This document shows positions 1 through 64,000 of a stretch of DNA of 64,000 nt, one piece after another. The notes below the pieces were generated by a model. The model did no database searches, was not told the origin of the DNA, and saw only the letters and a list, made by a program, of their open reading frames with translations. Position 1 is the stretch's first letter; each line of letters opens with the position of its first letter. This stretch comes from a virus. Taxonomy: Duplodnaviria; Caudoviricetes. The position numbers and the translations under genes were made by a program. The stretch spans positions 32,001-96,000 of the IMG/VR virus record IMGVR_UViG_3300022917_000008; one strand, 5' to 3'.

Positions 1-435
1 CCTAGGATCGATTACCTTATAGAACAGAGCTTGTAACTGGGGTGTTAGCTTGTCATATTCTTTCTGGTATATTCTCCTCAGTGAAGGGGCCTGTCCAATG
101 GACTTCCAGGTCTTCCATAATGGACTCCTCTGGCTTGGAGGAGACATGTATCTCAATACATCAGAAAGCTTACTCATCCTTCTAACAAGGGTTACATACT
201 TTGGATTCCTGAGTCTACCCTTTTGTGCAACAACATCTAGTGCTGCTTGTAGAATGGGGGCATCAGCTCTCCTCTTGATGTCATCCCTTAGTTCTATGTT
301 AATGGTCCAACCATCTTGATATGGTTTTTCCACTGGTACCCAAGGCAAGTTCCTTTCAGCCTGAAGAAGCTCATTGTACTCTTCAGTGAGTGCTAGGTAT
401 CTCCTGTAATTCCTTTCGTGCTTGTCAAGCAGCAT
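1..435 (-). CDS. Hypothetical protein, runs off the left edge
   Basis: ATG at 435 opens MLLDKHERNYRRYLALTEEYNELLQAERNLPWVPVEKPYQDGW...; same strand as neighbouring genes; absent from the ORF track because it is truncated. Confidence 0.7.
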   Translation of the reverse strand, partial: MLLDKHERNYRRYLALTEEYNELLQAERNLPWVPVEKPYQDGWTINIELRDDIKRRADAPILQAALDVVAQKGRLRNPKYVTLVRRMSKLSDVLRYMSPPSQRSPLWKTWKSIGQAPSLRRIYQKEYDKLTPQLQALFYKVIDPR

Positions 436-438
436 ATG

Positions 439-801
439 TTACTTTTTGTATATAGGGTTGTATATCTCCCACAGACTATACTTCTTTCTGAACAGCAAGG
501 TTTTCCTCCTGCTGTAACCTATTGGTTCCCAGTAGGAAGGACTATTTGCTATTTGCATTTCCCTCTCCATCACCCATCCCTTGTATGTTCTGGGTGTGTA
601 GATGGTCTGAAATGTACTCCTCACAGTCCTTGTTCTACCAGTTGGATATGGCTGTGTGTTCAGCCAATCAATTACTCCCTTTGTAATACCCAGAGCAGTC
701 TTTGTCCTAGCATCCACTGAGTATGGTCCATCAACTAGGGGAATTGTCTGTCCAAAGGACAATGCTGGAATCAGCAGTGCTAACAGTGCTAACTTTTTCA
801 T
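439..801 (-). CDS. Hypothetical secreted protein
   Basis: Signal-peptide-like N-terminus MKKLALLALLIPALSFGQ. Confidence 0.7.
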   Translation of the reverse strand: MKKLALLALLIPALSFGQTIPLVDGPYSVDARTKTALGITKGVIDWLNTQPYPTGRTRTVRSTFQTIYTPRTYKGWVMEREMQIANSPSYWEPIGYSRRKTLLFRKKYSLWEIYNPIYKK

Positions 802-823
802 CTATTGGTTTGTTTTGATTAAA

Positions 824-1276
824 CTAATCCCCTCCATCTCCTCCACCATCTGATCCACCTCCATCACTACTACTACCTGCATCTCCACCATCACTACTCT
901 CTCCATCAGTGTCTGCAGTGTCCACATCTTCTTGTATATCAGCTGGTAGGTCTTCTTCTTCAAGATCAAATTCATCCTCACTTATCAACTTGTATCCTCC
1001 TACTGGAGAAAGACCAGGATTGAATGTGGATTTGGTCCATGATAGTCCAGTAAGATCATCCAACTGAACATCACTGAGGAGTGAGAAGAACTCCTCAATT
1101 GCCTTATTCTTGACACTGAATACATACAGGTAGCCAGCTCTATTATTGATGCTGTCTGTCAGTCTATATTCATGCATCTTAACCACCTTAGGTGGACTAG
1201 TACAACTGGCTAACCTTACGCAGGTTAGGAGTATGAGTGGGACTATGAGTCTCAAGAGACTCAGCTTTCTTGTCAT
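824..1276 (-). CDS. Hypothetical lipoprotein-like protein with acidic Gly/Asp tail
   Basis: Hydrophobic N-terminus with LASC lipobox-like motif; DGGG-rich C-terminus. Confidence 0.6.
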   Translation of the reverse strand: MTRKLSLLRLIVPLILLTCVRLASCTSPPKVVKMHEYRLTDSINNRAGYLYVFSVKNKAIEEFFSLLSDVQLDDLTGLSWTKSTFNPGLSPVGGYKLISEDEFDLEEEDLPADIQEDVDTADTDGESSDGGDAGSSSDGGGSDGGGDGGD

Positions 1277-1751
1277 AGTATTCCGATTTGTTGTGCAAAA
1301 GCTCTACCCATGCAAGTACCAGTGTTCCTAGCAGGAATGCTAGGTGGATTATCAAGTACTTCCATAGCTCATCCCAAGGGATGTTCTCCTGCCTTAGTTC
1401 AAGGAAGGTCTTTAACAGATATATAGATGATATGCCAACTAAAGAAGACCCCATCTTGACCTTTAATATTCCACTAGATACATTCTCATTCTTATACCCA
1501 TGGTCCTTGCTAATGAATGAGTTATAAGAGCCTGTGATGATAGATTTGATTAGGTTGGCAACCATAGCTTCATCCACTGCCTCTAGTGACCATACAATGT
1601 CATCAGTTCCAAGATGTCTATGCACACAGGCCTTCACTACTATGTATATCAGTACTACAAACAGCCTAATAATCATGCCTATGAGTACCCATCTACTAGC
1701 AAAGACCAGAGTTTCAATAGCCTTCTTCACCTTCTTCATCATGAGTTTCAA
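1197..1751 (-). CDS. UPF0114/YqhA-like membrane protein
   Basis: Motifs FASRW, LEAVD..MVANL, SGILKVKMGSSLVGISSIYLLKTF and IIHLAF resemble UPF0114. Confidence 0.75.
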   Translation of the reverse strand: MKLMMKKVKKAIETLVFASRWVLIGMIIRLFVVLIYIVVKACVHRHLGTDDIVWSLEAVDEAMVANLIKSIITGSYNSFISKDHGYKNENVSSGILKVKMGSSLVGISSIYLLKTFLELRQENIPWDELWKYLIIHLAFLLGTLVLAWVELLHNKSEYYDKKAESLETHSPTHTPNLRKVSQLY

Positions 1752-1792
1752 GTTAAAAAGGGGGATTGCTCCCCCTTGTGTTTAGGATTTAA

Positions 1793-2410
1793 TCAACGCC
1801 CATTTGGAGTACCCACATTGATGGTACCAACTGAACCTGCCTGTGCTCTCTTTACAGAGGCTTCACGCTCAGATTCAAGTTGCTTCTTCCATTCAGTTGC
1901 CTGAGTAGTAAGAGTAACCACCTGTGCATTGAGGTTGATAATGGAGGCTTTGTTTTCCGCTTCCTTCGTTGCAAACTGTGCCTCAAGCAGTCTTTTTTCA
2001 GCCTCAAACTGAGATTTTGCTATGCCAGTAGCTTTGCCTATTTCAGACTTTACCCTGTCATCAAAACTAGTCTGAAGGTCTGTGAACCCCTTCTGCAGGT
2101 TCTCCAGTTCTTGCTTAGGAACTGACACTAAATTCTGTAAAGCAAGAATCTCTTCAGCTGTCTTCAGAGCACTCTCCTTTACTTTCAAACCAAACTCCAC
2201 ATCATGGGCCCTGAGCTTTTCAGTGTATTCCACATCCAGGGCCTTGATCCTTGCCTCTTTCTGGGCAATCTCATCTGAAAGGTCCTCAGACTTACCACTG
2301 AGTCCAGTAAGTACTTGGGATATTTTGTTCATCTCTTCCACTACAGTGGACAATTTCTTACTTGCTGAACCAACAACTGCCTCAACAGCAGTACTTGTCT
2401 TCTTACTCAT
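1793..2410 (-). CDS. Coiled-coil hypothetical protein
   Basis: 205-aa ORF with E/K/A-rich heptad character. Confidence 0.7.
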   Translation of the reverse strand: MSKKTSTAVEAVVGSASKKLSTVVEEMNKISQVLTGLSGKSEDLSDEIAQKEARIKALDVEYTEKLRAHDVEFGLKVKESALKTAEEILALQNLVSVPKQELENLQKGFTDLQTSFDDRVKSEIGKATGIAKSQFEAEKRLLEAQFATKEAENKASIINLNAQVVTLTTQATEWKKQLESEREASVKRAQAGSVGTINVGTPNGR

Positions 2411-3446
2411 AAAGCTTGTTAAACACTCTCTCTCTCAATCTATTCGTAATACCTAGGGAGCTGTAAGCCCTTACCTTCTCCCCAAGTAGCGTTCCTGCAT
2501 AGGTTGATGTAGGATTACGCAACATTGATTTGATAGCATTGAACCACTCATCTGGTGTGTTGCATAGAGTCACGCCTGCAGTGCCCTTGTAAAAAGACAC
2601 TGAATATGGTTCTACATTTGATGCTATTATAGGAATGCATTTACATCCTGCTTCCAATATCTTTAGATCAGACTTGTGGGCATTGAATGTGGAATCTTCC
2701 AAGGGTGCTAAGGAAACATCAGCATAGGTGTAACACTCCATGTATGAGGCTACAGGTCTAATTGGGAACACTTCATAGTTACCTGCAGGCTTTATTATCT
2801 TCAGCATCTTTTCAGATACATTGTCAATCCTACCTGTTCCAAACTGCTGGTTATACCCTGCTAGTATGATTGTACCCTTAGCCCTGAACTCAGCATCACT
2901 ACCTAACTTCTTAAAGACACTTGCTATGGTCTTCAAGTCGTGAAAGTGTGAGCTTCCCCCTGTATACATGAACCTAACTTTAGTGTCTGGAATCCTGCTT
3001 AGGTTGAACTGTCCACTGTTGTATGGCAATCCGTTAGGAATCACATACACATTCTTGTTAAGTGCCTCAACAGCTACCTTTAACCTGTCATTTGTTACAA
3101 TAACAGCATCAGCTATTGATATGCACCTTTGAATCTGTTCATGTGTCTTATTCCTTGCCCATACTGCAGCCATTTCATGATGGGGATAAAGCACCCAATG
3201 GTCATCCACATCAACTACGATCTTGAATCCAAATTCCTCCCTCTTTTTTAATAATGCATCAATAGAGAATGTTGGTACTCTATTGAACCACACTATGTTA
3301 GCCCATCTAAGTCTGTCATCAGTTGGAGTATGCTGTTGTGTCCATGTAAATACACTCAGGTTCATGTTCCCCATGTATGTTGCTGGTAGTAACACCCTAT
3401 GGTAGGAACATCCAATCTCTTCATGGTGGTTTGCTATTATATTCAT
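2403..3446 (-). CDS. Glycosyltransferase, GT-B (GT4-like)
   Basis: VVDVDDHW, VIPNG, YTGGSSH..D, APLEDSTFNAHKSDLKILEAG, IIASNVEPY motifs. Confidence 0.85.
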   Translation of the reverse strand: MNIIANHHEEIGCSYHRVLLPATYMGNMNLSVFTWTQQHTPTDDRLRWANIVWFNRVPTFSIDALLKKREEFGFKIVVDVDDHWVLYPHHEMAAVWARNKTHEQIQRCISIADAVIVTNDRLKVAVEALNKNVYVIPNGLPYNSGQFNLSRIPDTKVRFMYTGGSSHFHDLKTIASVFKKLGSDAEFRAKGTIILAGYNQQFGTGRIDNVSEKMLKIIKPAGNYEVFPIRPVASYMECYTYADVSLAPLEDSTFNAHKSDLKILEAGCKCIPIIASNVEPYSVSFYKGTAGVTLCNTPDEWFNAIKSMLRNPTSTYAGTLLGEKVRAYSSLGITNRLRERVFNKLYE

Positions 3447-3528
3447 GGTAATTAGTCAAAGTCACGCCAATCCCCTTCTGGTTTACTCCAGAAGAGAAGT
3501 AATAGAAATAAGCCAATTAGTAGACAGA

Positions 3529-4314
3529 TCATCTCTTCTTTATTGTTAGCATTGTGTATGGTAATAGCCACTCACGTACCTTACGTAGTAGTATATCCAT
3601 ACATATGCCAGTTAACAAAATCAGTAATTGAATAGCCCACACATAGTCGAACTTGAAGTACTTGTTCTGATCACTAATAATCACACCAATACCTCCATCA
3701 CTCTTGCATAGGTTCTCCACCATTGCTATCATCATCCAAGCCATAGCAAAGTTTTGCCTTATAGCCTCAAGCACTTCCCCTAGTTTACCTAATATGATCA
3801 CTTCCCACACTACCCTCCATTCTGAGAACCTTAGTGTTCTGGCATAGTTTAGCTCGTCTTGTGTAGTCCCACTTATTATATTTAGTATAGAAGTCATGAA
3901 AAACACACTTATGCCAAACACCAATAAGTAGACCTTCTGGGAATCCACGTCTCCCCCTGCTATCTTTAGGAACAAGAATGTTAATCCAACGGTTGGTAAG
4001 AACCTTAGCTTTGTTCCTAGTAATGCTAGTGAGGTGAAGAGTGGTAGAACTGATGCATAGCAAAGTACGAGGCTTACAAGGGCTGCATAAAACATTGCTT
4101 GAGTACATAGTCCAATTGATTTAAGAAACTCTCTAAACACTCCTTTATGAAGTATCAGATCAACTAGGGCCCTAGCTATTTCTAAAGGTCTTGGGAACAG
4201 CGTATTGTTAGTGAAATCCCACAATAGCATCACCACTAATAGCTGGCAGGCCACTAGCAGGATTCCTTCCTTTCTGTTCAGTGATGCATTGGGTGTTATT
4301 AATTTTTTGTACAC
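3529..4314 (-). CDS. ABC transporter permease (NitT/TauT/SsuC-like)
   Basis: Several TM segments; EAA-like loop YARTLRFSEWRVVWEVI; W....VE......GGIG motif. Confidence 0.85.
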   Translation of the reverse strand: MYKKLITPNASLNRKEGILLVACQLLVVMLLWDFTNNTLFPRPLEIARALVDLILHKGVFREFLKSIGLCTQAMFYAALVSLVLCYASVLPLFTSLALLGTKLRFLPTVGLTFLFLKIAGGDVDSQKVYLLVFGISVFFMTSILNIISGTTQDELNYARTLRFSEWRVVWEVIILGKLGEVLEAIRQNFAMAWMMIAMVENLCKSDGGIGVIISDQNKYFKFDYVWAIQLLILLTGICMDILLRKVREWLLPYTMLTIKKR

Positions 4315-4485
4315 TTTTCCAGGTTTTAATGGTGAAGGAAGCTATAGACCTACCATTGTGACAATACATCCAGCACACTGCATGCCAACTACCTAACAAC
4401 CCCTGCAGAGTGAATACCTTAAGTGCTGAGTGTATACCTGGAATAGTAGATTCCAAGGATTGATGGGTATCAGTTTCCATAGTAG

Positions 4486-4707
4486 TTACTTTACATTGAG
4501 AAGAAACAGCTCAAACATTTCCCTAGCTACTTTTTGGTTATCCATCTGAGTTCTCATCTCACTCATACACACCTGCACACTTAGGTCTGGGTGGTACACC
4601 TTCACTCCTCTTGGATAAGTGTTGACTTGTTGTCCACCATATGGTCTGTAAGGCCATACTTCCCACTTAAGCTCACTAAGGATTTTGTCAATCTCTTCTC
4701 TTGTCAT
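4486..4707 (-). CDS. Stand-alone class I release factor GGQ (RF-1) domain protein
   Basis: GGQQVNT..GVKVYHP..VQVCMSEMRTQMDNQKVA aligns by eye with the RF consensus GGQHVNK..AVRITH..IVV.CQ.ERSQ..NK..A. Confidence 0.7.
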   Translation of the reverse strand: MTREEIDKILSELKWEVWPYRPYGGQQVNTYPRGVKVYHPDLSVQVCMSEMRTQMDNQKVAREMFELFLLNVK

Positions 4708-4774
4708 GTGATAGAAAAAGTGGGCTCCAGCCCCAATCAGTCTTTACTGGAGCCCTATTAAAGAATGAATGACA

Positions 4775-6595
4775 CTACTTTGCTCTCAACAGCTTGATTT
4801 CCACCCTTCTGTTCTTAGCCCTAGTTGTAGGACTATTCTGGTCAGCAGATGGATCAAGTGGTCTGTCACTACCAAACCCTGTAGAAGTGGTCCTGGGAGA
4901 GAATTCCTCATTCTTGCCTATGAGGTACACAGATACAGCTTTAGCTCTTGCATCAGACAAGTCCTTGTTCTTAGCAGGATCACCTGTATTATCAGTATGC
5001 CCACTAACCTCAATGAATAGATCAGATGCTACAGTCAGCTTGTCTGCAATCTTGTCTAGTATTGCATAGGAAGAAGGACTGATAACAGCTGAACCTGTCT
5101 GGAAGTTTATACTATAGGAAGCATCAGCAGCAGTGGTACCCTTAGTTGCTCTACTAAAGTCTACCTTAGATACACTACCAGCTGTTCCTTTGTTCTTGCT
5201 ATATGCAGCCTTGAGGAAGGACCAGTCTGTTACACTATTATAGTCAGGAAAAGAAGGTATTACTTCAGGGTATGCCTCAGTACATATCTTACCAAAGGTA
5301 TTATATACCGCCTTGTAATTATCCTTAGTACCATCAGCACCAGTATAATTGGCGGCATCAGCAAGATTAAATACCCTACTACCACCAATGTTGACAACAT
5401 TACCATCATCATCAGTGAAGTCATAGCTCAGGTATCCTTTGTACCAATCTTCCTCATGCATTACCTGATCCTGATATACAGCATCAGCTACCTTAGCTGC
5501 AAACCTTAGTGCATCATCATGGCTCTTTACCTGGTCACCACCTTTGCCTACCATAGTACAGAACTTCTCCATAATCTCCCTATTATCCTGTGCCCACTTC
5601 TTTATGAAGATGATGGCGTTAGGCATCTGGGCTGCAAAGTCCTTAGTGGAGGCAATTGAGACCAGACCACCCTTCTTTTGAACAGCATAAAGGTCTCCTG
5701 GGAACCATGTGACAACTCCTGTAATGCCCACTGTGGTATCTTTTCCAGTTCTATGGCCATTCTCCACAAGTGCCAGCTTGACTTGCTGTCCTGCCACATA
5801 TGCTTTTGCAGCCTCCATGTAGTCATCATTAGGAGCTGGTATGAAATTGACCTTAGTCCTGTCATATGTGGTGTTATCATTGTTGACATCCCATCCATTG
5901 AGTTGGCTTTTTATTACAGCAACATTCCAGTCACCATCCCTGATAACCCCTACATTGACTGATCCTCTTGCGTCTTTTTCATATTTCTTCTTGATGAGCC
6001 ACTTGTCTTCACCATAAGATGCACCTCCAAAAGTAACAACAGTAGGCACATACTCAGGACCAAAATCCTTTTTAAGTCTGGCCTCAAGCCCTGCAAAATA
6101 AGACGGGACACCATCTCCCATCCAAGCAATGAAATGAGTACCAGTAGCAGGATTACTCTCACCTTTACTAAGTGCTTGAGCAAATGCATATAAGTCCTCC
6201 CCTTGTTTGCTAGTGTTATTCTGAACACTAAGTTTAATATTTAATCCCAGCTCCTCTGCTATGCTACCTTTGGCAGTACTTGTACCACCTACAGCATACA
6301 TGAGGCCCATCTGGGCATTCCATCCCATTAGTTCTCCTCTTACCTCAGGGCCATTGATGGCTACTGCATTGCCAAAATCAGGTATAGGCCTTGTAGGAGC
6401 ATTGGCATTCTTGTCATATGCCAGTGGAGGTAGGGTGGAGGAGGCCTTAGTCACAATCTTGTCCTGTTTGGCAGCTGGGGGGAAAGCCTTTGTATACCCC
6501 CATTTACCTAGGAAGAACAGTCCTACCAGTACTATCAACAGTAGTACTTTGCCTCCTGGCTGTAGGTTATTGAAAAATCTTGATGCTTTGCTCAT
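4775..6595 (-). CDS. Membrane-anchored substrate-binding-like protein fused to an OmpA C-terminal domain
   Basis: N-terminal TM; C-terminal GHTDNTG..N..LS..RA..V and NRRVEI OmpA motifs; start moved to ATG 6595 (MSKASRFF), which follows an A-rich leader. Confidence 0.8.
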   Translation of the reverse strand: MSKASRFFNNLQPGGKVLLLIVLVGLFFLGKWGYTKAFPPAAKQDKIVTKASSTLPPLAYDKNANAPTRPIPDFGNAVAINGPEVRGELMGWNAQMGLMYAVGGTSTAKGSIAEELGLNIKLSVQNNTSKQGEDLYAFAQALSKGESNPATGTHFIAWMGDGVPSYFAGLEARLKKDFGPEYVPTVVTFGGASYGEDKWLIKKKYEKDARGSVNVGVIRDGDWNVAVIKSQLNGWDVNNDNTTYDRTKVNFIPAPNDDYMEAAKAYVAGQQVKLALVENGHRTGKDTTVGITGVVTWFPGDLYAVQKKGGLVSIASTKDFAAQMPNAIIFIKKWAQDNREIMEKFCTMVGKGGDQVKSHDDALRFAAKVADAVYQDQVMHEEDWYKGYLSYDFTDDDGNVVNIGGSRVFNLADAANYTGADGTKDNYKAVYNTFGKICTEAYPEVIPSFPDYNSVTDWSFLKAAYSKNKGTAGSVSKVDFSRATKGTTAADASYSINFQTGSAVISPSSYAILDKIADKLTVASDLFIEVSGHTDNTGDPAKNKDLSDARAKAVSVYLIGKNEEFSPRTTSTGFGSDRPLDPSADQNSPTTRAKNRRVEIKLLRAK

Positions 6596-6736
6596 TTTTG
6601 TTTGGTTTGTTGTTTGGTTATGACTTCTTTTTGAATAGATTGGATAGCTTTTTGTGTGCAAACCAGCCTAGTAGAAAACATGCTACTCCATATATGATGG
6701 ATTCAAGGCTGGAAAACACAAATAGACCTAGTACCA

Positions 6737-7714
6737 TTAGTCTAAGAGTTTAAAGTTTGATTGAACTACTTCTGCTTCAGGTATCTTGTTGAAGTTGAAC
6801 TGAGGCACAGGCTTTGAATAGTCATCAGGAAGCATCAGTTTGCCATCCCTCATGTAACTATCCAACATGTTGAGTCCTTCATCATGTTGCATTTGGTTCT
6901 CCACCTTAATTCCTGCCATAATGTCCTTACTTCTCTTTTCAAAGTCTTCAATGTAGGCAATCTTGTGTGTGACACTTTCCTCCAATGCCTTCAGTGATTC
7001 CTGGTATATCCTGCCTTCTTCAGTATCACCACTAAGGAATGCTTCAGCTTGATTAAGTGCCCTAGCCTGATCCCTTAGCATGACATACTCTTCTCTTTTC
7101 CTTGCTACTTCTTCCTTGAGTTTAATGATAGACATACCCCAGTTATCAGCTAATAGGTCCAGGAATTCAAGGCTCTTAGTCATCCTCTCATAGTTGGGAG
7201 TGTACAACCTAATGCTTTGTTGTGCACCTGCAGCTCTACTACCACACAAAGAGGCTGTACTAAGGTCCTTCAATTGCTTAGCTGCAGCACCTTTTTTGAG
7301 ATTTTCCTCCACTTGTGCATTCAGCTCCTTTAGCTTCCTCTCAGTCTCTACCTTCCTACCTTTAAGCTGTACTTTAATCTTATTCAGGTTTGCTAGTTTC
7401 TCCTGTAGTATCTCCACATACCTATCCATGTATGAGAGAGGGTCTAACTTAATGAAGAAGCTGATGAACTTATGTATAATGTTCTTGTAAGTCATTACAA
7501 AGAACTTAGGATTGAAGAATGCAGTAAGGACTATCAATGCTATGGGTGCTCCATATACAATAGTCCATAGTGTACTCTTCAATGTCTGCTCTACAAAGGG
7601 TACTATTAACCCCCAAAAGAAGAAGATTGCAGCTCCTATACCTAATGGAATTGCATATCTTATTGCCTTCTCTATAACTGGGGGCCTCCCTCCACTACTG
7701 GGTAGTTGTTCCAT
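6737..7714 (-). CDS. Membrane-anchored coiled-coil protein (PspA/IM30-like)
   Basis: Two N-terminal TM segments, then DP followed by a long helical coiled coil. Confidence 0.55.
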   Translation of the reverse strand: MEQLPSSGGRPPVIEKAIRYAIPLGIGAAIFFFWGLIVPFVEQTLKSTLWTIVYGAPIALIVLTAFFNPKFFVMTYKNIIHKFISFFIKLDPLSYMDRYVEILQEKLANLNKIKVQLKGRKVETERKLKELNAQVEENLKKGAAAKQLKDLSTASLCGSRAAGAQQSIRLYTPNYERMTKSLEFLDLLADNWGMSIIKLKEEVARKREEYVMLRDQARALNQAEAFLSGDTEEGRIYQESLKALEESVTHKIAYIEDFEKRSKDIMAGIKVENQMQHDEGLNMLDSYMRDGKLMLPDDYSKPVPQFNFNKIPEAEVVQSNFKLLD

Positions 7715-8360
7715 TTATCAGGTATTTTTGAATGTTCTCTCTATCCTGCATGATCTTCTCAATGAAGTTCTTGTAGGACACTTCAAATGTTGTTTTCTTG
7801 ATTTCCAGCTTGCCCTTATTAGCAATGACATCACCATTTAGTTTGGCCATTTGCTGGGCATTGGCACTCAGTTTGTTGGTAAGCTCTTCATTTTCAAGCC
7901 TCAACCTCTCTATAGCACTCTCCATGTTCTTTATGGATTGTGCTGCAGTACTAACTGAGGCATCAAACTCACTACTTTTCTTCTGCCCTAGTATGGCAAT
8001 ATACTTACCTGCAGCATCAACTAGGGACTCTGCTGTAACTCCTTGTGCTTGGAACCCAGCAAATACACTCATATACTTCTGTTGTTCAGTGAGTGGAACA
8101 GCAGCAAGTGCTTGGAGTGCTTTGGCAAACTCATAATAATCTGGTCCTGGTAGATTAGCATCATCCATTAACTTCATTAGATACTTGTTGAACTCACTAG
8201 TGGAGTTCTGATCTAACTGGGGAACTGTATGCACTCCAGCTGACGTGGCTCCCATCATACTAACCCCACTACCACTAGGTCCTGTTGTAGGCTTAACAGT
8301 GGTTATCTTTTTGTCTGGTGGTGGTGTATCACTCTTTATGAAAAAGTCCTTGAATGACAT
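7695..8360 (-). CDS. Hypothetical coiled-coil protein, first gene of the membrane cluster
   Basis: 221-aa ORF overlapping the next gene. Confidence 0.7.
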   Translation of the reverse strand: MSFKDFFIKSDTPPPDKKITTVKPTTGPSGSGVSMMGATSAGVHTVPQLDQNSTSEFNKYLMKLMDDANLPGPDYYEFAKALQALAAVPLTEQQKYMSVFAGFQAQGVTAESLVDAAGKYIAILGQKKSSEFDASVSTAAQSIKNMESAIERLRLENEELTNKLSANAQQMAKLNGDVIANKGKLEIKKTTFEVSYKNFIEKIMQDRENIQKYLINGTTTQ

Positions 8361-8429
8361 AACGATTGATTTAAAAATGAGGAGGAAGGCTGGGACCCTC
8401 CTCCTCTATATTACAAAGCAGAGACAGGA

Positions 8430-9371
8430 CTATGATTGAGGCTGTGCTTCAATAGACCTTTCACCTGCTTCCCTGGCTCTCTGAGCCTTGGTTTCTTCAT
8501 CCACCTCATTTGCCTCAGCTGTAGGTGCAGTCCTTGTAGGTTCAGGCCTTGGTCTCAGCAGGTTGCTGGTATAACCAGGCCTTCTGTTCTGCAAGCCTTC
8601 CTGTGCAGGCACACCAGCAGGTGATCCAGGCAGTGTTGGGACACTAATACCAGCTTTAGCCATAGCAGCACGTACAGAGGAACCTGTTATAGTGTTGTTA
8701 TGAGTAATGATGATATCTTCATCCCACATCTTGCCTGTCTTGGGATCATCCATACCTTCAACAGACAGGTGCCTGTTAGCATAGATTTTGTGCTCCACAC
8801 CCTTGGTGTCAGTGTAGATCAGCAGATCACCACCATTACCAGCAGTCTTGGGCCTCTGTTCCCCAGGTGTCTTGTCCTTGTTGACCCATGTGCGGCCTAC
8901 AAAGCTGTCCTCCTCTACAATCTTGCTCTTCAGTTCTTTGCCCTTGAGGTCAATGAACCTGTAAAGCAGTGGGCCACCAGGCTGACCAGGCTCACCATCA
9001 AAAGTGAGCCATCCCTGATACTTCACACCTTCAATTACAGTGACAGCCTCTCCAACCTCTTCCCAGGTCTTGATGAACCCATCTCCAATGGCCTTCATAG
9101 TGCTGTAATTCATCCAGGTAACCCTTTTCCTGGGACCTGTATTGAATGCACTGTGTCCAGCCATTGTCACTGCAAGCAGCCCACTCTGGTTACCCAGGGG
9201 TTGTGGAAACAGCTGTTCCAGCTGAAGCTCCAAAGTTTGCTTGTCTGCTCCCACTGTCCTGATCCTACTGACCAATACAGGGGTGATGGGTTCTGAATTA
9301 GCCACTTTGGCTCCCTCAGGCAGGTTCAGTACTCTGACCTGTGTCTGAGGCATTGATTGTGTTGTTTGCAT
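8430..9371 (-). CDS. Hypothetical phage protein
   Basis: 313-aa ORF with a low-complexity Pro/Glu-rich C-terminus. Confidence 0.75.
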   Translation of the reverse strand: MQTTQSMPQTQVRVLNLPEGAKVANSEPITPVLVSRIRTVGADKQTLELQLEQLFPQPLGNQSGLLAVTMAGHSAFNTGPRKRVTWMNYSTMKAIGDGFIKTWEEVGEAVTVIEGVKYQGWLTFDGEPGQPGGPLLYRFIDLKGKELKSKIVEEDSFVGRTWVNKDKTPGEQRPKTAGNGGDLLIYTDTKGVEHKIYANRHLSVEGMDDPKTGKMWDEDIIITHNNTITGSSVRAAMAKAGISVPTLPGSPAGVPAQEGLQNRRPGYTSNLLRPRPEPTRTAPTAEANEVDEETKAQRAREAGERSIEAQPQS

Positions 9372-9426
9372 TTTGATGCGTTTTTAAGTTAATAAATGTT
9401 TACATGCCCTTATAATGAGTAGCCCA

Positions 9427-9681
9427 TTAGGATTCCTGGATGTTAACCTCCAGTCTTCTTCTGTGAGCCACCAAAAGCTTATGAATAGAGTCTAGCAGCC
9501 TGAAACAGTTCTCCTTTGTATCAGGTTTTCCCCTAAATGCTCTAGTTCTTAAGTAGTCTTTTCTCTTTTCCCTATATGCTAAGGTGGGAACATAGGTCCT
9601 CTTACCATCTGTATGCACCAGCAAAGTGCCACCACCTTTGGTTTTGTATGCTTTCAGGACGGCCATAATAGTATTGTACAA
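9427..9681 (-). CDS. Small basic hypothetical protein
   Basis: 84-aa ORF on the coding strand. Confidence 0.5.
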   Translation of the reverse strand: MYNTIMAVLKAYKTKGGGTLLVHTDGKRTYVPTLAYREKRKDYLRTRAFRGKPDTKENCFRLLDSIHKLLVAHRRRLEVNIQES

Positions 9682-9792
9682 TGTAGTGGAGAATCTTCTT
9701 CAGAAAAAGATAGGGGAGTGTGGAGAGAAGCAGCTCTCCCTTCCACAAAGAAAGCTGTCAGCAAACATGTGGGAGTTCTCCCCTACCTAGTA

Positions 9793-11814
9793 TTATAAGA
9801 CTAACTCCTTTACAGGTTGGTACCTGTTTGAGGCATGCAGAGTCTTCAATGGCAAGAATGCATCAATGATGTCCAGATCATGGATGTTGGTGAACACCTG
9901 ATTCAAGACACCCATATTACATCCTCCAAAGTACATGATATTGGGAATATCCTGGAACTTCTTCCCATCTCCTACAGAGCCCTCCTTGACATCCCATATA
10001 ACAGTAACACCTTCCCATCCAAACCATTGCCTCATCTTGTTCTGGAACTCAAGGAAGCTTGATGTTGGACTATAAGAGCTATTGAACTCACCATCAGACA
10101 TGGCCAGTATGACCTTGTACCTGTTGATCATATCAATCCTCTGTGATGAGAATGCAGGCTCTTCATCTACCCATATCTTTAGTGCATCAGGTATTGCACT
10201 AAAGTTGGTACTACCATGTGGAGTACCAATGTACTTGGATATATTACTGAGATTCCATGAGAATGGCTTAGTCCTATCAACTAGTACATCAACAGTTGTG
10301 ACCTTAGTTGACATAAACTTGTTTCTCCCATTGGTCTCTGACTTAGTACCTGCAGCTACAACATCAGCTGAGGAACCAAACCTTACCAGGAATTCTCCTG
10401 CTTCAGCATCAGGGTTCTTCAGCAAGAATACTGTAGTGGCTAGCTGACAAAGTGCATTGGCACTGAATTCACTACCCTTGTGACTAACAGCTCTCATAGC
10501 CATAGACCCTGAGATGTCAGATGCTACAAGTACAGGTACCTGTAGTATAATCTTCTCAAGCAGGCTAAATGCCTTGACATCCATTTCTGCAGGAGTAAGT
10601 TTCCTGCTTGCAATCTCTGCAATGAGGTCAATGAGAACATCCCCAGCTACATTCACCTTAGCAGCCTTTTGGACTTGCTGAAGTTCCTTAGTGGTCATCT
10701 TCTCCTTTTCCTCAGTTGTGAGTGATGCAAGCTTGGTTTGGGCCTTCTGCTTGTCTGCCAGCCATTGGATGTACACAGCACCACAGTTCTCCCCAGACTT
10801 AAGTTTCCACTTATCCCTGGGTGAAAGTGTTCCTGCTTTGTCCTTGCTACATATCCTGCAGGCTACCCTATACCTTGCCTCAGAAGGCAATGTGTCTAAC
10901 CAATCCATAAACTGAGTCTTGTCCATGAATGTTACACTCCTGGGATCATCCAGATGTGCACTAAACTTAACAGCCTCAGTTTCAGACAGGTAGGTTTTCC
11001 TAAACTGCCTGTAACCCTCGAAATGCAAACCACCCTTCATCTTGGTGATCTTCCAGTCCATCTTGGCAGACAATGCCTTGATGAAATCAATCACCCAAGC
11101 ATCCTTCTGCTTTGTGTGCTCTTTCTTCTCTTTCTTCACTGTGATGGAATCACCCACCTTGGCATCAGCATACTTCTCATTCTTCTTGAATGCCTTGATG
11201 TTCTTGTCAGTAATAACATACTTGCGTATCCTACTACTGTTTGGTACATGGGGTAACCACCTGGCCCACAGCATCTTTTCATTCTCTGTGGTAGTAGTTG
11301 CCTTTAGTACCTTAGTGATGTAATCAGTGACAGGGTTAATGCCTACATCCAGCTTCAGAACTTCCTGTAGTGTACCTTTGTACCTATCAGTCTTCAGCTG
11401 GTAAAACATGATACCCCCCAAATTGTAATACTCTCCTATGATTGGTAGGAAAGTATAGAACTGCACTGGAGCCCTTTCAAGCATCCATTTTAAGCAGTAC
11501 ATAAACACACGTCTCTTACTCTGACCACCAGTGTCAGGTGTCTTGATACCTCTCCTACGGAAGACATTGTGTTCCCTATTGCTCATATCCCCTAGTGAGA
11601 ATACAAGAACATAGAACAACTCTTTCTTCTCCTTAGTGTTGCATTCACTCCATGCAGCGTCAAGGTACCTGTAAACCTGTTGCTGAGTGACTGTAGTATC
11701 TGATAACTTGTTGCCCTGTTGAAACAAGTCCAGTGTACTACTCATCTTGTAGAAAGGATTACTCTCCACAAGCTTTGATGTCTTAGCAGCCATAATTGAT
11801 CCACTCATTGACAT
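9793..11814 (-). CDS. TROVE/Ro60-like (DUF2828-type) helical protein with a C-terminal vWA domain
   Basis: MIDAS motif DISGSM, GSTNF, SDGEFN and VIWDV; basic helical N-terminal part with ARWLP; lies directly downstream of the tRNA-like RNA array. Confidence 0.7.
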   Translation of the reverse strand: MSMSGSIMAAKTSKLVESNPFYKMSSTLDLFQQGNKLSDTTVTQQQVYRYLDAAWSECNTKEKKELFYVLVFSLGDMSNREHNVFRRRGIKTPDTGGQSKRRVFMYCLKWMLERAPVQFYTFLPIIGEYYNLGGIMFYQLKTDRYKGTLQEVLKLDVGINPVTDYITKVLKATTTTENEKMLWARWLPHVPNSSRIRKYVITDKNIKAFKKNEKYADAKVGDSITVKKEKKEHTKQKDAWVIDFIKALSAKMDWKITKMKGGLHFEGYRQFRKTYLSETEAVKFSAHLDDPRSVTFMDKTQFMDWLDTLPSEARYRVACRICSKDKAGTLSPRDKWKLKSGENCGAVYIQWLADKQKAQTKLASLTTEEKEKMTTKELQQVQKAAKVNVAGDVLIDLIAEIASRKLTPAEMDVKAFSLLEKIILQVPVLVASDISGSMAMRAVSHKGSEFSANALCQLATTVFLLKNPDAEAGEFLVRFGSSADVVAAGTKSETNGRNKFMSTKVTTVDVLVDRTKPFSWNLSNISKYIGTPHGSTNFSAIPDALKIWVDEEPAFSSQRIDMINRYKVILAMSDGEFNSSYSPTSSFLEFQNKMRQWFGWEGVTVIWDVKEGSVGDGKKFQDIPNIMYFGGCNMGVLNQVFTNIHDLDIIDAFLPLKTLHASNRYQPVKELVL

Positions 11815-11855
11815 TTGGTTTTTAGCATTTCTCGAAATGGGTTAAAGACATAGAT

Positions 11856-11922
11856 ACTCACTAATGTTGATCAATTACAAGTTGATTGCTTTTGCAAAGC
11901 ATTGATTTGATTCTAAGTGAGT
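11856..11922 (-). ncRNA. Y-RNA-like element 1 (short, no tRNA domain)
   Basis: ACTCACTTAGAATC...ATTAGTGAGT closing helix around two small hairpins. Confidence 0.7.
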
Positions 11923-12000
11923 GAAGAAGTTAGTGTTAAGCTTGTCTCTCGCTACATGGCCTTTGCAGGGTTATTATGTAGACGTTTGCACTTAACACTT

Positions 12001-12121
12001 GTGTAGGGGATGGGATTCGAACCACATACATACGTCCTCCAAAAGGAATTGTATAAGTTATTCTAAGTAGTGTAATATACACTACTAATACTACGTGCTC
12101 TACCAATTGAGCTACCCCTAC
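12001..12121 (-). ncRNA. Y-RNA-like element 2: tRNA scaffold with the motif hairpin inserted between D and anticodon arms
   Basis: Acceptor GTAGGGG/CCCCTAC; D arm GCTCAATTGGTAGAGC; insert TTAGTAGTG-TATATTA-CACTACTTAGAATA; hairpin TCC-TTTTGGA-GGA; T loop TTCGAAT. Confidence 0.75.
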
Positions 12122-12395
12122 AAAATAGGAGTTCCTCCATAGAAAATGGAGGAACTCATAATGTCCTTAAAAACAACCTGTTGCAGAACCAAGCCTTGGC
12201 CATTTCAGCCAATACTTGTTTTTTGAGCAATATTGCTCGCTCTTGGAGGGAGATACAATCCCCTTCCAAGACTGGTAGTGAGCTGTGTCTAGTCTAACAC
12301 CTAGTCACCTGCCTACTAACATAGTTTGACAGTTACAATAGAAAAAGCCCCACATAGATATGTAGGGCCTTTATCAAAATTAACTGTAGGAACAG

Positions 12396-12514
12396 TTGGG
12401 GGACTTGGAATCGAACCAAGGACTATTCCTTATGATGGAATAATTGTTGTTGATGGATTATAAGTAGGTGTACCTACTAAGTAACTAATTGTGATACCAC
12501 TTCACCATCCCCCA
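12396..12514 (-). ncRNA. Y-RNA-like element 3: same topology as element 2, CAT anticodon hairpin, variant motif CTTATAAT
   Basis: Acceptor TGGGGGA/TCCCCCA; insert TTAGTAGG-TACA-CCTACTTATAAT; ATTCC-ATCATAA-GGAAT; T arm CTTGG-TTCGATT-CCAAG. Confidence 0.7.
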
Positions 12515-12521
12515 ATATAGA

Positions 12522-12582
12522 GACTCACTAATTGTTAATCTGGTGTTCCACTTAAGGAACTAGGTTGGATTCTAAGTGAGTC
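12522..12582 (-). ncRNA. Y-RNA-like element 4 (short)
   Basis: GACTCACTTAGAATC...ATTAGTGAGTC. Confidence 0.7.
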
Positions 12583-12591
12583 AAGAAATTA

Positions 12592-12711
12592 AGTCCTCTA
12601 ACTTATTTTTGGATTGATTAAGAATCAATTGCCTAACCATTTGGCTACTGTGGATTGCTCCATAGACAGGATTCGAACCTGTATTATTTGTTAAAGTATT
12701 CTAAGAGGACT
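12592..12711 (-). ncRNA. Y-RNA-like element 5: circularly permuted tRNA-Lys(CTT)
   Basis: Order: AGTCCTCTTAGAATA, T arm ACAGG-TTCGAAT-CCTGT, loop-closed acceptor, D arm, ATTGA-TTCTTAA-TCAAT, TTAGAGGACT. Confidence 0.8.
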
Positions 12712-12716
12712 ATTTG

Positions 12717-12791
12717 TGGAGAAAGTAAGACTCGAACTTACCTCCCTTGCTTATTTAAGGCAAGCCTGTAACCACTCCAGGGCATTTCTCC
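12717..12791 (-). tRNA. Atypical tRNA with a 9-nt anticodon loop
   Basis: Acceptor GGAGAAA/TTTCTCC; CTTGC-CTTAAATAA-GCAAG; T arm GTAAG-TTCGAGT-CTTAC. Confidence 0.6.
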
Positions 12792-12795
12792 AGGG

Positions 12796-12924
12796 ATTTC
12801 ACTAAGTTTAGTTGCCTATTTTCAAGTAGGTGCCTGACCACACAGGCTTACCCCCCATTAAATCTCCTCACATATGTGGGGGGTTAGGATTCGAACCCAT
12901 TTTTTGAGGTATTCTAAGTGAAAT
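12796..12924 (-). ncRNA. Y-RNA-like element 6: circularly permuted tRNA
   Basis: ATTTCACTTAGAATA, T loop TTCGAAT, acceptor CCCCCCA/TGGGGGG closed by a loop, D arm, CCTA-CTTGAAAA-TAGG, TTAGTGAAAT. Confidence 0.8.
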
Positions 12925-13075
12925 AAAGAACTTGAGTGAGCTTGGCCAAGCTGTATTATTCCCCTACACTTTTACAGTAGCACTGAAGCTTTTACAAAAA
13001 AGGCCATATCTTCTTTAGGCCCTAGGGCTCTAGTCTAACTATTAAGTACAGACCTTGTTAACACTCACTCTTTTG

Positions 13076-13158
13076 TGTTGGTGGGAGGGGTTACACCTCC
13101 ATGCCTTGCGGCGCTTTGACATTTAATCGCAGTGTGTCTATATTTCCACCACACCAAC
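13076..13158 (-). tRNA. Degenerate Leu-like tRNA with a disrupted anticodon arm
   Basis: Acceptor GTTGGTG/CACCAAC; variable arm GCC-GCAA-GGC; T stem GGAGG/CCTCC with a non-canonical loop. Confidence 0.5.
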
Positions 13159-13190
13159 AAGTACTGTGCAAACATACAACAATAAACTGA

Positions 13191-13394
13191 AACCCACTAA
13201 TTTTTCTTCTTTTTTGACATAAAAGTGCTCACCACTGAACTTCTCCCCCTAGTTGAAATATAGTAGGCCTATGGAAATAAGCCTACTTGAAACATCCTTA
13301 GAAGCGCGAGCCACGAAGTGCCCCAGAGATGGGGACTTTGTAGAGCAGGGGGAGCCAGAGTCGAACTGGTATTTGTATGTATTCTAAGTGGGCT
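13191..13394 (-). ncRNA. Y-RNA-like element 7: permuted tRNA (GTC loop) with a ~90-nt structured insert closing the acceptor stem
   Basis: AGCCCACTTAGAATA, CCAG-TTCGACT-CTGG, CTCCCCCT...AGGGGGAG, D arm, CTTTT-ATGTCAA-AAAAG, TTAGTGGGTT. Confidence 0.75.
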
Positions 13395-13474
13395 AAAGAG
13401 TTTAAAAGAAGGGTGTAGAAACACCCTTCGAGGTGTTAAGTAACCCCAAAAGGGGCTTTACTTATGAAAAAAGG

Positions 13475-13575
13475 TGTGGAGAGGAGGATTTGAACCTCCA
13501 TGAATGTCTTGCAACATTCCCAGCTATAGTCCAGGGTCCAGCCTATAGCCTGCTCTACTATTGGCATACCTCCAC
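13475..13575 (-). ncRNA. tRNA-like RNA with an enlarged anticodon arm and a long variable arm
   Basis: Acceptor GTGGAGG/TCTCCAC; GCTATAG-13nt-CTATAGC; GAATGT-TGCAAG-ACATTC; GGAGG-TTCAAAT-CCTCC. Confidence 0.6.
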
Positions 13576-13756
13576 ATATGTATATCAGTCACTTATATCC
13601 TCATATATAGTAGCTGATAAAGCTATTATTGATAGTACTATTAATAATGCTATTGAAACCCATGCAGGTAGGTACAATATGGCACATGCTATTATACCAG
13701 CTATCAAAGCCATTACAACCAATATGGCTAGGGCTATGCCTACACTTTCTGCTGCC

Positions 13757-14266
13757 TTACGTGTATCCATCTGCTTCCTCCTTGTATTTGTCTCTGTACA
13801 CATTCCTTAGTATGGATAGGATTCTTGCATTAGGCTTTGTGCTTGGATTGAGAGACCTTGCAGTAAAGTAGTCAATGTCTGCCCAATCATTGATAAATTG
13901 AGCAACTGCACCACTTCTTTTGACCCCAGCAGCACAATGCACTACACATACATCTGCATGGCTATTCTGCTCTATAAAGGCCAAAATAGCCTTTCCCTGC
14001 TCCTCACTCATGGGAACTACAGAAATGTACTCTCTTTTGTCACGACCCAATAAAGGCACCTGTAATGGCTCATCAACATCATCAAATAGTAGTCTTAGAA
14101 CATTTGGATGGTCTTTTTGGAACCAGTGGGGCATTCTTAGCAGGTCTTGCTCTCCTATTATCTCAATGAAGCAAGCCTTGTTCTTTAGGCTAACATTTTC
14201 ATCATTAAGATGTTCCCTAGCTACCATTGCTCCAAACTGATTCCATGATAATGCAAGTGCTATCAT
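13757..14266 (-). CDS. Cys-based (PTP/dual-specificity) phosphatase-like protein
   Basis: VHCAAGVKRS CX5R P-loop; FDDVD acid loop. Confidence 0.85.
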   Translation of the reverse strand: MIALALSWNQFGAMVAREHLNDENVSLKNKACFIEIIGEQDLLRMPHWFQKDHPNVLRLLFDDVDEPLQVPLLGRDKREYISVVPMSEEQGKAILAFIEQNSHADVCVVHCAAGVKRSGAVAQFINDWADIDYFTARSLNPSTKPNARILSILRNVYRDKYKEEADGYT

Positions 14267-14432
14267 CTTTCAGTGTCTTTATAAACATCATAAGATACAG
14301 TGAGGGCAATGGAACTAGCTAGTACCCACCACATATATTCACTGTCATGCTGAATTACCAGTAATATTGTGTTAAGTATAACAGACAGCCCGTTTAGTAT
14401 TACAGCAGCTAAGGCAGCCCAATGTAATGCTC

Positions 14433-14663
14433 TCATTTCTTACCTCCTAATAGCATTATCAAGCCTGTAGCAACACCCAGTCCTATCCATATAGATAGAG
14501 ACAAGACAGTACTAAAGGCAATAACCCATAAGAATATAACCATAACAGCATGAACACTAGGTTCACTTATTCCAGCTGTTATCCAGTGGATGATATGGTT
14601 AGCTGTACTAAAGCACATCCACATTGAAAAGATTGCTATTGCAATCGCAATAATGTATCTCAT
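14433..14663 (-). CDS. Small membrane protein
   Basis: 76 aa, almost entirely hydrophobic; overlaps the stop of the upstream gene. Confidence 0.6.
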   Translation of the reverse strand: MRYIIAIAIAIFSMWMCFSTANHIIHWITAGISEPSVHAVMVIFLWVIAFSTVLSLSIWIGLGVATGLIMLLGGKK

Positions 14664-15085
14664 TTCTCCAGTAACTTGTAATAGCCTTTGCAGTGATCAC
14701 ACTGACTAAGGCACTTTGACTTCCCCTCTACATTCCTCTGACAATAGACATATCTATTGAATTTGGCAATACCCAAGGAGAGTTTAATAGTCTTCGTATA
14801 GGCAACTAGGCTATGCACATACAGATCAGGTCTGAATATGTGCATAAAATCCCCTAAGGAGTAGGTTCTTCCTTTGCAGAAAAATCTAGCCTTTCCCCTT
14901 AGTTTAACATTCATTCTCCACATCCATCCATCTATTGGATCAGTATGTGGGCTAAGAACAGTCTTAGCTGGATACTTGAGTATATACCCATCAAATCCAA
15001 CCCTTCCTATTCTGAGGTAAAGGAAGCACCACTTATAGTAGATAACTCCCTGTTGTCTGCCTGGTATCCACCTAAATAGTTTCAT
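14660..15085 (-). CDS. 2OG-Fe(II) oxygenase-like protein
   Basis: ILKYP....LSPHTD (HxD) and a distal FRPD..VHS His. Confidence 0.65.
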   Translation of the reverse strand: MKLFRWIPGRQQGVIYYKWCFLYLRIGRVGFDGYILKYPAKTVLSPHTDPIDGWMWRMNVKLRGKARFFCKGRTYSLGDFMHIFRPDLYVHSLVAYTKTIKLSLGIAKFNRYVYCQRNVEGKSKCLSQCDHCKGYYKLLEK

Positions 15086-15342
15086 ATCCTGTGTTAAAAA
15101 GAGAGCCCCATAGTAGAAACTAAGGGCTGCTAACGATTGCTTGCCATATTAAAAAGAGTTAATCCTGTCTACCTCCAATAGTAGAATAGTCCAGCAAAAC
15201 TTAATGCTCAGCCCTTGTGAAAGGGTTTTCTCAAACTATCTCCCTTATCAAGCTTGCCTTGGATAGCCTACATTCCTTTTGGGTGTCCTGTAGTGCTTGC
15301 CTAAGAGCAGGACTAAAGAATTTTAGGAGCAATCAAAATGTC

Positions 15343-15621
15343 TTACTGTTGTGCGTTAGCATGAGCATGTTCCTCCTGCTGAGTAGCCTCCTCCTGGGTG
15401 TTCTCCTCAGCATGTATTTCATTCACAGACTCATAGAACATGTTTGTCCTGTTCCTACAGGCCTGTTTGGCATCCTCACTCAGGTCCTCAAAGGGCACCA
15501 TAAGGTTCTCACCATTTACATCCACACTCTTGTGGCCCTGTCCCTCTTTGTCAGAGACCCACTTCTTGTGTTGGCGTGCTGATACTTTCTCAATGTCAGG
15601 TAATTGCAAGTTGTTCTTCAT
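15343..15621 (-). CDS. RyR-domain-like small protein
   Basis: H..W...K...G and LMVPFEDLSEDAKQ..R pattern. Confidence 0.55.
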   Translation of the reverse strand: MKNNLQLPDIEKVSARQHKKWVSDKEGQGHKSVDVNGENLMVPFEDLSEDAKQACRNRTNMFYESVNEIHAEENTQEEATQQEEHAHANAQQ

Positions 15622-15670
15622 ACTTGTTCTGTTTTTATGAAAGTGAATAAATAAGCTTTGTTAAAATAGG

Positions 15671-15789
15671 AACTCACTAAACTTTTTAAGATGGGAGTCG
15701 AACCCATTACCCATTGATTAGAAGTCAATTGCTCTACCAAATGAGCTACTTCTCCAGATTAAGGAGATTTGATGTATTCTAAGTGAGTT
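15671..15789 (-). ncRNA. Y-RNA-like element 8: unpermuted D, anticodon (TCT) and T arms closed by the motif helix
   Basis: AACTCACTTAGAATA...GCTCATTTGGTAGAGC, ATTGA-CTTCTAA-TCAAT, ATGGG-TTCGACT-CCCAT...TTAGTGAGTT. Confidence 0.8.
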
Positions 15790-15866
15790 AAGAAAGTATG
15801 TAGGGGCGTGCTTCCAGCTACACCACAACTTGAAGGGCCTTGACCCTTGCCTCCCCTACAATAATA

Positions 15867-16442
15867 TTACATCTTCCTAAAGGAAGTCTTCTTGTCAAAC
15901 CCATGACTAACTACCTTCTCAATGTCAGTCCTTGTATCCTTGATAATAGGTTCCCTAGTTAAGAACTCTACTATCCTAAGGTACGCATCTTCAGGAGGCA
16001 CTAACCTACCAAACTGAAAGTCTGCTAGCTTTACATTCTTAGTACCTTCCCCATCAAATGTATACCTAGGTAGTAGCACCACAGGACAGTTTAGCTTCTC
16101 ATTCACATCTGTTGGTTTGTTATGTCCAGTAAGGTACTCACGCTCAGTAGGGAGTTTGTATGCATTCTCCTTATCCACAAACTTTCTTAGCACTAGGACT
16201 TCATCCCCTATGTATACCTTCCCATTGTAACAACACACCTTGTACGTTGTTCCACAAAAAGCTATTCCATAATAGTAATACCCAGGTAGGTCAAGATACT
16301 CAGGCCTGTATATGCCACTTTTCACCCATGAGTGCTGTGGTGTTTCAGTTTCACATACTCTCTCATATACTACCTTAGGGTCAATACCATATTTACCAAT
16401 AAGGAAGTCATAGTAGTCCTTGAAGTTAGATACGATCTTCAT
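15867..16442 (-). CDS. Hypothetical phage protein
   Basis: MKIVSNFKDYYD...HGFDKKTSFR; ATGA overlap with the HD gene. Confidence 0.75.
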   Translation of the reverse strand: MKIVSNFKDYYDFLIGKYGIDPKVVYERVCETETPQHSWVKSGIYRPEYLDLPGYYYYGIAFCGTTYKVCCYNGKVYIGDEVLVLRKFVDKENAYKLPTEREYLTGHNKPTDVNEKLNCPVVLLPRYTFDGEGTKNVKLADFQFGRLVPPEDAYLRIVEFLTREPIIKDTRTDIEKVVSHGFDKKTSFRKM

Positions 16443-16990
16443 GACACAGTTTTTGCTTGTCCAAACAGTAGTTGGTCTAGATGATCCTGCATTTCCCTGT
16501 ATTCATTCCCTAGTTGCATCTCACTGAGGAACTGATTGTGCTCCCTCATGTGCATACTAAGCTTGCTGTTCTTGAACATGACACCATGCCTTACATTGGC
16601 TATCTTGTCACAAAGCTTGACAAACTTAGCACCAGGAGTTTCCCTTATGTTCTGCCAGTATATAGGTGGATGTCTTTCATTCCTATTCCTACCAGGATAC
16701 TCAGTAACAGCTAGAATGACTTCAGCTACCCATATAGCATCTTCATTAGTGTGTCCTTCAAGCAGGCTAATGTGTTGAATCACATCACTGTAGTTGGTTC
16801 TTGCATCTTCATACAGGTCATGGCCTGCAATGGCATACCTGTACCTCCAAAACTCTGCTTTGGGCACCAGATGTTGGAACTCCTTAGCTACTTGTAAGGC
16901 AAGCCTCAGATGATACTCATAAGGCAGATAGTCCTCATACATGTGATTTGTTATCTCATGCCTGTGAATGGCCCATGTCACAAAGTCCAT
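16439..16990 (-). CDS. HD-domain hydrolase, SpoT/Mesh1-like (small alarmone hydrolase-like)
   Basis: PYEYHL, GHDLYED and VKLCDKIAN motifs; start moved to ATG 16990 because the track start lies inside RNA element 9. Confidence 0.8.
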   Translation of the reverse strand: MDFVTWAIHRHEITNHMYEDYLPYEYHLRLALQVAKEFQHLVPKAEFWRYRYAIAGHDLYEDARTNYSDVIQHISLLEGHTNEDAIWVAEVILAVTEYPGRNRNERHPPIYWQNIRETPGAKFVKLCDKIANVRHGVMFKNSKLSMHMREHNQFLSEMQLGNEYREMQDHLDQLLFGQAKTVS

Positions 16991-17016
16991 AAATGGTTGT
17001 TTTAAGGTTAAAAATA

Positions 17017-17129
17017 AGCTCACTAATTCTTTTTTTGGCACACCTAGGGGGATTGGATACCCCCACTTCCAGGGCTAGCCTGGCGTCTTATTTAGACTAT
17101 AGATATAAGTAAAGTATTCTAAGTGAGCT
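17017..17129 (-). ncRNA. Y-RNA-like element 9: degenerate cloverleaf ending in CCA, nested inside the motif helix
   Basis: AGCTCACTTAGAATA...TATATCTA/TAGGTGTG-CCA with three internal hairpins...TTAGTGAGCT. Confidence 0.7.
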
Positions 17130-17152
17130 GTTGATATGCATGATACTATGTA

Positions 17153-17260
17153 GGGGGGAAGGTGGGATTTGAACCCACTATTACAAAAACCAAATTTTGC
17201 TTTTTACCAATGTTTGAAGGTATTCTAAGAGGTCAACCTCTAACAAGATTAACTTCCCCC
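17153..17260 (-). ncRNA. Y-RNA-like element 10: motif hairpin in place of the D arm
   Basis: Acceptor GGGGGAAG/CTTCCCCC; TTAGAGG-TTGA-CCTCTTAGAATA; T arm GTGGG-TTCAAAT-CCCAC. Confidence 0.75.
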
Positions 17261-17475
17261 ATTTAGACCCTTCTGGTGGGTCAGCCCGTCCATTCAATGC
17301 CTTTCTGGTATATGTCTCACCACCCTGCTTCCAGTTGCACATACTGTATTGAGTGTAGTCTATTGTGGCGACCCAATACTATGTGAGGCAAAGAGATTCC
17401 ACCTCCTCCTGGACTAGGACTGGAGGTCATTTTGCAGAGTACCACCGTCCAAAAGTACACGTACAGTGTGAACCT

Positions 17476-18057
17476 TTATCTTTGTCTTTGAGTCTGCCTC
17501 AAAGGTACTTTTAGTGCCTCATCATACATCTTAGACAAGTCATTAATGTGTATATGAGCACTAATGCCCCAGTTACCATTAACCCTTAATGTAAGATACT
17601 CACTCTTCAGCCAATCAGGGAACTCCATATTACCCCTTGTCTTATTACACTTCTTGCATGCACTAATAAGGTTCTCTTCAACTGAAGCACCCATCTTCTC
17701 CCAAAGGACAATATGGTCTACAGTCAAGGGTACTTGGTTATTACCACAATACTGACAAGTGTAGTTGTCTCTCCTGAATACATTCCAGGATATAGTTTGT
17801 TCAATGTTTCTTTGAGACTTTCTAAGTACTACCTTGTTGAGTCCCATAACCCCCAATGTATCAAGCTGATACAAGAGGGTCTTCCACTCTTCATGAGTGG
17901 GTTGTATGATGGATAGAGGTACTAGACCAGTCTCTGGAAAAAGCATTAGTTCTGCTTCCTGTCCATTAGCCAGTAACATACCACTTATCTCTAGCTTATC
18001 ACCATACTTCAATAACTCCTCTGGCCTAAATGGCCCAGTCAAATTCTTCATAGACAC
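17476..18057 (-). CDS. HNH endonuclease
   Basis: RDNYTCQYCG...LTVDHI...NLISACKKCNKTRG. Confidence 0.85.
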   Translation of the reverse strand: MSMKNLTGPFRPEELLKYGDKLEISGMLLANGQEAELMLFPETGLVPLSIIQPTHEEWKTLLYQLDTLGVMGLNKVVLRKSQRNIEQTISWNVFRRDNYTCQYCGNNQVPLTVDHIVLWEKMGASVEENLISACKKCNKTRGNMEFPDWLKSEYLTLRVNGNWGISAHIHINDLSKMYDEALKVPLRQTQRQR

Positions 18058-18073
18058 AGTTTGTTTAGAGTAG

Positions 18074-18179
18074 CTGGGGAACCCATATTGCTATGGGCAC
18101 TTGGATTTGGACTCCAAGGTTCAGTGTAATGTTATTCTAAGTAAGGAAGGGTCTTACTAACACTTAATGAATTCCCCAG
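18074..18179 (-). ncRNA. Y-RNA-like element 11: motif hairpin in the D-arm position, CCA anticodon-like loop
   Basis: CTGGGGAA/TTCCCCAG; TTAGTAAG-ACCCTTC-CTTACTTAGAATA; CTTGGA-GTCCAAA-TCCAAG; CCCAT-AGCAAT-ATGGG. Confidence 0.7.
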
Positions 18180-18203
18180 TTTCCCTGATTGTTGTTTGGT
18201 GAC

Positions 18204-18258
18204 AGTCACTAATATCTTAAAACCATATCTAAGTTGTTGTGTTTATTCTAAGTGTACT
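18204..18258 (-). ncRNA. Y-RNA-like element 12 (short)
   Basis: AGTACACTTAGAATA...ATTAGTGACT. Confidence 0.6.
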
Positions 18259-18275
18259 ACCAAACAAAAAAGAAG

Positions 18276-18476
18276 TTATATGCTTATCACATCAATGCCT
18301 ATTCCAATGAAGCCTGGTTCCAAGTCTTCTGCAAGCCTTTGGAACTCAGAGTGAACTGTTTGGCCCTTCTTGCCAATTCCAACAAAGGAGTCACTGACTG
18401 TAACATTGCGAAGTGGTATCTTTTTGATAGTACCCTTCACTTCAATTCTCTTAAATATCACCAGTTTCTTTGGCAT
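18276..18476 (-). CDS. Small hypothetical protein
   Basis: 66-aa ORF packed directly after the 166-aa gene. Confidence 0.5.
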   Translation of the reverse strand: MPKKLVIFKRIEVKGTIKKIPLRNVTVSDSFVGIGKKGQTVHSEFQRLAEDLEPGFIGIGIDVISI

Positions 18477-18482
18477 AAAACA

Positions 18483-18983
18483 TTAATCCTCATCATCATC
18501 AAAGTCCTTCAGTCCAGCAAGTTCTGCTTCAGCCCTTGCTCTTTGCTCCTGTGGTGTAAGAGCAGCCTCAATACTCTTGTGTAGGTCCTTAGCCCTTGCT
18601 CTCTTGTCATGAGCATAGGCATCCCAGTTCTTCTTCCTGATGGTGAGCCTGAAGAATGTCAACCATTTCTCAGCCTCCACCTTGTTGATCATCAGTTCCC
18701 CAGTGTTGCTAAACTCAGGATCATGATTGGCTGCAGCCCCTTTCAGTGCTGATGCCATCTTCTGCAGGCTGGCCACATTTGCTGCACAAAGGTCCTGCAC
18801 AGTCATTGGGGATGCTTGCCCAAATGTCCTTGTGGCAGGATATGTGATATTCCTATCCACACACATACCAATGAAGGCATACCTCTGCTGAGTTTCTTCT
18901 GCAGTCAGTTTGGCTGGCAGCCCTGGCTTAACAGGAACTGGGGCCTGAGCTACAGGTGTAGCATTTGCTTGTCCATCATTCAT
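18483..18983 (-). CDS. Hypothetical protein
   Basis: 166-aa ORF with an A-rich start context. Confidence 0.7.
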   Translation of the reverse strand: MNDGQANATPVAQAPVPVKPGLPAKLTAEETQQRYAFIGMCVDRNITYPATRTFGQASPMTVQDLCAANVASLQKMASALKGAAANHDPEFSNTGELMINKVEAEKWLTFFRLTIRKKNWDAYAHDKRARAKDLHKSIEAALTPQEQRARAEAELAGLKDFDDDED

Positions 18984-19044
18984 TTTATTCAGATTTTGAT
19001 TGTTTCAAAAACAAGGGGAGGACCATTCTCACCCTCCCCTTTAT

Positions 19045-20724
19045 TCAACTTTTGTTAAACAAGTACAGAGTACCTGCAGTCAGACATAATATGCCTGAGT
19101 TGCAGATTCTGAGTACTGACTGCTCAGTCACAAACCTACATGCTATAGTTGCTATCTTTGCAAGGTCAGACTTTCTGTATACATCCATAGCACCATTTGT
19201 TGGTATGTATAGATGGTCTCCTCTTTCAGCAATGATACACATCCCATTTAGCTTCGGGCCCAACTCTACTCTCATACCCTTGACAGCAAATAAGAAGTGC
19301 TCTACTTGGCTGCCCAATTTACTCTCAATGACACCATATTTACCACTAGGGCATAAATACACATCAGTTGCATTAGTAGCTGTTCTCAGTGTTGTCATAT
19401 GACCCAACGAGATGTCAATGATAAACTTACTACCAACTACAGTCTGGACTATGCCAGTTTGCACCACAACTGATTTAGTGTAGATAGAACCCATTGTAGA
19501 GGATATGTGTCCATTGAGGATTTGGTCTACTGCAATAATAATGAAGGAATCACTTCCACTATCAAAGTATATGCTCTTCCCATTACTTGTGTGACCAAAT
19601 GAACCTGATGGGATGAGAAAGTTCTTCACTTCCTCCTCTCCTTGTTGGGTGCAATTGTAGAGTTTACTGTACCTTGTTATTACAACATTGGTATTACCGA
19701 GGATACATCCTTCAGCCTTAGTTGATACATGGTGCTTAGCATATGCACCTGGGCCTGTACTTCTGTAGATTGTGAATGTATCAGTATCTTTCCTTGTGTA
19801 GAAGAAGCTGTCTGTTGCATCAAAGTCTTCCACATCAAGATTGATTGTTCTTACTGTAAGCTCACCTTCCTTAATAGCCTGTATGAATGAGGATACTTTG
19901 CCTACTGGTACATGAGCATTAGTATATACTCCTCCACTCACATTAGGCACAAACCTCTCAGCATCCTGGAATATCTTAATGAACTGGTCAGTGACTCTTC
20001 TGTCACTAAATGGTTCATAGAATGCAGGGATTACCAAATCAGGATCATTTGATAATACTGAGATTTTCCTGATCACTCTGTCCTCAAACTTCTGTACCTT
20101 CCTGTGTATACCCTTGTAAGGGTGTAGATGAGTGAACATCTGGAAGACCATAACTGAAAGTGCATAGTAATCAGACTTGTCATCAATGTGGTTGTACAAC
20201 CAATCCCTTATCTCAGGCAACATCACACCTGAGTGTGGTCTGCTCTTAGTCTGGAATGAGTCCACATCAATGAAATAGACCTCAGCCTTGTTGGACACAA
20301 ATATGTTATAGGGGTTGAAGTCCCCTATCACAATGCCCAACTTATGTGCCTGGATCATGCTGGCTATCATACCAGCATATATATCTTGCTTGACCTTCTC
20401 TGTGAACCCTGCCTTAGTTGCAGTGGGCTTAGAGAAGATAGTTGCAAGTAGGTGCAGTTTATGAGTATCTAAGTACTTCATAGACAGACCTTTAAGAAAA
20501 CCTTGTTTGTCGTAAAACAACTCCAATGGCTTAATGAAGTTGTCAGGGAGTACCATAAGCTCCTGCAGTGTCTGTAGGGATAGATTGCCTCTCTGGTGAT
20601 ACACTTTGATGACTTGATGGGAATCTTTTGGATGCTCATACAATGTACCTTCACCCCCTCTATTGATCTCCTTGTTTGTATCAACAGACAAAGCTATCTT
20701 CCCATAACCATCATATAGTGTCAT
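19045..20724 (-). CDS. Ser/Thr protein kinase-like protein (TerY-P triad kinase)
   Basis: RGGEG Gly loop, VIKVY, IVIGDFNPYNI, FIDVDSFQ, SDYYAL, HPYKG. Confidence 0.85.
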   Translation of the reverse strand: MTLYDGYGKIALSVDTNKEINRGGEGTLYEHPKDSHQVIKVYHQRGNLSLQTLQELMVLPDNFIKPLELFYDKQGFLKGLSMKYLDTHKLHLLATIFSKPTATKAGFTEKVKQDIYAGMIASMIQAHKLGIVIGDFNPYNIFVSNKAEVYFIDVDSFQTKSRPHSGVMLPEIRDWLYNHIDDKSDYYALSVMVFQMFTHLHPYKGIHRKVQKFEDRVIRKISVLSNDPDLVIPAFYEPFSDRRVTDQFIKIFQDAERFVPNVSGGVYTNAHVPVGKVSSFIQAIKEGELTVRTINLDVEDFDATDSFFYTRKDTDTFTIYRSTGPGAYAKHHVSTKAEGCILGNTNVVITRYSKLYNCTQQGEEEVKNFLIPSGSFGHTSNGKSIYFDSGSDSFIIIAVDQILNGHISSTMGSIYTKSVVVQTGIVQTVVGSKFIIDISLGHMTTLRTATNATDVYLCPSGKYGVIESKLGSQVEHFLFAVKGMRVELGPKLNGMCIIAERGDHLYIPTNGAMDVYRKSDLAKIATIACRFVTEQSVLRICNSGILCLTAGTLYLFNKS

Positions 20725-21436
20725 ACCTTATGATTGTCAGATCATCATTGAGTGTCATGCCTTCCTTGCTCATTATAGTAATCTTGCGATTCAACATAGT
20801 GTTGATATGCATCTGGTCTTTGTTCTCCAATAAGAAGCTAATGCACTCTTCCAATGGTCTGTGGGCATGCTTAATAGCATCAATCCCATCAGTACATATG
20901 GACCAGTTCCTAACTCCTGTATAGAAGAATCCAGGCCTACCAGCAAATATAGAAGGACTAGGGTCTTCTTCCTCAATGTATGCAATGTAACTAGGGGCAT
21001 TATCCTCTCCTGAAGTCACCCTTTCATACTCTCCATCCACATATAACATACCATCTCCTAAGAACTTGACTGCCAGACTCTTAGTTTCAGTGTTGTATAT
21101 GGCAAGGACTACAGTAGAAAGAGATTCAAGGATGGTCAGTCCACTTACTTCTCTTAGGGACGCTGCATAGGTACATAGGACAGCACACAAGTCATCCAGA
21201 ACCCCTACCTGGCTCTTAAATCCCTTGGACATACTTTGCTCACACAGGAACCAAGATGTCTGTATTGTCCTCCTAAGGGCATATGCATGCATTTGGGATG
21301 CATAGTGGGACCTAATCCCATCACTACACCCATCAAACACTGCAGCAATGACCCAAGGCCCTCTTTGCTCTAAATGGTAAGCATCCTCACAAAAGTCCTG
21401 ATGGGTTGTTGCCCTCTTGTTCAGTACATGGATCAT
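20711..21436 (-). CDS. PP2C-like protein phosphatase
   Basis: CEDA, AVFDGCS, LGDG, ICTDG, DDLT motifs. Confidence 0.85.
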   Translation of the reverse strand: MIHVLNKRATTHQDFCEDAYHLEQRGPWVIAAVFDGCSDGIRSHYASQMHAYALRRTIQTSWFLCEQSMSKGFKSQVGVLDDLCAVLCTYAASLREVSGLTILESLSTVVLAIYNTETKSLAVKFLGDGMLYVDGEYERVTSGEDNAPSYIAYIEEEDPSPSIFAGRPGFFYTGVRNWSICTDGIDAIKHAHRPLEECISFLLENKDQMHINTMLNRKITIMSKEGMTLNDDLTIIRYDTI

Positions 21437-21602
21437 TTAAGTGTTTTTTGTAAATCTTCAATCACTCCCCTAGCCTTATGGTAGGGGCAATTCTGCCTCT
21501 CATAATACCTCCCAAACATAAAGGCTATGAAAGCTATCCCCAGTGTAACCACAACTGTGGATAGTTGTTTAAGCACCCACCCAGGTTCTTGGTTAGCTGC
21601 CA

Positions 21603-22298
21603 TTAGAATGCAATTGTTTGGTTAGAGGCAGATTTGCTTACAGAAGCACTGATGAAGCCAATCATCTTCCTAATCTCCTTACCACTCTGGCCTACCACAG
21701 CAAGATGCTTGAAGTGCATATCCTGCTGTGCCTTGGTGAATGAAGAAGCATTATTACCTACACCAAAGAGTATGGTGTCAAAGGCCATAATGTTCCTTTC
21801 TTCCTTGGCCAGGTTATCCAGAATACTGGCTACTTCACTGGCCCTAGTAGAAGACACATTGTTCTCACCATCAGTGATGACAAAGATCAGTACCTTCACA
21901 TTGATGCCAGTCTTTTCCAGCTGCTCCCTGTATTCCACAGTGGATTCCAGTGCCTTCTTGGCACCTGCAAACAGTGCAGTGGAACCATCCCTGGGCTTGA
22001 AGTGCATTGCCCTGGGGTCCAACTGAGAAATGGGAACATATCCACTCTTCTCATAGACCTTTTCCCCAAACTCAAGCACTTTGATCATGATTCTGGGAGC
22101 TACATGAGACTTCTGCATTTCCTCAGTGAATGTGGAGAATGCCTCATTGAGTTCCTTCTCAAAGCCCTGTACTGAGCCTGATATGTCCATGGCAACACAC
22201 ATGAGGATGATCTCATCTTCCTGTACGTTGCTTGGATCAAAGTTGGTGATGGTGTAACCTGTACCCATCATACCAAAGTCATATTCTTGTGTGTTCAT
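21603..22298 (-). CDS. vWA-domain protein (TerY-like)
   Basis: DISGSV MIDAS, GSTALF, FVITDGENN; adjacent to PP2C and kinase. Confidence 0.8.
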   Translation of the reverse strand: MNTQEYDFGMMGTGYTITNFDPSNVQEDEIILMCVAMDISGSVQGFEKELNEAFSTFTEEMQKSHVAPRIMIKVLEFGEKVYEKSGYVPISQLDPRAMHFKPRDGSTALFAGAKKALESTVEYREQLEKTGINVKVLIFVITDGENNVSSTRASEVASILDNLAKEERNIMAFDTILFGVGNNASSFTKAQQDMHFKHLAVVGQSGKEIRKMIGFISASVSKSASNQTIAF

Positions 22299-22393
22299 TT
22301 GCTTCTTTTGTTTGGCTAAATTAACCTTGTTTCAAATTCCCAATCATGGTCCTTAATCCATTGAAACTTTCTGGGACTAACCCCAGGGTTTCT

Positions 22394-23224
22394 TCAGACA
22401 GTTGCTAGCACATTGTCTGTGCTCTTGACAAACTGTACACCTGCAGCTTTGGCTTTGTTCCAGATGTCATTCACTGCAGTGTAGAATCCAGGCGGCAATC
22501 CAGGCACATCAGACATACAGTCCTCCATCACAAATATCTTGGGTGCCAACTGGGGCACTTCTGTGATGGCTTGGCGTAGTGAATTCACCACACAATGGCT
22601 CTTGGCTTCACCTGCCAGAAACACCCTCTCATATTCCATGAGTGTTTTGATGAGTGGTTGGTTGAACTGTGTCTTGGGGTCCCTAGGTATCTCAATGTTT
22701 GCCCTGAAGATACCAAAGTGTTCTGTGTACTGGTTGTCCCCCTTTGTGACGTAGTTCACAGGCTTGCCATTGCTGGATTCCCATTCACACACTGCCAGAT
22801 GGAGTGGTTTGTACAGAGCTGCACCTACAGAACCAATGAGGCAATGGTTAGGCCAGATGCAGTGAGTAAACTCACCTTGCTTCTCCAGTTCAGCCACATA
22901 GTCTATTGACCATGCAGGAGAGATACGAGGGGTGTACTTACCATCATTCAGGTCCTTGGGAGTGATGAGTGTAAATGGTGCTACAGGGCTACCATCTGCG
23001 TTCATCCACCAGCAGCTGTGTGCAATATCCAGAGGTCTGTGAGAATCCAGGCTCATGGAGATGTGATCTATCTCCTTGCTATTCTTCTGGATGAATGCAA
23101 CTACCCTGTCCATGTCCTTGGTTGCACCAGGTACTCCCAGTGCAGCTGTAAACTCAGGAGTAGCAATGTCCATGAAATCATTCTGACCATCAATGATCAA
23201 AAGAGCAATTCTTTTGTTGTTCAT
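22394..23224 (-). CDS. Nicotinamidase/isochorismatase-family cysteine hydrolase
   Basis: LLIIDGQNDF, LDSH, WPNHC, VTKG, AGEAKSHCV; start moved to ATG 23224 (MNNKRIALL). Confidence 0.85.
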   Translation of the reverse strand: MNNKRIALLIIDGQNDFMDIATPEFTAALGVPGATKDMDRVVAFIQKNSKEIDHISMSLDSHRPLDIAHSCWWMNADGSPVAPFTLITPKDLNDGKYTPRISPAWSIDYVAELEKQGEFTHCIWPNHCLIGSVGAALYKPLHLAVCEWESSNGKPVNYVTKGDNQYTEHFGIFRANIEIPRDPKTQFNQPLIKTLMEYERVFLAGEAKSHCVVNSLRQAITEVPQLAPKIFVMEDCMSDVPGLPPGFYTAVNDIWNKAKAAGVQFVKSTDNVLATV

Positions 23225-23251
23225 TTTATTTGTTTGGTTTAATGTATAAGA

Positions 23252-23510
23252 TACTGAGGAGTGTGTTGTTACACCAAATGCTCTGAGACTATTCCATGCC
23301 TCACATCTCCTAAGGAAATGGAACCTTAGGCTGCTTAACCTTCCATGTTTGACAGCATGGTATACATGGACCACGATTCATCTATGGAATATAAGTCCCC
23401 CACACCATTTGTTTGGAGATACTACCTATTACTAGGCTGTCCTTTCTCAAGACATTCCATTCGCAACTCATCATAGGATGGCTACTTCCAAGCCTACCTC
23501 CTCCTCAGTA
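23252..23510 (-). ncRNA. Structured RNA resembling 23S rRNA helices 43-44 (uL11-binding GTPase-associated centre) with a large insert
   Basis: 10-bp closing stem TACTGAGGAG/CTCCTCAGTA; 5' AGGAGGTAGGCTTGGAAGTAGCCATCCT; 3' GGTGTAACAACACACT. Confidence 0.7.
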
Positions 23511-23516
23511 ATAAGG

Positions 23517-23828
23517 TTACTCCATGTTGTGGATAGTGATGTCAGTACCCATAATGGTAACTGCAGACACCTTTTTCTTGTCCACCATGATGGTGGTGCC
23601 GTTACATGAGATGAGCATCTTGTTGGTGAGTTCAGACAGGTCCACTGTCTTCAGCGCTGGCTTAGCTGCAGCCTGTTTGTAGGAAGAACCAAGGTATCTC
23701 CTCATAGCCCTTATTGAGCCTGGGGTTGTACCCATTTCCTTAGCCAGCTGCTTGTCCCCTGATGGGTCTGCTGCCTGAATAGTGTCAATGTCTTGCTGTG
23801 TGAAGTCGAGATCATCATTCTTTTTCAT
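23517..23828 (-). CDS. Small protein with a possible HTH
   Basis: DKQLAKEMGTTPGSIRAMRRYLG. Confidence 0.6.
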   Translation of the reverse strand: MKKNDDLDFTQQDIDTIQAADPSGDKQLAKEMGTTPGSIRAMRRYLGSSYKQAAAKPALKTVDLSELTNKMLISCNGTTIMVDKKKVSAVTIMGTDITIHNME

Positions 23829-23910
23829 TGTATGTTGTTTTTTGTTTGGCTTAATAAAGGAGGTCTTACATAGACATGCAAGGCCTGTAATTTATACCCT
23901 TAAACTAAAA

Positions 23911-24315
23911 GTGGAGGTGAGGGGAGTTGAACCCCTGTCCAACTTCAGTATCAATGTGTAGGAGTTTATATGCTTATCTGTGTTTGTCTTCTACAGTAGA
24001 ATAGTCAATTCACTTATCGCGTAGCACTGGGCAGAATTGACAATCACCACACTACTTTAGGTAGTGACTCTTTTGCTTTAGCTTATTAGGCAGCTATAGC
24101 TACACCTGTGTAAAGGCTTCTTACAGCCCCTTTGCTTCTGCTGTCACCAGCTTTGGCTACACTTGCTTTCAGCATAAATGCTGATTTACCTACTTTATTA
24201 GCAGATATTGTTCCGTCTCATTTGTTAGGTACATTACTGTACTTTAGGCCCTCATGACGCTTGGGCCTGCATAACTACCTATCAATACACAAAGCTGTCT
24301 AAACCTGGCACCCCC
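23911..24315 (-). ncRNA. ssrA: tmRNA
   Basis: 5' GGGGGTGCCAGGTTTAGAC and 3' GACAGGGGTTCAACTCCCCTCACCTCCAC give a G3-U70 Ala acceptor; internal frame ends ...VAIAA-TAA-TAA. Confidence 0.9.
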
Positions 24316-24390
24316 ATAAAAGTGGGGAGAGGGCTTGCCATCCTCTCCCCAAGAACTCAAATGATCCGCAGTCTCCAGACTGTTTGCTAA

Positions 24391-25821
24391 CTAACCAGCT
24401 GCTTGAGTCTTCCTTTTGGGAGCAGACTTCTTAGCAGTAGTATTCTTGGCTGCAGGTCTTGCAGCTGCTTTCTTCTTTGCTCCACCAAAGAGGTTGAGGC
24501 CATTACCACCACTCATGGCTTGCATGAGCAGTAGTTGACCAATACCACCTCCATTCAGTGATCCACCATTACCACTCATCATGAGTAAGGGCAGCATGCT
24601 GGACAGGTCACCATTACCCTTGGCTTTGGATAGCTGGCTAAGTACCAGTAGCTGACCAATGTCATTACCACCTGCACCTACTCCTACCTGACCACCCTGT
24701 CCACTCATCAGCATGAGCATGAGGGGATCAATGCCATTAATACCCAGGCCATTGGCCTCACCACCTACCATGCTGAACAGGGATATAATCTTGGTATAGA
24801 AGTACATACCAAGAATGTTGCTCCTCTGTAGCTTGTTGGTAGTTGCCCCAGTTACAGGGTTGATGAACTTGTAGTCACCATTGACCTTTTTGCCAGTGAT
24901 AAGCAGTTCTCCATCCAACAGGATGACATCTCCTTCTTCCAGGTCCTGTGTAGGGACCTTGTAGAAGTCTACATCAAACTTCAGGCTGCCTACATCCACA
25001 CGAGTCTTCTCAGTGCCTTCTGTCTGAATGGTAACATAGTTACCCTGTTTGTCCTTAAATGCCAGTTCTCCATTCATGGAGATGGCTATCCTTCCTGGCT
25101 CCAACTTACCAAAGTTGAGGTTCATACCAGGTATGTTGCTCAGTAAATCCATTGTGTTGTTTTGTTGTGCCTCTACAGGCTGATTTGAAATTGTTTGTTT
25201 TGTCCTTTCACTAGGATTGCCCCACATCAGCTGGGCTTCACTAGGTGAGATACTAAGGGCTTCCTTAGTGTTATCACATGAGATGAACCCCCCAGGACTA
25301 TAGGTTTTCCCTCCAATTGTTGCATAGGATGGTATATTACCACCTATCGATTTGACAGGCTCCAGTACTGGGATTACTGCTCCTTTGTCTGCCTCTATGA
25401 CAAAGTGTATCCTATTAGTACTCTTAAGTAATGTGAGGGCCCCAGTTGCTTCGCCTATTACAGCAAAGAGCTTGTCTTTGAGTGTGTTATTATTCACTTC
25501 CTCAGGTTTATGACCATAAATACTTTCATAGTATTTCTCTCTGATCAGTAGATTGGACGCTATTGCATCAAGTTGGTAAGACCTAGGCAATTGATCCCAT
25601 TCTACGATGCGTATCTTGTGGAATTGTGCAGGATACTCTTTACCACTGAGGAGATGTAATATTCTCATCTCCCTATAGTATGCTATAGTGACCCTATTGG
25701 AGTTCTGACAGTTAGCCTCAGTGTGAGTTCTGTCAAAATCGTCTTTGCCCACAAAATAGTAGGCTACCCCCTGCTCCAATTTGCAGAGGTATAAGCCTGG
25801 TAGTACTTCATTGCGTTGCAT
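24391..25821 (-). CDS. Hypothetical protein with Gly/Met/Leu-rich C-terminal repeats and a basic tail
   Basis: 476-aa ORF with repeated PLMLMLMSG / LPLLMMSG / QLLLMQAMSG units; an internal start at MDLLSN is possible. Confidence 0.65.
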   Translation of the reverse strand: MQRNEVLPGLYLCKLEQGVAYYFVGKDDFDRTHTEANCQNSNRVTIAYYREMRILHLLSGKEYPAQFHKIRIVEWDQLPRSYQLDAIASNLLIREKYYESIYGHKPEEVNNNTLKDKLFAVIGEATGALTLLKSTNRIHFVIEADKGAVIPVLEPVKSIGGNIPSYATIGGKTYSPGGFISCDNTKEALSISPSEAQLMWGNPSERTKQTISNQPVEAQQNNTMDLLSNIPGMNLNFGKLEPGRIAISMNGELAFKDKQGNYVTIQTEGTEKTRVDVGSLKFDVDFYKVPTQDLEEGDVILLDGELLITGKKVNGDYKFINPVTGATTNKLQRSNILGMYFYTKIISLFSMVGGEANGLGINGIDPLMLMLMSGQGGQVGVGAGGNDIGQLLVLSQLSKAKGNGDLSSMLPLLMMSGNGGSLNGGGIGQLLLMQAMSGGNGLNLFGGAKKKAAARPAAKNTTAKKSAPKRKTQAAG

Positions 25822-26046
25822 TGCATTTGTTTGACAGCTTTCTAAATGTTGTTTACTTCTGTTGCTGCTCTCTGGGGGATACTTCCAAGATCAAGCCTTC
25901 AGCTACTGTATAATCAAAGACCTTCAGATTGTCCTTGATTGTGATAACTGTTGCTCCATCTAATAATTTGAGTGCCTCTTTATCCAGAGCATCCTCCCCA
26001 GTTAGAATGAGTCTTAGTTTCCCATTCTTTACTATGGTTCCTTTAA

Positions 26047-26463
26047 TCATGCAGCGATTGTTTTAAGGTTATGCCCACCATGTAATACATGCCCATGGTT
26101 AAGCCATGCTGCCTCATCCCCTATGATGAGAGGCATCCTATGGTGGTATGGCAGTACCACATTGTTTGCAGCAGTAGTTACTATGACAAAGTTGTGACTA
26201 GGCATGTATAGACATCCTACCTTCATAGGCCCATCCATACCAAAGCCCACATTCTTCTCATAGAACTCATCTACTTCAATAATACCTCTCTGGGCATCCT
26301 TCTTATGCCAGAACCCATGGAGGCTTTCTTCTCTGGCATTAAGTATAGGACCCTGCCCAAAGTCCAATCCAAACTTGCCTTGTAGGATACCAGACAATAC
26401 TCTGTATTGTGCCAGTACACCAGGTGTTATAAGGCCTGTACCTTTTCTGAGTCTTGTACACAT
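26047..26463 (-). CDS. SRAP/HMCES (SOS response-associated peptidase) family, compact
   Basis: N-terminal MC, NAREE, FYE, HHRMPLII..WL. Confidence 0.8.
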   Translation of the reverse strand: MCTRLRKGTGLITPGVLAQYRVLSGILQGKFGLDFGQGPILNAREESLHGFWHKKDAQRGIIEVDEFYEKNVGFGMDGPMKVGCLYMPSHNFVIVTTAANNVVLPYHHRMPLIIGDEAAWLNHGHVLHGGHNLKTIAA

Positions 26464-26992
26464 AAAAAATGATTTGATTAGTGAAAATTAGAGGCTATCT
26501 AACCCCATGTCATGAGCCTTTGTCCTGACTGCTTTAATGGTCTCTACCAGGTCATTGAATCTGTCCTCATCCATATTGAGAACTTCCTCCAATACATTGT
26601 TAGCCATACTACACAATTCACCTCCACTTGCATCAACTTCTGTGACACAACCATCTTCATAGTTGACTGTGAAGCTGTTACCCAGAGGAGAGATCACACT
26701 GAAACCTGTAGCCTTGGTTATCTCCTTGATTACCAGAGCCTTCTTCTTTCTTGCTGTTGCCATTGTAGCAATTTGTAAACTTGAACACTTTTCCTTCAAT
26801 ACTCCTACTTATAGGAGAGCTTTCTTTTGGGTGTGGGTCTATTGAGCCTATCATTAATGGTCTTAGTACCCTTAATCCTGGGGCTCTTAACACTATGTGA
26901 TTCATTCCTTGAGTCAGAGGAGGACCCTGGCCATATGAATGAATTGTACAGAATATCATCTGTAGTCTTGAACTGTTCCTCCTGTGCCATAA

Positions 26993-27493
26993 TTACAGCT
27001 TTTGGTAATTGTTCTGTATGAACTTGATTAGGTCTGTAGTAGAGTTGGCAGGATACACATCAGCTACCTGTACCAATTCAACTCCAGGCACTTGGACTAC
27101 AGGCTCACCATAGTAAGATGTTAGTCCTTTATACAGTTTCACTGGGGTGTTGCGTGAGGTTTGTTCCATGAGATATTCCAGTATACCCTGCAACATATCT
27201 ACAGACTCCATGGTAAATGCTATGTCCACTACATGTAGAGCAGCTACCATTGTGCCTCTGTCCTGTTCAGAGAATACTGGATACTTGCCTTTGGTGGCAA
27301 ACATTAAGGCATCACTATCCACGCCTACAATAAGCATGTCACAGCTAGCCTTGCATTTCTCCAGGTATTGCACATGGAGAGGGTGCAATATGTCAAAGCA
27401 ACCACTGGTTACGCCAATGGTAATACCATCCTGAAGATTCTCCAGGAATGAGCCTAATAGCATTTGGGCTCTGTCTGTGTTGGGGAAGTACAT
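26993..27493 (-). CDS. Cytidylyltransferase-like nucleotidyltransferase (RfaE domain II/TagD-like)
   Basis: TSGCFDILHPLH (HxGH-like), LIVGVDSD, KG..P, NSTT motifs. Confidence 0.85.
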   Translation of the reverse strand: MYFPNTDRAQMLLGSFLENLQDGITIGVTSGCFDILHPLHVQYLEKCKASCDMLIVGVDSDALMFATKGKYPVFSEQDRGTMVAALHVVDIAFTMESVDMLQGILEYLMEQTSRNTPVKLYKGLTSYYGEPVVQVPGVELVQVADVYPANSTTDLIKFIQNNYQKL

Positions 27494-30400
27494 ATGTTGT
27501 TTGTTTGGTTTAAGGTGTTAGGTCTGCTATGCGTGTCAAACTCCTCTTATGTATTGGTATGATCCTCACTGATTTGCCTTGTGATGCTAACACCTCCTTG
27601 GCAATAACCATCTGTTTATCTGTGTATATCATTGCTTGTCTCTCATCAGTAGTATGAGTAGTAACTGGGGCACTAAGCACTGGTATCACACCATAATACA
27701 CAGTCTTGGCAATGTTTGAAATCATGAATCTCTTCATAACAATGAATGTTTAACCCTGGATACCCTGTGCACCTTTGCTGCACTAGGATAGCCTACTAGG
27801 GTTGGAACCCCTAGTTATAAGAAAATGAAACTCATATACTACAATGTGACCATCTGCAAGGTCCCTTCACATTATAGCAATTACCCAACTATGCCCTTCT
27901 TCACAGCCCTAAATCCAGAACGCTTTGTTCCAATTTACATTCATATGTTACAGCAGGGTAATGTGCTGTCTTACATAGCATACAACTCCTATTACTAGGA
28001 TTCTTGAAAGTAGTGGTTCCACACTACACTCTATACATTGCATGTTGCATAGAGGTTACAGTAACATGAGCACAGGGATGAAGGCAAGAGAACATGACGG
28101 CTAAATCCTTGTTACACACCTATCCTGTGCTCAATAAAATAGAACCCCAGTATAGACATACCGGGGGATCAGGTATCTGGTACCTGATTAGTGTATCTTT
28201 AGACCAGCTCCAATACTTGGGTGGTCTCAATTATTTTGTTCACCACAGACTGTACATTCTCCTGTGGTGGAGCTACTTCTACATAGAATGTTGGTGGTAC
28301 ACCAACCCTATGTGGTTCTGCATAGCCAGGTCGTCTTACGAGGAACACTACTGGTATCTCCTCTACAGTGATCTGTGTGAGGTGTGGATGGGTTGGTACA
28401 GGTTCTACACGTGCTACTGTGTATATTGTGCCATGCTTTGGCATCTCCACTAAGAAACTCAACAAGCCTGCTAAAGCAGCAAAGGCTAAGTTCTCTTCAT
28501 CAGGGCGTACAGGTGTGACTAATGATCCTGGTTTCATATAATGTTGTTTATGTGTTTGTAATAAAGGGAACTCCTTCAACCTATCTTCTGTTAAGGAGAT
28601 ATCCAGAGTTCCCTTGTGCCAACTGAACTGCTCTCACAGAGCTTCTTTACTCAGCAATTTCTTCAGGTATGTGAACAATATAGGAGCGTGAATACACCTC
28701 CCTACCATGCTTAACACCTTGTGCCCAGAGGAAGCTAGTAGCCACCCCTAGTTGCACACAGTAAATAAGCACAGTTTCCTCGTTCTTACACTTGTTTGTT
28801 GCTTCTTTCCAGGCCTTGAGTTTGGCATGATCCAGGTTTGGTTCAACCTTAGGATGCCTTTGTCTCTCCTGGGGGATTTCTTGACAGATGGTCTCTGTAC
28901 TGTACATATGCTGATTGTTTGGTTTAGTGGTACCTGAGTGCACCCCCAGCAGTATGCATAAAGACGTGTGTCTTCATACCTCTACCAGCATCAGGCTCTT
29001 TCTTAGTGCCTGCTGGGTACTGTACTCCACTAATTATTTGGCTATCAGTAAGCCTTCTAAGTGCCCTCCTATGCTTCCTGGAGGATACTTCTAGTGACAC
29101 AAAGCCACGATTTGCCCTGCGTACTGATCTTTGTGAATCAGGACTGGGTGCTGCCTTAGTTGCTCTCTTCTGTCTGCTCATTAGTTTAAACAAAGGGGTT
29201 GTGAATGCCAAAATGCCTGTTGTTGCCTCACTGCGGGTGCCATTTTATTGAGCATCTTCTTTGAATGTAAGAAGTTCTTCTTAGACTGTTGTGCTGCCAT
29301 CCTCAATACATCAACCCTAGCTTTGGTCACATCATCATCAACCATACCAGAATCACCTTGTATCTCAGCTGCTGTTATTGCATTGTCAGCTAGTTTTGCT
29401 GTCCTCCTACTGCGGTCCACAATGTCAGTGTATATTACAAACTCAACATATTGCCCTAGTGCTTCTGGTAAGTGCACACTCCTATGATCTCTTTTCTTTG
29501 TCATAAGTGTATAATTTTAGTAACGAATGAAGTAATACCTAATGCTACCATGAAGGCTATCCCCATCCAATACAGGGCGCTTGGTAGAGTTTGTCCATAT
29601 CCAAGGGTATGGAAAATCTGTGTTATTACACCCCTTTTCATACTCATTTAGTTTAGTACTAAGACCCAATATTGTTGTTAGATACTCCCTTTTCACCTGC
29701 ATGAATGCTTCTTGATACTTCAGTTTCACATCAGCCAGGCTACTCTCAGCTTGTAATAGTGTTACATTCACACAATCAAGCAGAGGTGCTGACCTATTCT
29801 TGGTATGCCTCAGGTAGTGCACTGCTGAATTTGCTAGTTTAATGCTCTGCAATGTACTCTGCAACTGTGCTGCAGCCCTAGTGTACATGGTATCACTTTG
29901 CTGAGCACTAAGGCCGAAAGACACCATGAGGACAATAAGTAATGTACCTGCTACTCTTTTCATAAGAACTGTGTTTTGGTTAAAGAAAAGGAGGGGGCCT
30001 TGCTATGGCCTACCCTCCCTAATCAAGATCAAGATTGCTCTCATCTATCATTGTACATACTACGAGACCATCGCGTAGTTATTTTTAGTGTGTGTATGTT
30101 CTATGTTATTAAAGACAGGAGGGGGAAGTTCTCCCCCTCCAATCTAGGTACTGATGGCCATGTAGCTACCACCTTTTTGTCTTAGTGCAGCCTTATCCTT
30201 ATGCCTAGTACTGTCAAGGTACTTCTGCAATTTAGCAGGGTCCTTAGTTCTCAGGGTGTATACATTCTCACCTGGCTCAAATGGTGTTAGTATGCCCATT
30301 CTCTTAGGTACACAGCTGGACATTGTAGACAGGTGTGAGTTAATGCCCACTGCTACCACATGGGTGTCAGTAATGTCTATTACCACATGTACCTCAGTGT

Positions 30401-31937
30401 CATTGTGGTACCTAAAGAAGCCTATTGACATCTTTTGCATCTCCCCAATGTGTGCACTGAACTGCTCCATTTTCTCATTCATATGATGAAGTTTTTGGTT
30501 TACCTTATTGGTCCAAGTACTGGTATCCTGGACACACCACCTGGAGCCTTAGTTATCTCCTCAGCTGTGATAGGTATCTGCACCACATCACCAGTGTATG
30601 TCAACCTACCCTCATCAATGTGTTTGGTCTCAGTACCATGCTTCCTCTTGTTTGGAGAGAGTCCATACTGGTTACAGCCTGTGATATTATCACACCTGTA
30701 TACCACTACACCCTCAAAGCCAGTGACTTCATCCCTCAATACCCATCCAAGGCCAAACTTGAATGTGGGTAGTTTGTTTGTGATGTTTGCAACCAGGGGC
30801 TTGGGTGCCCTTGTCTTAGTTGCTTTCTTCTCTGTTGCCATATTGGTATTGTTTGGTGTCACTGAATGTAATGGTCCTTACTACAGTCCCATCGAAGTTA
30901 TGCTCTTTAGCCTTCTTACTGTCCTGTATAAAGTCCTCATGTTCGTATGCAGGTGGTACCTTAGGGTCATGCTCCCTGAACTTTACCACAAACTTGGGAC
31001 GTACAGACTTCTTGGAGAAGGCATGTGATAAGGCCATTCTCCAATCATCTCCCCATTGCTCTCTTATTGCTCTAGCCAGGGCACATTCACAATTGCTTCC
31101 AAATATCACATCTTTGAAGTGACTAGCTTTCAGTTGTATAATGTATTCAGCCATTAGCGCTTGTTTTTGTATAGTGTAGGCTCAAATAACCAAACCCCAG
31201 CTGTATACTCCTTATTCTTCTTGTTCCATGCTATTGGGAACATGTACTCACCAGGAGGTAATAGTCTCTTATCAGGCTGTGCACCTACACCTTCTACACA
31301 TCTTACAGACTCAATACTGTAGTTGAGGCTGTCATACAAGGAATCCACAGTAAAAACAGTGTCACCATGTGGTGGGATCAACTGCTCAATATTGTGATCC
31401 TGCAGCTTGAGAATCAGCTCATGTTTGTCATTGTTATGCACATGTAGCTTGTATTGTGCCTTAGCTCCTAGACTAACTAGGGCTATTGACAGTAGGAGAA
31501 ACAGTTTTATGCCCATGGTATTCTCTTAGTTTTTGGTGCAGTTCAGCTGCCTGCTTGTTAGTTAATTTGATGTCTTCAGGAGTGAATGGTGTTCCCATCT
31601 TATATCTCCACTTGAGGTCTGCTTTATATGTGTGTGGTGGCCATAGTGTGAAGTTGACTGAGTATGTATTATACCTCTTCCTAAGCTCTGCATAATCAGC
31701 TACATTCAGTAAAGATTCTACATACATAGGTGGGCCTTCCTCTATGCCTTTAGGTTTCTTGTCTGTCATATCTTGGTTTTGTGTTACTGCGCCCCCATAG
31801 TGATAGTGGCTTTAGCATAGAGAGGATTAAATGAGTATCTTTCAACTCAATTGGGCTACTATTCACCCTCACCCCAATCACTTGCATAACCCTTAATAGC
31901 TTGAGGTATCCACATCTATGAGGGAGCAGTAACTGAA

Positions 31938-32498
31938 TTATTTTGGATAGTTGAGTGTATATACATCTTTTATAGCCTGTTCTCCTTCCCTAGTTAGTTC
32001 CCTTGAACCTACACCAGTGAATTGCTTGTACAGTTCAGGTACTTCAGACTCTCTGAATGTATGGAAGTTATAGTTCCATACATACCACTTATTGGTTAGC
32101 ATGTCAAAGACCTTTACCTCATGCCCAGCCATTATACCAAACTGTACAGTCCAACCAGTACCCCCAGATACTATAGGATATGCAGTCTTGTTTACATAAC
32201 CCTTGTGATCCTTATGCCCAGGGGCTATGATATAGGATACAGCCACTACCTGCTGGGAGCCCATGTTAACCTGTAACCAATCCCTTCTCACATAATTCTT
32301 ACCACTAAACTCAGATGGTCTACCTAATACTAGGGCAGCTTTACTGAGTGAAATGTCAATCTGCTGCAGTATTGTAGGGTGTTGGGATTTGAGATCATTC
32401 TTGGACCACACGTTCACGGTAATATTAGAATGTTCAGCTAGGTCTGTCCATGCTTTATCAGCACCTGGAGCACCTCCTGTATGTAGTATTCTGCTCAT
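31938..32498 (-). CDS. SLOG-superfamily (YpsA/DprA-like) nucleotide-binding protein
   Basis: HTGGAPGAD, RRDWLQV, SGGTGWTV, FTGVGSR; start moved to MSRILH. Confidence 0.6.
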   Translation of the reverse strand: MSRILHTGGAPGADKAWTDLAEHSNITVNVWSKNDLKSQHPTILQQIDISLSKAALVLGRPSEFSGKNYVRRDWLQVNMGSQQVVAVSYIIAPGHKDHKGYVNKTAYPIVSGGTGWTVQFGIMAGHEVKVFDMLTNKWYVWNYNFHTFRESEVPELYKQFTGVGSRELTREGEQAIKDVYTLNYPK

Positions 32499-33879
32499 AT
32501 GATTTGGTTTAAGTGTTAATGGAAACGTCCACATGGACCTTTTAACTGATAGCAATAACCTGTAATGAATTCCTGTGGTATAGGTAGAGTAGCGAACATA
32601 AAGCCATTACCATTCTTCACTATAGCCACTTCTCTAACCTCATTCTCATCAAACTCATCTCCTTCTTTTACCCATGTAGCTTCAGGAGATATAGGACCTA
32701 TTATTTTATAAGAGGATTCAAAAGTACAATCATTAGGATTTAATTTCTGCCCATTTTCATAATCCTTGATTACTATGTAATCATCTCCATTCTCACGACT
32801 CCCACCTATTTCAGATATTACCCCCCATGGATCACTCTTAGACCACTTGGCTTTATCACCCACCTTTATATCCCTACTACATAGGAATAGCTTCAATATC
32901 TTAGCCTCCTGATCTCTTTGTGCTTCTGGTGTAAAGTCTATAACAGCAGTACCTATGTACCCTTTACCATAGGCAGCAAGACCAAGAGACTTACCAAGGA
33001 TGTACTTATCCCCAGCCTTTATAGGGCCTTCTACAGGCACTAGCTTAGCAAAATATGGTTTCATGGCTGTACTTTTATCTCACTAAGGGACCTGTACTCT
33101 TTAGTATGTCCATTAGTGAATGTGACTGTGTATGTTGTCCAGGTCTCTTGTGCAGGCCACCAATCATTCTCCCTAGTTGAAGGACCTATATCCCTACTGT
33201 TGTGTTCCTCCTTAATTCCAGCCACAACTAGGGGAACTTCTACACCCATATCAGTCTTGACTAACACTGTCTTACCCTTCAATAAGTCTAGTACATTCAT
33301 ATAATGAGTTTATCCAATTATGGTATGTTTGTTTGGGCATTTCTCAAAGTTGGTGCCATCTGTCTTGTAGACTAATGTATCAGAGTCATCATAGAATGAA
33401 GTTAGAATCTCATTCCATGCCTCGTCATAGGTGTCATAGAGTTGGTAGTATTCCCCATTGTTATAGAACTTACGTGCATACTCATCATCTATCCATGACC
33501 TAACCTTTACACAGACAAAGTATTTGCTCATACAACGAGGTTATTTATATTAAGAATGGATTGTTCATCAACTGTTGCCCATATCTCTCCTGTACCATAG
33601 TCATCATGGTTCTGGTGTGCAGTGGCCTTGGCATGCTTAGCAGCTAACACTAGGGCTTGATGTATAGCCTCCCTTGCCATTGCCTTGGCATATTCCTTGG
33701 GTGTCCATAATGGTTTGTCCTCCTGTAGTTTTGCTAATACCTTAAGGCATGTGGCATCAAGGTCTATTTTGTCCTCCATGATTGTTTGATTTAGAATGTG
33801 TAATTGTCCCAGTAATCCATTGGATTACCTACCTCCATTGGGTAACTGGGGGAATCATACTCTTCAGGTACTTGGTCCA

Positions 33880-34362
33880 TTATTGTTGCATTTGTTTACT
33901 GAATGATTGATACTCAGCACGTATTTCCATAAGTAATACGCCTAATCTATTGAGGCCATGTCCTGTTTTATAGTCCACACCCCAGTACTGATCTCCCCAG
34001 TTGTTCCACTCTATGATGGGAGTGTCACCAGTAGCCATTAGAAGCCCAAACCAGGGCTGTTGCATAAACTTCTGCTCCAGGGCCCTTTTCATTACAGAGT
34101 CCTTTATTTGGCTCCATTTAGGCCCAGGATCAAGCCTCTTACCCATTCTCTTTGCATCAAATGCACTCATGAGCCTGATCTTTTCCCTTAGTTCCTCATT
34201 ATCAGTCTTCATAGCCTGGTAATAATTCTCAACTGAGGGCCAAGGCCAGTCACCACCACAATAGAACTCACATGGGTCTATATTGGAGAACCAGTTCTTT
34301 ATCCATCTGCCTTTGTATTCAAAGACTAGCGGCTTATGTTCTGACCAGTCTAGTGTACTCAT
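33880..34362 (-). CDS. NADAR/YbiA family protein
   Basis: WFSN, WPSVENYYQAMK, AKRMG, KF.Q, IIE...WGDQYWGV, GLNRLGVLLMEIR. Confidence 0.9.
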   Translation of the reverse strand: MSTLDWSEHKPLVFEYKGRWIKNWFSNIDPCEFYCGGDWPWPSVENYYQAMKTDNEELREKIRLMSAFDAKRMGKRLDPGPKWSQIKDSVMKRALEQKFMQQPWFGLLMATGDTPIIEWNNWGDQYWGVDYKTGHGLNRLGVLLMEIRAEYQSFSKQMQQ

Positions 34363-34938
34363 GGTTCTGGGTATTTATAGGTAGGTAATCCTAAGGATGT
34401 AGCTAGTTTAGAAGCCTCTGCATGTTGTTCCCTAGTTAGTACAATAGTAAGGTCTTCATTCCTGTACACGTTGCAGGGCATCTTCAGGCCCTCATACTGT
34501 TGGAATGCAACTAGGGATAGCTGACCATCAGTGGCTAATACTCTAGCTTCCCTATGTACAGCCTTAGTTTCATTCCATGCACATGCCCAGTTAGGTACAA
34601 CTAAGGAAAGTACTGGTATCTCTATTGTATAAAGAGGATATGTACCACACATCTTGTGTGCCTCCTCTATAAGCATAGTTGCATCATCCCTATGTGTTTG
34701 GTCCAGCTTGTCATAGTATTGTATCTCTCTCATATCTCAGAGTTTATTGGGTATGCAAGAGTACCACCACCTGTATGCTCACAAGGCATGAATTCTATCT
34801 CCATACCTACCTTAGCCTTTACATCATTGAAGAAAGACTTGGATACTGGTATTGCCTGGTTTCTACTTACCTGACCACCAATTAGTGTCATGTACTCAAC
34901 TGTGAACACACCAGGCATATGTTCTCTTACTATACCTT

Positions 34939-35322
34939 TCATGATTGTTTGTTTAGTACATTAAGGAATAACTGGGGCAGTATTACATTAGGTGGTGCAT
35001 CCTTGAACATAGGTGCTATTTCTTCAGGTGTATAACCTGCTCTACCACAGCCTATTGCACACATATTGAATGTGTCATCCTTGTGCTTAGTTAGTGCAGC
35101 ATAGAACATAGCCTTTACTTGCACTTCAATCCAAGGTAGTGGAACTGACCTCAGTTGTCTATGCTTAGGCTTTGTTAAGTCCTTGGTTATGATGGCCCAC
35201 GCATTGCCTTGTAGGCCCATAGCTTGTCCATATATAGCTCCATGGTATAGCTTTGCTGTTTCAGCATCACCAGCACCATGCCTGCCCTCAGTATTTGATC
35301 CAAATCCAAATATGTTGGCCAT
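34939..35322 (-). CDS. Macro-domain-like phage protein
   Basis: FGSNTEGRHGAG..A and IGCGRAGY...IAPMF motifs. Confidence 0.6.
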   Translation of the reverse strand: MANIFGFGSNTEGRHGAGDAETAKLYHGAIYGQAMGLQGNAWAIITKDLTKPKHRQLRSVPLPWIEVQVKAMFYAALTKHKDDTFNMCAIGCGRAGYTPEEIAPMFKDAPPNVILPQLFLNVLNKQS

Positions 35323-35699
35323 TATACAAATGCTTTAATACATGTACAATCTGCTATTTTCTGTACAGCCTTGACTGCATCCCCGTAGTGATGCTCAATC
35401 ACTGAATCAGGTATAAACACAGGTATAATCATACCTTCAAGCTCCTCCCTCTCACCCCTGTCAAACCTTTCTATCAGCTCTTGCTGAGCCTCAGTGGTGG
35501 GTATAGAAGCCAATGTGAAGCAATTGCTTTTGTCCACATATGTTATGTGGCTTTCACCTACATGACAAGGAACTATTTCCTTGATGGGTAGTGCTAATGC
35601 ACAGCTTTCACCTTCACATTCCTTTGCCTCATTGAGAATGTCTTTAGTGATGACTAGATTGAATTTCATAACAATGTGTGTTTATTAGTTAATGAATTG

Positions 35700-35771
35700 T
35701 TGCGGGACTAGGATTCGAACCTAGATTTCTGGGTTATGAGCCCAGTGAATTAACCTTTACTCTATCCCGCG
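35700..35771 (-). tRNA. tRNA-fMet (CAT)
   Basis: CGCGGGA/TCCCGCA with C1-A72 mismatch; CTGGG-CTCATAA-CCCAG with three G-C pairs. Confidence 0.9.
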
Positions 35772-38700
35772 ATGTAATAAGCTCCTATACAGGGATTATC
35801 CCACTTATTGACCCATCCCTGTATTTGTTACTTAAATGCACGGCATATACATAACATCGGTACAAGGCTTAATCTATCAATAAGGTGTATAGGAGCTTAA
35901 GAAGTTAAAAAGAGAGCATATGATATCTTACCTGGGTAGTTAGTCCTTTCATTTATCTCTGCTCCCTATGGATTTTATTTTTGGACACTGCTGGTGGAAA
36001 TGCCTTAAACCACCTCACGCATAGTTATACCTGCTAGAGAACTACCAATAGCTAGTATGCTAACTGTCATCTTCTTGCTAACGCAATAAGTTAATGATAC
36101 TCCAATTATACAAGGTTAGGATAATTAATCCCTTGAATTACCCAGTGTTTTGCTGGTACCCTCACCATTAGTATTAGTCTGGTACTACCCAATTGGATAT
36201 AATCAGAGTATCAAAGAGATATACTCCCTCAATCAATAGCAATAGATTACTCAGAGACTCGTGAGACTCTGGACATACTTGGCCATTGCACAGGTCATAC
36301 TATGCAGTTAAGCTAGTGACTCCTGTACATTTGATGTGGTCCTTTACAACTTTCGTAAGTATGTAGACTATCCCTAGTTTGTCCCTGCTAATCATGTAGT
36401 TCTCAGGACATACTGAGCATGTAACAGGGTCTGTTTAGAGCTATTGAAGAGGGAGTAATATGTTTAGTCTTCTTTGTATACTACAAGCCTTTCACCAGGT
36501 TTATAGCCTCTGAATGAATGAAAGAATCCCACCTCCACTGATGTGTCAGTCTCATTGAGTATGAGTGTGTCCCCATCTTTTACAAGGGGCCATTCATCAG
36601 GATCAGGGAAGTGCATGTGTTTGAGCACCAATGGTGGTCTGTAGAACCAGCATAGTGCTGGTACACCAAGGATGATAATGATTGAGCTTATTATAGCCCA
36701 TGTGTTTATCCTCTTCATAGTAGAAGATTTAAGGTTAAAAATACAGGCTTTACCTACCTGCTTGCCATTGTGCTGTTGCTAGTTGGTTTGACCCAATAGC
36801 CCTTATTGCCCAATGCGAGGATGAATACTTTGGCACCTGAGGTTAAATCATATTACCTAGACAACACTGATACTGGATGTATCTCTGTGGAAGCCTGTGG
36901 GTTGATCACAGGCTGTCTCCACGTATTGTCTGTGTAGGATTGTACACTCCTACATTGTGCGTGTAACCCTGCTACTACTGCCTAGGATCATTCATAGCAA
37001 GGTAAAAGGATTGACTGTAGAACTGATTTACTGCCTACTGATGGCTCTAACTTACAGTATTTGGTATCGCAGTGAATGTTTACCACTTGGGTGTCTGTTC
37101 CTGCTATTACAGTCAATCACTATCTTCTGTCATTGTGATCCAATGGTGGATGGTTGAAGTAATACATGTATGCCAGGAATACTACGAGTGTTCCAACCAA
37201 TAGTACCCCTAACCACAGCTCTTCACTCTTGTACCATGGTACTTTTGGCTTAGCATTCATAGTTCTAGGTTTATAGTGTTAATAATAGCGTTAATATAAC
37301 AACAGCACACTTACATATCATTCTGTTCCTCAATACCTTCCTTTGTTGTACTACCTCAGCATGTATGGTGAGTATTAGTACTGCGTGCTTTATCATTGCA
37401 TGTGATCCTTGCTCCTCTATCATCTTGTTCCACTGTTCAGGTGTGTACACCCTATGTAGTATCTCTGTGTTTCTCATGTCTAATAGGTTTAGGGTTGGTT
37501 AATAATTGTACCAGTGCTTATACCCTACCACCTTGTGATCTACTTTCAGCCAGAATGGTGGTCTTCTTATGAAGAATGTCCATTTACCCTTGCTGAATAA
37601 TGGCTTTCTCCTACCATCATAGAAGTGACCACTCATAACCCAGGTTCTTTTGTAACCAAATGTACTGTCACCATTGCTGTAGTACATCATAACAGGCATT
37701 GTATCCACCCTGTTGAAGTGTCCAATTGTGGTATAATATCCAATGGTATTCTTGTAATAACCAGGATATCTATGATCAGTGATCAGGGGACCATAATGCC
37801 CCTGTGCTGGTGCTTTGAATGCCATTGAGCATATGGTTAGCAGTATAAGCACAACTACTATTAACCTGCCCTTTTCTTTATCTGACATATGATTGGTTTG
37901 TTTGGTGTTATAGTACTATGTTTAACCTGGTATACTTACTTGTACCACTACTGTATACATACAGTAATAACAGTCCTCCTTCATCAGTGCCATACACATA
38001 ATGAGCACTAGGGTTAACCTTCATCACAGCTTCATACACCTCCTTCCTTAGTACATCTACTGGTATGATATTAACCTCAGTATCTCTGCTGTTAGGTAGT
38101 TGTTGTGCCTCCTCTACCTTTATTTCTCTTACTTCTTTCATAATAGTTGGTTTAATGTTTGGTGTGCAGCCCTCACCATAAGGGTATTGGGCTTAACACA
38201 CAAAAAGAAGTTCAATTGGGACTTATTTTGCTCTTTATTATGCGCCCCTTATGTATTGATATCTGTTCCTTGGGTATAGTTGCCAGGTACTCACAATAGG
38301 CATTGTATGCCTGCTGTTCCCCCTCCCTGCTCAGTGAGAAGTAACCAAAGGATTTGGGTGCACTACAGCCCTGGTATCTAGCTACAAATGAGTGCTTCTT
38401 ACCATTCTTCTTGATGTATACACCCTTGTACCTTGATCTTACACTAATACCCTTCTTCTTGGCATCCCTGACAAACACTTCCCAATTAGTCTTATTGAGT
38501 GGTATTACTATAGCCATGTTGTTTGAATTAATGCCCTAGCTAGTTCATATTCTTCTCAGGGAATAGTTCATCTAACTAGGGCAATATGTTATTTGCATTC
38601 ATCCTGGTATGATTGTATGTGCACAGCCATATTCTCCTCCATTCTCACTTCCTCCTCAGTTTGTGTCTTCACACCACCCTTGCTGAGGATTCTGTCATCA

Positions 38701-41700
38701 CCACTGAGGCATACAGGCACATAACCCTTGGATTCCCAATGATCTATAAGCTCAATGAATCCCCATATTCTTGGGTCTTTCTTAACCTCCTCATCAGGTA
38801 TCTCATACTTCCTGTATACCTCAAGAAGCGCATCTTTGAGGCCTTTCCATGTGGTATTGCCCTGGGCTATCTTCCAGCCTATATAATCAAACCAATTGGC
38901 TCTGGATGCATAGAATGCCACTTCTCCCACTATACCTGAGTATTTGTATTCCCCTCTCATGTAGGCATCATATACTCCAGGTTTGTCATATGGTGAAGCA
39001 TAAGAACCCCTTGGTTCATTGTCTATCTTAGTACCCCATAGATCACATGCCTCGTGATCTAAGTCATTGATAACTATGGCCTTGCCATCCTTATCATGTA
39101 TTTGGAACTGGTTCATAATGTTTGTGCCTGTATCGTAGGCTTACGCTTTTTTGTTTGTGTTATAATATGTTTAGTCAACACTGCGGTATATGACTTTGCC
39201 TCTCTTACCATTCTTAGTGAGATAGTAATCCCTACTATAGATTAGTACATTGAGTGGTACTTTTACCTCATATACACCCAATGGTGTATCACCTATCTTA
39301 GTCTTCTTGATCACAGGTCTGTCAGTTGATATGAACTCAGAGTTCAATATCTTGATGTATGCTATGTTTCTTCCATCATACATCTGCAGCTCCAATAAAC
39401 TGACTGGCCTCTCATTATAGAAGTATTTTATGGGCTTATCAGTGTCAAATACATATTTCACACTGTCTTTGCTGTAGTCGTACTGTAGTGTGTGTACATG
39501 GTCTGATACACATGTTATTACACTTGGATTGTTATTCCATTCATCTCTCAGATCATAGTATTCTGATGCAGGCTCTGAGAATACACCTGAGGTATATGCA
39601 TCATCCAGCTCTTTCCTCCTGTCCTTCCTGTGTGTGACAATGGCAGCCTTTAATAGCCTCACAGAATCTGCCTTAGTTGTCTCATGGATATAACCATTAG
39701 CACAACACGTGAAGTAATGCACCATTGGTCTATGCCAATGACAAGGACATAAACAAGGTATTGAGTCTTTGTATACTGTGTCCTTCTGTCCAAATACTAT
39801 CATTGGACATATTAGTAGCAATAGTAGTATGTATCTCATAAGTAATGATTTGATTGTTATGTCCCTCTGCACTCTATTGTAGTTCACAGTTATAGTTACA
39901 TTTAGATGTATTTCTACATTGCACTGTAAGGATGTGAACCCAAGTTATATTACAATAGCCTACCCTTGGGTAGCTGATTAAAATTGTCTGACTCTAGGCA
40001 CTCTTATAAGTAGGCATTAACCAGACAGTACACCTCAGTTGAATGTAGAATGTTAATCAGGAGGATTGGCTATACCTCTAGGTTGTGGTGCATTACAAAG
40101 AGGAGGATGTAGAAACACCCTCCGTGCTTTAAATCCAATATCCTATGAAACCCTATCCATGTTCTGAATAAGTAAGTTTGTTCGTGTGTTTTTGTGGTCT
40201 TACAAACATAGCTAATTGACTTAGCTTGTGTATTGATTGTTAAAGATAAGGGCTAACCAAATGAATGATTAGCCCTCTGTTGAGCTGCCAGGTGTATCAA
40301 TAATATGACAATACTATGACAATTGTCAATGCATTGTATACCAATATGTTACATAATACCTCTGAGTCTTAGGTATTGGAAATGTGGAGAATAATTTGTA
40401 GCTTTGAGCTAAGACAAGCATATTCAAAGCTCCTTCACACTGCGTGTTTGTGATTCGACAAGCAATGCACTAAGAAATGTATTCCACTGTGATCCTCACA
40501 TAAGGAGCATCTCTGTTCTCTCCAGTGTATACAAATATGAAGTCCTGACCTCTACCATGTATTAGGTACACTTCCTCAGCATCACTCCTGTAATGGAATA
40601 TTTTATCCATTATTTCCTTGTTGAACAACAACACACTTAGTGTTGTAGCTGATTTGTTCTCAGGCATTGTCATCTCTTTGTGCACAATGATGTTGGTCTT
40701 GGATGGCTTTTTGTCATTGCTCATCCACATTACATTGCTGATTGGCATTATGCACATGTACTGGTCAGCTATTGGCTTGTTCTTGTCTTTGTTCTCAACA
40801 AACCTTATTTCCCCAGCTATTGTGTCTATGCTTACATGTGATGTTTCATAGACCTTTCTGTCATTTGTCTTGACTTGCATAAAATGGTGTATTTGTGTGT
40901 TAATGAATGCATTAGCTGTTCAGCTCATGTGCTCTCCTCACAGCCTCTTCCCTAGTTAGTCCTAAGTCTAGTATTACTATTCTCTTTGTCCACCTGTTTG
41001 TGCGAAATGTACCATATCCTTCTCTGTATGGCCAAATGGTCTTTATCACTCTCCACTTAGTCCATATTAGTCTGTTGAGCATATGATTGAGTGTTAGTGT
41101 GTTAGGTAATAGAACACAGCCCACATAATGCAGGCAGCAGTGAGTCTTCCAATACTCACATTACTTGACTCACTGCCTTTGTTTGATGCAACTAGTATGA
41201 TATTACCCACTACTAGTGTGGACAACAACAGTGCAAGACCAAATGTTAGTGCTGTAATCATATATATAGTGTTGATTGTGAGGCAATTGGGTCGCATGAA
41301 ATTAATACCTTTTTCTCTTTAGCTTACTCCACCATATTTGTACCTCTACTATAACAGCGAAGTATAGTATGACACACAATATGTATAGCACTGCTCCTAG
41401 TACTAATATTGCTGCTGACCATATCAATATGGCTATTGGTAATGATACGTTATACATAATATGTTGAGTTTTAGGTTGTTGAGGTTACTCTGTGTCACCA
41501 AATGCCTCATTCCATTCTTCAGGTACAATACCACTAAGGAGAAACTCTCTTTCTTCCATGCTTAGATTAGGGAATGCATGTTGTACTTTAGTTCCATTAC
41601 TAAATGCAGTAACTTGCTCCTTAGTTATTGCTAACTCAGCAAAGTGTGCTAAGCCTGTAATAGTTGAGCATTTGGCTATTATCATAGTGCCTTCAGGCTT

Positions 41701-43009
41701 GGCTAACCACATCTCATTCCACACCTTCAATTGCTCCATGTGTGTACTATTGGCTGGTAATGACTTGTACTTCATATGATTGAGGTTTAATTGGTTAAGT
41801 GGTTGTACTGTTGGGGCTCATGCCTCTGGCATTTCGCCTGTTAGTCAGGTATCTGTTTCAAATGGCCTGTTCCTTGTGGATACTCATCAGCCAGCTCACT
41901 GAGTGATGTACCTAATAGTCTTATTAATTGACTATCTGAACCATTTATCACCTCTGTTATGTTGGACACAATGGCCTCAGCTAGTGTAGTATTAAATCCT
42001 TTTGATACTAGTATTCTGATTAGGTCAATATCTGCTTGTGTGGCCATAGAACTGAGTATTTAGTTATGTGATCAATTAGTATGAGGAATATGATGAAGTA
42101 CGGATGACTTGTAGATGTGATGTGGTGTTGATGCAGATCAAATAAACACTCATAATCAATGAGTTATACATCAGATGACTGTGTTTCACGTGGAACATAG
42201 CACAATAATCATAAGAGCTTGGTATATTTTCTCTCTGAGTTGTGAGATAAGAGAAAAATTACACCAAGAAATAGGGTCAATGACCTATTCTGTGATGTAA
42301 TTAACTAACATTCAGTGATACACTGAGAATACGAGACCAGAATTGGCCTTAGTTGTTAGACTGCTAAGGCAAACAATGCAGTGCCTTGAGGCATTAGCCT
42401 GATCATGTTGGCTGTCTTACTGTCAACCCCTTCGAATTCCAGGCTTGACATGTTCAGGAACTCACCACTCTTGGAAGGTGTGAGAACTGCCTTGGCAATG
42501 ACTGGCTTTCCAACAGGAATGTGAGTTGGAATGTTAGTGATTGCGCTCTCCAAAGGGAAGAATGTACCAAGGTCAGTGACTACAATCTTAGTCTTCCTGC
42601 CATCAGTGGTGCTCTTCCAGCCTCCAATGGATAATACCTGAATCTCAACAGTCTCAGACTTGGAATTCTTGCTTGCTTCGAGGTTCTTAGCAATGAGTTG
42701 CTCTACAAGGCTAAGTGGTTTTGCTGCTGGTGTGTTGTTCTGTTCCATGATAAATGAAATTTAGATGTAAATAAAGTGATTCCAAACACCACATGGGATT
42801 TGATCTCACAGTATAGGGGGTACCCCCAACTCCAGATTCTGCATGGGGTTGGTGATGGGGAAGGTACTTACATCTCTACGTACTATAAACTTGGTACCAT
42901 ACAGGTACTTACACTCGTGTATACCAATTAGAACAAGGGTGGGGGTATCTTATATACAACCAAACATAGGGGGTTATTTATTTGGAAGTACCAACTAGGG
43001 GGTGTATAT

Positions 43010-44077
43010 TTGTGTATAAACAAATCAACAAGTATGAACAACCCAAATGACACATTAGAGTCTGCAGCTATTGACCAGATAAAAGGGGCAAACCAAAAGG
43101 CCTTAGCAGGTAAGGTAGTAGACAGTGAACAGCCAGTAACTCCACAGAAGCCTATGTCAATAGAGCAGTACACACAGGCACTAAAGAAGGAGCATGAGGT
43201 AGCCAGGCTTAGGGCAGGCATAGCAAAGTTCATGTTTGAAGAGAACATGGCTATGGTACAACTCAATCAGCTAAGGGCTGGACAACACATGGTGCAGCAA
43301 GCACAGATGCCTGATAATCAACCAACTGAGGAAATCCCACAAACTGAAGACAATGGAGATCAAGGATAATCAATACAAGGAAGCACCATCAGGTCCTCCT
43401 GTGTTTCTAGCCCCAGCTGATGCTCCTGACAGGGATGCATTAGAGGCTTATAGGCATGGGTTAATGGAGAGGGTATGTAACCTTGATCCTGAGATTGGAC
43501 TGACTATTAGGAAGGACCTAATAGAGTTTGATGAGCAGCAGACAGCAGTATGGAGCTTGGATAGGATTCAGGATCAGCCTACTGATTGTTTGAGGGATTT
43601 GATAGTGAGGGTAGAGAACACAGAAGACATTCTTAAGGAAGACCCAAGACTACTGTAATGGAGCATTTACATGAACCTGAGATAGACCCTCTGGATATAG
43701 ATAGGCCTGGATACTATACACCCAGGATAGAAGAATTATTCTTCAGTTGTGAAGTAGATGTGTATGAAGGAGACAAGTGGATGTCCTATATCATAGATGA
43801 GGAGTTTGATCTGAACAACATATCAAGCTTTAGTCTAAGGATGAAATACTTACAGGCTAAGGATGTGATGGAACTAGGGTTTGCAAGAGTAATGCCTAAC
43901 ACTCCTATGTATCAAAGAGGGTCTTACACTATTACTACATACAGGCTACTTGATCCAACTTATAGCAGAGTGAAGATCAGTCAGAATGGTGTGACAGTGT
44001 TTGAGGGTCATGTGAAGAACAAGTCAGAGTTAAGAAGGATTCTGATACTTAATGAAATAAATTTTGCTGATAACTAA
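43010..44077 (+). other. Three hypothetical genes opening the plus-strand block (43010-43369, 43353-43658, 43658-44077)
   Basis: Overlapping ORFs downstream of TATATTTG near 43005. Confidence 0.7.
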
Positions 44078-44093
44078 GGAAGGAGTATATTTG
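44063..44093 (+). promoter_or_regulatory. Bacteroidota-type promoter for leader 1
   Basis: TTTG (44063) N19 TATATTTG (44086); ATG 3 nt later, so probably leaderless. Similar elements at 44806-44836, 50897-50928, 52742-52773 and 53850-53881. Confidence 0.75.
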
Positions 44094-44096
44094 GGT

Positions 44097-44192
44097 ATGC
44101 AACAACATGCAATAGATATGGCCAATAGAGAGATCAGGGTGAAGAAAAGCTCTGAGGGTATGCTATTTGCTAGACTAGATTACACAAGTTAA
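44097..44192 (+). CDS. Leader peptide 1 (MQQHAIDMANREIRVKKSSEGMLFARLDYTS), putative attenuator
   Basis: Translated by hand; codons 5-17 encode only amino acids of the downstream tRNA block; carries antiterminator 44149-44160. Confidence 0.8.
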   Translation: MQQHAIDMANREIRVKKSSEGMLFARLDYTS

Positions 44193-44215
44193 CAGGTTCC
44201 TAAGCAATAAGACTA

Positions 44216-44255
44216 CCCCCAGAGCAGCCAAAAGCTACCTGGGGGTTTTTGTTTT
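44216..44255 (+). terminator. Intrinsic terminator of attenuator 1
   Basis: CCCCCAG...CTGGGGG then TTTTTGTTTT, immediately before tRNA-Lys. Confidence 0.85.
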
Positions 44256-44257
44256 AT

Positions 44258-44329
44258 CCCCTTGTAGCAAACAGGTGTAGGCAAGAGTCTTTTAAACTCT
44301 GGGGTTTGGTTCAATTCCAAACAGGGGGA
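44258..44329 (+). tRNA. tRNA-Lys (TTT)
   Basis: AGAGT-CTTTTAA-ACTCT; terminal stem CCCCTTG/CAGGGGG. Confidence 0.85.
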
Positions 44330-44332
44330 CAA

Positions 44333-44405
44333 GCTGTTATAACTCAACAGGTAGAGTAATTGATTCTTAATCAATGAGTTCTAGGTTCGAGCCCTAGTAG
44401 CAGCA
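44333..44405 (+). tRNA. tRNA-Lys (CTT)
   Basis: ATTGA-TTCTTAA-TCAAT; GCTGTTA/TAGCAGC. Confidence 0.9.
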
Positions 44406-44406
44406 C

Positions 44407-44580
44407 ATGATAACAATACACACAGGAGCAGGTGGTATGGAGCTATTCCAAGAAATGATGGATAGGGAACTTGGATATGAAAGAGTATATCTTAGGAAGG
44501 TGCCAAGAATACTAAAGTCTAAGTTCAAAAAGAGTCCCTACACAGGGAAGTACTATAAAAGGATAAAGATGCCCCTTTAG
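44407..44580 (+). CDS. Small hypothetical protein (MITIHTGAGGMELFQEMM...)
   Basis: 57-aa ORF whose TAG stop lies inside tRNA-Val. Confidence 0.55.
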   Translation: MITIHTGAGGMELFQEMMDRELGYERVYLRKVPRILKSKFKKSPYTGKYYKRIKMPL

Positions 44581-44642
44581 CTCATTGGTAGAGCTTGTCC
44601 CTTACATGGATAGAGTAGGGAGTTCGATTCTCTCAGGGGGTA
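44571..44642 (+). tRNA. tRNA-Val (TAC)
   Basis: TGTCC-CTTACAT-GGATA; GCCCCTT/AGGGGGT. Confidence 0.85.
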
Positions 44643-44647
44643 CTAAT

Positions 44648-44719
44648 GCACCTGTAGCTCAATGGTAGAGCTGCAAACTTCTAATTTGCAGGCTGGAAGT
44701 TCGACCCTTCCCAGGTGTT
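44648..44719 (+). tRNA. tRNA-Arg (TCT)
   Basis: GCAAA-CTTCTAA-TTTGC; GCACCTG/CAGGTGT. Confidence 0.9.
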
Positions 44720-44725
44720 CTATAA

Positions 44726-44798
44726 GGCCAGTTAGCTCAGTGATAGTAGCAAGAAGCTGTTAACTTCTAGGTCCTAGGTTTGATCCCTAGACTGGCCT
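44726..44798 (+). tRNA. tRNA-Asn (GTT)
   Basis: AGAAG-CTGTTAA-CTTCT; GGCCAGT/ACTGGCC. Confidence 0.9.
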
Positions 44799-44840
44799 CA
44801 GATATTTTGTTCTTTGGAATAAACTTCATACATTTGTATT

Positions 44841-45230
44841 GTGACACAAAGAGAACAAACAATAGCAACCAAGTTCCTATATTTGATAGGAGTAACTAAG
44901 GGGCAGATATTTGCCAAGTGTAAGAACTGGCAGTCAGCTAGAACAACCATAAGGAGACATGCTGTGAAGATATATGAGACCTCAGGGAAGCCAAAAGCAT
45001 GTAACTCTTGTGGATATGATAAGCATTATGAAATATGTCACATAAGGGCTGTGTCTGACTTTCCAGATGAAGCCTTAGTTGAAGAGATAAATAGTATAGA
45101 CAACCTGATGGCACTATGTCCAAACTGTCATTGGGAGTTTGACAATTTAGATTGTGGGGTGGATGTAACGGTAACACAAGACTCTCATAAGGTCTTAATT
45201 GACAGTTCGATTCTGTCCCCCGCAACGTAA
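44841..45230 (+). CDS. HNH endonuclease, 3' end overlapping a tRNA
   Basis: CNSCG...EICHI...NSIDNLMALCPNCHWEFD. Confidence 0.85.
   Translation: MTQREQTIATKFLYLIGVTKGQIFAKCKNWQSARTTIRRHAVKIYETSGKPKACNSCGYDKHYEICHIRAVSDFPDEALVEEINSIDNLMALCPNCHWEFDNLDCGVDVTVTQDSHKVLIDSSILSPAT
45153..45225 (+). tRNA. tRNA with CAT anticodon (Met-like)
   Basis: AGACT-CTCATAA-GGTCT; TGTGGGG/CCCCGCA. Confidence 0.8.
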
Positions 45231-45327
45231 CACAACAAAACTTGGAGCACAAGTATCTACTCATAAAAGGAGTGCTTAGGGCATAGGCTGGTGACTTCAG
45301 TAATAACCCTTCCAGTGAGAGTAGATT

Positions 45328-45399
45328 AGTACTATCGTCTAGTGGCTAGGACATTGCACTTTCACTGCAATAAAGGGGGATCGAAACCCCCTAGTACTA
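45328..45399 (+). tRNA. tRNA-Glu (TTC)
   Basis: TTGCA-CTTTCAC-TGCAA; AGTACTA/TAGTACT. Confidence 0.9.
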
Positions 45400-45406
45400 C
45401 AACCAT

Positions 45407-45483
45407 AGCCTCAGGGGCTGCTAGAAGTGGCCACTCCCCTGTCACGGGAGAATATCAGGAGGGTTTGAATCCCTTTGGGGCTG
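45407..45483 (+). tRNA. tRNA-Asp (GTC)
   Basis: CTCCC-CTGTCAC-GGGAG; AGCCTCA/TGGGGCT. Confidence 0.85.
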
Positions 45484-45484
45484 C

Positions 45485-45616
45485 ATGAAAGAGACATTCA
45501 ACAGGATATGGAATGATCCAGTGGGATCAGATATCATAGCTGGACTGATAGTGTTAGTAATAGCATTTGTACTATCCAGAGTATTCAACATCAAGATTCC
45601 TCATTTTGACCCTTAG
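45485..45616 (+). CDS. Small single-TM protein
   Basis: MKETFNRIWNDPVGSDIIAGLIVLVIAFVLSRVF...; TAG stop inside the next tRNA. Confidence 0.55.
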   Translation: MKETFNRIWNDPVGSDIIAGLIVLVIAFVLSRVFNIKIPHFDP

Positions 45617-45679
45617 CTCAATAGGTAGAGCAGGATACTCATAATATCAAGGTAGTGGGTTCAAATCCCTCAGGGTCAA
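45607..45679 (+). tRNA. tRNA with CAT anticodon (Met, or Ile2 if lysidine-modified)
   Basis: GATA-CTCATAA-TATC; TGACCCT/AGGGTCA. Confidence 0.8.
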
Positions 45680-45691
45680 CAAACTAACATT

Positions 45692-46471
45692 ATGTTCTAC
45701 GTATTGCAAGAGAATGTTTTCAAGGAGTCCCATCATGAACTAATAATGAACTGGATGGAAAAGGCTGGAATAGAGCATGAAGTAATCAAGTTCAGACCTT
45801 TCACAGACACATTAGAAGTAGAGACTAAGAGGAAGGACATATGGTTATGGGGATCAGTTAGTGCATCCAGGATAGCTGAGAAGTACGGATGGTCTCCTGG
45901 TAGTATGTACAATGACAATCATGACCTTGAGGTCTACTCCAAGTACTATGGTGAGAACATGCTAAACCATGATGGTGTGGTAATGAGAGTTACTGATCCA
46001 CTCCCAGATGGTTTAGTCTCATTCTTTGCTAGACCAACTAAGGATACTAAGGCATTCACAGGACAGGTCTTTGATGCTAAGGAATGGAATGAATGGGTAG
46101 ATGATATGACTAGGGCAGGCTTAGTTAGAAGCTTCAGTAAGGATACTAAGGTACTACTAGCGCCTCTCAAGTTGATACAGCAAGAGGTAAGGTGCTGGGT
46201 GATAGGAGGTAAAGTAGTGTCTGCAAGTAGATATAAGATGCATGACAGGATACAATACCAGAACTATGATGATGAGACTTTCTACACTGACTTTGCCCAG
46301 AAGATGGCAGACATTTATTGTCCAGCAGAAGCCTTTGTGATAGATGTATGTTTGGCTGAGGGAGAACTTAAAGTGGTAGAAATCAACTGCATAAACTGTT
46401 CTGGTTTCTATCATATGAACGTAGATAAAGTAATGAGTGCTCTTGAGACTCATTTTGGCAATGTCACATAG
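45692..46471 (+). CDS. ATP-grasp domain protein (DUF4343-like)
   Basis: FARPTKDTKAFTGQV, EVRCWVIGGKVV, FVIDV, VVEINCINCSGFY. Confidence 0.8.
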   Translation: MFYVLQENVFKESHHELIMNWMEKAGIEHEVIKFRPFTDTLEVETKRKDIWLWGSVSASRIAEKYGWSPGSMYNDNHDLEVYSKYYGENMLNHDGVVMRVTDPLPDGLVSFFARPTKDTKAFTGQVFDAKEWNEWVDDMTRAGLVRSFSKDTKVLLAPLKLIQQEVRCWVIGGKVVSASRYKMHDRIQYQNYDDETFYTDFAQKMADIYCPAEAFVIDVCLAEGELKVVEINCINCSGFYHMNVDKVMSALETHFGNVT

Positions 46472-46533
46472 CTCAATGGTTGAGCACCAATCTGATAAGT
46501 TGGGGGATGTAGGTTCAAATCCTACTGTGACAA
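46462..46533 (+). tRNA. tRNA-Ile (GAT)
   Basis: CCAAT-CTGATAA-GTTGG; TGTCACA/TGTGACA. Confidence 0.9.
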
Positions 46534-46536
46534 CTA

Positions 46537-47074
46537 TGAAACAAGAAATACTAGATGCAGGATGGAAGTACTATCAGAGCCCATATCTAGCTGAGAAGTA
46601 CAGAGAGGGGGTATATGAAAAGGGCAACTACTGGATGAAGATAAATGAAGATAGCAGAGACATAACAGTGATTGCACAAGACCCAGTAAAGCTACTAGAT
46701 GAGGGATGGGTATACCCAGAGAATTTTAAACTCTGTGTTCCTTATAAAGGGCCCAAAACACTAGAAGGCTTGGATAAACTACTAGATTTATGATGCTCCA
46801 ATTGAACCCTATACTACCAGTTTTCGTTCCTAGGTTCAACATAGAGGGATTTGCCTTTCTTGTAACTAGGGAATCACAAGAGCATTATACAATCTTCACT
46901 GTGGCCTTAGACAATGGTGAGATATGGGACCTAAGTAACAGGGAGGTAAGGTTTTGTGTTAATCACACTATGGACAGATCATTTATTAACAAGGGGGACA
47001 CAATATTCAAAGATGCTTTTAGACCACATAACAGGGCTGTTCCTGATGATAAAACACAGGAGAAGGGTAGTTAG
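46537..47074 (+). other. Two small hypothetical genes (46537-46793, 46790-47074)
   Basis: MKQEILDAGW... and MMLQLNPILPVF... joined by an ATGA overlap. Confidence 0.6.
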
Positions 47075-47176
47075 GTTCAAGGTACCCAGGGCTAAGGTAA
47101 TGCAGGTATACAGGTTCTCTAGGCCCAATGCCAAGGCTTTGTACTTAGGGCTGGGCAGGTTCATCTTTATCAACTA

Positions 47177-47246
47177 GGGCTAGATGCCAATGGCAGGTCA
47201 ACTCCCTTGCAAGGAGATTGTTTGGGTTCGACTCCCACTATGTCCA
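47177..47246 (+). tRNA. tRNA-Ala (TGC), irregular acceptor stem
   Basis: CTCC-CTTGCAA-GGAG; G3-U70 present; TGGG-TTCGACT-CCCA. Confidence 0.75.
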
Positions 47247-47302
47247 CTAATTTAATCCCAAGTATGGAGTTAATTTTGTATCTTTATTTGTAAAGATATA
47301 CT

Positions 47303-48673
47303 ATGGCTACTGCAACAATAAATTGGGTACCCACCAATGGAAGTGGGTATGAAATATGGTATGGTAAGCTAACTATGGTTGGCACTACTTTCTTACCTCC
47401 TTCTACAGGCTGGATACAAGCTCCTGGTTCACCTTTTGATTCTACTCTGGGTACAGCTACTATCAATGGACTGGATGACAACACTCAGTACAGGATAGTA
47501 ACTAGGGCTGACTGTACATCTGCTGACAGTCCATGGATTGATAAGAGTGTGGACAAGATAGTCTGCCCTACTTTCACTGTAGTAGCTAATCCAGTAGGTG
47601 GAACAGATGTGGGAGCTTCAATCACAGCAAACATTAGCCTGTCTAATATTGTTGAATTTGGATTGATAGTCTCCTCAGTTACTCTCACTGTCAAGAAGAC
47701 AAGTGATTCTTCAGTAGCAGCAACTAAGGTATTCTCTGCTCCATATACAGACACTACTCTCACTAACACATTCACATCTTTACTTACTAATACCAGTTAC
47801 ACAGTATATCTGACTTTGCATGATAGTGTGAATTCAGTGGATGTTACATGCACAAATCATGCTGTAACAACACTTGCATTCATACCACCTCCTACATGTA
47901 CAGCTCCAACATTCTCTATTAGCAATATCACACAATCTTCTGCCTTAGTTACAATAACATCAACTCTTCTAACTGGGGACACATATGATATTTCTATCAA
48001 TGGTGGATCATCCTATGTCTATACAGGACTAACTGGGGCAACATTCAGTCTTACAGGACTAACCCAGGGCACTAATTATGTAGTTGTGGTAAGGAGGAAC
48101 TGTGCAGCTGGTAATCAAGGCATTAGCACAAGTCAGACATTCACTACTGCAAGTAACATCATACCAGCAACTATACAAGCTAATAGGAGTAATGGACAGA
48201 TCAATACTGGTGGTGGACCAAGGTGGCAGTATTCAATGGTAATAACATTCCAACAACCTACACCATTCCCCATTACTATTTACTTTGGTCAGTCTGTGAT
48301 TGTAGGACAAGTAGGTGGAGGACAGTGTAGGTACAGTCAGGGATATGATATGTATACACCTCCAACTACAGGACCAATAGCTTGTTGTTTTGGTGGATGT
48401 ACATATCCAGCTCCAAACTCTAACAAGCCTTGGAGGATAGATGTACCTGCAGGTGTGGTCACATATACAGTACCATTTGACACTGCATTCAGAGATGGGG
48501 TCACTCATGCTGACTTGCAACAAGTGTGGTGTGTACAGGAGCCTGTGGGCACAGGTGCAGTGGATTACATTAGTGATTTGTGGATGAAGATTACTGCTCC
48601 TTCAGGATATTTCTGTAACTTCACTCCTGTACCTGGAGCACATACATCAGGGATAACAATACACAATCTATAA
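47303..48673 (+). CDS. Thr-rich protein with fibronectin type III-like repeats (possible virion decoration/adhesion)
   Basis: GLDDNTQY, SLLTNTSY and GLTQGTNY FN3 signatures. Confidence 0.75.
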   Translation: MATATINWVPTNGSGYEIWYGKLTMVGTTFLPPSTGWIQAPGSPFDSTLGTATINGLDDNTQYRIVTRADCTSADSPWIDKSVDKIVCPTFTVVANPVGGTDVGASITANISLSNIVEFGLIVSSVTLTVKKTSDSSVAATKVFSAPYTDTTLTNTFTSLLTNTSYTVYLTLHDSVNSVDVTCTNHAVTTLAFIPPPTCTAPTFSISNITQSSALVTITSTLLTGDTYDISINGGSSYVYTGLTGATFSLTGLTQGTNYVVVVRRNCAAGNQGISTSQTFTTASNIIPATIQANRSNGQINTGGGPRWQYSMVITFQQPTPFPITIYFGQSVIVGQVGGGQCRYSQGYDMYTPPTTGPIACCFGGCTYPAPNSNKPWRIDVPAGVVTYTVPFDTAFRDGVTHADLQQVWCVQEPVGTGAVDYISDLWMKITAPSGYFCNFTPVPGAHTSGITIHNL

Positions 48674-48674
48674 T

Positions 48675-49652
48675 ATGAGTTTGATTAAGGATTTCTGCAA
48701 ATGGTTCAATGGGGAAGAGGATGTTGACAATACCCTCTATGTGATTACAGTGGTATTCAATCCTTTCAATTTCAAGTCCAGGTACAAGTTGTACAGGGAG
48801 TTCAGGGAGTACATGTCTACACAGAAGAATGTGAGGCTTCTAACAGTAGAAGTAGCACTAGGGGATAGGCCATTTAGAGTAACTAGGGCCAATAACTCTT
48901 GGAATGTGCAACTAAGGACTGAGGAAGAGATGTGGCACAAGGAGGCAGCTATTAATAGAGGGTTCAAACATCTATTACACTTGGTACCTAATGCCAAGTA
49001 TGTTGGATGGTTTGATTCTGATGTTAGGTTTGCTAATCCAGACTGGGTTAAGGAGACTATTCATGCCCTACACAGGTACAAGATAGTCCAGCCCTTCTCA
49101 CAAGTTGTATACATGGATGCAAAGTATGAAGAGTTGTGGCATACACCAAGTGCACTGAAACACTACCATAACAAATTAGGATACTATCAATATCCCCAAG
49201 TACCTCCTGGGTATCTATGTGGAGGACATCCAGGGTTAGCTTGGGCTGCAAGAGTAGATACTTTCAGGAAACTAGGAGGACTAATGGACTTCTGTATAGC
49301 AGGATCAGCAGACACACACATGCTGAATGCACTACTGGGAGATGTCAACATATTCTACAAACCTGGTATGACACAGGTGTTCAGGACTGAGCTTAAGAAG
49401 TGGCAGGACAAAGCAGATGAGCATGTTAAACAAAATATAGGCTACGTCAATGGAATCTGCTATCATTACTGGCATGGGAAGAGTGAGAAAAGGGGATATG
49501 AGAAGAGGTGGGACATAATGAACTTTCATCAATTTGACCCTTCTACTGACATTGTGAGGGGTCATAATGGACTATGGAAGTGGGCTGGAAACAAGCCCCA
49601 GTTAGTCTATGATCTAAGGAAATCAATGTCAGAAAGGAATGAAGATGAGTAA
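48675..49652 (+). CDS. Glycosyltransferase-like protein (GT-A)
   Basis: WHKEAAIN.G, WFDSDV (DxD), GHPGLAWA, HYWHG. Confidence 0.7.
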   Translation: MSLIKDFCKWFNGEEDVDNTLYVITVVFNPFNFKSRYKLYREFREYMSTQKNVRLLTVEVALGDRPFRVTRANNSWNVQLRTEEEMWHKEAAINRGFKHLLHLVPNAKYVGWFDSDVRFANPDWVKETIHALHRYKIVQPFSQVVYMDAKYEELWHTPSALKHYHNKLGYYQYPQVPPGYLCGGHPGLAWAARVDTFRKLGGLMDFCIAGSADTHMLNALLGDVNIFYKPGMTQVFRTELKKWQDKADEHVKQNIGYVNGICYHYWHGKSEKRGYEKRWDIMNFHQFDPSTDIVRGHNGLWKWAGNKPQLVYDLRKSMSERNEDE

Positions 49653-50184
49653 TACACTGATAACACAGGACAGGTTAACAACTTTCTCCTTGCTAAGGCC
49701 CCTAGTTCCTAAAGAAGGATTAGTAGCTGAGGTAGGAGTATATAAGGGAGGATCACTTAAAGTACTAGCTAAACTGTTTGATGACACAGCAGTACTAGGA
49801 TTTGATACATTTGAGGGGTTACCTAAGGAGCAATGGATTGAGAGTGAGATACATGAGCCTGGTGACTTTCATGATACTACAATGAAGGATGTGCAGGAAT
49901 TCTTGCATGATTGTCCAAACGTGGTACTGATCAAGGGACTATTCCCAACATCAGCTAAGGGAATGGATGATTACAAGTTCAGGCTAGTACATTTGGATAC
50001 AGACTTTTATCTGGGTACAAAGTTATCACTAGAGTGGTTTTGGCCAAGGATGGAAAGTGGAGGTATTATAGTGTTTGATGACTATAAGTGGCCCAATTGT
50101 CCAGGTGTAGAACAAGTACTGAAGGAGTTTGGAGAACCTGTGCACCAAGCAGCAGATTATCAGGCATACATAAAGAAACCATGA
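49639..50184 (+). CDS. TylF/MycF-like SAM-dependent O-methyltransferase
   Basis: AEVGVYKGGS, GFDTFEGLP, KGLF, VHLDTD.Y, GGIIVFDDY. Confidence 0.85.
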   Translation: MKMSNTLITQDRLTTFSLLRPLVPKEGLVAEVGVYKGGSLKVLAKLFDDTAVLGFDTFEGLPKEQWIESEIHEPGDFHDTTMKDVQEFLHDCPNVVLIKGLFPTSAKGMDDYKFRLVHLDTDFYLGTKLSLEWFWPRMESGGIIVFDDYKWPNCPGVEQVLKEFGEPVHQAADYQAYIKKP

Positions 50185-50912
50185 CATACATACAGAACAA
50201 GGACGGACTTATAGGAGACTTCCTGGGATCAGTACCTGCAATGCAGGAGCTAGGTAGAAGGGACAAGCTAGTGGTACAGATTCATCCAGAGGCATTGAAG
50301 TTAGTACCTCTTATATACAACCCAGATGGGATTGTATTTACTGAGATAGCAACTGGGCAAGTGTCACATACAATCTACTCAGCTACTGCATTCCAGATTG
50401 CAACAGCAAAGAATCTGTACATGTCACAAGCATTCTTTGAGCAGGTGGGATTGGAGATTCCCCTAGTTGCTCCTAAAGCTGATTTAAGGCTCATAGAGGT
50501 CCATACTCCAACTTATGACTACATCATATCACCTTTTGCTAGAAGCCTACCAAGCAGCCAGAAATTGCCTAAGAGTGAATGGAAGCAGTTGGTGGATAGC
50601 ATGCCTAACAAGAAGTTCTGTGTAATTGGTACAACAGTGCATGATGATCCTGAGTTCATAGTAGGACCTAATGTGGAGACTAGATTTGATATGGACTTCA
50701 ACTATGTAGGTAGCCTGCTAAGGAATGCAACTAAGGGACTCATCAGTGTTGTGACAGGCACTTCTCATTTAGCATTTCACCTAGGAGTGAAGAACTGGAT
50801 ACTTAATAATCAGGACTTTGCATGGGGTACTAATCCAGATGGAGTATCAATCAGGGATCATATTCCAGCTCTATTTGGAGAAAAGATTAGAGAATATTTG
50901 GAAAATAGCTAG
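50181..50912 (+). CDS. GT9-like (heptosyltransferase-like) glycosyltransferase
   Basis: IGDFLGSVPAMQEL, ISPFA, ISVVTGTSHLA; start moved to ATG 50181 (ATGA overlap). Confidence 0.7.
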   Translation: MTYIQNKDGLIGDFLGSVPAMQELGRRDKLVVQIHPEALKLVPLIYNPDGIVFTEIATGQVSHTIYSATAFQIATAKNLYMSQAFFEQVGLEIPLVAPKADLRLIEVHTPTYDYIISPFARSLPSSQKLPKSEWKQLVDSMPNKKFCVIGTTVHDDPEFIVGPNVETRFDMDFNYVGSLLRNATKGLISVVTGTSHLAFHLGVKNWILNNQDFAWGTNPDGVSIRDHIPALFGEKIREYLENS

Positions 50913-50936
50913 GACTGCACTATATTTGTATTACAT

Positions 50937-51115
50937 GCGGGGGATACTTAGAGAGCCCTGTTCTCTTATAACCCTTTAATACAGCCATAAAAGCTGTCCC
51001 CCGTTCCATGGAGAGGTGCTTCTAAGCTTTAGGTTGGTGTGATCCCAACTCTCTCTGCAAATGGGTAGAAATAGCATAGAGCTGTCAGTTGGGTGTAAGC
51101 CCCACCTACCCACCA
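50937..51115 (+). ncRNA. Three tandem truncated tRNA-like units
   Basis: 50937-51008 GCGGGGG/CCCCCGT-TCCA; 51010-51059 GGAGAG/CTCTCT with a GGTTGG/CCAACT hairpin; 51062-51115 TGGGTAG/CTACCCA-CCA. Confidence 0.6.
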
Positions 51116-51116
51116 T

Positions 51117-51189
51117 GCCTTCCTAGCTCAATTGATAGAGCGTCCATCTCTAAAATGGAAAGATGTGGGTTTGAGTCCCACGGATCGCA
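51117..51189 (+). tRNA. Amber suppressor-type tRNA (anticodon CTA)
   Basis: TCCAT-CTCTAAA-ATGGA; normal D arm and T stem; acceptor GCCTTCC/GGATCGC has two mismatches. Confidence 0.8.
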
Positions 51190-51204
51190 CTTAAACTAAA
51201 CACA

Positions 51205-51567
51205 ATGGCTTAGATTACATCAACATCCAGATTGATAACTATAGTAAGGAGAGACCTTAGTCATGGTTATCAGACAGCACAGACAGGTCATGCAATAGCA
51301 GAATGGGCTTATAACAATCCCAGGACCTTTAGAAGGTGGAGAAAAGAAAGTGGGTACTTAATATGTCTTTCAGTAAGAAACCTAGCAGAGCTAGAGGCAT
51401 TCAACAGAAAGTTATATGACAACAAGATAAAGTACACAGCATTTTATGAACCTGACATTGGAGAGTTTACAGCAATAGCAATAACTCCTTCAACTAAGGC
51501 AGACCAGTTAACTAAGCATCTACAGCTAGCCAATGTAAAGGCTGGCACTAAGGACAAACACAAATGA
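51205..51567 (+). CDS. Pth2-like peptidyl-tRNA hydrolase with in-frame TAG at codon 3
   Basis: IVRRDLSHG...AQTGHA and FYEPDIGEFTAIAI motifs; ATG-GCT-TAG at 51205 is in frame with the ORF called from TTG 51232. Confidence 0.75.
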
Positions 51568-51635
51568 AGCAATTATCCTCATATTATCTCCTAAGTTCCC
51601 TGTTGAATAGACAGGCTGAGATAGTATTGAGTTAA
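51564..51635 (+). CDS. Leader peptide 2 (MKQLSSYYLLSSLLNRQAEIVLS), putative attenuator
   Basis: Codons 4-14 are all Leu, Ser or Tyr; ATGA overlap with the Pth2 stop. Confidence 0.85.
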   Translation: MKQLSSYYLLSSLLNRQAEIVLS

Positions 51636-51660
51636 GTCATTCTTCGGAGACCCTTATACT

Positions 51661-51696
51661 AGCCCTCAGCCTAAAAACTGGGGGCTTTTTGTTTTT
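51661..51696 (+). terminator. Intrinsic terminator of attenuator 2
   Basis: AGCCCTCAG-CCTAAAAA-CTGGGGGCT then TTTTGTTTTT. Confidence 0.85.
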
Positions 51697-51698
51697 AT

Positions 51699-51774
51699 GG
51701 CAGTGTGGGCAAAATGGTAAAGTCGCTTCACTTAGGATGAAGAGGTTCTGAGAGTTCGAGTCTCTCCACTGTCA
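51699..51774 (+). tRNA. tRNA-Leu (TAG), short variable region
   Basis: CTTCA-CTTAGGA-TGAAG; GGCAGTG/CACTGTC. Confidence 0.85.
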
Positions 51775-51777
51775 CAT

Positions 51778-51857
51778 ACCTCCATGGTGAAATTGGTAGA
51801 CGCGACAGACTTAAAATCTGTTCCTTCGGGGTGCCAGTTCAAATCTGGCTGGGGGTA
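51778..51857 (+). tRNA. tRNA-Leu (TAA)
   Basis: ACAGA-CTTAAAA-TCTGT; variable arm CCTTCGGG. Confidence 0.9.
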
Positions 51858-51859
51858 CT

Positions 51860-52258
51860 ATGGATAATAAAACCTACTATAGCTCCATAGCGGAGCTAAA
51901 AGTAATGGCTGATCTAACAGCTAAGCACTATCATATATTCAATCAAGTATCTGGTAAGGCACCATTTGACTTGGTTGCATACAGGGATGGAGAGCTAAGG
52001 AGAGTCAGTGTCAAGAGTTGCAACAAAGACCCTAGGAAGGACGGGGGATTTGTGATAGAAGTTGGCAGGGTAAGAGCCAATAAAACAGAGAATAAGATAT
52101 ACAAGTTTGATCAGTCTGAATGTGATCTGCTGGCCATCTACATAGTCAAAGAAGATAGAATAGTCTATGTGGAGTCAACAGTAGCGCATGATAAAAGGCA
52201 GATCATCATACAAGGAAGGTCCCAGTTGACAGAGGTACATGATCTTGAAAATCACTAG
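51860..52258 (+). CDS. PD-(D/E)XK homing-endonuclease-like protein
   Basis: AELKV...PFDLV......RVSVKS and CDLLAIY; 3' end overlaps tRNA-Ser. Confidence 0.75.
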   Translation: MDNKTYYSSIAELKVMADLTAKHYHIFNQVSGKAPFDLVAYRDGELRRVSVKSCNKDPRKDGGFVIEVGRVRANKTENKIYKFDQSECDLLAIYIVKEDRIVYVESTVAHDKRQIIIQGRSQLTEVHDLENH

Positions 52259-52299
52259 GTCCCTAAAAAGACGTGGGGGTTGAACTCCCCCACCTTCCT
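52214..52299 (+). tRNA. tRNA-Ser (TGA), degenerate D arm
   Basis: TGAT-CTTGAAA-ATCA; long variable arm; GGAAGGT/ACCTTCC. Confidence 0.7.
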
Positions 52300-52307
52300 C
52301 AAACTAA

Positions 52308-52392
52308 GGAGAGTTGGCTGAGAGGCTTAAAGCACCACATTGCTAACGTGGGGGCTGTAATAGGTCCACTAGTTCGAATCTAGTACTCTCCT
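52308..52392 (+). tRNA. tRNA-Ser (GCT)
   Basis: CCAC-ATTGCTAAC-GTGG; GGAGAGT/ACTCTCC. Confidence 0.9.
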
Positions 52393-52398
52393 CTTAAT

Positions 52399-52482
52399 GC
52401 CTACCATGGTAGATTGGATACTACCTGTGGACTGTAAATCCACTGCCCTTGGGCTTATTCAGTTCGATTCTGAAGGGAGGCA
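52399..52482 (+). tRNA. tRNA-Tyr (GTA)
   Basis: GTGGA-CTGTAAA-TCCAC; variable arm GCCC-TT-GGGC. Confidence 0.85.
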
Positions 52483-52504
52483 CATTTTGTTGTATATTTG
52501 TATA

Positions 52505-52765
52505 ATGGAATACAACATCACACCTCAGGCCCTAGTTGATAGGGGATTCAAGTACCATGCACCAGGCATAAGTGGAGCAGACATGTGGCAGGGAATGCCA
52601 TGGTGGATTCATAAGGAGAAGGATATAGGTCTATGCCTTAGAGGGACTACTTCTACAGCAAAGCCTAGAGGACTAAGGTTAGCTGGACATTTCAATACAG
52701 AGGTGAGAACAATAAAGCAGTTAGAAGTTTTGATGGAAATATTTGGTTTGAATCCAAATAGTTAG
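52505..52765 (+). CDS. Hypothetical protein
   Basis: ATG 52505 (MEYNITPQ) follows TATATTTG; the track start lies inside tRNA-Tyr. Confidence 0.65.
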   Translation: MEYNITPQALVDRGFKYHAPGISGADMWQGMPWWIHKEKDIGLCLRGTTSTAKPRGLRLAGHFNTEVRTIKQLEVLMEIFGLNPNS

Positions 52766-52776
52766 TATATTTGATT

Positions 52777-52848
52777 ATGAAACAGACTTGGCAACATACC
52801 TTTACGACACAAACTCCACTAAAAGGAGAAGGGTATCTGTTGTCATAA
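52777..52848 (+). CDS. Leader peptide 3 (MKQTWQHTFTTQTPLKGEGYLLS), putative attenuator
   Basis: Codons 3-14 are all Gln, Thr, Trp, His, Phe or Pro; ATG 3 nt after TATATTTG. Confidence 0.85.
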   Translation: MKQTWQHTFTTQTPLKGEGYLLS

Positions 52849-52883
52849 CATTCCAAGAAAGATTGTAATAATGAAACACTGAT

Positions 52884-52913
52884 ACCCTCCATTCCTGGAG
52901 GGTTTTTTATTTT
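52884..52913 (+). terminator. Intrinsic terminator of attenuator 3
   Basis: ACCCTCCA-TTCC-TGGAGGGT then TTTTTATTTT. Confidence 0.85.
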
Positions 52914-52984
52914 GGGTGGTTGACCAATGGTAGGTCCCTACATTTGGGATGTAGAATTTGCAGGTTCGAGTCCTGTTCACCCAA
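52913..52984 (+). tRNA. tRNA-Pro (TGG)
   Basis: CTACA-TTTGGGA-TGTAG; TGGGTGG/TCACCCA. Confidence 0.9.
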
Positions 52985-52988
52985 CTAT

Positions 52989-53061
52989 GGTGCACAAGCT
53001 AATCTGGTGAAAGCACTAGACTGAAAATCTAGGGAGCTTGGATCAAAACCAAGGTGTACCG
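52989..53061 (+). tRNA. tRNA-Phe (GAA)
   Basis: CTAGA-CTGAAAA-TCTAG; GGTGCAC/GTGTACC. Confidence 0.9.
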
Positions 53062-53062
53062 C

Positions 53063-53494
53063 ATGAAACAATCAAATAGAAAGGATGCTAGAAGGGTCAT
53101 AGACTGTGAAAACTGTGGTAACCCAACAAAGAATGATAGATTCTGTAGTCTATCTTGCTCAGCAGAACATGTATCAAAGGAGCAGTATAGAAAGTTCTTG
53201 AGCAGCCCTGAGGACTTCCAGGGTGAGGAGTACTCTCCTAAGTCCTTTAAGAAGTTTATACTGAAGGAACAGGATTGCAAGTGTAGCATCTGTAGTATAG
53301 ACAATATATGGAATGGTAAGGAACTGGTGTTTGTACTAGATCACATAGATGGAAATCCAGGCAACAATACTAGGGACAACCTTAGGCTAGTATGTCCCAA
53401 TTGTGATAGCCAGTTGGACACATTTAAAAGTGGAAATAAGGGAAGTGGTAGGTACTACAGAACACAAAGAAGATTAGAGGGCAAATCCTCATAA
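53063..53494 (+). CDS. HNH endonuclease
   Basis: CENCG, FCSLSC, LDHIDGNPGNNTRDNLRLVCPNCDSQ. Confidence 0.9.
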   Translation: MKQSNRKDARRVIDCENCGNPTKNDRFCSLSCSAEHVSKEQYRKFLSSPEDFQGEEYSPKSFKKFILKEQDCKCSICSIDNIWNGKELVFVLDHIDGNPGNNTRDNLRLVCPNCDSQLDTFKSGNKGSGRYYRTQRRLEGKSS

Positions 53495-53567
53495 GGCCGG
53501 TTAGTTTATATGACTAAAATACGTCTCTTGTAAAGATGAGTACTGAGTTTGATGCTCAGACTGGCCT
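53495..53567 (+). tRNA. tRNA-Thr (TGT)
   Basis: CGTCT-CTTGTAA-AGATG; GGCCGGT/ACTGGCC. Confidence 0.85.
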
Positions 53568-53573
53568 CTTAAT

Positions 53574-53644
53574 AGCCCTTTAGCACATTGGTAGTGCGTG
53601 GAGCTTTGGACTCCATGAAGTTAGTTCGATCCTAGCAGGGGCTT
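53574..53644 (+). tRNA. tRNA-Gln (TTG)
   Basis: TGGAG-CTTTGGA-CTCCA; AGCCCTT/AGGGGCT. Confidence 0.85.
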
Positions 53645-53651
53645 CTTATAT

Positions 53652-53726
53652 GGTGCTTGTAGCATAAAGGTAATGCACTGCTCTGTGAAAGCAGTGAAGA
53701 GGGATCAATACCCTCCTTGTACCCCA
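53652..53726 (+). tRNA. tRNA-His (GTG)
   Basis: CTGCT-CTGTGAA-AGCAG; G-1/C73 and encoded CCA. Confidence 0.85.
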
Positions 53727-53729
53727 AAC

Positions 53730-53798
53730 ACGTGCTAGGCTATGGTAGCCACCCAGTCTCCAAAACTGAAGGAAGTAGTTCGATTCTACTAGTGCGTG
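53730..53798 (+). tRNA. tRNA-Trp (CCA)
   Basis: CAGT-CTCCAAA-ACTG; ACGTGCT/AGTGCGT. Confidence 0.85.
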
Positions 53799-53883
53799 CA
53801 ATAGAATAGTTTGATAAGCAAACCTATAAAGTTTGCATGTCAAACTATTTTTGTTTATATGAACTAAGACCCATATATTTGTA

Positions 53884-54246
53884 TTGAAGACCAACAATAT
53901 GAGTGTAGACTTAATCAAGGACAAGATAACAGTAAGTGATAAGACTGAGGCACTCAGGCTGCACCTACTTATTAAGTCCTTCCAGACAGGTCTAAACCTC
54001 TCAGAGTCAGACATTAACAGTCTGGTTGAGCTTAGCATAGTAGGGTATAACCCAGAGTTCTTCAAGGCTTGTGTAGACAAGGGCTATTACAAGAGTGAGC
54101 AGACTGTAAGGAATGCCATAGCCAAGATGACTAACATGGGGATACTGTACTACAGGAAGAGAGGGGAAAGGAAGATCAATGAGGACTTCCTACCTAAAAC
54201 AAGTTCAGACAAGGTAATGTTTCAATACTTAGTGGGTAACATATGA
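53884..54246 (+). CDS. Possible winged-helix DNA-binding protein
   Basis: SEQTVRNAIAKMTNMGIL helix-wing pattern. Confidence 0.55.
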   Translation: MKTNNMSVDLIKDKITVSDKTEALRLHLLIKSFQTGLNLSESDINSLVELSIVGYNPEFFKACVDKGYYKSEQTVRNAIAKMTNMGILYYRKRGERKINEDFLPKTSSDKVMFQYLVGNI

Positions 54247-54581
54247 TAGTAAGGGCATCTGAAATATATACTGTAACAGCACTAAGGCATGGATTGGACC
54301 AAGAACTTGTTTCCTCAGTTGGTGAGACAGTGTTCAAGTCCTTGATGGAAAAGATGGTAGTACCTCATGACCTAGCTTATGAGTTGGATCATGTGGGGAC
54401 ATTTGCTATTAGACACAAGAAGTTCTTGGGTAAGCATGCAACCCTTTTGAGTAATAACCCTGACCATCCCTTTGTGTCAACATGGAGGCATGTTATAGAC
54501 ATGGTACAGGACTTCAGAAACACTAAGGCACAATTTCAATCTAGGAGGGCAGAATATGACAGAGCCAAAAAACAAGGCTAA
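54243..54581 (+). CDS. HU/IHF-like DNA-binding protein
   Basis: Helix-helix start followed by YELDHVGTFAIR. Confidence 0.55.
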   Translation: MIVRASEIYTVTALRHGLDQELVSSVGETVFKSLMEKMVVPHDLAYELDHVGTFAIRHKKFLGKHATLLSNNPDHPFVSTWRHVIDMVQDFRNTKAQFQSRRAEYDRAKKQG

Positions 54582-54873
54582 GATCAGCCTTAAGAATATA
54601 GGTAGGTTCTTGCAGGGATACTCCAGGATGTTCTCAGAGACCTTTGGCTTGCTTGAAAAGCACAAACAGGAGCAAGTTATATGGAGATCAGAACAGGCCA
54701 AGGAATGCCTTAAAAATGGCTCCTGCTTGTATTGTGGATGTGACACCCCAGCTAAATTTTATGGAGATGAAGCATGTGAGGACCCTCAAAGGCAATGTTA
54801 CCCTAGTATGATGGATGTACCAACTTGGGAACAGTATAAGGCAGAACATCAAATAACCATTAAAGTAGACTAA
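54556..54873 (+). CDS. Cys-rich hypothetical protein
   Basis: C....SCLYCGC.......C......CYP.MM...WEQYK. Confidence 0.7.
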   Translation: MTEPKNKAKISLKNIGRFLQGYSRMFSETFGLLEKHKQEQVIWRSEQAKECLKNGSCLYCGCDTPAKFYGDEACEDPQRQCYPSMMDVPTWEQYKAEHQITIKVD

Positions 54874-55181
54874 TGGGACAAGAAGTAACAATAAGCCCTA
54901 GTAGGATGGACTTGGGCAAGATAGATAACAAACCCAGAAAGTTCTGGTTTGAAGTCAGGAATAACCACCATGCAACTCTTGACTTAGCAGCTTGGGCCTC
55001 TTGTGGCTGTACTACACCAATAGTAGTCCCTAGTAGGGTTGAACCTGGGCAGACAGCACAACTGAGGGTAGAATTTGATCCCACTGGTAAAAGTGGCCTC
55101 CAGGAGAAGGGAGTGGGAGTAACTTATGTTATAGAGGGCCATCAGAAGAACACAGGAGCAACCTTTGTTGCAAACATCTAA
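54873..55181 (+). CDS. DUF1573-like Ig-fold protein
   Basis: ASCGCTTP....VEPGQT..LRVEFD..GKSG. Confidence 0.8.
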   Translation: MGQEVTISPSRMDLGKIDNKPRKFWFEVRNNHHATLDLAAWASCGCTTPIVVPSRVEPGQTAQLRVEFDPTGKSGLQEKGVGVTYVIEGHQKNTGATFVANI

Positions 55182-55192
55182 AACAAAATACT

Positions 55193-55492
55193 ATGAGTTT
55201 CCACAATCACACACATGAAGAGGGTCATCTATGTGATGACTGCAAGGCAGAATTGAAAGAGGACATTCACCTTATGATCACTATCCTACACTCTCCAGCA
55301 GGGGAATCTACTAGGGACTTGGCTGATAGCCTACTATACAGCTTCCTTATGGAGCTATATGGGGTATGTGACTGTGAGGACCCTGATGAGGATGATGATG
55401 AACAGTCAGATAATGATAGCCCTGTACAAGGTCCTATAATTGGGAACTTGAGGGAGTTCCTCACAGCTATGGGTACACAGCACCACACCTAA
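55193..55492 (+). CDS. His/Cys/acid-rich hypothetical protein
   Basis: HNHTHEEGHLCDDC...CDCEDPDEDDDE. Confidence 0.6.
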   Translation: MSFHNHTHEEGHLCDDCKAELKEDIHLMITILHSPAGESTRDLADSLLYSFLMELYGVCDCEDPDEDDDEQSDNDSPVQGPIIGNLREFLTAMGTQHHT

Positions 55493-55522
55493 TTATCATG
55501 TTGGGGGCCAGTCTAGTCAGGA

Positions 55523-55984
55523 ATGGAAAAGTATTGTCCTAAATGCAAGCAGAAGAAAGACACATCCTTCTTCAGACCTAACAAATCTAGGAAGGATGGT
55601 CTTCAACCTTGCTGCATAGATTGTGATAAGGAATATCAAAGGCAATGGTACCAGAGCAACAAGGAAAAGGTAAAAGCTAAGTCCTTAGTAAGCAATAAGG
55701 TAAATAGAGAAAGAGTACAAGAGATTCTACTAAGGGAACTAGAAGGTAAGAAATGTGAACACTGTGGGGAAGGTGATATACTAGTACTAGAGTTTGACCA
55801 CCTAAGAGACAAGCAGTTCACCATAGGCAATACACAGTGGGAGAGCGAAGACAAAATAATAGAGGAGGTAGGAAAGTGCCAAGTACTATGTGCCAACTGC
55901 CATAGAAGGAAAACTCATGAAGATATGAACACATACAAATGGAGGTATAGCCAAGGGGTAAGGCAGGAGTCTGCAAAACTCTGA
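55523..55984 (+). CDS. HNH endonuclease, 3' end overlapping tRNA-Cys
   Basis: CPKC, CIDC, CEHCG..LEFDHL..KCQVLCANCHRRKT. Confidence 0.85.
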   Translation: MEKYCPKCKQKKDTSFFRPNKSRKDGLQPCCIDCDKEYQRQWYQSNKEKVKAKSLVSNKVNRERVQEILLRELEGKKCEHCGEGDILVLEFDHLRDKQFTIGNTQWESEDKIIEEVGKCQVLCANCHRRKTHEDMNTYKWRYSQGVRQESAKL

Positions 55985-56014
55985 GCGAAGGTTCAATTCC
56001 TTCTACCTCTTCCA
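55941..56014 (+). tRNA. tRNA-Cys (GCA)
   Basis: GGAGT-CTGCAAA-ACTCT; U73 and encoded CCA. Confidence 0.9.
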
Positions 56015-56047
56015 GAAATCCAACAAACCTTAAATAAACCAACACTA

Positions 56048-56120
56048 GCATCAGTAGTATAAAGGCTGATTATACTGCACTTCCAATGCAGGGATGAGGT
56101 TTCGATTACCTCCTGGTGCT
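56048..56120 (+). tRNA. tRNA-Gly (TCC)
   Basis: CTGCA-CTTCCAA-TGCAG; GCATCAG/CTGGTGC; U73. Confidence 0.9.
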
Positions 56121-56137
56121 CAAAAAGAAACCAACTA

Positions 56138-56857
56138 ATGAAGTTTATTGAAAGTACACACAAGTACATTGACGAGGAAGAGAAAGAATATGCCCCAGTT
56201 ACATCTCTACTGAAGAGTTTTCAGGAGAAGGTGGATTGGGATGCAGTAGCAACCAAGAAAGCTAAGAAGGATGGCACAACTAAGGAGGCCTTACTTGCTC
56301 AATGGGCAGACAAGAGAGATAGGGCAGCAGAGAGGGGTACAGCTTACCATAAGCAGAAGGAAGAGGAGTTACTAGGCTATCCCAATGTTGTTGGATACCA
56401 TACAGATCATAGTGGGATTAAGTCTGATGCTGACATGAAGTTAGAGGAAGGCCTGATCTATGTGGAGAAGATGATATGGTCCAAGAAGTATAAGGTGTGT
56501 GGTACAGCAGACTTGGTTGAAGTAGTCAATGGAAAGATCAATATTAAAGACTACAAGACAAATGAAAAGTTGGATTTCGAGTCATGGAAACACCCAAGAA
56601 ATGGATCAAAAAGGCTCCTCTATCCAGTTCAACACCTGGATGACTGCAATTTCAACCTATACCAGCTTCAGGTTAACTGCTATATGTATATGCTACTCCA
56701 GCACAATAGGCACCTTAAGATGGGAGAGATGGAAATCCTCCACGTAGTGTTTGATGAGAACAAGCAGCACAAGGAAACAAGAGTATACCCAGCTATGAAC
56801 TTCCAGAGAGATGTGAAGAACATGTTGGAACAACATCTAAAAACCAGGCATGCTTAG
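56138..56857 (+). CDS. PD-(D/E)XK exonuclease-like protein
   Basis: RGTAYH, CGTADLV, IKDYKTN, YQLQVNCY. Confidence 0.85.
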   Translation: MKFIESTHKYIDEEEKEYAPVTSLLKSFQEKVDWDAVATKKAKKDGTTKEALLAQWADKRDRAAERGTAYHKQKEEELLGYPNVVGYHTDHSGIKSDADMKLEEGLIYVEKMIWSKKYKVCGTADLVEVVNGKINIKDYKTNEKLDFESWKHPRNGSKRLLYPVQHLDDCNFNLYQLQVNCYMYMLLQHNRHLKMGEMEILHVVFDENKQHKETRVYPAMNFQRDVKNMLEQHLKTRHA

Positions 56858-57356
56858 TATAAGAATATTTGAGGCAGTAGATGGGAAACTAGTGATCACT
56901 GATCAATGTCTGAGGATACCCCAGTTGAAAGCTGTGTATGATAGTCAGAAAGACCCTATACCCGCTTTCAATTACATAGACTGGATGACAGCCCCAGATA
57001 GTCCCTATTCAAGATTACCTGAAGAGGAGAAGCTACAAATGATCTCTGAGGATGCAGGAGGTGACTTTGAGGTGGATGATGAACTGATAACAGCTGCCAT
57101 AGACAAGCTCAATGCTTTATATGTAACTCCCACAAAGAGGTACTATGAAGCTGTGAAGAAGTCTCTGGATATAACTAGTGAGCAGTTATCCAACATTACC
57201 CAGATCACATATGGTAAGGATGGTAATGCAGAGATGATAGACAAGATGCAGATGAATGCAGGCAAGAAGATTGAAGCATTCAAGAAGCTAGAGAAGATAA
57301 CTGAGGAGGAGATAAAGGTTGTCCTGCGTGGTAAAGCGCAAAGTGGCATGTACTAA
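56850..57356 (+). CDS. Hypothetical protein directly upstream of the terminase
   Basis: 168-aa ORF tightly packed between the nuclease and terminase genes. Confidence 0.7.
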   Translation: MLSIRIFEAVDGKLVITDQCLRIPQLKAVYDSQKDPIPAFNYIDWMTAPDSPYSRLPEEEKLQMISEDAGGDFEVDDELITAAIDKLNALYVTPTKRYYEAVKKSLDITSEQLSNITQITYGKDGNAEMIDKMQMNAGKKIEAFKKLEKITEEEIKVVLRGKAQSGMY

Positions 57357-57358
57357 GT

Positions 57359-59521
57359 ATGTATGAATATCCATTAGAGGTAAAAACCTATACCAAAGAG
57401 ACTGATGCATGGTCTTCTACTACCTTCAGTACTAAGCAGGAGCACATAGAGTTTGTTAGGAACTGTGTAAAGCTACCTGGGGAGTACAGGCTGAAAGGTA
57501 CAAAGAAATGGACTGAGCAGTACACTAACTTCAAAAAGGAAGGTCTGTACACTCCACATGTTCCTAACTCTCGTCAATGGGAGAAGTACTGGCAGGAGGA
57601 GATACATAAGGTCAAGCATGGTGTAATCATAGATGGATGGTACATACCTGGCTTCTACTACTTTTATCTGAACTTCATGGAGATATTCGTGAAGGAGAAG
57701 AGAACTGTACTAGGGCCATCAGTGTGGGATTCTGACTATCACTTCATGATGTACATTATGAGGTGTATACTGGAAGGGCATCATGCAGTTGTAGTTAAGA
57801 CCAGACAAAGAGGATACTCATACAAGATTATGGCCATATTATACTGGTCATATTGCTGGTTCCAGGGAGCAGTGAACACACTAGGGGCATCAGACAAGTC
57901 TTATGTGCAGAAGACATGGGGCTATGTAGAGTCATTCAGGAACTTCATTAACACCAAAACTCCTTGGCTGAGGGGGCCACAAATCCCAAAAGCATTGGAA
58001 TGGGCTGAGAGGAAGCTGGATGAGAATGGTAACTATGTGGGTAATGACTCAATTCTAAGGGGCATATCCTTCCAACAATCACCAACTAAGGGTGTAGGTG
58101 GATACCAATCATTCTTCTTCTATGAGGAAGCTGGTGTAGCTCCAAGCATGTTAGAGACTATAGAGTACATGCTACCTGCCTTAAGAGCAGGTAGAGAAGT
58201 AACAGGTACTATTATAGTCTCAGGCTCTGTAGGTGACCTTGAGGATTGTCAGGACCTAAAGACCCTATTTACTGATCCAGAGAAGTATGGCTTCCTAGGT
58301 GTACCCAATATCTGGGATGACAAACCAGATAGGACCACATGTGGGTTCTTTGTACCAGATAGTTGGTCCCTAGTTGGATTCATAGATGCTGATGGCAATT
58401 CCTTAGTTGCAGAAGCTGAAAGGGATATTAGAGCAGCTAGGGAAAAGGACAAGGAGAGTTTAAGGCCAGAAAAGTACCAATTAAGGGTGTCACAGAATCC
58501 TCTTAGTCCTGAAGAAGCATTTGCCTTCAGAAAGAGTTCTTACTTCCCTCAATGGTTAGTACAGAGACAAAAGGACAGACTAGCTGTAGAAAAGCCTAAA
58601 GACAAGCCTGTAGTACTGTTTGAGGATGATAATGGAGCAGTAAAGTTCAGGTTTGCAGATGAGAAGGACCCACTTCCAATTGAGAACTGGCCTCTCAAAG
58701 ATGCTCAGGATAAAAGGGGATGTGTAGTTATTAGTGAGTTTCCTGGGGATACACCTGATCCATTACTGTATTTTGCTGGGGTTGACCCTGTAGCAACTGA
58801 TGTTACTACCACTTCAGAGTCACTATTCTCAGTTACCATCTTCAAGAACCTCATAGAAACTAAGGTAGAGGATGATGAGGGTAATATAAAGATCAAACTA
58901 TCAGGTTTCAGGCCTGTAGCTAGGTATGTAGGTAGGATGGAAGATATCCCTAGTACCAATAAACAGGGAGAGATGTTGATTAGAATGTACAATGCAAGGG
59001 CTAATGTTGAGTCTAATGTACCTAACTTCATCAACCATATGCAACAGAAGGGTCTGCAGAGACACTTATTCTCAAAGAAGGAGATTGGATTCCTTGAAGA
59101 TATGAAGTTCAATGAGAATGTGCACAAGCAATATGGTACACATATGACTCCCAATGTCAAATCTTACATCTTACAGAACATCAAGGACTATATAACAGAG
59201 GAGTTGGACCACATCAGGAAGGAAAATGGGGAGGTAGTTAAGACTATCTATGGGATTGAGAGGATAACTGACCTGGGATTGTTGGAGGAACTAAAGGAAT
59301 ACAGAGATGGAGTCAATACTGACAGGCTTATTTCATTTGGTCTGGCACTATCTGTGGCAAAACACTATGCTGTGAATGGTGCCCTAGTTAGGAAAGATGA
59401 AACTAAGAAGAAAGATGAGGTAATGATGCCGCACAAAAGGTCATTCTTCAAGTCACTTGATCAGAACCTTAACTATTTGCCTGGATTAAAGCCCAGGTCT
59501 TTTTTCAAACACTTAGGCTAA
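57359..59521 (+). CDS. terL: Terminase large subunit
   Basis: Walker A-like KTRQRGYSY, Walker B FFYEEAG, nuclease FAGVDP, NVESN, NTDRL. Confidence 0.9.
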   Translation: MYEYPLEVKTYTKETDAWSSTTFSTKQEHIEFVRNCVKLPGEYRLKGTKKWTEQYTNFKKEGLYTPHVPNSRQWEKYWQEEIHKVKHGVIIDGWYIPGFYYFYLNFMEIFVKEKRTVLGPSVWDSDYHFMMYIMRCILEGHHAVVVKTRQRGYSYKIMAILYWSYCWFQGAVNTLGASDKSYVQKTWGYVESFRNFINTKTPWLRGPQIPKALEWAERKLDENGNYVGNDSILRGISFQQSPTKGVGGYQSFFFYEEAGVAPSMLETIEYMLPALRAGREVTGTIIVSGSVGDLEDCQDLKTLFTDPEKYGFLGVPNIWDDKPDRTTCGFFVPDSWSLVGFIDADGNSLVAEAERDIRAAREKDKESLRPEKYQLRVSQNPLSPEEAFAFRKSSYFPQWLVQRQKDRLAVEKPKDKPVVLFEDDNGAVKFRFADEKDPLPIENWPLKDAQDKRGCVVISEFPGDTPDPLLYFAGVDPVATDVTTTSESLFSVTIFKNLIETKVEDDEGNIKIKLSGFRPVARYVGRMEDIPSTNKQGEMLIRMYNARANVESNVPNFINHMQQKGLQRHLFSKKEIGFLEDMKFNENVHKQYGTHMTPNVKSYILQNIKDYITEELDHIRKENGEVVKTIYGIERITDLGLLEELKEYRDGVNTDRLISFGLALSVAKHYAVNGALVRKDETKKKDEVMMPHKRSFFKSLDQNLNYLPGLKPRSFFKHLG

Positions 59522-62308
59522 ATGGCTAATTCAAAGAAAACAAAGAAGGGTGCAGTAGTATTAACTGCCAGAGACCTACTCAATGGGTATGTAGCTGGGG
59601 GATTAGACTACAACATATACAATATGACTCCTCTGCAGATGGTATCAGCAGATGAGAAGGATGAGGATTGGAAGAAATGGAACCTGGATTGGCTTGAAAG
59701 AGCAGGTATAAGACAGTTAATGAGGGAAAGTAGGAGACTGATCAAGAATTACCACCTTGCAAATGGTATCATAGACAAGTTTGACTACATGATAGGTCCA
59801 AACAATGATATGAGTGATCATATTGCAGTGATAGCTGAGGAGAATCAGAACACTATTCCTATCAGATTCTATCCCCTAATACCCAATGTAATCAACACAA
59901 TGGTGTCTGAGCATGCAAAGAGGGACAATAGGATCATTGCTAAGCAAGTGGATGAGCAATACTACAATGAGATGAATGAGCAGAAGATGGGTGATCTAAC
60001 TCAAATCCTTGTAGCTAGAGCTGAACAGAAGCAAATAGAGAGATTCCAGGAGATGGGCATTGACCTAAGTGATCCTGAGATGCAACAACAGGTTCAGCAA
60101 CAGCTGGATACTGCTAAGCAACTAGCTGAATTGGAGGTCAAATACAAGAACTACAGGGGTATAGCAGAGCAATGGGCTAATCATATGATAGCATATGATG
60201 ATGCTAGGTTTGACATGTACAATCTTGACAACTTGGGCTTTAGAGATTCCCTGGTTTGTGATAGAGAGTTCTGGCATATCAGGCTACTGGATGATGATTA
60301 CAAGGTGGAACTATGGAATCCAGTTACTACATTCTATCACAAGAGTCCTGAGACCTATTACATCTCTGAAGGCAACTATGTAGGTAGAATACTACTAATG
60401 TCCATTCCAGATGTAATTGATCTATTTGGGGATAAGATGACTGAGGAACAGATAACAGAGCTAAAGAATGGCTACAGGATCATTAATCACCTTCCCTTAG
60501 TTGATGACGCATATAGAGATCAGTACAACTTCTATACCAACTATGGACAGCCTTATCCGAAGAACATACAGAATGTAACCTGGGGGCAATCCATTGATGG
60601 TAAGTTTGTTAAGAGTATGGGACAACCTACTACTCCTGATAACAATGCATTCAACATGTCATGGCATGATCTAGGTAAGATCACTAGTGACTACTTTAGT
60701 ACACTGGAAGGTCCAGGTATGGTAAGAGTGACTGAGGCCTATTGGAGGTCCCAGGTCAAGGTCTTTAAGTTGACTAGAATAACTAAGGAAGGGGACATCA
60801 TAAAGACTATTGTGGATGAGAATTATATAGTCAGTGAACCACCTGTTTATGACAAGAGTATACACCAAGTAGAGAGTGCAGACAATCTCATTTCAGGAGA
60901 ACATCTGGATGCCACATGGATTAACCAGACGAGGTATGGAGTAAAGATAAATAGTTCCTTAAGCACCTACTACACAAGAAACTACACTAACTTTGATCCA
61001 ATATACATAGGAGGTGATCCTATTCCCTTTGAATTCAAGGGGCAGGGGAACCTCTATGGGTGCAAGTTGCCAGTAGAAGGTAAGATATATAGTGAAAGGA
61101 ACTCCTATTCCAGTAGTATGGTAGATAAGATGAAGAGCTACCAGATTCAATACAACATCTTCAATAACCAAATACTGGAGATGACAGCTGATGAAGTAGG
61201 TAGTGTGTTCATGATAGACCAGAACATGATACCTCGTAACTCGCTGAATGGGGAATGGGGCAAGTACAACTACCCAATGTTCCATCAAGTGATGAAGGAG
61301 TACAACATTGCCCCAGTTGATACAAGTGTTATCAATACTGGTGTAGGTACTAACTTTCAGCACTTCCAGGTAGTGGACCTTACAAAGACACAACAAATAC
61401 TTAGTAGGATACAGCTAGCTGAATGGGCTAAGACACAATGCTATGAAGTAGTAGGAATAACTAAGGAGAGGCAGGGTAATATAGCTGCATCATCATCTGC
61501 AACTGGGGTACAACAAGCAGTGCAGAACAGTTATGCTCAGACAGAGATATACTTTGATCAGCACATGAATGACCTGATGCCTAGAGTTAGACAGATGATG
61601 TTAGACGCTGCTCAATTCATTAGTGCTACTAAGCCTCAAAGTAAGATCACTTACCTGAATAGTGACGACCAGAATGTATTCTTTGAGATCGAAGGGTACA
61701 GACTACTTATGGCTGACTTCAGGGTGTATGCAAGGAGCACAGCTGATATTAAGGCTACTGTAGAGCAACTAAGGAAACTGGCAGTGGAGAACAATACTGC
61801 AGGTGGTTCCCTATATGAGATAGCACAGATGTTAACTATGCAGAGTCCAGCTGAGATCATGTCTAAACTGAAGGAAGCAGATGAGAAGAGACAACAACAG
61901 GCACAAGCTCAGAATGATCATGAGATGATGCTACAACAACAACAGCAACAGTTCCTTGAGAAAGAAGAAGAGAAGAAGGGTGCAAGACAGGATTACTGGG
62001 AAGCTAAGAAGCTTGAAACAGAGATACTTGTGGCTCAGATTAGGGCATCACAGAGTAAATCCAATGATGTCAATGGTAATGGTGTACCTGATCCTCTTGA
62101 GGCTCTGGATATACTTGAACAGCAGAAAGTCAATGCTGCAGCTATTCTGAACAACCAACAGAAGTTGGACCTGGATGAGAAGCAACACAATGACAATATC
62201 AACCTTCAAAGGGAGAAGTTGCAGGTTGAAAGAGACAAGATGGCATCAGATCAGAAGATTGAGGCCATGAAAGCCAAGGCACAGAAGAATAAGCCAAAGG
62301 CTAAATAA
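59522..62308 (+). CDS. Portal protein (crAss-like)
   Basis: 928 aa directly after TerL; FYPLIPNVIN, VGITKERQG, Q-rich coiled coil and DVNGNGVPD near the C-terminus. Confidence 0.85.
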   Translation: MANSKKTKKGAVVLTARDLLNGYVAGGLDYNIYNMTPLQMVSADEKDEDWKKWNLDWLERAGIRQLMRESRRLIKNYHLANGIIDKFDYMIGPNNDMSDHIAVIAEENQNTIPIRFYPLIPNVINTMVSEHAKRDNRIIAKQVDEQYYNEMNEQKMGDLTQILVARAEQKQIERFQEMGIDLSDPEMQQQVQQQLDTAKQLAELEVKYKNYRGIAEQWANHMIAYDDARFDMYNLDNLGFRDSLVCDREFWHIRLLDDDYKVELWNPVTTFYHKSPETYYISEGNYVGRILLMSIPDVIDLFGDKMTEEQITELKNGYRIINHLPLVDDAYRDQYNFYTNYGQPYPKNIQNVTWGQSIDGKFVKSMGQPTTPDNNAFNMSWHDLGKITSDYFSTLEGPGMVRVTEAYWRSQVKVFKLTRITKEGDIIKTIVDENYIVSEPPVYDKSIHQVESADNLISGEHLDATWINQTRYGVKINSSLSTYYTRNYTNFDPIYIGGDPIPFEFKGQGNLYGCKLPVEGKIYSERNSYSSSMVDKMKSYQIQYNIFNNQILEMTADEVGSVFMIDQNMIPRNSLNGEWGKYNYPMFHQVMKEYNIAPVDTSVINTGVGTNFQHFQVVDLTKTQQILSRIQLAEWAKTQCYEVVGITKERQGNIAASSSATGVQQAVQNSYAQTEIYFDQHMNDLMPRVRQMMLDAAQFISATKPQSKITYLNSDDQNVFFEIEGYRLLMADFRVYARSTADIKATVEQLRKLAVENNTAGGSLYEIAQMLTMQSPAEIMSKLKEADEKRQQQAQAQNDHEMMLQQQQQQFLEKEEEKKGARQDYWEAKKLETEILVAQIRASQSKSNDVNGNGVPDPLEALDILEQQKVNAAAILNNQQKLDLDEKQHNDNINLQREKLQVERDKMASDQKIEAMKAKAQKNKPKAK

Positions 62309-62409
62309 CTATGTGATCACCAGAATTAGGCCAAAATAACTTTACAGATTTGGAATTGATCTAACTATTCAATACAATTATACTGTAGAACTCTAAAAAC
62401 CAAATAGAT

Positions 62410-63636
62410 ATGCCAGAGATTTTAACTGACGAGCAGGCAGCTGCTATATGGTCAGGACAAACAACGAGTCTACTAGGGCTTGAGCCAGAGAAGAAAGTGG
62501 ATACTCCACCACCACCTGTTACAAAGCAAGAGGAGCCTCCTAAGGAACCTGTAACAACAGTAGTAAAGGATGAAGACCTTGCTAATGTGTTCCATGAGGA
62601 TGAAGAGGAAGAAGTGGAGGAACAAGAAACCCCACCTGCAACCCCTGCAAATGCTCCTCCTGCAGAGAAGAAGCCAGGGAGAAAGGCTTCAGATTTAGTA
62701 ACTGGGGTTAACCAGATGATTGAAGAAGGCCTACTCCTTGCAGCAGATGATGGACAAGGGGGTATAGTAGAGATCAAAACTATTGAAGATGCCAAAAAGC
62801 TCATTAAGTCAAACCTGGAACACAGACAGGAACAGGATGAGGAACAGTGGTGGGAGTCAAAAAAGAAAGCCTACAGTCCACAAGTACAGGCAGTACTGCA
62901 TTATGCAGACCAAGGTGCCCAGAGTGCTAGTGAAGTGATAGAGCTGCTAGGTGCAATCAGGGAAGTAGAAGAAGCTGCTGAGATTGATATCAAGACCCCA
63001 GCTGGAGCTGAGAAGGCTGTCAGAGAGACATATAGGTCCAAAGGATTCAAGGATGCTTATATAGACAAGCAGATAAACATACTCAAGGACCTGGGAGGAA
63101 GTAGACTCCAGGAAGAAGCTGCAGATTTATATCCTGAGCTTTTAGCCTCAAAACAGGCCCTAGTTGAGAAGAGTATGACAGAAAAGGAACAGAGAAGACA
63201 AGAGGCTGAAGAAGCAAGTAAGGTCTATGTTTCTACAATAAGAAAGACCCTTGACAAAGATGTTATTGGGGCTGTAAAGCTAACCAGAGAGGACAAGGCT
63301 AAGTTGTATGAAGCAATCACATTGCCTAAATACCAGTCCCTTAATGGATCAAAGACCAATCTCTTTGTGAAGACACTGGAAGAACTCCAGTTTGGCAATA
63401 ATGCCAACTATGATCATTACATGAATGTGGTACAGTTTGCTATAGACCCTCAAGGGTTCATAGATAAGTTGAAGACCTCAGTTACTAATACAGTGACTGA
63501 AGAGACCTTCAAGAAGCTGAAGACAGCTAAGGCAACATCTGCTACCACAAACAATGATGATGCAAACAACAGAACACAAGTAGGCAGAACAAATAAAACA
63601 CTCCCTAGTAAAGGATTTGTAAACCCCTACTCCTAA
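62410..63636 (+). CDS. Probable capsid scaffold/assembly protein
   Basis: Acidic Pro-rich N-terminus; position between portal and capsid genes. Confidence 0.6.
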   Translation: MPEILTDEQAAAIWSGQTTSLLGLEPEKKVDTPPPPVTKQEEPPKEPVTTVVKDEDLANVFHEDEEEEVEEQETPPATPANAPPAEKKPGRKASDLVTGVNQMIEEGLLLAADDGQGGIVEIKTIEDAKKLIKSNLEHRQEQDEEQWWESKKKAYSPQVQAVLHYADQGAQSASEVIELLGAIREVEEAAEIDIKTPAGAEKAVRETYRSKGFKDAYIDKQINILKDLGGSRLQEEAADLYPELLASKQALVEKSMTEKEQRRQEAEEASKVYVSTIRKTLDKDVIGAVKLTREDKAKLYEAITLPKYQSLNGSKTNLFVKTLEELQFGNNANYDHYMNVVQFAIDPQGFIDKLKTSVTNTVTEETFKKLKTAKATSATTNNDDANNRTQVGRTNKTLPSKGFVNPYS

Positions 63637-63660
63637 TTAGATTAAATCCCCTTATAAGAT

Positions 63661-64000
63661 ATGAGTACACCAGTAATTAATAATGGTATATTCTACAGAC
63701 AGACACAGTTCGACATGAGGTCCCACATGGCTAAGAACTATCTGCCATTCATGAATGTAGATAAGGTCACTGACCTTGGTCCTGTAGAGTATTGGGCAAT
63801 GACTAGAAAGTCAGAGATGCCATTATATAAGATGTCTAGCTTTGGAGGTAAGAACATTGTTGAGATTGATGGCAATGTAGCTAGATTCCAAGTCCCAGTG
63901 TCAATGGATGATACTGTTGAAATAGTAGCAGATATTACTACTGTTGACAAGCCTGGACTTGATGGAATGAAGTTTGAAATCCTTGTGTCTACAGACAGAT
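63661..64000 (+). CDS. Major capsid protein, N-terminal part (runs off the right edge)
   Basis: MSTPVINNGIFYRQTQFDMRSH...DLGPVEYWAM...MPLYKMSSFGGKN; gene order TerL-portal-scaffold-MCP. Confidence 0.75.
   Translation, partial: MSTPVINNGIFYRQTQFDMRSHMAKNYLPFMNVDKVTDLGPVEYWAMTRKSEMPLYKMSSFGGKNIVEIDGNVARFQVPVSMDDTVEIVADITTVDKPGLDGMKFEILVSTDR

Follow-up and report, generated by a model that had tools for sequence, protein, structure and literature searches.

The sequence analysis makes it quite probable that leader 1, a reading frame of 31 codons followed by TAA (44097–44192, + strand; TAA at 44190–44192), controls access to a phage tRNA operon by ribosome-mediated (leader-peptide) transcription attenuation. 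A preliminary description of this region had already interpreted it as an attenuator, and this interpretation was reinforced by the observation that three divergent relatives show the whole anatomy (promoter, short ORF, terminator with a mutually exclusive antiterminator, and tRNA gene), with changes that compensate for one another. According to the mechanism that we propose, a ribosome slowed inside the codon block would leave the tail strand at 44148–44165 free, in a simple footprint model most effectively when its A site is on codons 10–14 (Asn, Arg, Glu, Ile, Arg); the free strand would pair with the emerging arm of the terminator, and RNA polymerase would continue into the tRNA genes. If the ribosome reached the tail or the stop codon, or if it never loaded, the terminator would form and transcription would end at about 44255. 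The expected outcome is a negative feedback in which the shortage of any of the listed charged tRNAs would lead to more synthesis of the whole tRNA set.

The window (the whole stretch of 64,000 nucleotides analyzed here) corresponds to bases 32001–96000 of a 155,657-bp virus record that CheckV classifies as complete. The GC content is 42%, and the standard genetic code (code 11) fits, with 89% of the genome in long ORFs; given this coverage, stop-codon recoding, a possibility prompted by the presence of a suppressor tRNA(CUA), was rejected. The portal protein (59522–62308) is distantly crAss-like and shows at most 33% identity to any GenBank phage, and the tRNA genes were the only parts that matched GenBank phages. 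Genes run leftward up to approximately 42750 and rightward from approximately 43010; the rightward arm opens with three small genes, and the region 44258–56121 contains 22 tRNA genes, an amber-suppressor tRNA and several inserted ORFs. Upstream of the phage genes, Shine–Dalgarno (SD)-like cores are less frequent than in random windows (5% vs. 11%), and positions −11 to −14 show an enrichment of A. Few SD motifs and A-rich upstream regions are the pattern reported for Bacteroidota (PMC7366714), and this pattern, together with the promoter consensus sites described below, points to a Bacteroidota host.

The codon block of leader 1 and the tRNA genes behind it

Codons 5–17 of leader 1 (44109–44147) form a block of 13 different codons that specify only Ala, Ile, Asp, Met, Asn, Arg, Glu, Val and Lys. 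A tRNA gene or tRNA-like gene for each of these nine amino acids (9/9) is present in the region 44258–47246. This cluster, encoded on the + strand, begins with tRNA-Lys(UUU) and tRNA-Lys(CUU) (44258–44406), which are followed by tRNA-Val(UAC), tRNA-Arg(UCU) and tRNA-Asn(GUU) (44571–44799), a tRNA with the anticodon CAU that is probably the elongator tRNA-Met (45153–45226), tRNA-Glu(UUC) and tRNA-Asp(GUC) (45328–45484), a further CAU tRNA that is probably the lysidine-containing tRNA-Ile2 that reads ATA (45607–45680), tRNA-Ile(GAU) (46462–46534), and a tRNA-Ala(UGC)-like gene with an unusual D arm (47177–47246; Rfam, 29.8 bits). The Ala-like element is kept in the syntenic relative L002 (9520–9592), with five compensatory pairs and the G3-U70 pair. 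A gene encoding an R2K ATP-grasp protein (45692–46471) lies inside the cluster. Using the amino acid frequencies of the phage's own long ORFs as background, we calculated that a run of at least 13 residues belonging to the leader-1 tRNA set within a 31-residue peptide has a probability of 1e-3; the coverage of all eight tRNA types called by ARAGORN in 13 draws represents a further factor (P = 0.05).

The preliminary description had proposed that the block samples isoacceptor codons. The synonymous pairs are indeed present: AAG and AAA (codons 16–17), AGA and AGG (codons 11 and 14), ATA and ATC (codons 6 and 13), and GCA and GCC (codons 5 and 9); the two Lys codons are matched, as had been stated, by the first two tRNAs of the operon, tRNA-Lys(UUU) from 44258 and tRNA-Lys(CUU) from 44333. 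As a selected feature, however, this sampling is weak, since 13 different codons in 13 positions have a P value of 0.08 for leader 1 alone, and L002 uses AAA as the only Lys codon of its leader, yet both Lys tRNAs are present in that phage. When the three leaders found in the window were taken together, we counted 32 different codons against 27.2 expected (P = 0.003), a count that includes ACG, which accounts for 1% of the Thr codons of the phage. Hence, leaders of this kind may have a general tendency to spread over synonymous codons, of which leader 1 itself is no demonstration.

The presence of ATA in the block had suggested that one of the downstream tRNAs with a CAT anticodon is a lysidine-modified tRNA-Ile2, and this assignment holds for the gene at 45607. 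Three CAU tRNAs are encoded by the phage, at 35699 (− strand), 45153 and 45607. The one at 35699 is, by its sequence features, the initiator, with three G-C pairs in its anticodon stem and the C1xA72 mismatch. The acceptor stem of the tRNA at 45153 ends in a U1-A72 pair, and its anticodon stem is without the three G-C pairs; this tRNA had no match in E. coli, groups with the tRNAs at 7528 of L002 and 6802 of L003, and is probably the elongator tRNA-Met. For the tRNA at 45607, the best E. coli matches were genes annotated as tRNA-Ile, with approximately 80% identity to tRNA-Ile(CAT), the one adjoining mug; its sequence can be read with the pairs C4-G69 and C5-G68, and its positional counterpart in L002 is tRNA-Ile(TAT). 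ATA represents 45% of the Ile codons of the phage and is present in all four ORFs of the leader-1 type. The predicted tRNA-Ile2 at 45607 probably serves the ATA codon of the leader. A gene for TilS (PF01171) is absent from the phage genome, so the formation of lysidine would need the TilS enzyme of the host.

Leaders in the same phage and in its relatives

Two additional leaders were found in the window. Leader 2 (51564–51635) contains 11 consecutive Leu, Ser or Tyr codons and precedes two tRNA-Leu genes, tRNA-Ser and tRNA-Tyr, and leader 3 (52777–52848) contains 12 consecutive Gln, Thr, Trp, His, Phe or Pro codons and precedes the Pro, Thr, Gln, His, Trp and Phe tRNAs. The tRNA-Phe(GAA) gene behind leader 3 (52989–53061) was missed by ARAGORN and was detected with Rfam (51.5 bits). 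Compared with their own clusters, leaders 2 and 3 each have a P value of 1.6e-7, and no signal was obtained when the leaders of the window were compared with the wrong tRNA sets. A fourth leader was not found before tRNA-Cys/tRNA-Gly (55941–56121), where a 153-codon ORF runs into tRNA-Cys, and the small ORF located after the promoter at 50897–50928 does not match the suppressor tRNA and is not kept in L002.

We searched for relatives using the R2K ATP-grasp gene and the gene upstream of the leader as anchors. In L002, which is syntenic and whose ATP-grasp protein is 69% identical, an ORF of 26 codons (6963–7043) lists the same nine amino acids in another order; it sits between a TATATTTG box and a terminator that precedes tRNA-Lys and that differs in sequence from that of the window. 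In L028, with an upstream protein 53% identical, an ORF of 23 codons that starts at 1384 contains the leader-1 set minus Glu. In L003, a different phage, an ORF of 31 codons (5182–5277) contains a set of the leader-1 type plus three Gly codons; these are matched by a tRNA-Gly(GCC) in the corresponding cluster, and its Val codons are matched by a tRNA-Val(UAC) found by Rfam only. The three counterpart ORFs occupy the same place as leader 1, between the upstream gene or promoter and tRNA-Lys, and in all of them the amino acid set is kept together with the ATG and the stop codon, but the order of the residues is not. A composition that is conserved and tracks the tRNA content, in the absence of a conserved peptide sequence, is as expected from selection acting on the codon content and not on a protein. 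No such unit was present near the ATP-grasp gene in L004, L031, L032 and L033. In IMG/VR, close relatives were not found by pattern scans based on single proteins, and neither an exact 22-mer of the leader nor the terminator pattern gave a match. L027 was found to be identical to the window.

A mechanical scan for a terminator at most 32 nt from a tRNA, combined with a short ORF ending at most 70 nt upstream of the terminator, yielded 17 units in 9 contigs, whose blocks include Cys/Val/Leu, Phe/Asp/Glu/Ala, Pro/Gln/Tyr/Thr/Gly, Glu/Asp/Asn/Ile and His/Gln/Pro/Leu. With automatically assigned tRNA sets, the median P value of these 17 units against their own set was 2.6e-4, and many had values from 1e-6 to 1e-9; against the disjoint sets of other units, the median was 0.78 and the minimum 0.022.

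These data bear on the possibility that leader 1 is an ordinary small phage protein gene with a terminator at the end of its operon, in which case leaky read-through or other promoters would supply the tRNAs, and the agreement of the codons with the tRNAs would be coincidental or due to a shared codon bias. Small ORFs and terminators are indeed numerous in phage genomes, the codons AGA/AGG and ATA belong to the normal codon usage of this phage, and an internal promoter exists at 44806–44836. Nevertheless, it is the amino acid set and not the peptide sequence that is conserved in four divergent phages, the set listed by the leader changes with the tRNA set (Gly in L003), and the statistics for own and other sets are strongly different; along with two structural features described in the next section, these observations make an ordinary gene very unlikely.

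Predicted promoter, terminator and antiterminator of leader 1

Bacteroidota sigma-A promoters consist of TTTG at −33 and TAnnTTTG at −7, separated by 19–21 nt (PMC7366714, PMC9723704). Upstream of leader 1, on the + strand, we identified a promoter of this type, TTTG-N19-TATATTTG, with the −33 box at 44063–44066 and the −7 box at 44086–44093. The full consensus, TTTG-N19-21-TAnnTTTG, occurs six times in the window against 0.74 expected, and all six sites are on the + strand within 42981–53881. One of them (42981–43012) would produce transcripts that also run into leader 1, and another (44806–44836), located directly after tRNA-Asn, may express the distal tRNAs (Met, Glu, Asp, Ile2, Ile and Ala), bypassing the attenuator.

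The ATG of leader 1 (44097) lies, as previously noted, 3 nt after the TATATTTG element. In a flavobacterial map of transcription start sites, the TAnnTTTG box spans positions −12 to −5 (PMC9723704), which places the predicted +1 of leader 1 at 44098 or, with a shift of one base, at the purine 44097. The same spacing of 3 nt was observed in leader 3 (−7 box at 52766–52773, ATG at 52777) and in L028, and L002 has a spacing of 5 nt; the remaining promoters of the window are located 13–17 nt before a start codon. It is plausible, then, that the transcript of leader 1 is leaderless and starts at or within 1 nt of the AUG (44097/44098), in agreement with what had been suggested from the position of the box. 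Leaderless transcripts make up 3.7–5.5% of Bacteroidota mRNAs (PMC7366714, PMC9723704). In L008, L013 and L016, the same box is found 19–38 nt upstream of the leader ATG, so a leaderless start is no general property of these units; the 5′ UTRs in other lineages examined here are approximately 15–35 nt long. The element GGAAGGAG (44078–44085) was considered as an SD site that would argue against a leaderless start, and it was dropped, given the depletion of SD-like cores and the A-rich upstream regions.

Downstream of the ORF, a bulged 11-bp terminator hairpin (44215–44246; −18.2 kcal/mol for the stem alone) is followed by the U-tract TTTTTGTTTT (44247–44255). The stretch of 53 nt from 44205 to 44257 folds with −21.4 kcal/mol (z = −4.7 compared with shuffled sequences). 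Only 2 nt separate the U-tract from the first tRNA-Lys, which begins at 44258. A promoter of its own would not fit in this space, and every transcript that reaches this gene must therefore read through the terminator. This short distance argues against leader 1 being an ordinary gene with an operon-end terminator.

The pairing of 11 out of 12 positions that had been proposed as an antiterminator proved correct: GCTCTGAGGGTA (44149–44160) pairs with TACCCCCAGAGC (44214–44225) with one A-C mismatch, and TACCCCCAGAGC does overlap the 5′ arm of the terminator hairpin. From this core, the pairing can be extended to 44148–44165 (segment 2, the 5′ strand) with 44209–44226 (segment 3, the 3′ strand), for which we obtained −20.8 kcal/mol compared with a mean of −11.5 in 1000 dinucleotide shuffles of the leader (P ~0.003). 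The antiterminator duplex is stronger than the terminator hairpin (−20.8 vs. −18.2 kcal/mol), and it forms in the fold that lacks the 3′ arm of the terminator. In the minimum-energy fold of the whole leader, a possible segment 1 (44134–44140) forms a weak 7-bp hairpin with 44149–44155, the loop of which holds both Lys codons.

Segments 2 and 3 covary in two of the relatives: the pairing strands are GGCCTGGGATTC and GAATCCCCAGGCC in L003 (P = 0.002) and CTGAGGGCT and AGCCCTCAG in L028 (P = 0.007), and in both cases the two strands have changed together. The antiterminator of L002 was borderline (P = 0.05). When 18 units were considered, 10 of them were individually below 0.05 and the combined P value (Fisher) was 4e-13; the evidence is at most as strong as this value indicates, given that some of the units are homologous and not all are independent. 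In every one of the 18 units, the partner strand is located after the codon block and before the stop codon. A terminator arm with a significant and covarying partner in the tail of the ORF is the second structural feature that speaks against an ordinary small gene.

T-box leaders sense uncharged tRNA by an RNA–RNA contact, without translation. These significant alternative structures, and the T-box precedent for sensing tRNA in this way, might suggest that leader 1 is an element that acts only as RNA and in which the ORF is incidental. It could then serve in RNA processing or in pausing, or could sense uncharged tRNA by binding it in the manner of a riboswitch. However, conservation is at the level of the amino acids, as the nucleotide sequence and the order of the residues change, and every relative retains both the ATG and the stop codon. 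In addition, a search of the whole window with Rfam at the gathering score gave no match to a family of such elements, T-box included, and a single contact of the specifier type cannot explain nine amino acids in one leader. We thus regard an RNA-only element as highly improbable.

Ribosome position, input signal and comparison with known attenuators

The effect of the ribosome on the proposed switch was modeled by masking its footprint (from −15 to +12 relative to the A site) codon by codon and calculating the probability of the terminator stem from partition functions. Without a ribosome, or with the A site on codons 1–4, this probability was approximately 0.95–0.96; it decreased to 0.82–0.89 with the A site on codons 5–9 and to 0.01–0.04 on codons 10–14 (AAT AGA GAG ATC AGG), and it was 0.96 from codon 15 on, both Lys codons included. 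None of the 128 dinucleotide shuffles of leader 1 gave five responsive codons, and 127 of the 128 gave none. The responsive codons were 4–12 in leader 3, mainly 5–7 in leader 2, and 2–12 in L028. L002, L003 and several other units did not show a switch in this equilibrium model, which may be expected if the real switch is kinetic, that is, if the antiterminator forms before the 3′ arm of the terminator is made.

Val-15 and the two Lys codons, all located within 1–9 nt of the antiterminator strand, gave no switch in the model. As only 1 nt separates the Lys codons from segment 2, half of this strand should be covered when a ribosome stalls on them. The stop codon is located 25 nt past segment 2, and a ribosome that terminates there would occupy the loop that joins segments 2 and 3 and leave segment 2 uncovered. 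The Lys tRNAs come first in the operon, yet the Lys codons are unresponsive in the model.

Some upstream ORFs that act as sensors respond to general translation stress (PMC12121999). With such precedents, one could conceive that leader 1 is an attenuator with an opposite or different input, in which read-through needs efficient translation or the leader reports general ribosome stress; the location of the Lys and Val codons beside segment 2, unlike the classical geometry, and the long tail after segment 2, unlike trpL, would be in line with this. Nevertheless, the untranslated RNA folds into the terminator state, and in the model the antiterminator of all three leaders of the window and of L028 is released by stalls within the block. 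Moreover, translation cannot directly mask the terminator (from 44215), since more than 10 nt remain between it and the leading edge of a ribosome positioned at the stop codon (44190). A different input therefore seems unlikely, and stalling within the block for lack of a charged tRNA remains the preferred signal for the attenuator.

The organization of leader 1 resembles that of the trpL, hisL, leuL, pheL and thrL attenuators, in which a short ORF with regulatory codons is combined with an intrinsic terminator; as in these attenuators of biosynthesis operons, the antiterminator shares a strand with the terminator and the read-out would be given by the position of the ribosome. The listing of several amino acids recalls ilvL (ilvGMEDA; Ile, Val and Leu) and thrL (Thr and Ile). 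In contrast to the attenuators of biosynthesis operons, leader 1 is borne by a phage, is probably leaderless, would control tRNA genes instead of enzymes, and lists nine amino acids once or twice each, without a run of a single residue. Its stop codon also differs from that of trpL in that it does not adjoin the antiterminator strand but lies 25 nt beyond it. The pheST attenuator, with its pheM leader, and the T-boxes adjust the expression of components of tRNA charging according to the state of the cognate tRNA; these systems control synthetase genes, whereas leader 1 would control tRNA genes. T-boxes, in addition, sense tRNA by translation-free RNA–RNA contact, and the window contains no T-box match. 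Leader-peptide attenuators have been noted in flavobacteria (PMC9723704). In the full-text literature searched, which represents part of the journals, we found no paper that describes the control of tRNA genes by a leader peptide, either in a phage or in a cell. Interpreted in this way, leader 1 puts a known attenuation mechanism to a new use, with a new layout.

Phage tRNA genes are usually viewed as passively expressed cargo, the role of which is to correct codon bias or to make up for host tRNAs that have been degraded. If the proposed attenuator is real, the phage would gauge decoding speed codon by codon and make tRNAs on demand, with a feedback based on classical attenuation, and the leaders would represent small, naturally occurring sensors of the charging of tRNAs for several amino acids. 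The three leaders together cover 18 of the 20 amino acids, in three operons of a single phage. We tentatively consider, as a less probable extension, that these checklist leaders could be a phage sensor for a loss of tRNAs brought about by the host or by the infection, for example by anticodon-nuclease cleavage (of tRNA-Lys and others) or by host tRNA turnover, and that replacements made on demand would act as an inducible counter-defence. The leaders are also informative about the genome that carries them: they point to Bacteroidota as the host group, they identify the CAU tRNA that reads ATA, and they predict genuine tRNA-like genes, having pointed to the tRNA-Phe missed by ARAGORN and to the odd tRNA-Ala.

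tRNA genes and insertions in the clusters of the checklist leaders

The match between leader 3, one of the short ORFs whose codon block lists the amino acids of the tRNAs encoded downstream, and its own tRNA cluster is complete because a tRNA-Phe(GAA) gene is present at 52989-53061 (+ strand); this gene was recovered with Rfam (51.5 bits) and missed by ARAGORN. In the cluster headed by leader 1, a promoter-like site with the full consensus TTTG-N19-TACATTTG was found at 44806-44836 (+ strand), directly 3' of tRNA-Asn. This site could allow the distal tRNAs to be expressed without the proposed leader 1 attenuator.

Two endonuclease ORFs are inserted between tRNA genes on the + strand, one of the HNH type (44841-45150) and the other of the PD-(D/E)XK type (51860-52258). 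The place of the latter is occupied in L002, a divergent syntenic phage contig, by tRNA-Ser(UGA). TCC and TCA codons are still present in the window's leader 2, and no tRNA that reads them is among those called in the phage genome.

Other tRNA-related genes

The gene at 47177-47246 (+ strand) resembles tRNA-Ala(UGC); its D arm is shortened, and it scores weakly with Rfam (29.8 bits). It is nevertheless conserved in L002 (9520-9592), with five compensatory pairs and a G3-U70 pair. On the minus strand, two further matches to the tRNA model were observed at 12002-12121 (42.7 bits) and 15688-15751 (53.8 bits), one of them of unusual length. The same strand carries a phage-encoded tmRNA (23909-24315, Rfam 75.6 bits), whose tag peptide, according to ARAGORN, ends in LLIK.

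The amber-suppressor tRNA and Pth2

At 51117-51232 (+ strand), an amber-suppressor tRNA(CUA) is directly followed by the gene of the peptidyl-tRNA hydrolase Pth2. In its longest reading, this gene starts with ATG-GCT-TAG, with the TAG at 51211, in frame with an ORF that starts with TTG at 51232; the ATG-NNN-TAG arrangement is kept at the same place in L002 (about 13425-13545). The Pth2 stop codon is overlapped by leader 2 (ATGA). A 14-codon ORF (50935-50979, + strand) starts 6 nt past the TATATTTG box of the promoter preceding the suppressor tRNA; its codons match no tRNA, and L002 does not conserve it.

Checklist leaders in unrelated phage contigs

More checklist-leader units were identified in six unrelated phage contigs, L030 (1933-2100 and 12676-12870), L008, L013, L016, L018 and L023, with codon blocks that include Glu/Asp/Asn/Ile, His/Gln/Pro/Leu, Cys/Val/Leu and Phe/Asp/Glu/Ala. 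In many of these units, a TATATTTG box is located 19-38 nt 5' of the leader ATG.

What the first reader, a model, noticed from the sequence alone, without database searches (positions are those of the whole stretch)
51117..51567. Amber tRNA directly upstream of a peptidyl-tRNA hydrolase gene that starts ATG-GCT-TAG
SEEN: a CUA-anticodon tRNA ends 15 nt before an ATG in an A-rich context (TTAAACTAAACACA-ATG). Codon 3 is TAG and the frame continues into a Pth2-like domain. The long genes in the window are intact in the standard code, so this is local rather than genome-wide recoding. The tRNA acceptor stem has C-C and T-T mismatches. ESTABLISHED: start-sense-stop minigenes cause peptidyl-tRNA drop-off, the substrate of Pth. 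INFERENCE: Pth2 is made only when suppression outcompetes RF1, which could sense release-factor status or act as a timing switch.
Basis: partly seen in the sequence, partly recalled or inferred. Interest (0 to 1): 0.8.

Follow-up and report, generated by a model that had tools for sequence, protein, structure and literature searches.

The report
Suppressor-tRNA-gated phage Pth2 gene
A crAss-like phage that otherwise uses the normal genetic code has the stop codon UAG as codon 3 of a small tRNA-hydrolase-like gene, directly behind its own UAG-reading tRNA; 40 diverged phages, some lab-grown, keep this pairing, so the enzyme is probably made only when that tRNA overrides the stop.

Summary
A CUA-anticodon tRNA (51117-51189) ends 15 nt before ATG 51205. 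The reading frame runs ATG-GCT-TAG and continues into a Pth2-fold protein.

The 155.7-kb genome uses the standard code. No other gene is interrupted by TAG, and 27 ORFs end in TAG.

- All 10 close relatives (66-78% protein identity) keep both the tRNA-CUA and the early TAG.
- The TTG "start" is CTG or TTA in 6 of those 10.
- An independent contig repeats the base calls.

The pairing extends much further. Of 45 distinct Pth2-like loci, 40 carry a start codon, usually 1-2 sense codons, then TAG (never TAA or TGA). These include Tenacibaculum phage pT24, cluster C mycobacteriophages and huge phages. A same-strand tRNA-CUA lies within 3 kb in 29 of the 40, and in none of the 5 loci without TAG (p = 0.004).

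Best reading (confidence about 0.7): translation of the Pth2-like enzyme depends on the phage suppressor tRNA. Its purpose, the inserted amino acid and tRNA charging are all untested.

I found no paper describing this. The scan itself has reported the same module on other genomes several times.

The parts
50921..50928 (+). Promoter-like Bacteroidota -7 box (TATATTTG, form TAnnTTTG) just after the upstream gene's stop, with TTTG about 21 nt upstream. It is the likely start of the transcription unit.
   Evidence: Motif scan. The same gtatatttgta box sits at the equivalent place in L001, L002, L005 and L006 and in front of pT24's gene. That it acts as a promoter is inferred from my own knowledge of Bacteroides promoters.
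51010..51115 (+). Conserved structured leader RNA between the promoter and the tRNA. It has a GGTGCTTCTAAGCTTTAGG...GGTGTGATCC element (51010-51055) and a tRNA-like acceptor/T-arm minihelix ending ACCA (51063-51115).
   Evidence: Read from the sequence. The first element recurs in L001, L002, L005 and L006. No Rfam match. Function unknown; listed because it lies in the same unit.
51117..51189 (+). tRNA with anticodon CUA (amber suppressor). The cloverleaf is canonical with A73, no encoded CCA, and C3-C70 and U4-U69 mismatches.
   Evidence: ARAGORN. Rfam RF00005 55.2 bits. In 10 relatives, 17 of 21 pairs show compensatory changes and the anticodon is invariant. Structures.
51190..51204 (+). 15-nt A-rich spacer without a Shine-Dalgarno sequence (cttaaactaaacaca). 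It resembles the leaders of this phage's other genes.
   Evidence: Sequence. Upstream regions of 130 ORFs show the same A-rich, SD-less leaders.
51205..51567 (+). Pth2-like gene of 120 codons, counting the TAG at codon 3.
   Evidence: Pfam PTH2 40.2 bits. PDB Pth2 chains match by profile, E=5e-8. The AlphaFold model (pLDDT 84.6) matches only Pth2 structures, TM 0.69-0.76. It is the only PTH2 copy in the genome.
51211..51213 (+). The in-frame amber codon (the gate), followed by A (TAG-ATT).
   Evidence: An early TAG is conserved in 40 of 45 distinct loci, with a purine at +4 in 39 of 40.
51564..51635 (+). 23-codon Leu/Ser/Tyr-rich small ORF whose ATG overlaps the pth2 stop (ATGA).
   Evidence: Read from the sequence. 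Lead from earlier notes e1-5759911 and e1-5759925. Translational coupling to pth2 is inferred only.
51661..51696 (+). Intrinsic-terminator-like hairpin plus T tract, 2 nt before tRNA-Leu (51699). It is the first + strand terminator after the promoter.

Best explanation
This is a two-part translational gate carried by a standard-code phage.

**Proposed mechanism**
1. One transcript starts at the TAnnTTTG box. It carries the tRNA-CUA, a 15-nt A-rich spacer and the Pth2-like ORF.
2. Host enzymes process the tRNA, add CCA and charge it. The phage has no Gln/Glu-type or Lys/Asp/Asn-type synthetase.
3. Ribosomes start at ATG 51205, add Ala and meet UAG-A at codon 3.
4. If RF1 wins, only a dipeptide is released. 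If charged tRNA-CUA wins, the 120-residue Pth2-fold protein is made.

The amount of enzyme therefore follows the ratio of active phage suppressor tRNA to RF1. This is an AND gate of mRNA and tRNA from one promoter. Placing the stop at codon 2-4 makes failure cheap, because no truncated protein is produced.

**Shown versus inferred**
- Shown: the anatomy, its conservation, the tRNA's structural constraint and the Pth2 fold.
- Inferred: co-transcription, charging, read-through, and that the enzyme hydrolyses peptidyl- or N-blocked aminoacyl-tRNA.

**Likely role (inferred).** The gene belongs to a phage translation-rescue kit that travels with large tRNA arrays. This phage also has a tmRNA and a 73-aa GGQ protein. 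The enzyme would be made only once the phage's own tRNA supply is working.
For: **Close relatives**
- 10 of 10 distinct close relatives carry a tRNA-CUA 14-76 nt upstream and ATG plus 1-2 codons plus TAG plus AT[TC].
- The 'Q' that some database proteins show at this column is only the gene caller's code 15.
- The Leu codon proposed as the TTG start is TTG in 4, CTG in 5 and TTA in 1. Six relatives therefore have no ATG/GTG/TTG before strand 1.
- The model puts strand 1 at residues 7-12 after the TAG, so the later starts some gene callers chose would delete it.
- The codons between TAG and strand 1 change synonymously: TCC/TCA/AGT, AGA/AGG, ATT/ATC.

**The tRNA**
- 17 of 21 pairs show compensatory changes, and CTA is invariant.

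**Wider survey**
- 40 of 45 distinct loci have the early TAG, never TAA or TGA. TAG accounts for only 14% of stops in this genome.
- 29 of the 40 have a tRNA-CUA within 3 kb, always on the same strand. None of the 5 loci without TAG has one, including one with 14 tRNAs (Fisher p=0.0036).
- A 385-kb genome with no tRNA-CUA nearby has one 128 kb away.
- The module occurs in cultured standard-code phages: pT24, whose annotated CDS is cut back to an internal ATG, Bxz1 and ScoobyDoobyDoo.

**Context and transcription unit**
- The gate's context is TAG followed by a purine in 39 of 40. Genuine TAG stops in this genome are mostly TAGT, 14 of 27.
- All 33 late-block ORFs of 100 aa or more end in TAA (p=6e-7).
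- No terminator lies between the promoter box and the pth2 stop.
Against: - Nothing here is experimental. Expression, charging and the inserted amino acid are unknown, and the tRNA resembles no isotype clearly.
- This genome's tRNA has two adjacent acceptor-stem mismatches.
- TAG ends 27 ORFs in this phage, and presumably many host genes, so strong suppression should be costly.
- The codon after TAG is nearly always a near-cognate start: ATT 25, ATC 4, ATA 1, GTN 7. Termination followed by re-initiation is therefore not excluded.
- In cluster C mycobacteriophages the Shine-Dalgarno spacing fits the GTG after the TAG rather than the ATG/GTG before it.
- The window and 3 relatives do have TTG at the first strand.
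- 11 of the 40 TAG loci have no tRNA-CUA within 3 kb. One complete 430-kb genome has none that ARAGORN recognises.
- The lysine held to be catalytic in archaeal Pth2 aligns with an invariant Tyr, so the substrate may differ.
Confidence: 0.7

Rival explanations
1. Mini-uORF with re-initiation. ATG-X-TAG is a 2-4-codon upstream ORF that really terminates. Ribosomes then restart at the adjacent AUU/AUC/AUA/GUN codon, or at TTG 51232 in this genome. This gives low constitutive Pth2 without any read-through, and the tRNA-CUA at most modulates it.
For: - The codon after TAG is a near-cognate start in 37 of 40 loci.
- In Bxz1 and ScoobyDoobyDoo the Shine-Dalgarno spacing fits the GTG right after TAG, which is the annotated start.
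- The window, L001, L002 and L008 have TTG at the first strand.
Against: - The stop is TAG in 40 of 40 loci, although TAA is the commonest stop (63% in this genome). Re-initiation would not care which stop is used.
- tRNA-CUA co-occurs on the same strand (29 of 40 against 0 of 5).
- AUC and AUA are very poor starts (own knowledge).
- Three loci have ACA, AGC or CTG after the TAG.
- TTG is absent in 6 of 10 close relatives.
Confidence: 0.13
2. Tolerated recoding without a gating role. The suppressor tRNA serves another purpose, such as global read-through of host or phage TAG stops, host takeover, or replacing tRNAs destroyed by a defence. The TAG in pth2 would then be a neutral sense-to-stop change, harmless in a dispensable N-terminal tail. 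This matches the first step proposed on the road to code 15.
For: - Suppressor tRNAs occur in standard-code relatives of recoded phages (Borges et al. preprint).
- The N-terminal tail is variable and has low pLDDT.
- The late block avoids TAG stops.
- One huge phage (L018) has a second in-frame TAG in the gene.
Against: - A neutral TAG should drift. Instead it holds the same place in 40 loci, down to 31% protein identity and across phages of Bacteroidota and Actinobacteria.
- It is the only interrupted gene in this 155.7-kb genome.
- Tail residues around it vary freely while TAG does not.
Confidence: 0.1
3. Artefact or dead gene. The TAG would be a sequencing error or a nonsense mutation, or the tRNA a pseudogene.
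For: Two acceptor-stem mismatches in this genome's tRNA.
Against: - An identical sequence occurs in a second assembly record.
- The TAG is conserved in 40 loci.
- The protein is under clear purifying selection, with a mean column identity of 69% and invariant Q, H and EPD residues.
- The tRNA family shows compensatory changes.
- L008 shares the mismatch positions.
Confidence: 0.02

Closest known systems
Stop-codon recoding in phages with phage-encoded suppressor tRNAs (TAG reassigned, 'code 15': crAss-like and Lak phages; Borges et al. preprint 10.1101/2021.08.26.457843; Peters et al. PMC9523058)
   Same: A phage of a standard-code Bacteroidota-type host carries a tRNA-CUA and an in-frame TAG that must be read for a full-length protein. 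Recoding has been proposed as a way to regulate gene expression. This phage's terminase is 27-30% identical to Crassvirales terminases.
   Different: In this phage exactly one gene is affected, and at codon 3. That gene is a tRNA-metabolism gene beside the tRNA, not a lysis or structural gene. TAG remains a genuine stop for 27 ORFs. The same single-gene gate recurs in phages of Actinobacteria with ordinary code.
prfB (RF2) autoregulation through an in-frame UGA (own knowledge)
   Same: A translation-factor gene carries an early in-frame stop codon, so its output depends on competition at that stop.
   Different: prfB needs a +1 frameshift, has no dedicated tRNA and senses its own product. In this phage the frame is unchanged, a dedicated suppressor tRNA is encoded next door, and the product is not known to act on UAG decoding.
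Archaeal/eukaryotic peptidyl-tRNA hydrolase 2 (PF01981; PDB 2zv3, 3erj, 1xty, 1wn2, 1q7s)
   Same: Full-length match by profile and by predicted fold. The AQ..HA-like Q and H, an acidic EPD motif and a following Thr are conserved.
   Different: The GKGK loop is 2 residues shorter, and the lysine reported as essential in the Sulfolobus enzyme (own knowledge) aligns with an invariant Tyr. Activity is untested. PHROGs files the phage family (phrog_1866) as of unknown function.
PTH2-like gene as a core gene of cluster C mycobacteriophage tRNA arrays (Morgado and Vicente 2018, PMC5966550), and orphan CUA tRNAs of standard-code jumbo phages (XacN1, PMC5852040)
   Same: The same protein family sits inside phage tRNA arrays together with a tmRNA. 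XacN1's authors report CUA tRNAs for which they could find no target.
   Different: Neither paper notes the TAG in front of the gene or links it to the CUA tRNA. XacN1's own pth gene was not retrieved by my searches and was not examined.
Lambda bar minigenes and Pth (own knowledge)
   Same: A 2-3-codon ORF ending in a stop, in connection with peptidyl-tRNA hydrolase.
   Different: bar toxicity depends on a particular last sense codon and its tRNA. In this module that codon varies freely, the stop is always TAG, and the frame continues into the enzyme.

Membership tests
PTH2 (PF01981) peptidyl-tRNA hydrolase 2 | Sequence match above Pfam's curated cut-off over the whole domain | tested here: met
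   40.2 bits against 23, profile positions 3-114 of 115. Also 39.1 bits in the six-frame search. PDB Pth2 chains match at E=5e-8.
PTH2 (PF01981) peptidyl-tRNA hydrolase 2 | Pth2 alpha/beta fold | tested here: met
   The AlphaFold2 model has pLDDT 84.6. The 12 best Foldseek PDB hits are all Pth2 entries, TM 0.57-0.76, probability 1.00.
PTH2 (PF01981) peptidyl-tRNA hydrolase 2 | Catalytic residues reported for the Sulfolobus enzyme (Lys18 in the GKGK loop, Asp86; own knowledge) | tested here: inconclusive
   The HMM alignment shortens the loop by 2 residues and puts an invariant Tyr at the Lys position. An invariant EPD lies within one residue of the Asp. No residue-level superposition was possible.
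PTH2 (PF01981) peptidyl-tRNA hydrolase 2 | Hydrolysis of peptidyl- or N-acetyl-aminoacyl-tRNA | not testable with these tools
   Needs an enzyme assay or complementation of a pth(ts) strain.
Functional elongator (suppressor) tRNA | Cloverleaf kept by compensatory changes, with an invariant anticodon | tested here: met
   Rfam 55.2 bits. 17 of 21 pairs show double changes in 10 sequences, and the loop is CTCTAAA-like throughout.
Functional elongator (suppressor) tRNA | Fully paired 7-bp acceptor stem | tested here: not met
   Pairs 3-70 (C-C) and 4-69 (U-U) are mismatched in the window, in its duplicate L057 and, as U-U/U-U, in L008. The stem is fully paired in the other 8 relatives.
Functional elongator (suppressor) tRNA | Aminoacylated in vivo, and with which amino acid | not testable with these tools
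   No isotype resemblance above 67% to any phage tRNA. The phage has no Gln/Glu-type or Lys/Asp/Asn-type synthetase.
Code-15 (TAG-recoded) phage | In-frame TAG in many genes, chiefly late genes | tested here: not met
   Only pth2 is interrupted. TAG-joined ORF pairs (25) are no commoner than TGA (33) or TAA (33) pairs and lie antisense or in intergenic DNA.
Code-15 (TAG-recoded) phage | TAG no longer used as a terminator | tested here: not met
   27 of 192 ORFs end in TAG, though none of the 33 late-block ORFs does.
Pyrrolysine system (ARAGORN's label 'tRNA-Pyl') | tRNA-Pyl shape: 6-bp anticodon stem, 3-nt variable loop, tiny D loop (own knowledge) | tested here: not met
   This genome's tRNA has a 5-bp anticodon stem, a 4-5-nt variable loop and an 8-nt D loop; its relatives are mostly alike. 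The label is ARAGORN's default for cta. The pyl genes were not searched.
Bacterial initiator tRNA reading UAG as a start | Unpaired 1-72 and three G-C pairs at the foot of the anticodon stem (own knowledge) | tested here: not met
   1-72 is G-C (C-G in L010 and L018) in all 16 CUA tRNAs drawn. The window's anticodon stem is TCCAT/ATGGA.
prfB-type autoregulatory recoding | Frameshift needed to pass the in-frame stop | tested here: not met
   The Pth2 frame continues in frame 0 directly after the TAG in all 40 loci.

The most novel reading that the evidence does not exclude
The tRNA-CUA and the amber-gated Pth2-like gene form a self-contained interlock that travels between phages of different phyla together with large tRNA arrays. 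The suppressor tRNA's main, or only, coding target is this gene. It acts as a reporter that the phage's own tRNA supply (processing, CCA addition, charging) is running. Only then is an enzyme with an altered active site (Tyr in place of Lys) released. That enzyme would act on host aminoacyl- or peptidyl-tRNAs, or on the suppressor tRNA itself as a self-limiting loop. This would explain the orphan amber-suppressor tRNAs of standard-code phages.
Probability: 0.15. Interest if true: 0.9.

Novelty: new variant of a known kind. Interest (0 to 1): 0.75.

Why it matters
Standard-code phages, including well-studied cluster C mycobacteriophages and jumbo phages, carry amber-suppressor tRNAs. At least one published analysis could not find their targets (XacN1, PMC5852040).

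This module supplies a specific, conserved target, and that target is itself a tRNA-metabolism gene. It is a natural single-gene tRNA-operated switch, distinct from genome-wide recoding.

It can be tested directly in cultured systems: M. smegmatis with Bxz1-type phages, and Tenacibaculum with pT24.

It also has a practical side. Gene callers and GenBank records mis-start or truncate this gene. Short contigs get mis-assigned to code 15 because of it.

Tried and rejected
**Alternative readings rejected**
- Genome-wide TAG recoding. ORF lengths and coverage under TAG, TGA or TAA read as sense show no TAG-specific gain.
- Other early or internal TAG gates in this genome. The few hits lie antisense, in the divergent intergenic region 42758-43010, or overlap other genes.
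- 'Gln at the TAG position in homologues'. This is an artefact of code-15 gene calling.
- Pyrrolysine tRNA or an initiator tRNA. The shape does not fit.

**Questions left open**
- tRNA isotype by similarity to the phages' other tRNAs. No consistent nearest isotype.
- A G19-C56 to A19-U56 tertiary covariation. Suggestive in 7 of 10 sequences but not consistent, so not claimed.
- A phage release factor that might bias termination. There is no PCRF domain, only a 73-aa GGQ fragment-like protein.
- tRNA-CUA elsewhere in huge phages with no copy nearby. One was found in a 385-kb genome, none was recognised in a complete 430-kb genome, and three fragments were uninformative.

**Searches that returned nothing useful**
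- Megablast of the region against GenBank phages: no match.
- IMG/VR scans with the window protein or its close alignment: nothing.
- The broad alignment was too diverse to search with.
- Stenotrophomonas phage hits and XacN1's pth gene: not retrieved or examined.

Full report
**1. The observation**

ARAGORN reports a tRNA with anticodon cta at 51117-51190. Rfam's tRNA model gives 55.2 bits at 51117-51189, in the middle of this phage's 25 or so tRNAs.

The sequence then reads:
- a 15-nt A-rich spacer;
- ATG 51205, GCT, TAG 51211-51213, ATT;
- TTG at 51232 and the stop TGA at 51565-51567.

After the TAG the frame matches Pfam PTH2 (40.2 bits against a cut-off of 23). The C3-C70 and U4-U69 acceptor mismatches are there. 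So the description is correct, with ATG at 51205.

**2. The genome**

The window is bases 32001-96000 of a single 155,657-bp virus record, rated complete.
- Genes have no Shine-Dalgarno sequence and have A-rich leaders like the one before ATG 51205.
- A TAnnTTTG box lies at 50921.
- The terminase is 27-30% identical to those of Crassvirales and of Flavobacterium and Cellulophaga phages. This is therefore a distant crAss-like phage of Bacteroidota.

The code is standard:
- ORFs up to 4080 codons are open in table 11, and reading TAG as sense brings no specific gain.
- Stops are TAA 122, TGA 43, TAG 27.
- Searches for other early or internal in-frame TAGs found only antisense or intergenic chance cases.

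pth2 is thus the only TAG-interrupted gene, and the CUA tRNA is the only suppressor among 23 ARAGORN tRNAs.

**3. Close relatives**

A protein search gave 11 relatives. Their contigs are syntenic: glycosyltransferase-like gene, TylF methyltransferase, a 245-aa ORF, then pth2 and tRNA blocks.

In all nine further distinct close relatives (66-78% protein identity):
- a tRNA-CUA lies 14-17 or 69-76 nt upstream;
- the gene begins ATG, one or two variable codons, TAG, ATT or ATC, then I-[TN]-x-x-S-R-L-I-T-V-V-R-R-D.

Three database proteins show Q at the TAG column, but only because their contigs were called in code 15.

Six relatives therefore have no canonical start between the TAG and the first strand. 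The AlphaFold model places that strand at residues 7-12 after the TAG.

Ser, Arg, Leu and Ile codons in this stretch differ synonymously between relatives, as expected for translated sequence.

A second assembly record (L057) is identical over 361 nt, including the TAG and the tRNA mismatches.

**4. The tRNA**

Across the ten tRNAs, 17 of 21 pairs show changes on both sides that keep the pair, while the anticodon loop is fixed. Eight have perfect acceptor stems. The window and L008 are mismatched at the same two pairs.
- The shape is an ordinary class I cloverleaf. It is neither tRNA-Pyl nor an initiator.
- Its isotype cannot be read from similarity.
- The phage has no Gln/Glu-type or Lys/Asp/Asn-type synthetase.

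A host enzyme would have to charge it. The amino acid is unknown. Gln or Lys would be expected only by analogy with E. coli amber suppressors (own knowledge).

**5. Distant relatives**

tblastn against GenBank phages found the family in 216 records: 204 Mycobacterium cluster C phages, where it is annotated 'peptidyl tRNA hydrolase', seven huge uncultured phages, Tenacibaculum phage pT24 and two Stenotrophomonas phages.

| Phage | Start of the gene | tRNA-CUA |
|---|---|---|
| LR756500 | ATG AAG TAG ATT | 1.1 kb downstream |
| LR745206 | ATG AAC AAT TAG ATT | none in the fetched locus |
| LR756502 | ATG AAA AAT TAG ATT | none in the fetched locus |
| LR756504 | ATG ACA TAG ATT | none in the fetched locus |
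| LR756501 | ATG TCG TAG ATT | two, 2.4 kb downstream |
| pT24 | own TAnnTTTG box, then ATG AAA TAG ATA | annotated tRNA-Sup 2.6 kb upstream |
| Bxz1 | GAAGGc ATG TAG GTG | 0.3 kb after the gene's stop |
| ScoobyDoobyDoo | AGGGGc GTG TAG GTG | 0.2 kb after the gene's stop |

In pT24 the GenBank CDS is cut back to an internal ATG.

An IMG/VR scan with the huge-phage subgroup and a metagenome scan added 37 loci.

After removing duplicates there are 45 distinct loci:
- 40 have an early TAG, never TAA or TGA.
- Usually one or two sense codons lie between the start codon and the TAG (32 of 40).
- 30 of 40 have no ATG/GTG/TTG between the TAG and the first strand.
- 29 of 40 have a tRNA-CUA within 3 kb, always on the same strand.
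- The five loci without TAG have ordinary starts and no tRNA-CUA, one of them amid 14 other tRNAs (Fisher p = 0.0036).

One 385-kb genome with no nearby copy has a tRNA-CUA 128 kb away. A complete 430-kb genome has none that ARAGORN recognises.

**6. The protein**

A profile of the family matches archaeal Pth2 chains end to end (2zv3, E=5e-8). The model (pLDDT 84.6) matches only Pth2 structures.

R, Q, H, W, E-P-D and T are invariant across 14 sequences down to 31% identity. However, the GKGK loop is two residues shorter, and the lysine reported as essential in the Sulfolobus enzyme (own knowledge) aligns with an invariant Tyr. 'Pth2-like' is therefore safe, while the substrate is not established. 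PHROGs lists the family as of unknown function.

**7. How it most likely works**

- No + strand terminator lies between the promoter box at 50921 and the pth2 stop. The first is at 51661-51696, just before tRNA-Leu. The tRNA and mRNA are probably made together.
- Ribosomes starting at ATG 51205 reach UAG-A at codon 3. RF1 would release a dipeptide, while charged tRNA-CUA would allow the 120-residue protein.
- The gate's context is a purine after TAG in 39 of 40 loci. This genome's real TAG stops are mostly TAGT. That fits the known context rules for suppression against termination in E. coli (own knowledge).
- All 33 late-block ORFs end in TAA, against 62 of 106 elsewhere (p=6e-7). Late proteins would therefore be immune to amber read-through, though TGA is avoided there too.
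- The phage also has a genuine tmRNA (75.6 bits) and a 73-aa GGQ protein. The same company (tmRNA, RF-1 domain, Pth) has been noted in mycobacterial tRNA arrays (PMC5966550).

I read the module as an AND gate that ties a tRNA-hydrolase-like enzyme to the activity of the phage's own tRNA system. The purpose beyond that is inference.

**8. Rivals**

- Termination followed by re-initiation at the following AUU or GUN codon is the serious rival. It is strongest for the mycobacteriophages, where the Shine-Dalgarno spacing fits the GTG after the TAG. It does not explain why the stop is always TAG, or why a CUA tRNA travels with it.
- Neutral tolerated recoding does not explain the positional constancy over such divergence.
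- Error or pseudogene is excluded by the comparative data.

**9. What is known**

- Phage stop-codon recoding with suppressor tRNAs is established, including suppressor tRNAs in standard-code relatives.
- XacN1's authors could not find targets for its CUA tRNAs.
- The PTH2-like gene is a known core gene of cluster C tRNA arrays.

Five full-text searches found no paper that links the two or notes the TAG. This scan's own notes describe the same module on several other genomes. Those are unchecked AI notes. My survey was made independently and agrees with them.

Noticed in passing
window 23909-24315 (-): Genuine phage-encoded tmRNA: Rfam RF00023, 75.6 bits, E=1.5e-27. ARAGORN reads the tag peptide as ETEQYLLIK.
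   Followed up: partly
window 4489-4707 (-): 73-aa ORF with a YGGQQVN motif. It matches the RF-1/GGQ peptidyl-hydrolase domain below Pfam's cut-off (28.1 bits against 35) and phrog_20323. It could be a stand-alone ribosome-rescue-type factor. The genome has no PCRF domain.
   Followed up: partly
window 56850-64000 and on to genome base 152700: All 33 ORFs of 100 aa or more in the late, + strand structural block end in TAA. Elsewhere 62 of 106 do (Fisher p=6e-7).
   Followed up: yes
window 51010-51115: Between the promoter box and the tRNA-CUA lie two elements. One (GGTGCTTCTAAGCTTTAGG...GGTGTGATCC) is conserved in the relatives. The other is a tRNA-like acceptor/T-arm minihelix ending ACCA one base before the tRNA. 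They may relate to the 'handle-tagged tRNA mimics' noted elsewhere in this genome.
   Followed up: no
window 52989-53061 and 47178-47246 (+): Rfam finds two further tRNA-like genes (51.5 and 29.8 bits) that ARAGORN did not list.
   Followed up: no
window 51564-51635 (+): A 23-codon Leu/Ser/Tyr-rich ORF starts inside the pth2 stop (ATGA). It precedes the terminator in front of the Leu/Leu/Ser/Tyr tRNA block. If the two are coupled, amber read-through would also feed this putative attenuator.
   Followed up: partly
L017 (Tenacibaculum phage pT24, NC_049383) 2962-3915: pT24's Pth2-like domain is fused to about 200 further residues that contain an HD-like H...HDLGK motif. Pfam gave no hit there. 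The GenBank CDS starts at an internal ATG and so lacks strand 1 and helix 1.
   Followed up: partly
L018 (LR756501) 3094: The 735-kb phage has a second in-frame TAG inside its Pth2-like gene, so it may be recoded more widely.
   Followed up: no
L007 525-527: In this relative the pth2 gene also ends in TAG. Read-through would add 3 residues before TAA, and a code-15 gene caller did extend it.
   Followed up: no
L044 2974: One IMG/VR homologue has TGA, not TAG, in front of the domain and no in-frame start. An ATG lies one base out of frame (ttATGAagc). This could be a frameshift, an error or a different arrangement.
   Followed up: no
L038 1766-1868; L030 1985-2088; G005:C1:45217-45343: The huge-phage relatives carry tRNA-like genes with 32-36-nt inserts in the anticodon loop about 1 kb upstream of their pth2-like gene. 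One also has a 127-nt tRNA-like gene that begins its anticodon arm TCCAT-CTCTAA, as the window's tRNA-CUA does. Their nature is unresolved.
   Followed up: partly

What the first reader, a model, noticed from the sequence alone, without database searches (positions are those of the whole stretch)
51564..51696. Attenuator 2 (Leu/Ser/Tyr) is translationally coupled to the amber-containing Pth2 gene
SEEN: the leader ATG overlaps the Pth2 stop (ATGA, 51564-51567). It uses five different Leu codons (TTA, CTC, CTA, CTG, TTG), three Ser codons and tandem TAT. AGGCTGAG (51613-51620) pairs with CTCAGCCT (51665-51672) and TAGTAT (51622-51627) with ATACTA (51656-51661). The controlled set is exactly the bacterial class II (long variable arm) amino acids. 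INFERENCE: ribosome loading on this leader may depend on amber readthrough upstream, giving a two-input switch.
Basis: partly seen in the sequence, partly recalled or inferred. Interest (0 to 1): 0.75.

Follow-up and report, generated by a model that had tools for sequence, protein, structure and literature searches.

The report
Leader-peptide attenuator gating phage tRNA genes
A 23-codon mini-gene with a switchable transcription stop sits directly in front of a phage's Leu, Leu, Ser and Tyr tRNA genes and holds 11 Leu/Ser/Tyr codons in a row, so the phage probably makes these tRNAs only when ribosomes read those codons slowly; I found no published case of this control for tRNA genes.

Summary
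These include the ATGA overlap, the codons, both complementary pairs and the Leu/Ser/Tyr set.

The stretch has the full anatomy of a leader-peptide transcription attenuator. The leader ORF carries the run LSSYYLLSSLL. There are 1:2, 2:3 and 3:4 hairpins, and a U-run ends 2 nt before tRNA-Leu.

The run ranks first of 1148 small ORFs in the 155.6-kb phage genome. Two sister leaders, at 44097 and 52777, spell their own downstream tRNA sets.

I found the same design in two unrelated huge phages, LR745206.1 and LR756500.1. There, 5 of 41 upstream ORFs scored P<1e-4; none of 300 label permutations gave more than one.

The Pth2 amber codon is real. It is conserved at codons 2-5 in all seven Pth2 loci I could read.

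The proposed dependence on amber read-through (the two-input switch) is untested and not required. The leader ATG has a normal autonomous start context, and a sister leader in a huge phage starts right after a tRNA with no upstream ORF.

No close relative's DNA could be fetched, and no expression data exist.

This scan has noted the same design before, on this genome and on other phages. Seven literature searches and two papers read found no published account.

The parts
50921..50931 (+). Promoter-like motif TATATTTGTAT (Bacteroidota-type -7 element TAnnTTTG). It is the likely start of the transcription unit that carries tRNA-CUA, Pth2 and the leader.
   Evidence: Exact copies occur only at 50921, 52493 and 53874 in the window, all intergenic and on the + strand. 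Promoter function is inferred.
51117..51190 (+). tRNA with anticodon CUA (amber suppressor), 15 nt upstream of the Pth2 ATG
   Evidence: ARAGORN; Rfam tRNA 55.2 bits. A tRNA-CUA also lies upstream of Pth2 in L003, L005 and L006.
51205..51567 (+). Pth2 (peptidyl-tRNA hydrolase 2) gene with an in-frame TAG at codon 3 (51211-51213). Its TGA stop overlaps the leader ATG.
   Evidence: PF01981, E = 4.5e-10. Start-context score. Early TAG conserved in 7 of 7 loci.
51564..51635 (+). Leader ORF, 23 codons: MKQLSSYYLLSSLLNRQAEIVLS*
51573..51605 (+). Regulatory run of 11 Leu/Ser/Tyr codons (TTA TCC TCA TAT TAT CTC CTA AGT TCC CTG TTG)
   Evidence: Rank 1 of 1148 small ORFs for the set {L,S,Y}. Reached in 0 of 300 label permutations.
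51578..51631 (+). Hairpin 1:2. Region 1 (51578-51590, inside the run) pairs with region 2 (51618-51631). An inner hairpin lies at 51594-51617. Energy -18.9 kcal/mol.
51613..51672 (+). Antiterminator 2:3. 51613-51620 pairs with 51665-51672, 51622-51627 with 51656-51661, and 51629-51631 with 51653-51655. Energy -19.9 kcal/mol.
   Evidence: one search gives z = -2.40.
51661..51698 (+). Intrinsic terminator. The 9-bp stem is AGCCCTCAG/CTGGGGGCT (51661-51669 with 51678-51686), -15.5 kcal/mol. The U-run TTTTGTTTTTAT ends 1 nt before tRNA-Leu.
   Evidence: Terminator scan; folds.
51699..51775 (+). tRNA-Leu(UAG), the first gated gene
51778..51858 (+). tRNA-Leu(UAA)
51860..52258 (+). PD-(D/E)XK endonuclease ORF inserted between the tRNA genes, probably a selfish insert
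   Evidence: PF11645, E = 1.8e-14. Other inter-tRNA ORFs are absent in a strain seen in run X2.
52213..52299 (+). tRNA-like element with acceptor, anticodon (loop CTTGAAA, UGA = Ser), long variable and T arms, but a degenerate D arm. It may be a tRNA-Ser(UGA) or its remnant.
   Evidence: 24.6 bits to the tRNA-Sec model, below threshold. Not called by ARAGORN even at lowered thresholds.
52308..52393 (+). tRNA-Ser(GCU)
52399..52483 (+). tRNA-Tyr(GUA), the last gated gene. The next promoter-like TATATTTGTAT follows at 52493.

Best explanation
Window 51564-51698 is a ribosome-mediated (leader-peptide) transcription attenuator. It decides whether RNA polymerase coming from the tRNA-CUA/Pth2 unit reads on into tRNA-Leu(UAG), tRNA-Leu(UAA), tRNA-Ser(GCU) and tRNA-Tyr(GUA).

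The proposed mechanism follows; the anatomy is shown, the function is inferred.
1. A ribosome translates the 23-codon leader.
2. If charged Leu, Ser and Tyr tRNAs are plentiful, it runs through the 11-codon run to the stop at 51633. There it covers region 2 (51613-51631). Region 3 is left free to pair with region 4, and the terminator 51661-51686 plus U-run stops transcription 2 nt before tRNA-Leu.
3. If any of these tRNAs is short, the ribosome stalls inside 51573-51605. Region 1 is then covered and region 2 is free. Region 2 pairs with region 3 (antiterminator 51613-51672), the terminator cannot form, and the tRNA genes are transcribed.
4. With no ribosome at all, hairpins 1:2 and 3:4 form and transcription stops.

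The result is negative feedback that matches phage tRNA supply to decoding demand. Demand could rise from phage codon usage, host shut-off or tRNA-cleaving host defences.

The ATGA overlap lets ribosomes that finish Pth2 re-start on the leader, but the leader can probably also be initiated on its own.
For: Anatomy
- The ORF, the 11-codon run, hairpin 1:2 (-18.9), antiterminator 2:3 (-19.9), terminator 3:4 (-15.5) and the U-run abutting the tRNA are all present.
- In ribosome-footprint-constrained folds of the nascent transcript, the terminator's 5' arm is sequestered with the A site on codons 2-13. It is free from codon 15 on, so the flip sits exactly at the end of the run.

Specificity
- The longest-run matrix of leaders against tRNA sets is 13, 11 and 12 on the diagonal and at most 4 off it. 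Each leader ranks first of 1148 small ORFs for its own set.
- All amino acids of each set are represented.
- The L2 score was reached in 0 of 300 label permutations.

Recurrence
- Two sister modules in the window (44097, 52777) have the same architecture.
- Ten further modules occur in the huge phages LR745206.1 and LR756500.1. Examples are MTTTQQIQQQQINQTD before three tRNA-Gln genes, SYESYYEE before Glu/Tyr, and a 20-residue T/M/N/L/V/I run before an Asn, Arg, Leu, Val, Ile, Thr, Met array.
- In the newly fetched loci, 5 of 41 upstream ORFs score P<1e-4, against a mean of 0.06 in permutations; 0 of 300 permutations reach this.
- The seven huge-phage leaders I folded, and all three window leaders, show the same structural flip at the end of the run.
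- Arg codons follow the anticodon: AGA/AGG with Arg(UCU), and CGC/CGA with Arg(ACG).

Other points
- No room or motif for a separate promoter lies between the terminator and the tRNA.
- No terminator-like site lies inside the gated block.
Against: - There are no expression, 3'-end or ribosome data. No RNA run holds the stretch.
- No relative close enough to test covariation in this particular element could be fetched.
- Three of the 11 run codons (TCC, TCA, TCC) are not read by any ARAGORN-called phage tRNA. Only a degenerate tRNA-like element with a UGA loop could read them. The match is therefore at the level of the amino acid, not strictly the anticodon.
- In the full-length equilibrium model, a ribosome on codons 7-11 still leaves the terminator favoured. 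Only the nascent-transcript model gives a clean switch.
- The U-run is interrupted by a G, and the stem has one G-U pair and an 8-nt loop.
- The host is unknown. Bacteroidota is inferred from the promoter motif and Shine-Dalgarno depletion.
Confidence: 0.82

Rival explanations
1. Two-input switch. The leader is translated only by ribosomes handed over from Pth2 through the ATGA overlap. Pth2 translation needs suppression of TAG 51211 by the phage tRNA-CUA. Read-through into the tRNA genes would then need both amber suppression and a shortage of Leu/Ser/Tyr-tRNA. Without suppression the untranslated leader gives default termination, or Rho polarity acts on the untranslated Pth2 mRNA.
For: - The ATGA overlap is real.
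- TAG lies at codon 3 of the best-supported Pth2 start, and an early TAG is conserved in 7 of 7 Pth2 loci.
- tRNA-CUA lies 15 nt upstream on the same strand.
- The fold without a ribosome predicts termination, P(terminator) = 0.98.
- All three window leaders follow an ORF closely: gaps of 19 and 11 nt, and an overlap of 4 nt.
Against: - The leader ATG has a start context typical of this genome's genes: 63rd percentile of genes and 97th of random ATGs.
- A leader of the same kind in L021 starts 33 nt after a tRNA with no ORF before it, and others have their own promoter-like motifs.
- TTG 51232 could give amber-independent Pth2 translation.
- In distant phages Pth2 is not followed by a leader.
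- No data exist on suppression or coupling.
Confidence: 0.2
2. Ribosome stalling on the leader acts by another route than the intrinsic terminator. Candidate routes are exposure to Rho, altered RNase E or RNase P processing, or altered stability of the tRNA precursor. The hairpins would then be processing or stability elements.
For: - The codon match argues for a stalling sensor but does not fix the output step.
- The terminator abuts the RNase P site of tRNA-Leu.
- The full-length equilibrium folds are ambiguous for codons 7-11.
Against: - The terminator has the canonical stem plus U-run.
- The antiterminator overlaps its 5' arm.
- The flip coincides with the end of the run in 10 of 10 leaders folded, 3 in the window and 7 in huge phages.
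Confidence: 0.08
3. The element is an ordinary terminator that ends the tRNA-CUA/Pth2 unit. The small ORF is either chance or a small hydrophobic peptide with a function of its own, and the tRNAs are made by leaky read-through.
For: LSSYYLLSSLL looks like a low-complexity hydrophobic segment. Terminators with similar arms occur in unrelated phage contigs that have no tRNAs nearby.
Against: - The expected number of such runs in the whole six-frame translation is about 0.005 (0.20^11 x 0.8 x 311,000 codon positions; frequency). This one lies exactly before the cognate tRNAs.
- Three of three window modules and the huge-phage modules show the same match with non-hydrophobic peptides.
- Label permutations give 0 of 300.
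Confidence: 0.04

Closest known systems
Leader-peptide transcription attenuators of enterobacterial amino-acid operons (trpL, hisL, leuL, pheL; multivalent thrL and ilvL/ivbL)
   Same: It has a short ORF with a run of regulatory codons, mutually exclusive 1:2, 2:3 and 3:4 hairpins, and an intrinsic terminator before the first regulated gene. The leader stop codon is placed so that an unstalled ribosome masks region 2. Like thrL and ilvL, it senses several amino acids at once.
   Different: The regulated products are tRNA genes, not biosynthetic enzymes. The element is phage-encoded and lies inside an operon, overlapping the stop of an upstream gene. The amino-acid set is defined by the tRNA genes behind it. 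It has no sequence relation to these leaders: no Rfam leader family matched.
pheM leader of the E. coli pheST operon (attenuation of an aminoacyl-tRNA synthetase gene by tRNA-Phe availability)
   Same: A leader peptide senses the charged tRNA level and controls a component of the translation apparatus rather than a biosynthetic pathway (from my own knowledge).
   Different: pheM controls a protein-coding gene and senses a single amino acid. Here the tRNAs themselves are the output, which gives direct feedback on the tRNA pool.
T-box riboswitches
   Same: Both use a tRNA-dependent choice between terminator and antiterminator upstream of translation-related genes.
   Different: A T-box binds uncharged tRNA directly and needs no ribosome or ORF. 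No T-box match was found, and there is no specifier-loop architecture here.
Stress-induced long tRNA array (trn operon) of Anabaena sp. PCC 7120
   Same: It is an accessory tRNA gene array that stays silent by default and is switched on when translation is impaired (PMC8421152).
   Different: That array is controlled by the protein repressor TrcR (PMC10272220). Neither paper mentions a leader peptide or attenuation.

Membership tests
Leader-peptide (ribosome-mediated) transcription attenuator | Short translatable ORF directly upstream of the regulated genes | tested here: met
   A 23-codon ORF at 51564-51635. Its start context scores at the 63rd percentile of the genome's genes.
Leader-peptide (ribosome-mediated) transcription attenuator | Run of codons cognate to the regulated product | tested here: met
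   Eleven consecutive Leu/Ser/Tyr codons lie before the Leu, Leu, Ser and Tyr tRNA genes. The run ranks 1 of 1148 ORFs, and 0 of 300 permutations reach it. Three TCN Ser codons are not covered by a called phage tRNA.
Leader-peptide (ribosome-mediated) transcription attenuator | Intrinsic terminator between the leader and the first regulated gene | tested here: met
   A 9-bp stem with 6 G-C pairs plus TTTTGTTTTT at 51661-51696; the tRNA starts at 51699.
Leader-peptide (ribosome-mediated) transcription attenuator | Antiterminator that shares bases with the terminator's 5' arm, and a 1:2 hairpin that includes the regulatory codons | tested here: met
   2:3 is -19.9 kcal/mol and overlaps 51661 and 51665-51669. 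1:2 is -18.9 kcal/mol and includes codons 6-9.
Leader-peptide (ribosome-mediated) transcription attenuator | Geometry: a stalled ribosome frees region 2, and a ribosome at the stop codon masks it | tested here: met
   In footprint-constrained folds the terminator arm is sequestered for codons 2-13 and free from codon 15 on. The full-length equilibrium model is less clean.
Leader-peptide (ribosome-mediated) transcription attenuator | Conservation or covariation of the ORF and helices in relatives | tested here: inconclusive
   No DNA of close relatives could be had, and the strains laid were about 99% identical. Analogous, non-homologous modules in this phage and two huge phages support the design.
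Leader-peptide (ribosome-mediated) transcription attenuator | Read-through regulated by charged-tRNA supply in vivo or in vitro | not testable with these tools
   This needs an experiment. No RNA run is listed.
Rfam leader families (Leu, His, Thr, Trp leaders) and T-box | Match to the family covariance model | tested here: not met
   No such match at the gathering threshold or at E <= 1 across 43900-56300.
Obligate translational coupling through overlapping stop and start | Overlap of the upstream stop and the downstream start | tested here: met
   ATGA at 51564-51567.
Obligate translational coupling through overlapping stop and start | The downstream start lacks an initiation signal of its own | tested here: not met
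   The A-rich, G-poor -22..-1 context scores 2.65 bits. That is the 63rd percentile of genes and the 97th of random ATGs.
PTH2 peptidyl-tRNA hydrolase (the upstream gene) | Match to Pfam PF01981 above the gathering score | tested here: met
   40.2 bits against a cut-off of 23; residues 1-99 match profile positions 3-114 of 115.
Genome-wide TAG reassignment (code 15-like phage) | In-frame TAG codons spread through conserved genes | tested here: not met
   The large genes (4080, 2320, 1560, 966 and 928 aa) have 0 in-frame TAGs. ATG..TAG before long ORFs is no commoner than ATG..TAA or ATG..TGA. Pth2 is the one clear case.

The most novel reading that the evidence does not exclude
The attenuator is a true AND gate. 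Ribosomes reach the leader only after reading through the conserved early amber codon of Pth2 with the phage's own suppressor tRNA. The Leu/Ser/Tyr tRNA genes would then be switched on only when the phage's recoding machinery is working and these tRNAs are short. That would link stop-codon suppression, peptidyl-tRNA rescue and tRNA supply in one circuit.
Probability: 0.2. Interest if true: 0.88.

Novelty: new variant of a known kind. Interest (0 to 1): 0.8.

Why it matters
How phages control their own tRNA genes is largely unknown. These genes are usually read as a fixed codon-usage supplement or as spares against tRNA-cleaving host defences.

A leader peptide that spells the amino acids of the tRNAs behind it would make tRNA supply self-adjusting, a demand sensor built from a textbook mechanism. 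The design recurs in this leaf-litter phage and in two unrelated huge phages, so it may be a general rule for tRNA-rich phages.

It gives directly testable predictions using reporter or in vitro attenuation assays. It also gives a simple sequence signature for annotating tRNA operon boundaries. The conserved early amber codon in phage Pth2 genes adds a second, separate regulatory puzzle next door.

Tried and rejected
- I could not fetch the contigs encoding the 67-77% identical Pth2 relatives P0002-P0011, which would have been the direct conservation test.
- **Relatives by protein.** The search for related loci with Pth2 or the 720-aa neighbour in viral contigs found only the phage itself or 41% relatives. 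The metagenome scan found one identical contig that ends inside Pth2, plus distant loci without the leader. The genome-contig scan found nothing.
- **Relatives by DNA.** blastn against GenBank phages matched only generic tRNA-Leu. A terminator-pattern scan of IMG/VR gave five look-alike terminators with no tRNAs nearby, all unrelated.
- **G001.** This is the genome of L003, a distant Pth2 relative. It has only 2 tRNAs and so is uninformative.
- **Sequencing runs.** No RNA holder was listed. The DNA runs laid hold near-identical strains. One contig in X2 shares the terminator's 3' arm and tRNA-Leu but differs upstream; only 30 letters of it were shown.
- **Negative control.** Mycobacteriophage Bxz1, with Pth2 next to a 26-tRNA array, shows no leader signal.
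- **Rejected readings.** I rejected a promoter between the terminator and the tRNA because there is no TAnnTTTG motif and no room. I rejected genome-wide TAG recoding.
- **Gln identity of the suppressor.** The Q aligned with the TAG in P0005, P0008 and P0009 may itself be a TAG translated under code 15 by the source pipeline. Similarity of the tRNA to the other phage tRNAs was uninformative.

Full report
**Context.** The window is bases 32001-96000 of a 155,657-bp IMG/VR virus record rated complete. The same phage occurs in leaf-litter and soil metagenomes.

All its tRNA genes lie in the window. ARAGORN tRNAs plus a tmRNA. Rfam adds tRNA-Phe(GAA) at 52989 and a weak tRNA-Ala(UGC) at 47178. All 20 amino acids are therefore covered.

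Shine-Dalgarno-like motifs are depleted before its genes (6% against 12% background). Positions -15 to -9 are A-rich and G-poor. The motif TATATTTGTAT occurs exactly three times, all intergenic within the tRNA island. From these I infer a Bacteroidota-type host; this is inference only.

**The observation.**
- The Pth2 gene (PF01981) ends with TGA at 51565-51567, overlapping the ATG at 51564.
- The ORF 51564-51635 reads MKQLSSYYLLSSLLNRQAEIVLS*. Codons 4-14 are TTA TCC TCA TAT TAT CTC CTA AGT TCC CTG TTG.
- The two complementary pairs quoted are exact.
- A terminator-like hairpin (51661-51686, 9 pairs, 6 G-C) with TTTTGTTTTT follows. tRNA-Leu(tag) starts at 51699.
- Then come tRNA-Leu(taa), a PD-(D/E)XK endonuclease ORF, tRNA-Ser(gct) and tRNA-Tyr(gta). 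The next promoter-like motif is at 52493.

**Is it more than chance?** {L,S,Y} make up 20% of residues in the phage's long ORFs. A run of 11 is the longest among all 1148 small ORFs (15-45 aa) of the genome; the next best is 9.

Two more modules of the same build lie in the window.
- ORF 44097-44192 contains AIDMANREIRVKK. It precedes a terminator that abuts Lys, Lys, Val, Arg, Asn, Met, Glu, Asp, Met, Ile and Ala tRNAs.
- ORF 52777-52848 contains QTWQHTFTTQTP. It precedes a terminator that abuts Pro, Phe, Thr, Gln, His and Trp tRNAs.

The matrix of longest runs (leader against tRNA set) is 13, 11 and 12 on the diagonal and at most 4 elsewhere. Each leader is the genome-wide top scorer for its own set. 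With amino-acid labels permuted, the score of leader 2 was never reached in 300 trials.

**Structure.** The 135-nt stretch folds at -38.6 kcal/mol, z = -3.13. Its default fold has two elements.
- The first is a 1:2 hairpin. Codons 6-9 of the run (51578-51590) pair with 51618-31, at -18.9 kcal/mol.
- The second is the 3:4 terminator, at -15.5 kcal/mol.

The alternative 2:3 helix (51613-51672, -19.9 kcal/mol, z = -2.40) uses 51661 and 51665-51669 of the terminator's 5' arm.

I modelled a ribosome as a 29-nt unpaired footprint.
- In the nascent transcript, cut before region 4, the terminator's 5' arm is sequestered while the A site is on codons 2-13. It becomes free from codon 15 onward.
- In the full-length equilibrium model the terminator probability falls to 0.02-0.2 for codons 4-6 but stays high for codons 7-11. 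The clean switch therefore rests on the kinetic picture.
- Without a ribosome the terminator forms (P = 0.98).

**Comparative evidence.** Close relatives exist: Pth2 proteins 67-77% identical. Laid metagenome contigs were about 99% identical. Covariation in this element is therefore untested.

Instead I looked at other tRNA-rich phages found through Pth2. In the huge phages LR745206.1 and LR756500.1, strong terminators directly precede tRNA arrays. Each terminator is preceded by a small ORF that spells the array:

| Leader (or its run) | tRNAs that follow |
|---|---|
| MNTITNIASYESYYEEG... | Glu x4, Tyr x2 |
| ...ISIAVIGNGAGAI... | Ile(UAU), Gly, Met, Gly |
| MTTMNLNMTMNLTLNVVNITLCNIR... | 19-gene array of Asn, Arg, Leu, Val, Ile, Thr, Met |
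| ...PVNPQPQDQDP... | Pro, Asp x4, Pro |
| MTTTQQIQQQQINQTD | Gln x3 |
| MKTLSTYPLGQAQTLGTPPITG | Ala, Leu, Pro, Tyr, Gln, Gly, Thr, Gly |
| ...DNRRDDNN... | Asn, Asp, Arg(UCU) |
| ...SKSSSRSSS...IR... (codons CGC, CGA) | Arg(ACG), Ser |

In the newly fetched loci, 5 of 41 upstream ORFs score P<1e-4, against a mean of 0.06 under label permutation; 0 of 300 permutations reach this. Mycobacteriophage Bxz1 shows no signal.

I ran footprint-constrained folds on ten leaders, three from the window and seven from the huge phages. All flip from sequestered to free exactly at the end of the matched run.

**The Pth2 and amber part.**
- ATG 51205 has a better start context than TTG 51232 (71st against 29th percentile of genes). 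The frame has no ATG after the TAG.
- In all seven loci with a Pth2 relative whose DNA I hold, the gene begins ATG, then 1-3 codons, then TAG. The conserved L[IV][IV][IV]TR follows 4-9 codons later.
- A tRNA-CUA lies just upstream in four of the seven.
- The genome as a whole is not TAG-recoded.

The amber-containing Pth2 is therefore real and conserved.

The claim that the leader depends on it is another matter.
- The leader's ATG has a normal autonomous context: 63rd percentile of genes and 97th of random ATGs.
- One huge-phage leader starts after a tRNA with no ORF before it.
- Distant Pth2 genes are not followed by leaders.

Coupling is physically possible. It would add an AND condition, because an untranslated leader terminates by default. 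It is unshown, and I put it at about 0.2.

**Weak points.**
- TCC, TCA and TCC in the run are not read by a called phage tRNA. A tRNA-like element at 52213-52299 has a UGA loop but a degenerate D arm (24.6 bits, below threshold; not called by ARAGORN). It might cover these codons.
- The use of five Leu codons is not significant for this leader alone (P = 0.28). Codon diversity is significant only over the three leaders together (P = 0.004).
- There are no expression data.

**Comparison with what is known.** The mechanism matches classical leader-peptide attenuation, and every structural criterion I could test is met. There is no sequence membership in any Rfam leader family or in T-box.

What is new is the target (tRNA genes), the bar-code relation between the leader and the tRNA set, and the phage setting. 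Seven literature searches found no description.

The nearest published case is the stress-induced tRNA array of Anabaena. It is controlled by a protein repressor, and neither paper mentions a leader peptide or attenuation.

Earlier notes of this scan read attenuators 1 and 3 of this genome the same way, as well as similar modules in other phage genomes. Those notes are not independent evidence.

**Verdict.** This is a leader-peptide attenuator of phage tRNA genes (confidence about 0.82). The amber-coupled two-input idea remains open (about 0.2).

Noticed in passing
window 51205-51213; L003 about 3968-3980; L005 about 728-742; L006 about 3974-3982; L007 about 84-92; L016 about 19974-19982; L017 about 19971-19982: Every Pth2 relative whose DNA I hold starts ATG, then 1-3 codons, then an in-frame TAG, 4-9 codons before the conserved core (7 of 7 loci at 41-47% identity). 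A tRNA-CUA lies just upstream in four of them. In L016 the next ORF also starts MK-TAG-I. This looks like a conserved amber gate on phage Pth2.
   Followed up: partly
window 52213-52299: A tRNA-like element has a perfect 7-bp acceptor stem, a T arm, a long variable arm and the anticodon loop CTTGAAA (UGA, Ser), but a degenerate D arm. It overlaps the 3' end of the PD-(D/E)XK ORF. It scores below the Rfam threshold and is not called by ARAGORN. If functional, it would read the TCA codon of leader 2, and the TCC codons only by extended wobble.
   Followed up: partly
window 44109-44147 compared with the tRNA genes at 44258-47246: Read backwards, the run of leader 1 (KKVRIERNAMDIA) mirrors the order of the tRNA genes behind it (K K V R N M E D M I A). 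The longest common subsequence is 9 of 11, P = 0.0004 by shuffling. Leaders 2 and 3 go the same way but are not significant alone. Unexplained.
   Followed up: partly
window 45681-46462 and 46534-46789: A strain in metagenome run X2 lacks these two inter-tRNA ORFs precisely; contigs join across them. This fits the ORFs scattered among the tRNA genes being mobile inserts.
   Followed up: no
window 50937-51116: About 180 nt of structured-looking RNA lies between the promoter-like motif at 50921 and tRNA-CUA. It contains a 14-codon ORF and the complementary stretches GCGGGGGA and TCCCCCGT. I did not examine them.
   Followed up: no
window 12002-12121 (-) and 15688-15751 (-): Rfam finds two further tRNA matches far from the island. 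One is 120 nt long with an insert of about 45 nt in the anticodon region. The other is truncated, with a TCT anticodon loop.
   Followed up: no
whole genome (codon usage): There is strong avoidance of CpG-containing codons: TCG 0.00, ACG 0.01, GCG 0.01, and CGN about 3% of Arg. Leader 3 nevertheless uses ACG, and the three leaders together use more distinct codons than expected (P = 0.004).
   Followed up: partly
L016 31451-31522: In huge phage LR756500.1 a Ser/Leu/Tyr-rich ORF (MTPLDLSENSSLNSDSSSSLLYS) ends 5 nt before tRNA-Ser(gct) and tRNA-Ser(tga), with no terminator between. It may be a different kind of coupling, or chance.
   Followed up: no

Follow-up and report, generated by a model that had tools for sequence, protein, structure and literature searches.

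A candidate leader-peptide attenuator whose codons match the six tRNA genes that follow it in a crAss-like phage

Within the tRNA island of an uncultured crAss-like phage of 156 kb, we identified a short reading frame whose codons name exactly the amino acids of the six tRNA genes behind it, followed by an intrinsic terminator whose 5' arm can alternatively pair upstream. Judging from its modelled folds and its codon content, this element (attenuator 3) is in our view likely to be a ribosome-mediated leader-peptide transcription attenuator of the trp/his type that gates the six phage tRNA genes. The parts, their mutually exclusive pairings and the agreement between codons and tRNAs were observed directly in the window, the whole 64,000-nucleotide stretch that we analysed (bases 32001-96000 of the single 155,657-bp genome IMGVR_UViG_3300022917_000008), and two sister elements with the same design occur further upstream in the same island. 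Coordinates are those of the window unless stated otherwise.

The large terminase (TerL) and portal proteins of the phage match crAss-like PHROG families, and TerL shares no more than 30% identity with those of known Crassvirales, Flavobacterium and Azobacteroides phages. The genome encodes a tmRNA along with about 27 tRNAs; the tRNA island lies upstream of the terminase gene, and all four-codon boxes of the phage are served by a single U34 tRNA. The genome is extremely poor in CpG (498 occurrences in 155,657 bp, observed/expected 0.073), and TpG and CpA are each over-represented about 1.3-fold across it. ACG makes up 40 of the 3083 Thr codons genome-wide (1.3%). CGN codons, for which the phage encodes no tRNA-Arg, are nearly absent, at 68 of about 1,840 Arg codons. 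Genes resembling HNH or PD-(D/E)XK endonucleases are scattered among the tRNAs (53063-53494, 51860-52258, 44841-45150 and 55523-55984), and some of them overlap tRNA ends. One such overlap involves the 3' end of a PD-(D/E)XK endonuclease ORF and a probable second Ser tRNA with anticodon TGA and a long variable arm (~52213-52299), which has a weak Rfam match to the tRNA-Sec model (24.6 bits, E = 0.14) and whose presence would explain why leader 2 contains TCC and TCA codons.

The features of attenuator 3, of the unit that it precedes and of the two sister leaders are listed in Table 1.

Table 1 Features of the candidate attenuator, its downstream tRNA unit and the sister leaders, in window coordinates.
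Feature	Position	Strand	Basis
Bacteroidota-type sigma-A promoter	52742-52773	+	Pattern search
Leader ORF, 23 codons, MKQTWQHTFTTQTPLKGEGYLLS, stop TAA	52777-52848	+	Sequence reading
Sensor core, 12 codons, Q T W Q H T F T T Q T P	52783-52818	+	Six-frame run search and random partitions
Region 1, TGG CAA CAT ACC TTT, 5' arm of the 1:2 anti-antiterminator hairpin	52789-52803	+	MFE fold
Region 2, last codons of the leader ORF; pairs with region 1 (52829-45) or region 3 (52830-46)	52829-52846	+	Predicted folds
Region 3, antiterminator 3' arm (ATGA, AACA, GATACCCT), overlapping the terminator 5' arm	52871-52888	+	Folds and shuffles
Intrinsic terminator 3:4, 8-bp stem ACCCTCCA/TGGAGGGT, loop TTCC, U-tract TTTTTTATTTT	52884-52912	+	Fold
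tRNA-Pro (UGG)	52913-52985	+	ARAGORN; Rfam 55.1 bits
tRNA-Phe (GAA), unusual T-loop	52989-53061	+	Rfam tRNA 51.5 bits; missed by ARAGORN
HNH endonuclease gene between tRNAs	53063-53494	+	Pfam HNH_3 E = 3.6e-5, just under the curated cut-off
tRNA-Thr (UGU), tRNA-Gln (UUG), tRNA-His (GUG), tRNA-Trp (CCA)	53495-53799	+	ARAGORN; Rfam
End-of-unit terminator, long AT-rich hairpin then TTTTTGTTT	53804-53857	+	Fold
Leader 1 ORF, MQQH-AIDMANREIRVKK-..., before Lys, Lys, Val, Arg, Asn, Met, Glu, Asp, Met, Ile, Ala	44097-44192 (element 44097-44256)		
Leader 2 ORF, MKQ-LSSYYLLSSLL-..., before Leu, Leu, Ser, Ser, Tyr	51564-51635 (element 51564-51697)		

We compared the amino acids of each leader with those of the tRNA genes behind it. 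Codons 3-14 of leader 3 (CAG ACT TGG CAA CAT ACC TTT ACG ACA CAA ACT CCA) draw on P, F, T, Q, H and W, the amino acids carried by the six tRNAs behind the leader, leaving none of them out and adding no other, and this core is the longest run of those six in any of the six frames of the 155,657-bp genome. Random partitioning of the 20 amino acids yielded an equally good match for leader 3 alone in 53 of 1,000,000 partitions. When the three leaders were set against the three tRNA blocks, the resulting matrix was diagonal, with 13, 11 and 12 on the diagonal and at most 4 off it, and none of 1,000,000 random partitions reproduced all three matches; leader 2 is itself the longest {L,S,Y} run in the genome across all six frames. 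At leader 3 the correspondence between codons and tRNAs far exceeds chance, and it is seen at all three sites. Apart from promoter and terminator features, the leaders share no alignable sequence with one another, so recent duplication is not supported. Within the core of leader 3, composition (T5, Q3 and one each of P, F, H and W) roughly tracks the amino-acid usage of the phage (T 7.1%, Q 4.2%, P 4.1%, F 4.0%, H 1.9%, W 1.4%). The second-longest run of the same six amino acids in the genome, FTWTQQHTPT (3321-3350, - strand), also includes all six; it lies in frame within a 347-aa ORF (2403-3446), about 0.2 such runs are expected by chance, and it is probably a coincidence.

The tRNA genes form a unit that is bounded on both sides. 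The U-tract of the 3:4 hairpin extends to the first base of tRNA-Pro with a gap of 0-1 nt; there is no space for a promoter between the two, and the downstream genes consequently depend on read-through. Because a second, strong terminator bounds the unit (hairpin of -22.6 kcal/mol, z = -5.3; none of 200 shuffled sequences reached this stability), exactly six tRNAs lie within it, those for P, F, T, Q, H and W. The next promoter (53850-53881) follows tRNA-Trp, and its -33 region is overlapped by the end-of-unit hairpin. The anticodon loop of tRNA-Phe, read from the sequence, is CT-GAA-AA. Its T-loop lacks the usual TTCGA, which is perhaps part of the CpG avoidance of the phage. The HNH gene 3' of tRNA-Phe begins with MKQ and has a weak DNA match to an HNH gene of a crAss-like phage.

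Attenuator 3 has a promoter of its own, with a -33 TTTG (52742-52745), a 20-nt spacer and the -7 box TATATTTG (52766-52773), placed complete between the stop codon of the upstream ORF (52505-52765) and the leader ORF. The pattern TTTG, 17-23 nt, TAnnTTTG matched six times in the window where 2.1 matches were expected, and all six lie between 42981 and 53881 on the + strand. Genome-wide, five of the seven full TTTG-N17-23-TATATTTG promoters cluster in the tRNA island (42981-53881, + strand), and at several promoters of the island the start codon lies 3-4 nt past the -7 box, which suggests leaderless mRNAs. The ATG of leader 3 at 52777 is 3 nt past the box, a spacing that is identical at attenuator 1. 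As the flavobacterial -7 box has been placed at -12 to -5 (PMC9723704), this spacing predicts a start at the A or the T of the ATG (52777-52778). It is thus plausible, from the position of the -7 box, that the leader 3 mRNA is leaderless or nearly so. A start at the T would give a transcript with no translatable leader, in which case transcripts arriving from upstream could still carry the leader ORF. Leader 2 has no promoter of its own and overlaps, through ATGA, the stop codon of the preceding Pth2-like gene, so the leaders are evidently readable on longer transcripts too.

The RNA of attenuator 3 was predicted to adopt two exclusive sets of pairings. Folding of the full RNA (52777-52912) gave a minimum free energy structure consisting of 1:2 and 3:4 (-32.6 kcal/mol, z = -2.7), in which the GC-rich terminator stem spans 52884-52903. 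Removal of the terminator 3' arm led instead to 2:3 pairing (-20.8 kcal/mol), which sequesters the terminator 5' arm. The 2:3 helix joins AGGGTATC (52830-52837) to GATACCCT (52881-52888) and is extended by TGTT (52838-41) with AACA (52875-78) and by TCAT (52843-46) with ATGA (52871-74). To mimic a ribosome on the leader, the RNA was masked up to and including the A-site codon and the 12 nt that follow it. Naked RNA formed all 8 of the 8 terminator base pairs; with the A site on core codons 1-10 the terminator had 0 bp and its 5' arm was paired upstream, on codons 11-12 it was half-disrupted, and with the ribosome at the stop codon it again formed 8 of 8 bp. Attenuators 1 and 2 behaved like attenuator 3 in these simulations.

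Mononucleotide shuffles (n = 400) were used as controls for the pairings. Shuffling region 2 and the spacer of attenuator 3 displaced the terminator as in the native RNA in 3 of 400 cases, and the corresponding figure was 1 of 400 for attenuator 1 and likewise 1 of 400 for attenuator 2. The antiterminator pairing of attenuator 3 is not a chance feature. The 1:2 helix is weakly beyond chance, in that 40 of 400 shuffles of region 1 restored the terminator equally well. Attenuator 3 combines four properties of ribosome-mediated attenuators, namely a short ORF with related codons, a terminator between it and the regulated genes, an exclusive 2:3 pairing and a 1:2 pairing that bears the codons. None of the Rfam leader families (Trp, His, Thr, Leu and Phe leaders) matched at its gathering threshold; the sole leader match was to Phe_leader, at 24.5 bits against a gathering score of 55 (E = 0.78), and covered the terminator part only. 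A preliminary description of this DNA had named the element an attenuator, with a promoter of the form TTTG-N20-box, a core holding all four Thr and both Gln codons, and the AGGGTATC/GATACCCT pairing with its two extensions. The promoter and the core are present as it described them, every one of the pairings appears in the predicted fold of 52777-52890, and the term attenuator is strongly supported by the structure, the fold simulations and the exact match of core codons to the six tRNAs.

Because the core spells exactly the amino acids of the six tRNAs, the set is probably made when ribosomes read the core slowly. We infer from this arrangement the start site, the translation of the leader ORF, the efficiency of termination and the response to slow decoding. 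Host RNA polymerase would start at the Bacteroidota-type promoter and transcribe the leaderless or nearly leaderless 23-codon ORF. If the core were read fast, the ribosome would reach the stop codon and cover region 2, the 3:4 terminator would form, and transcription would end 0-1 nt before tRNA-Pro. If a matching charged tRNA were scarce, the ribosome would stall on any of the core codons and hold region 1, leaving 2:3 to block the terminator, and polymerase would then read through Pro, Phe, the HNH gene, Thr, Gln, His and Trp up to the terminator at ~53804-53857. RNase P would be expected to cut off the attenuator as the 5' leader of pre-tRNA-Pro. The outcome would be a feedback loop in which slow decoding, as might follow depletion or cleavage of host tRNAs in the course of infection, turns on production of the tRNA set, and restored supply turns it off.

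A secondary claim concerns the choice among synonymous codons. The preliminary description had held that ACG is kept, in a CpG-poor genome, by selection to sample host isoacceptors. The premise of CpG scarcity was borne out, and the diversity of codons lent the proposal some weight, but the presence of ACG did not stand out and the sampling proved unsystematic. More distinct codons were used over the three leader cores than expected (p = 0.003 when genome usage is the reference, p = 0.04 when usage is taken as uniform), all four Thr codons occur in the five draws of leader 3 (p = 0.019 against genome codon usage), each amino acid used twice in leader 1 has two different codons, and the five Leu of leader 2 have five. 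At least one ACG in five Thr draws had p = 0.063 against genome codon usage. The 171 nt of the element hold one CpG, for a genome-wide expectation of about 0.55, and the CpG of ACG is not unusual in itself at the dinucleotide level. Among the four-codon boxes, the pyrimidine-ending codons in the leaders include ACT, ACC, TCC, CTC and GCC; given that the phage serves these boxes with a single U34 tRNA, these codons would interrogate decoding beyond the standard wobble of the phage tRNAs, which is compatible with sensing of host isoacceptors without proving it. That the synonymous codons of the leaders, ACG included, were deliberately diversified to sample host isoacceptors is plausible but, with modest and post hoc statistics in its favour, in our judgement less likely than not.

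We place even weight on ACG being either a chance survivor or a slow codon that sets basal read-through, both of which are compatible with the attenuator model. In the second case, the tRNA reading ACG would be either the phage tRNA-Thr(UGU), through wobble, or a rare host tRNA-Thr(CGU). This variant fits as well as isoacceptor sampling does, as a stall at ACG would cover region 1 and leave region 2 free, and in the simulation with ACG in the A site all of the exposed RNA, which begins at 52819, was folded as the antiterminator. The p value for ACG taken alone and a CpG count at the genome average are in keeping with chance or slow decoding, as is the sampling of Pro, His and Phe by one codon each with no other NCG or CGN codon in the three leaders. 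Since ACG hardly occurs in phage genes, there would be little call for the phage to monitor this codon, and sensing it would not directly benefit phage translation. Against this explanation stand the codon diversity of the three cores, which exceeds both the genome and the uniform expectation, and the consideration that a neutral, unpaired ACG should decay to ACA under strong CpG loss; since the codon falls within the loop of the 1:2 hairpin, where it is unpaired, its presence is not accounted for by RNA structure. A broader reading, speculative and in our judgement unlikely, would make the leaders checklists, with each tRNA block turned on when any one cognate decoding activity runs short (for instance through host anticodon nucleases or host shut-off), the synonymous codons including ACG interrogating every isoacceptor of a box, and the single U34 phage tRNA serving as the universal replacement.

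Three other explanations for the element as a whole were weighed against attenuation by specific codons. One is that it senses general translation status, such as ribosome availability or the coupling of ribosome and polymerase, with core composition secondary. In the simulations, any slowing of the ribosome over 52783-52818 gave the antiterminator whatever its cause, as such a sensor would predict. General sensing nevertheless leaves unexplained the diagonal matrix of leaders and blocks, which no random partition reproduced, and the fact that the runs are the longest in the genome, and we judge it improbable. We give even less credence to an ordinary leaky terminator of transcripts from the upstream ORF (52505-52765), with a short ORF present by chance and the tRNAs supplied by constitutive leak-through. 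Terminators after upstream genes are common, the leader ORF is short and no homologue of it is known, and the tRNA island of crAss001 works without leaders; a leaky terminator would nonetheless not call for a full promoter between the upstream stop codon and the leader ORF, for an antiterminator pairing seen in so few shuffles, or for a match of codons to tRNAs far beyond chance at three sites. Scarcely credible is a ribosome-independent, T-box-like RNA that senses tRNAs by codon-anticodon pairing, or a 23-residue peptide with a function of its own, since, for all that the core codons are complementary to the anticodons of the downstream tRNAs, no T-box or other riboswitch matched in Rfam even at E <= 1 in 51000-56200, the twelve codons share one frame that opens with an ATG 3 nt from the -7 box and ends in a stop, the stop and region 2 are placed as in classical attenuators, and a peptide acting in its own right should not reflect the tRNA set.

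We also searched for relatives of the phage and of its leaders. An alignment search with Pth2 in JGI metagenomes recovered a strain, L002, that is 97-99% identical; its attenuator 1 is identical, and its contig ends before attenuators 2 and 3. L002 is without a 780-nt gene of the phrog_7313 family (45692-46471) between tRNA-Met and tRNA-Ile, an indel polymorphism inside a tRNA block (window 45682-46461 versus L002 3426-3484). A second locus from the JGI metagenomes, found with the same alignment, is distant and has a suppressor tRNA only. In IMG/VR, a single TerL query returned only a 6-kb piece of the same phage, a TerL alignment returned 80 loci (35-45% identity), which had few tRNAs and lacked leaders of this kind, and a Pth2 alignment had no match. 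The TerL alignment found nothing above 41% identity in GTDB genome contigs, and GenBank phages included no TerL relative above 30%. Closer relatives were found as proteins from Logan, ENA or NCBI assemblies (TerL 55-80% and Pth2 67-77% identical). Degenerate back-translation of the leader 3 core had 0 matches in IMG/VR, and of the 119 loci with the generic pattern of a -7 box plus ATGAARCAR, 0 adjoined a tRNA. The cultured crAss-like Bacteroides phage crAss001, whose TerL is less than 30% identical to that of the phage studied here, carries 23 tRNAs in a syntenic island ahead of its terminase gene (L218 900-5900), in which no codon-matched leader ORFs or terminators precede the tRNA sub-blocks. 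The leader design is consequently not general in the order.

How phages regulate their tRNA genes, and why they carry them, is to our knowledge essentially unknown. Debate has centred on whether phage tRNAs compensate for codon usage or replace tRNAs that are destroyed by host defences or lost in shut-off. If the leaders in front of the tRNA blocks work as proposed, the phage would measure the decoding speed of exactly those codons for which it can supply tRNAs on demand, and the sensor codons would tell which tRNA shortages it expects, making the debate testable. Classical attenuation would then gain tRNA genes as a new target, together with a new phylum context (Bacteroidota-type promoter, apparently leaderless mRNA) and a compact format that covers several amino acids, and a leader of this format could serve as a natural reporter of tRNA supply. 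Attenuator 3 would thus apply a known leader-peptide mechanism to phage tRNA genes; a literature search found no published account of leader-peptide attenuation of tRNA genes. The tRNA-Phe genes pheV and pheU of E. coli were considered as a precedent and rejected, as they have plain promoters and no leader ORF.

With regard to gene content, the T4 tRNA region with segB is a phage tRNA cluster with an interspersed homing endonuclease (PMC2330249). Like the T4 and crAss001 clusters, the island studied here groups its tRNAs ahead of the structural genes and has HNH and PD-(D/E)XK endonuclease genes interspersed among them. We know of no leader ORF or attenuator described for either of those two clusters.

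The closest systems are the multivalent leader-peptide attenuators of enterobacteria and the pheST leader. Enterobacterial leaders include trpL, hisL, pheL and leuL, and some of them sense more than one amino acid, as the ilvGMEDA leader does for Ile, Leu and Val and the thr leader for Thr and Ile. Attenuator 3 shares with them a short ORF rich in regulatory codons, exclusive 1:2, 2:3 and 3:4 pairings, a terminator before the regulated genes, the assignment of a stalled ribosome to the antiterminator and of a ribosome at the stop codon to the terminator, and the use of more than one amino acid per leader. It differs in that it would regulate tRNAs rather than biosynthetic enzymes, lists six amino acids, mostly once each, where enterobacterial leaders have long runs of a single codon, apparently has a leaderless mRNA with a Bacteroidota-type promoter, and shows no sequence or covariance-model similarity to any Rfam leader family. 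Its U-tract, unlike theirs, abuts the first tRNA, so that the attenuator doubles as the 5' leader of a pre-tRNA. The E. coli pheST leader (pheM) is a leader-peptide attenuator of an aminoacyl-tRNA synthetase operon that responds to the supply of charged tRNA; like attenuator 3 it acts on a component of the translation machinery, but it controls a synthetase rather than tRNA genes and senses a single amino acid. In the T-box of Firmicutes, uncharged tRNA is bound without any ribosome, by direct contact with a specifier codon and the conserved T-box sequence. The T-box brings about tRNA-dependent antitermination upstream of translation-related genes, as attenuator 3 would, but in attenuator 3 a reading frame and its stop codon are integral to the element.
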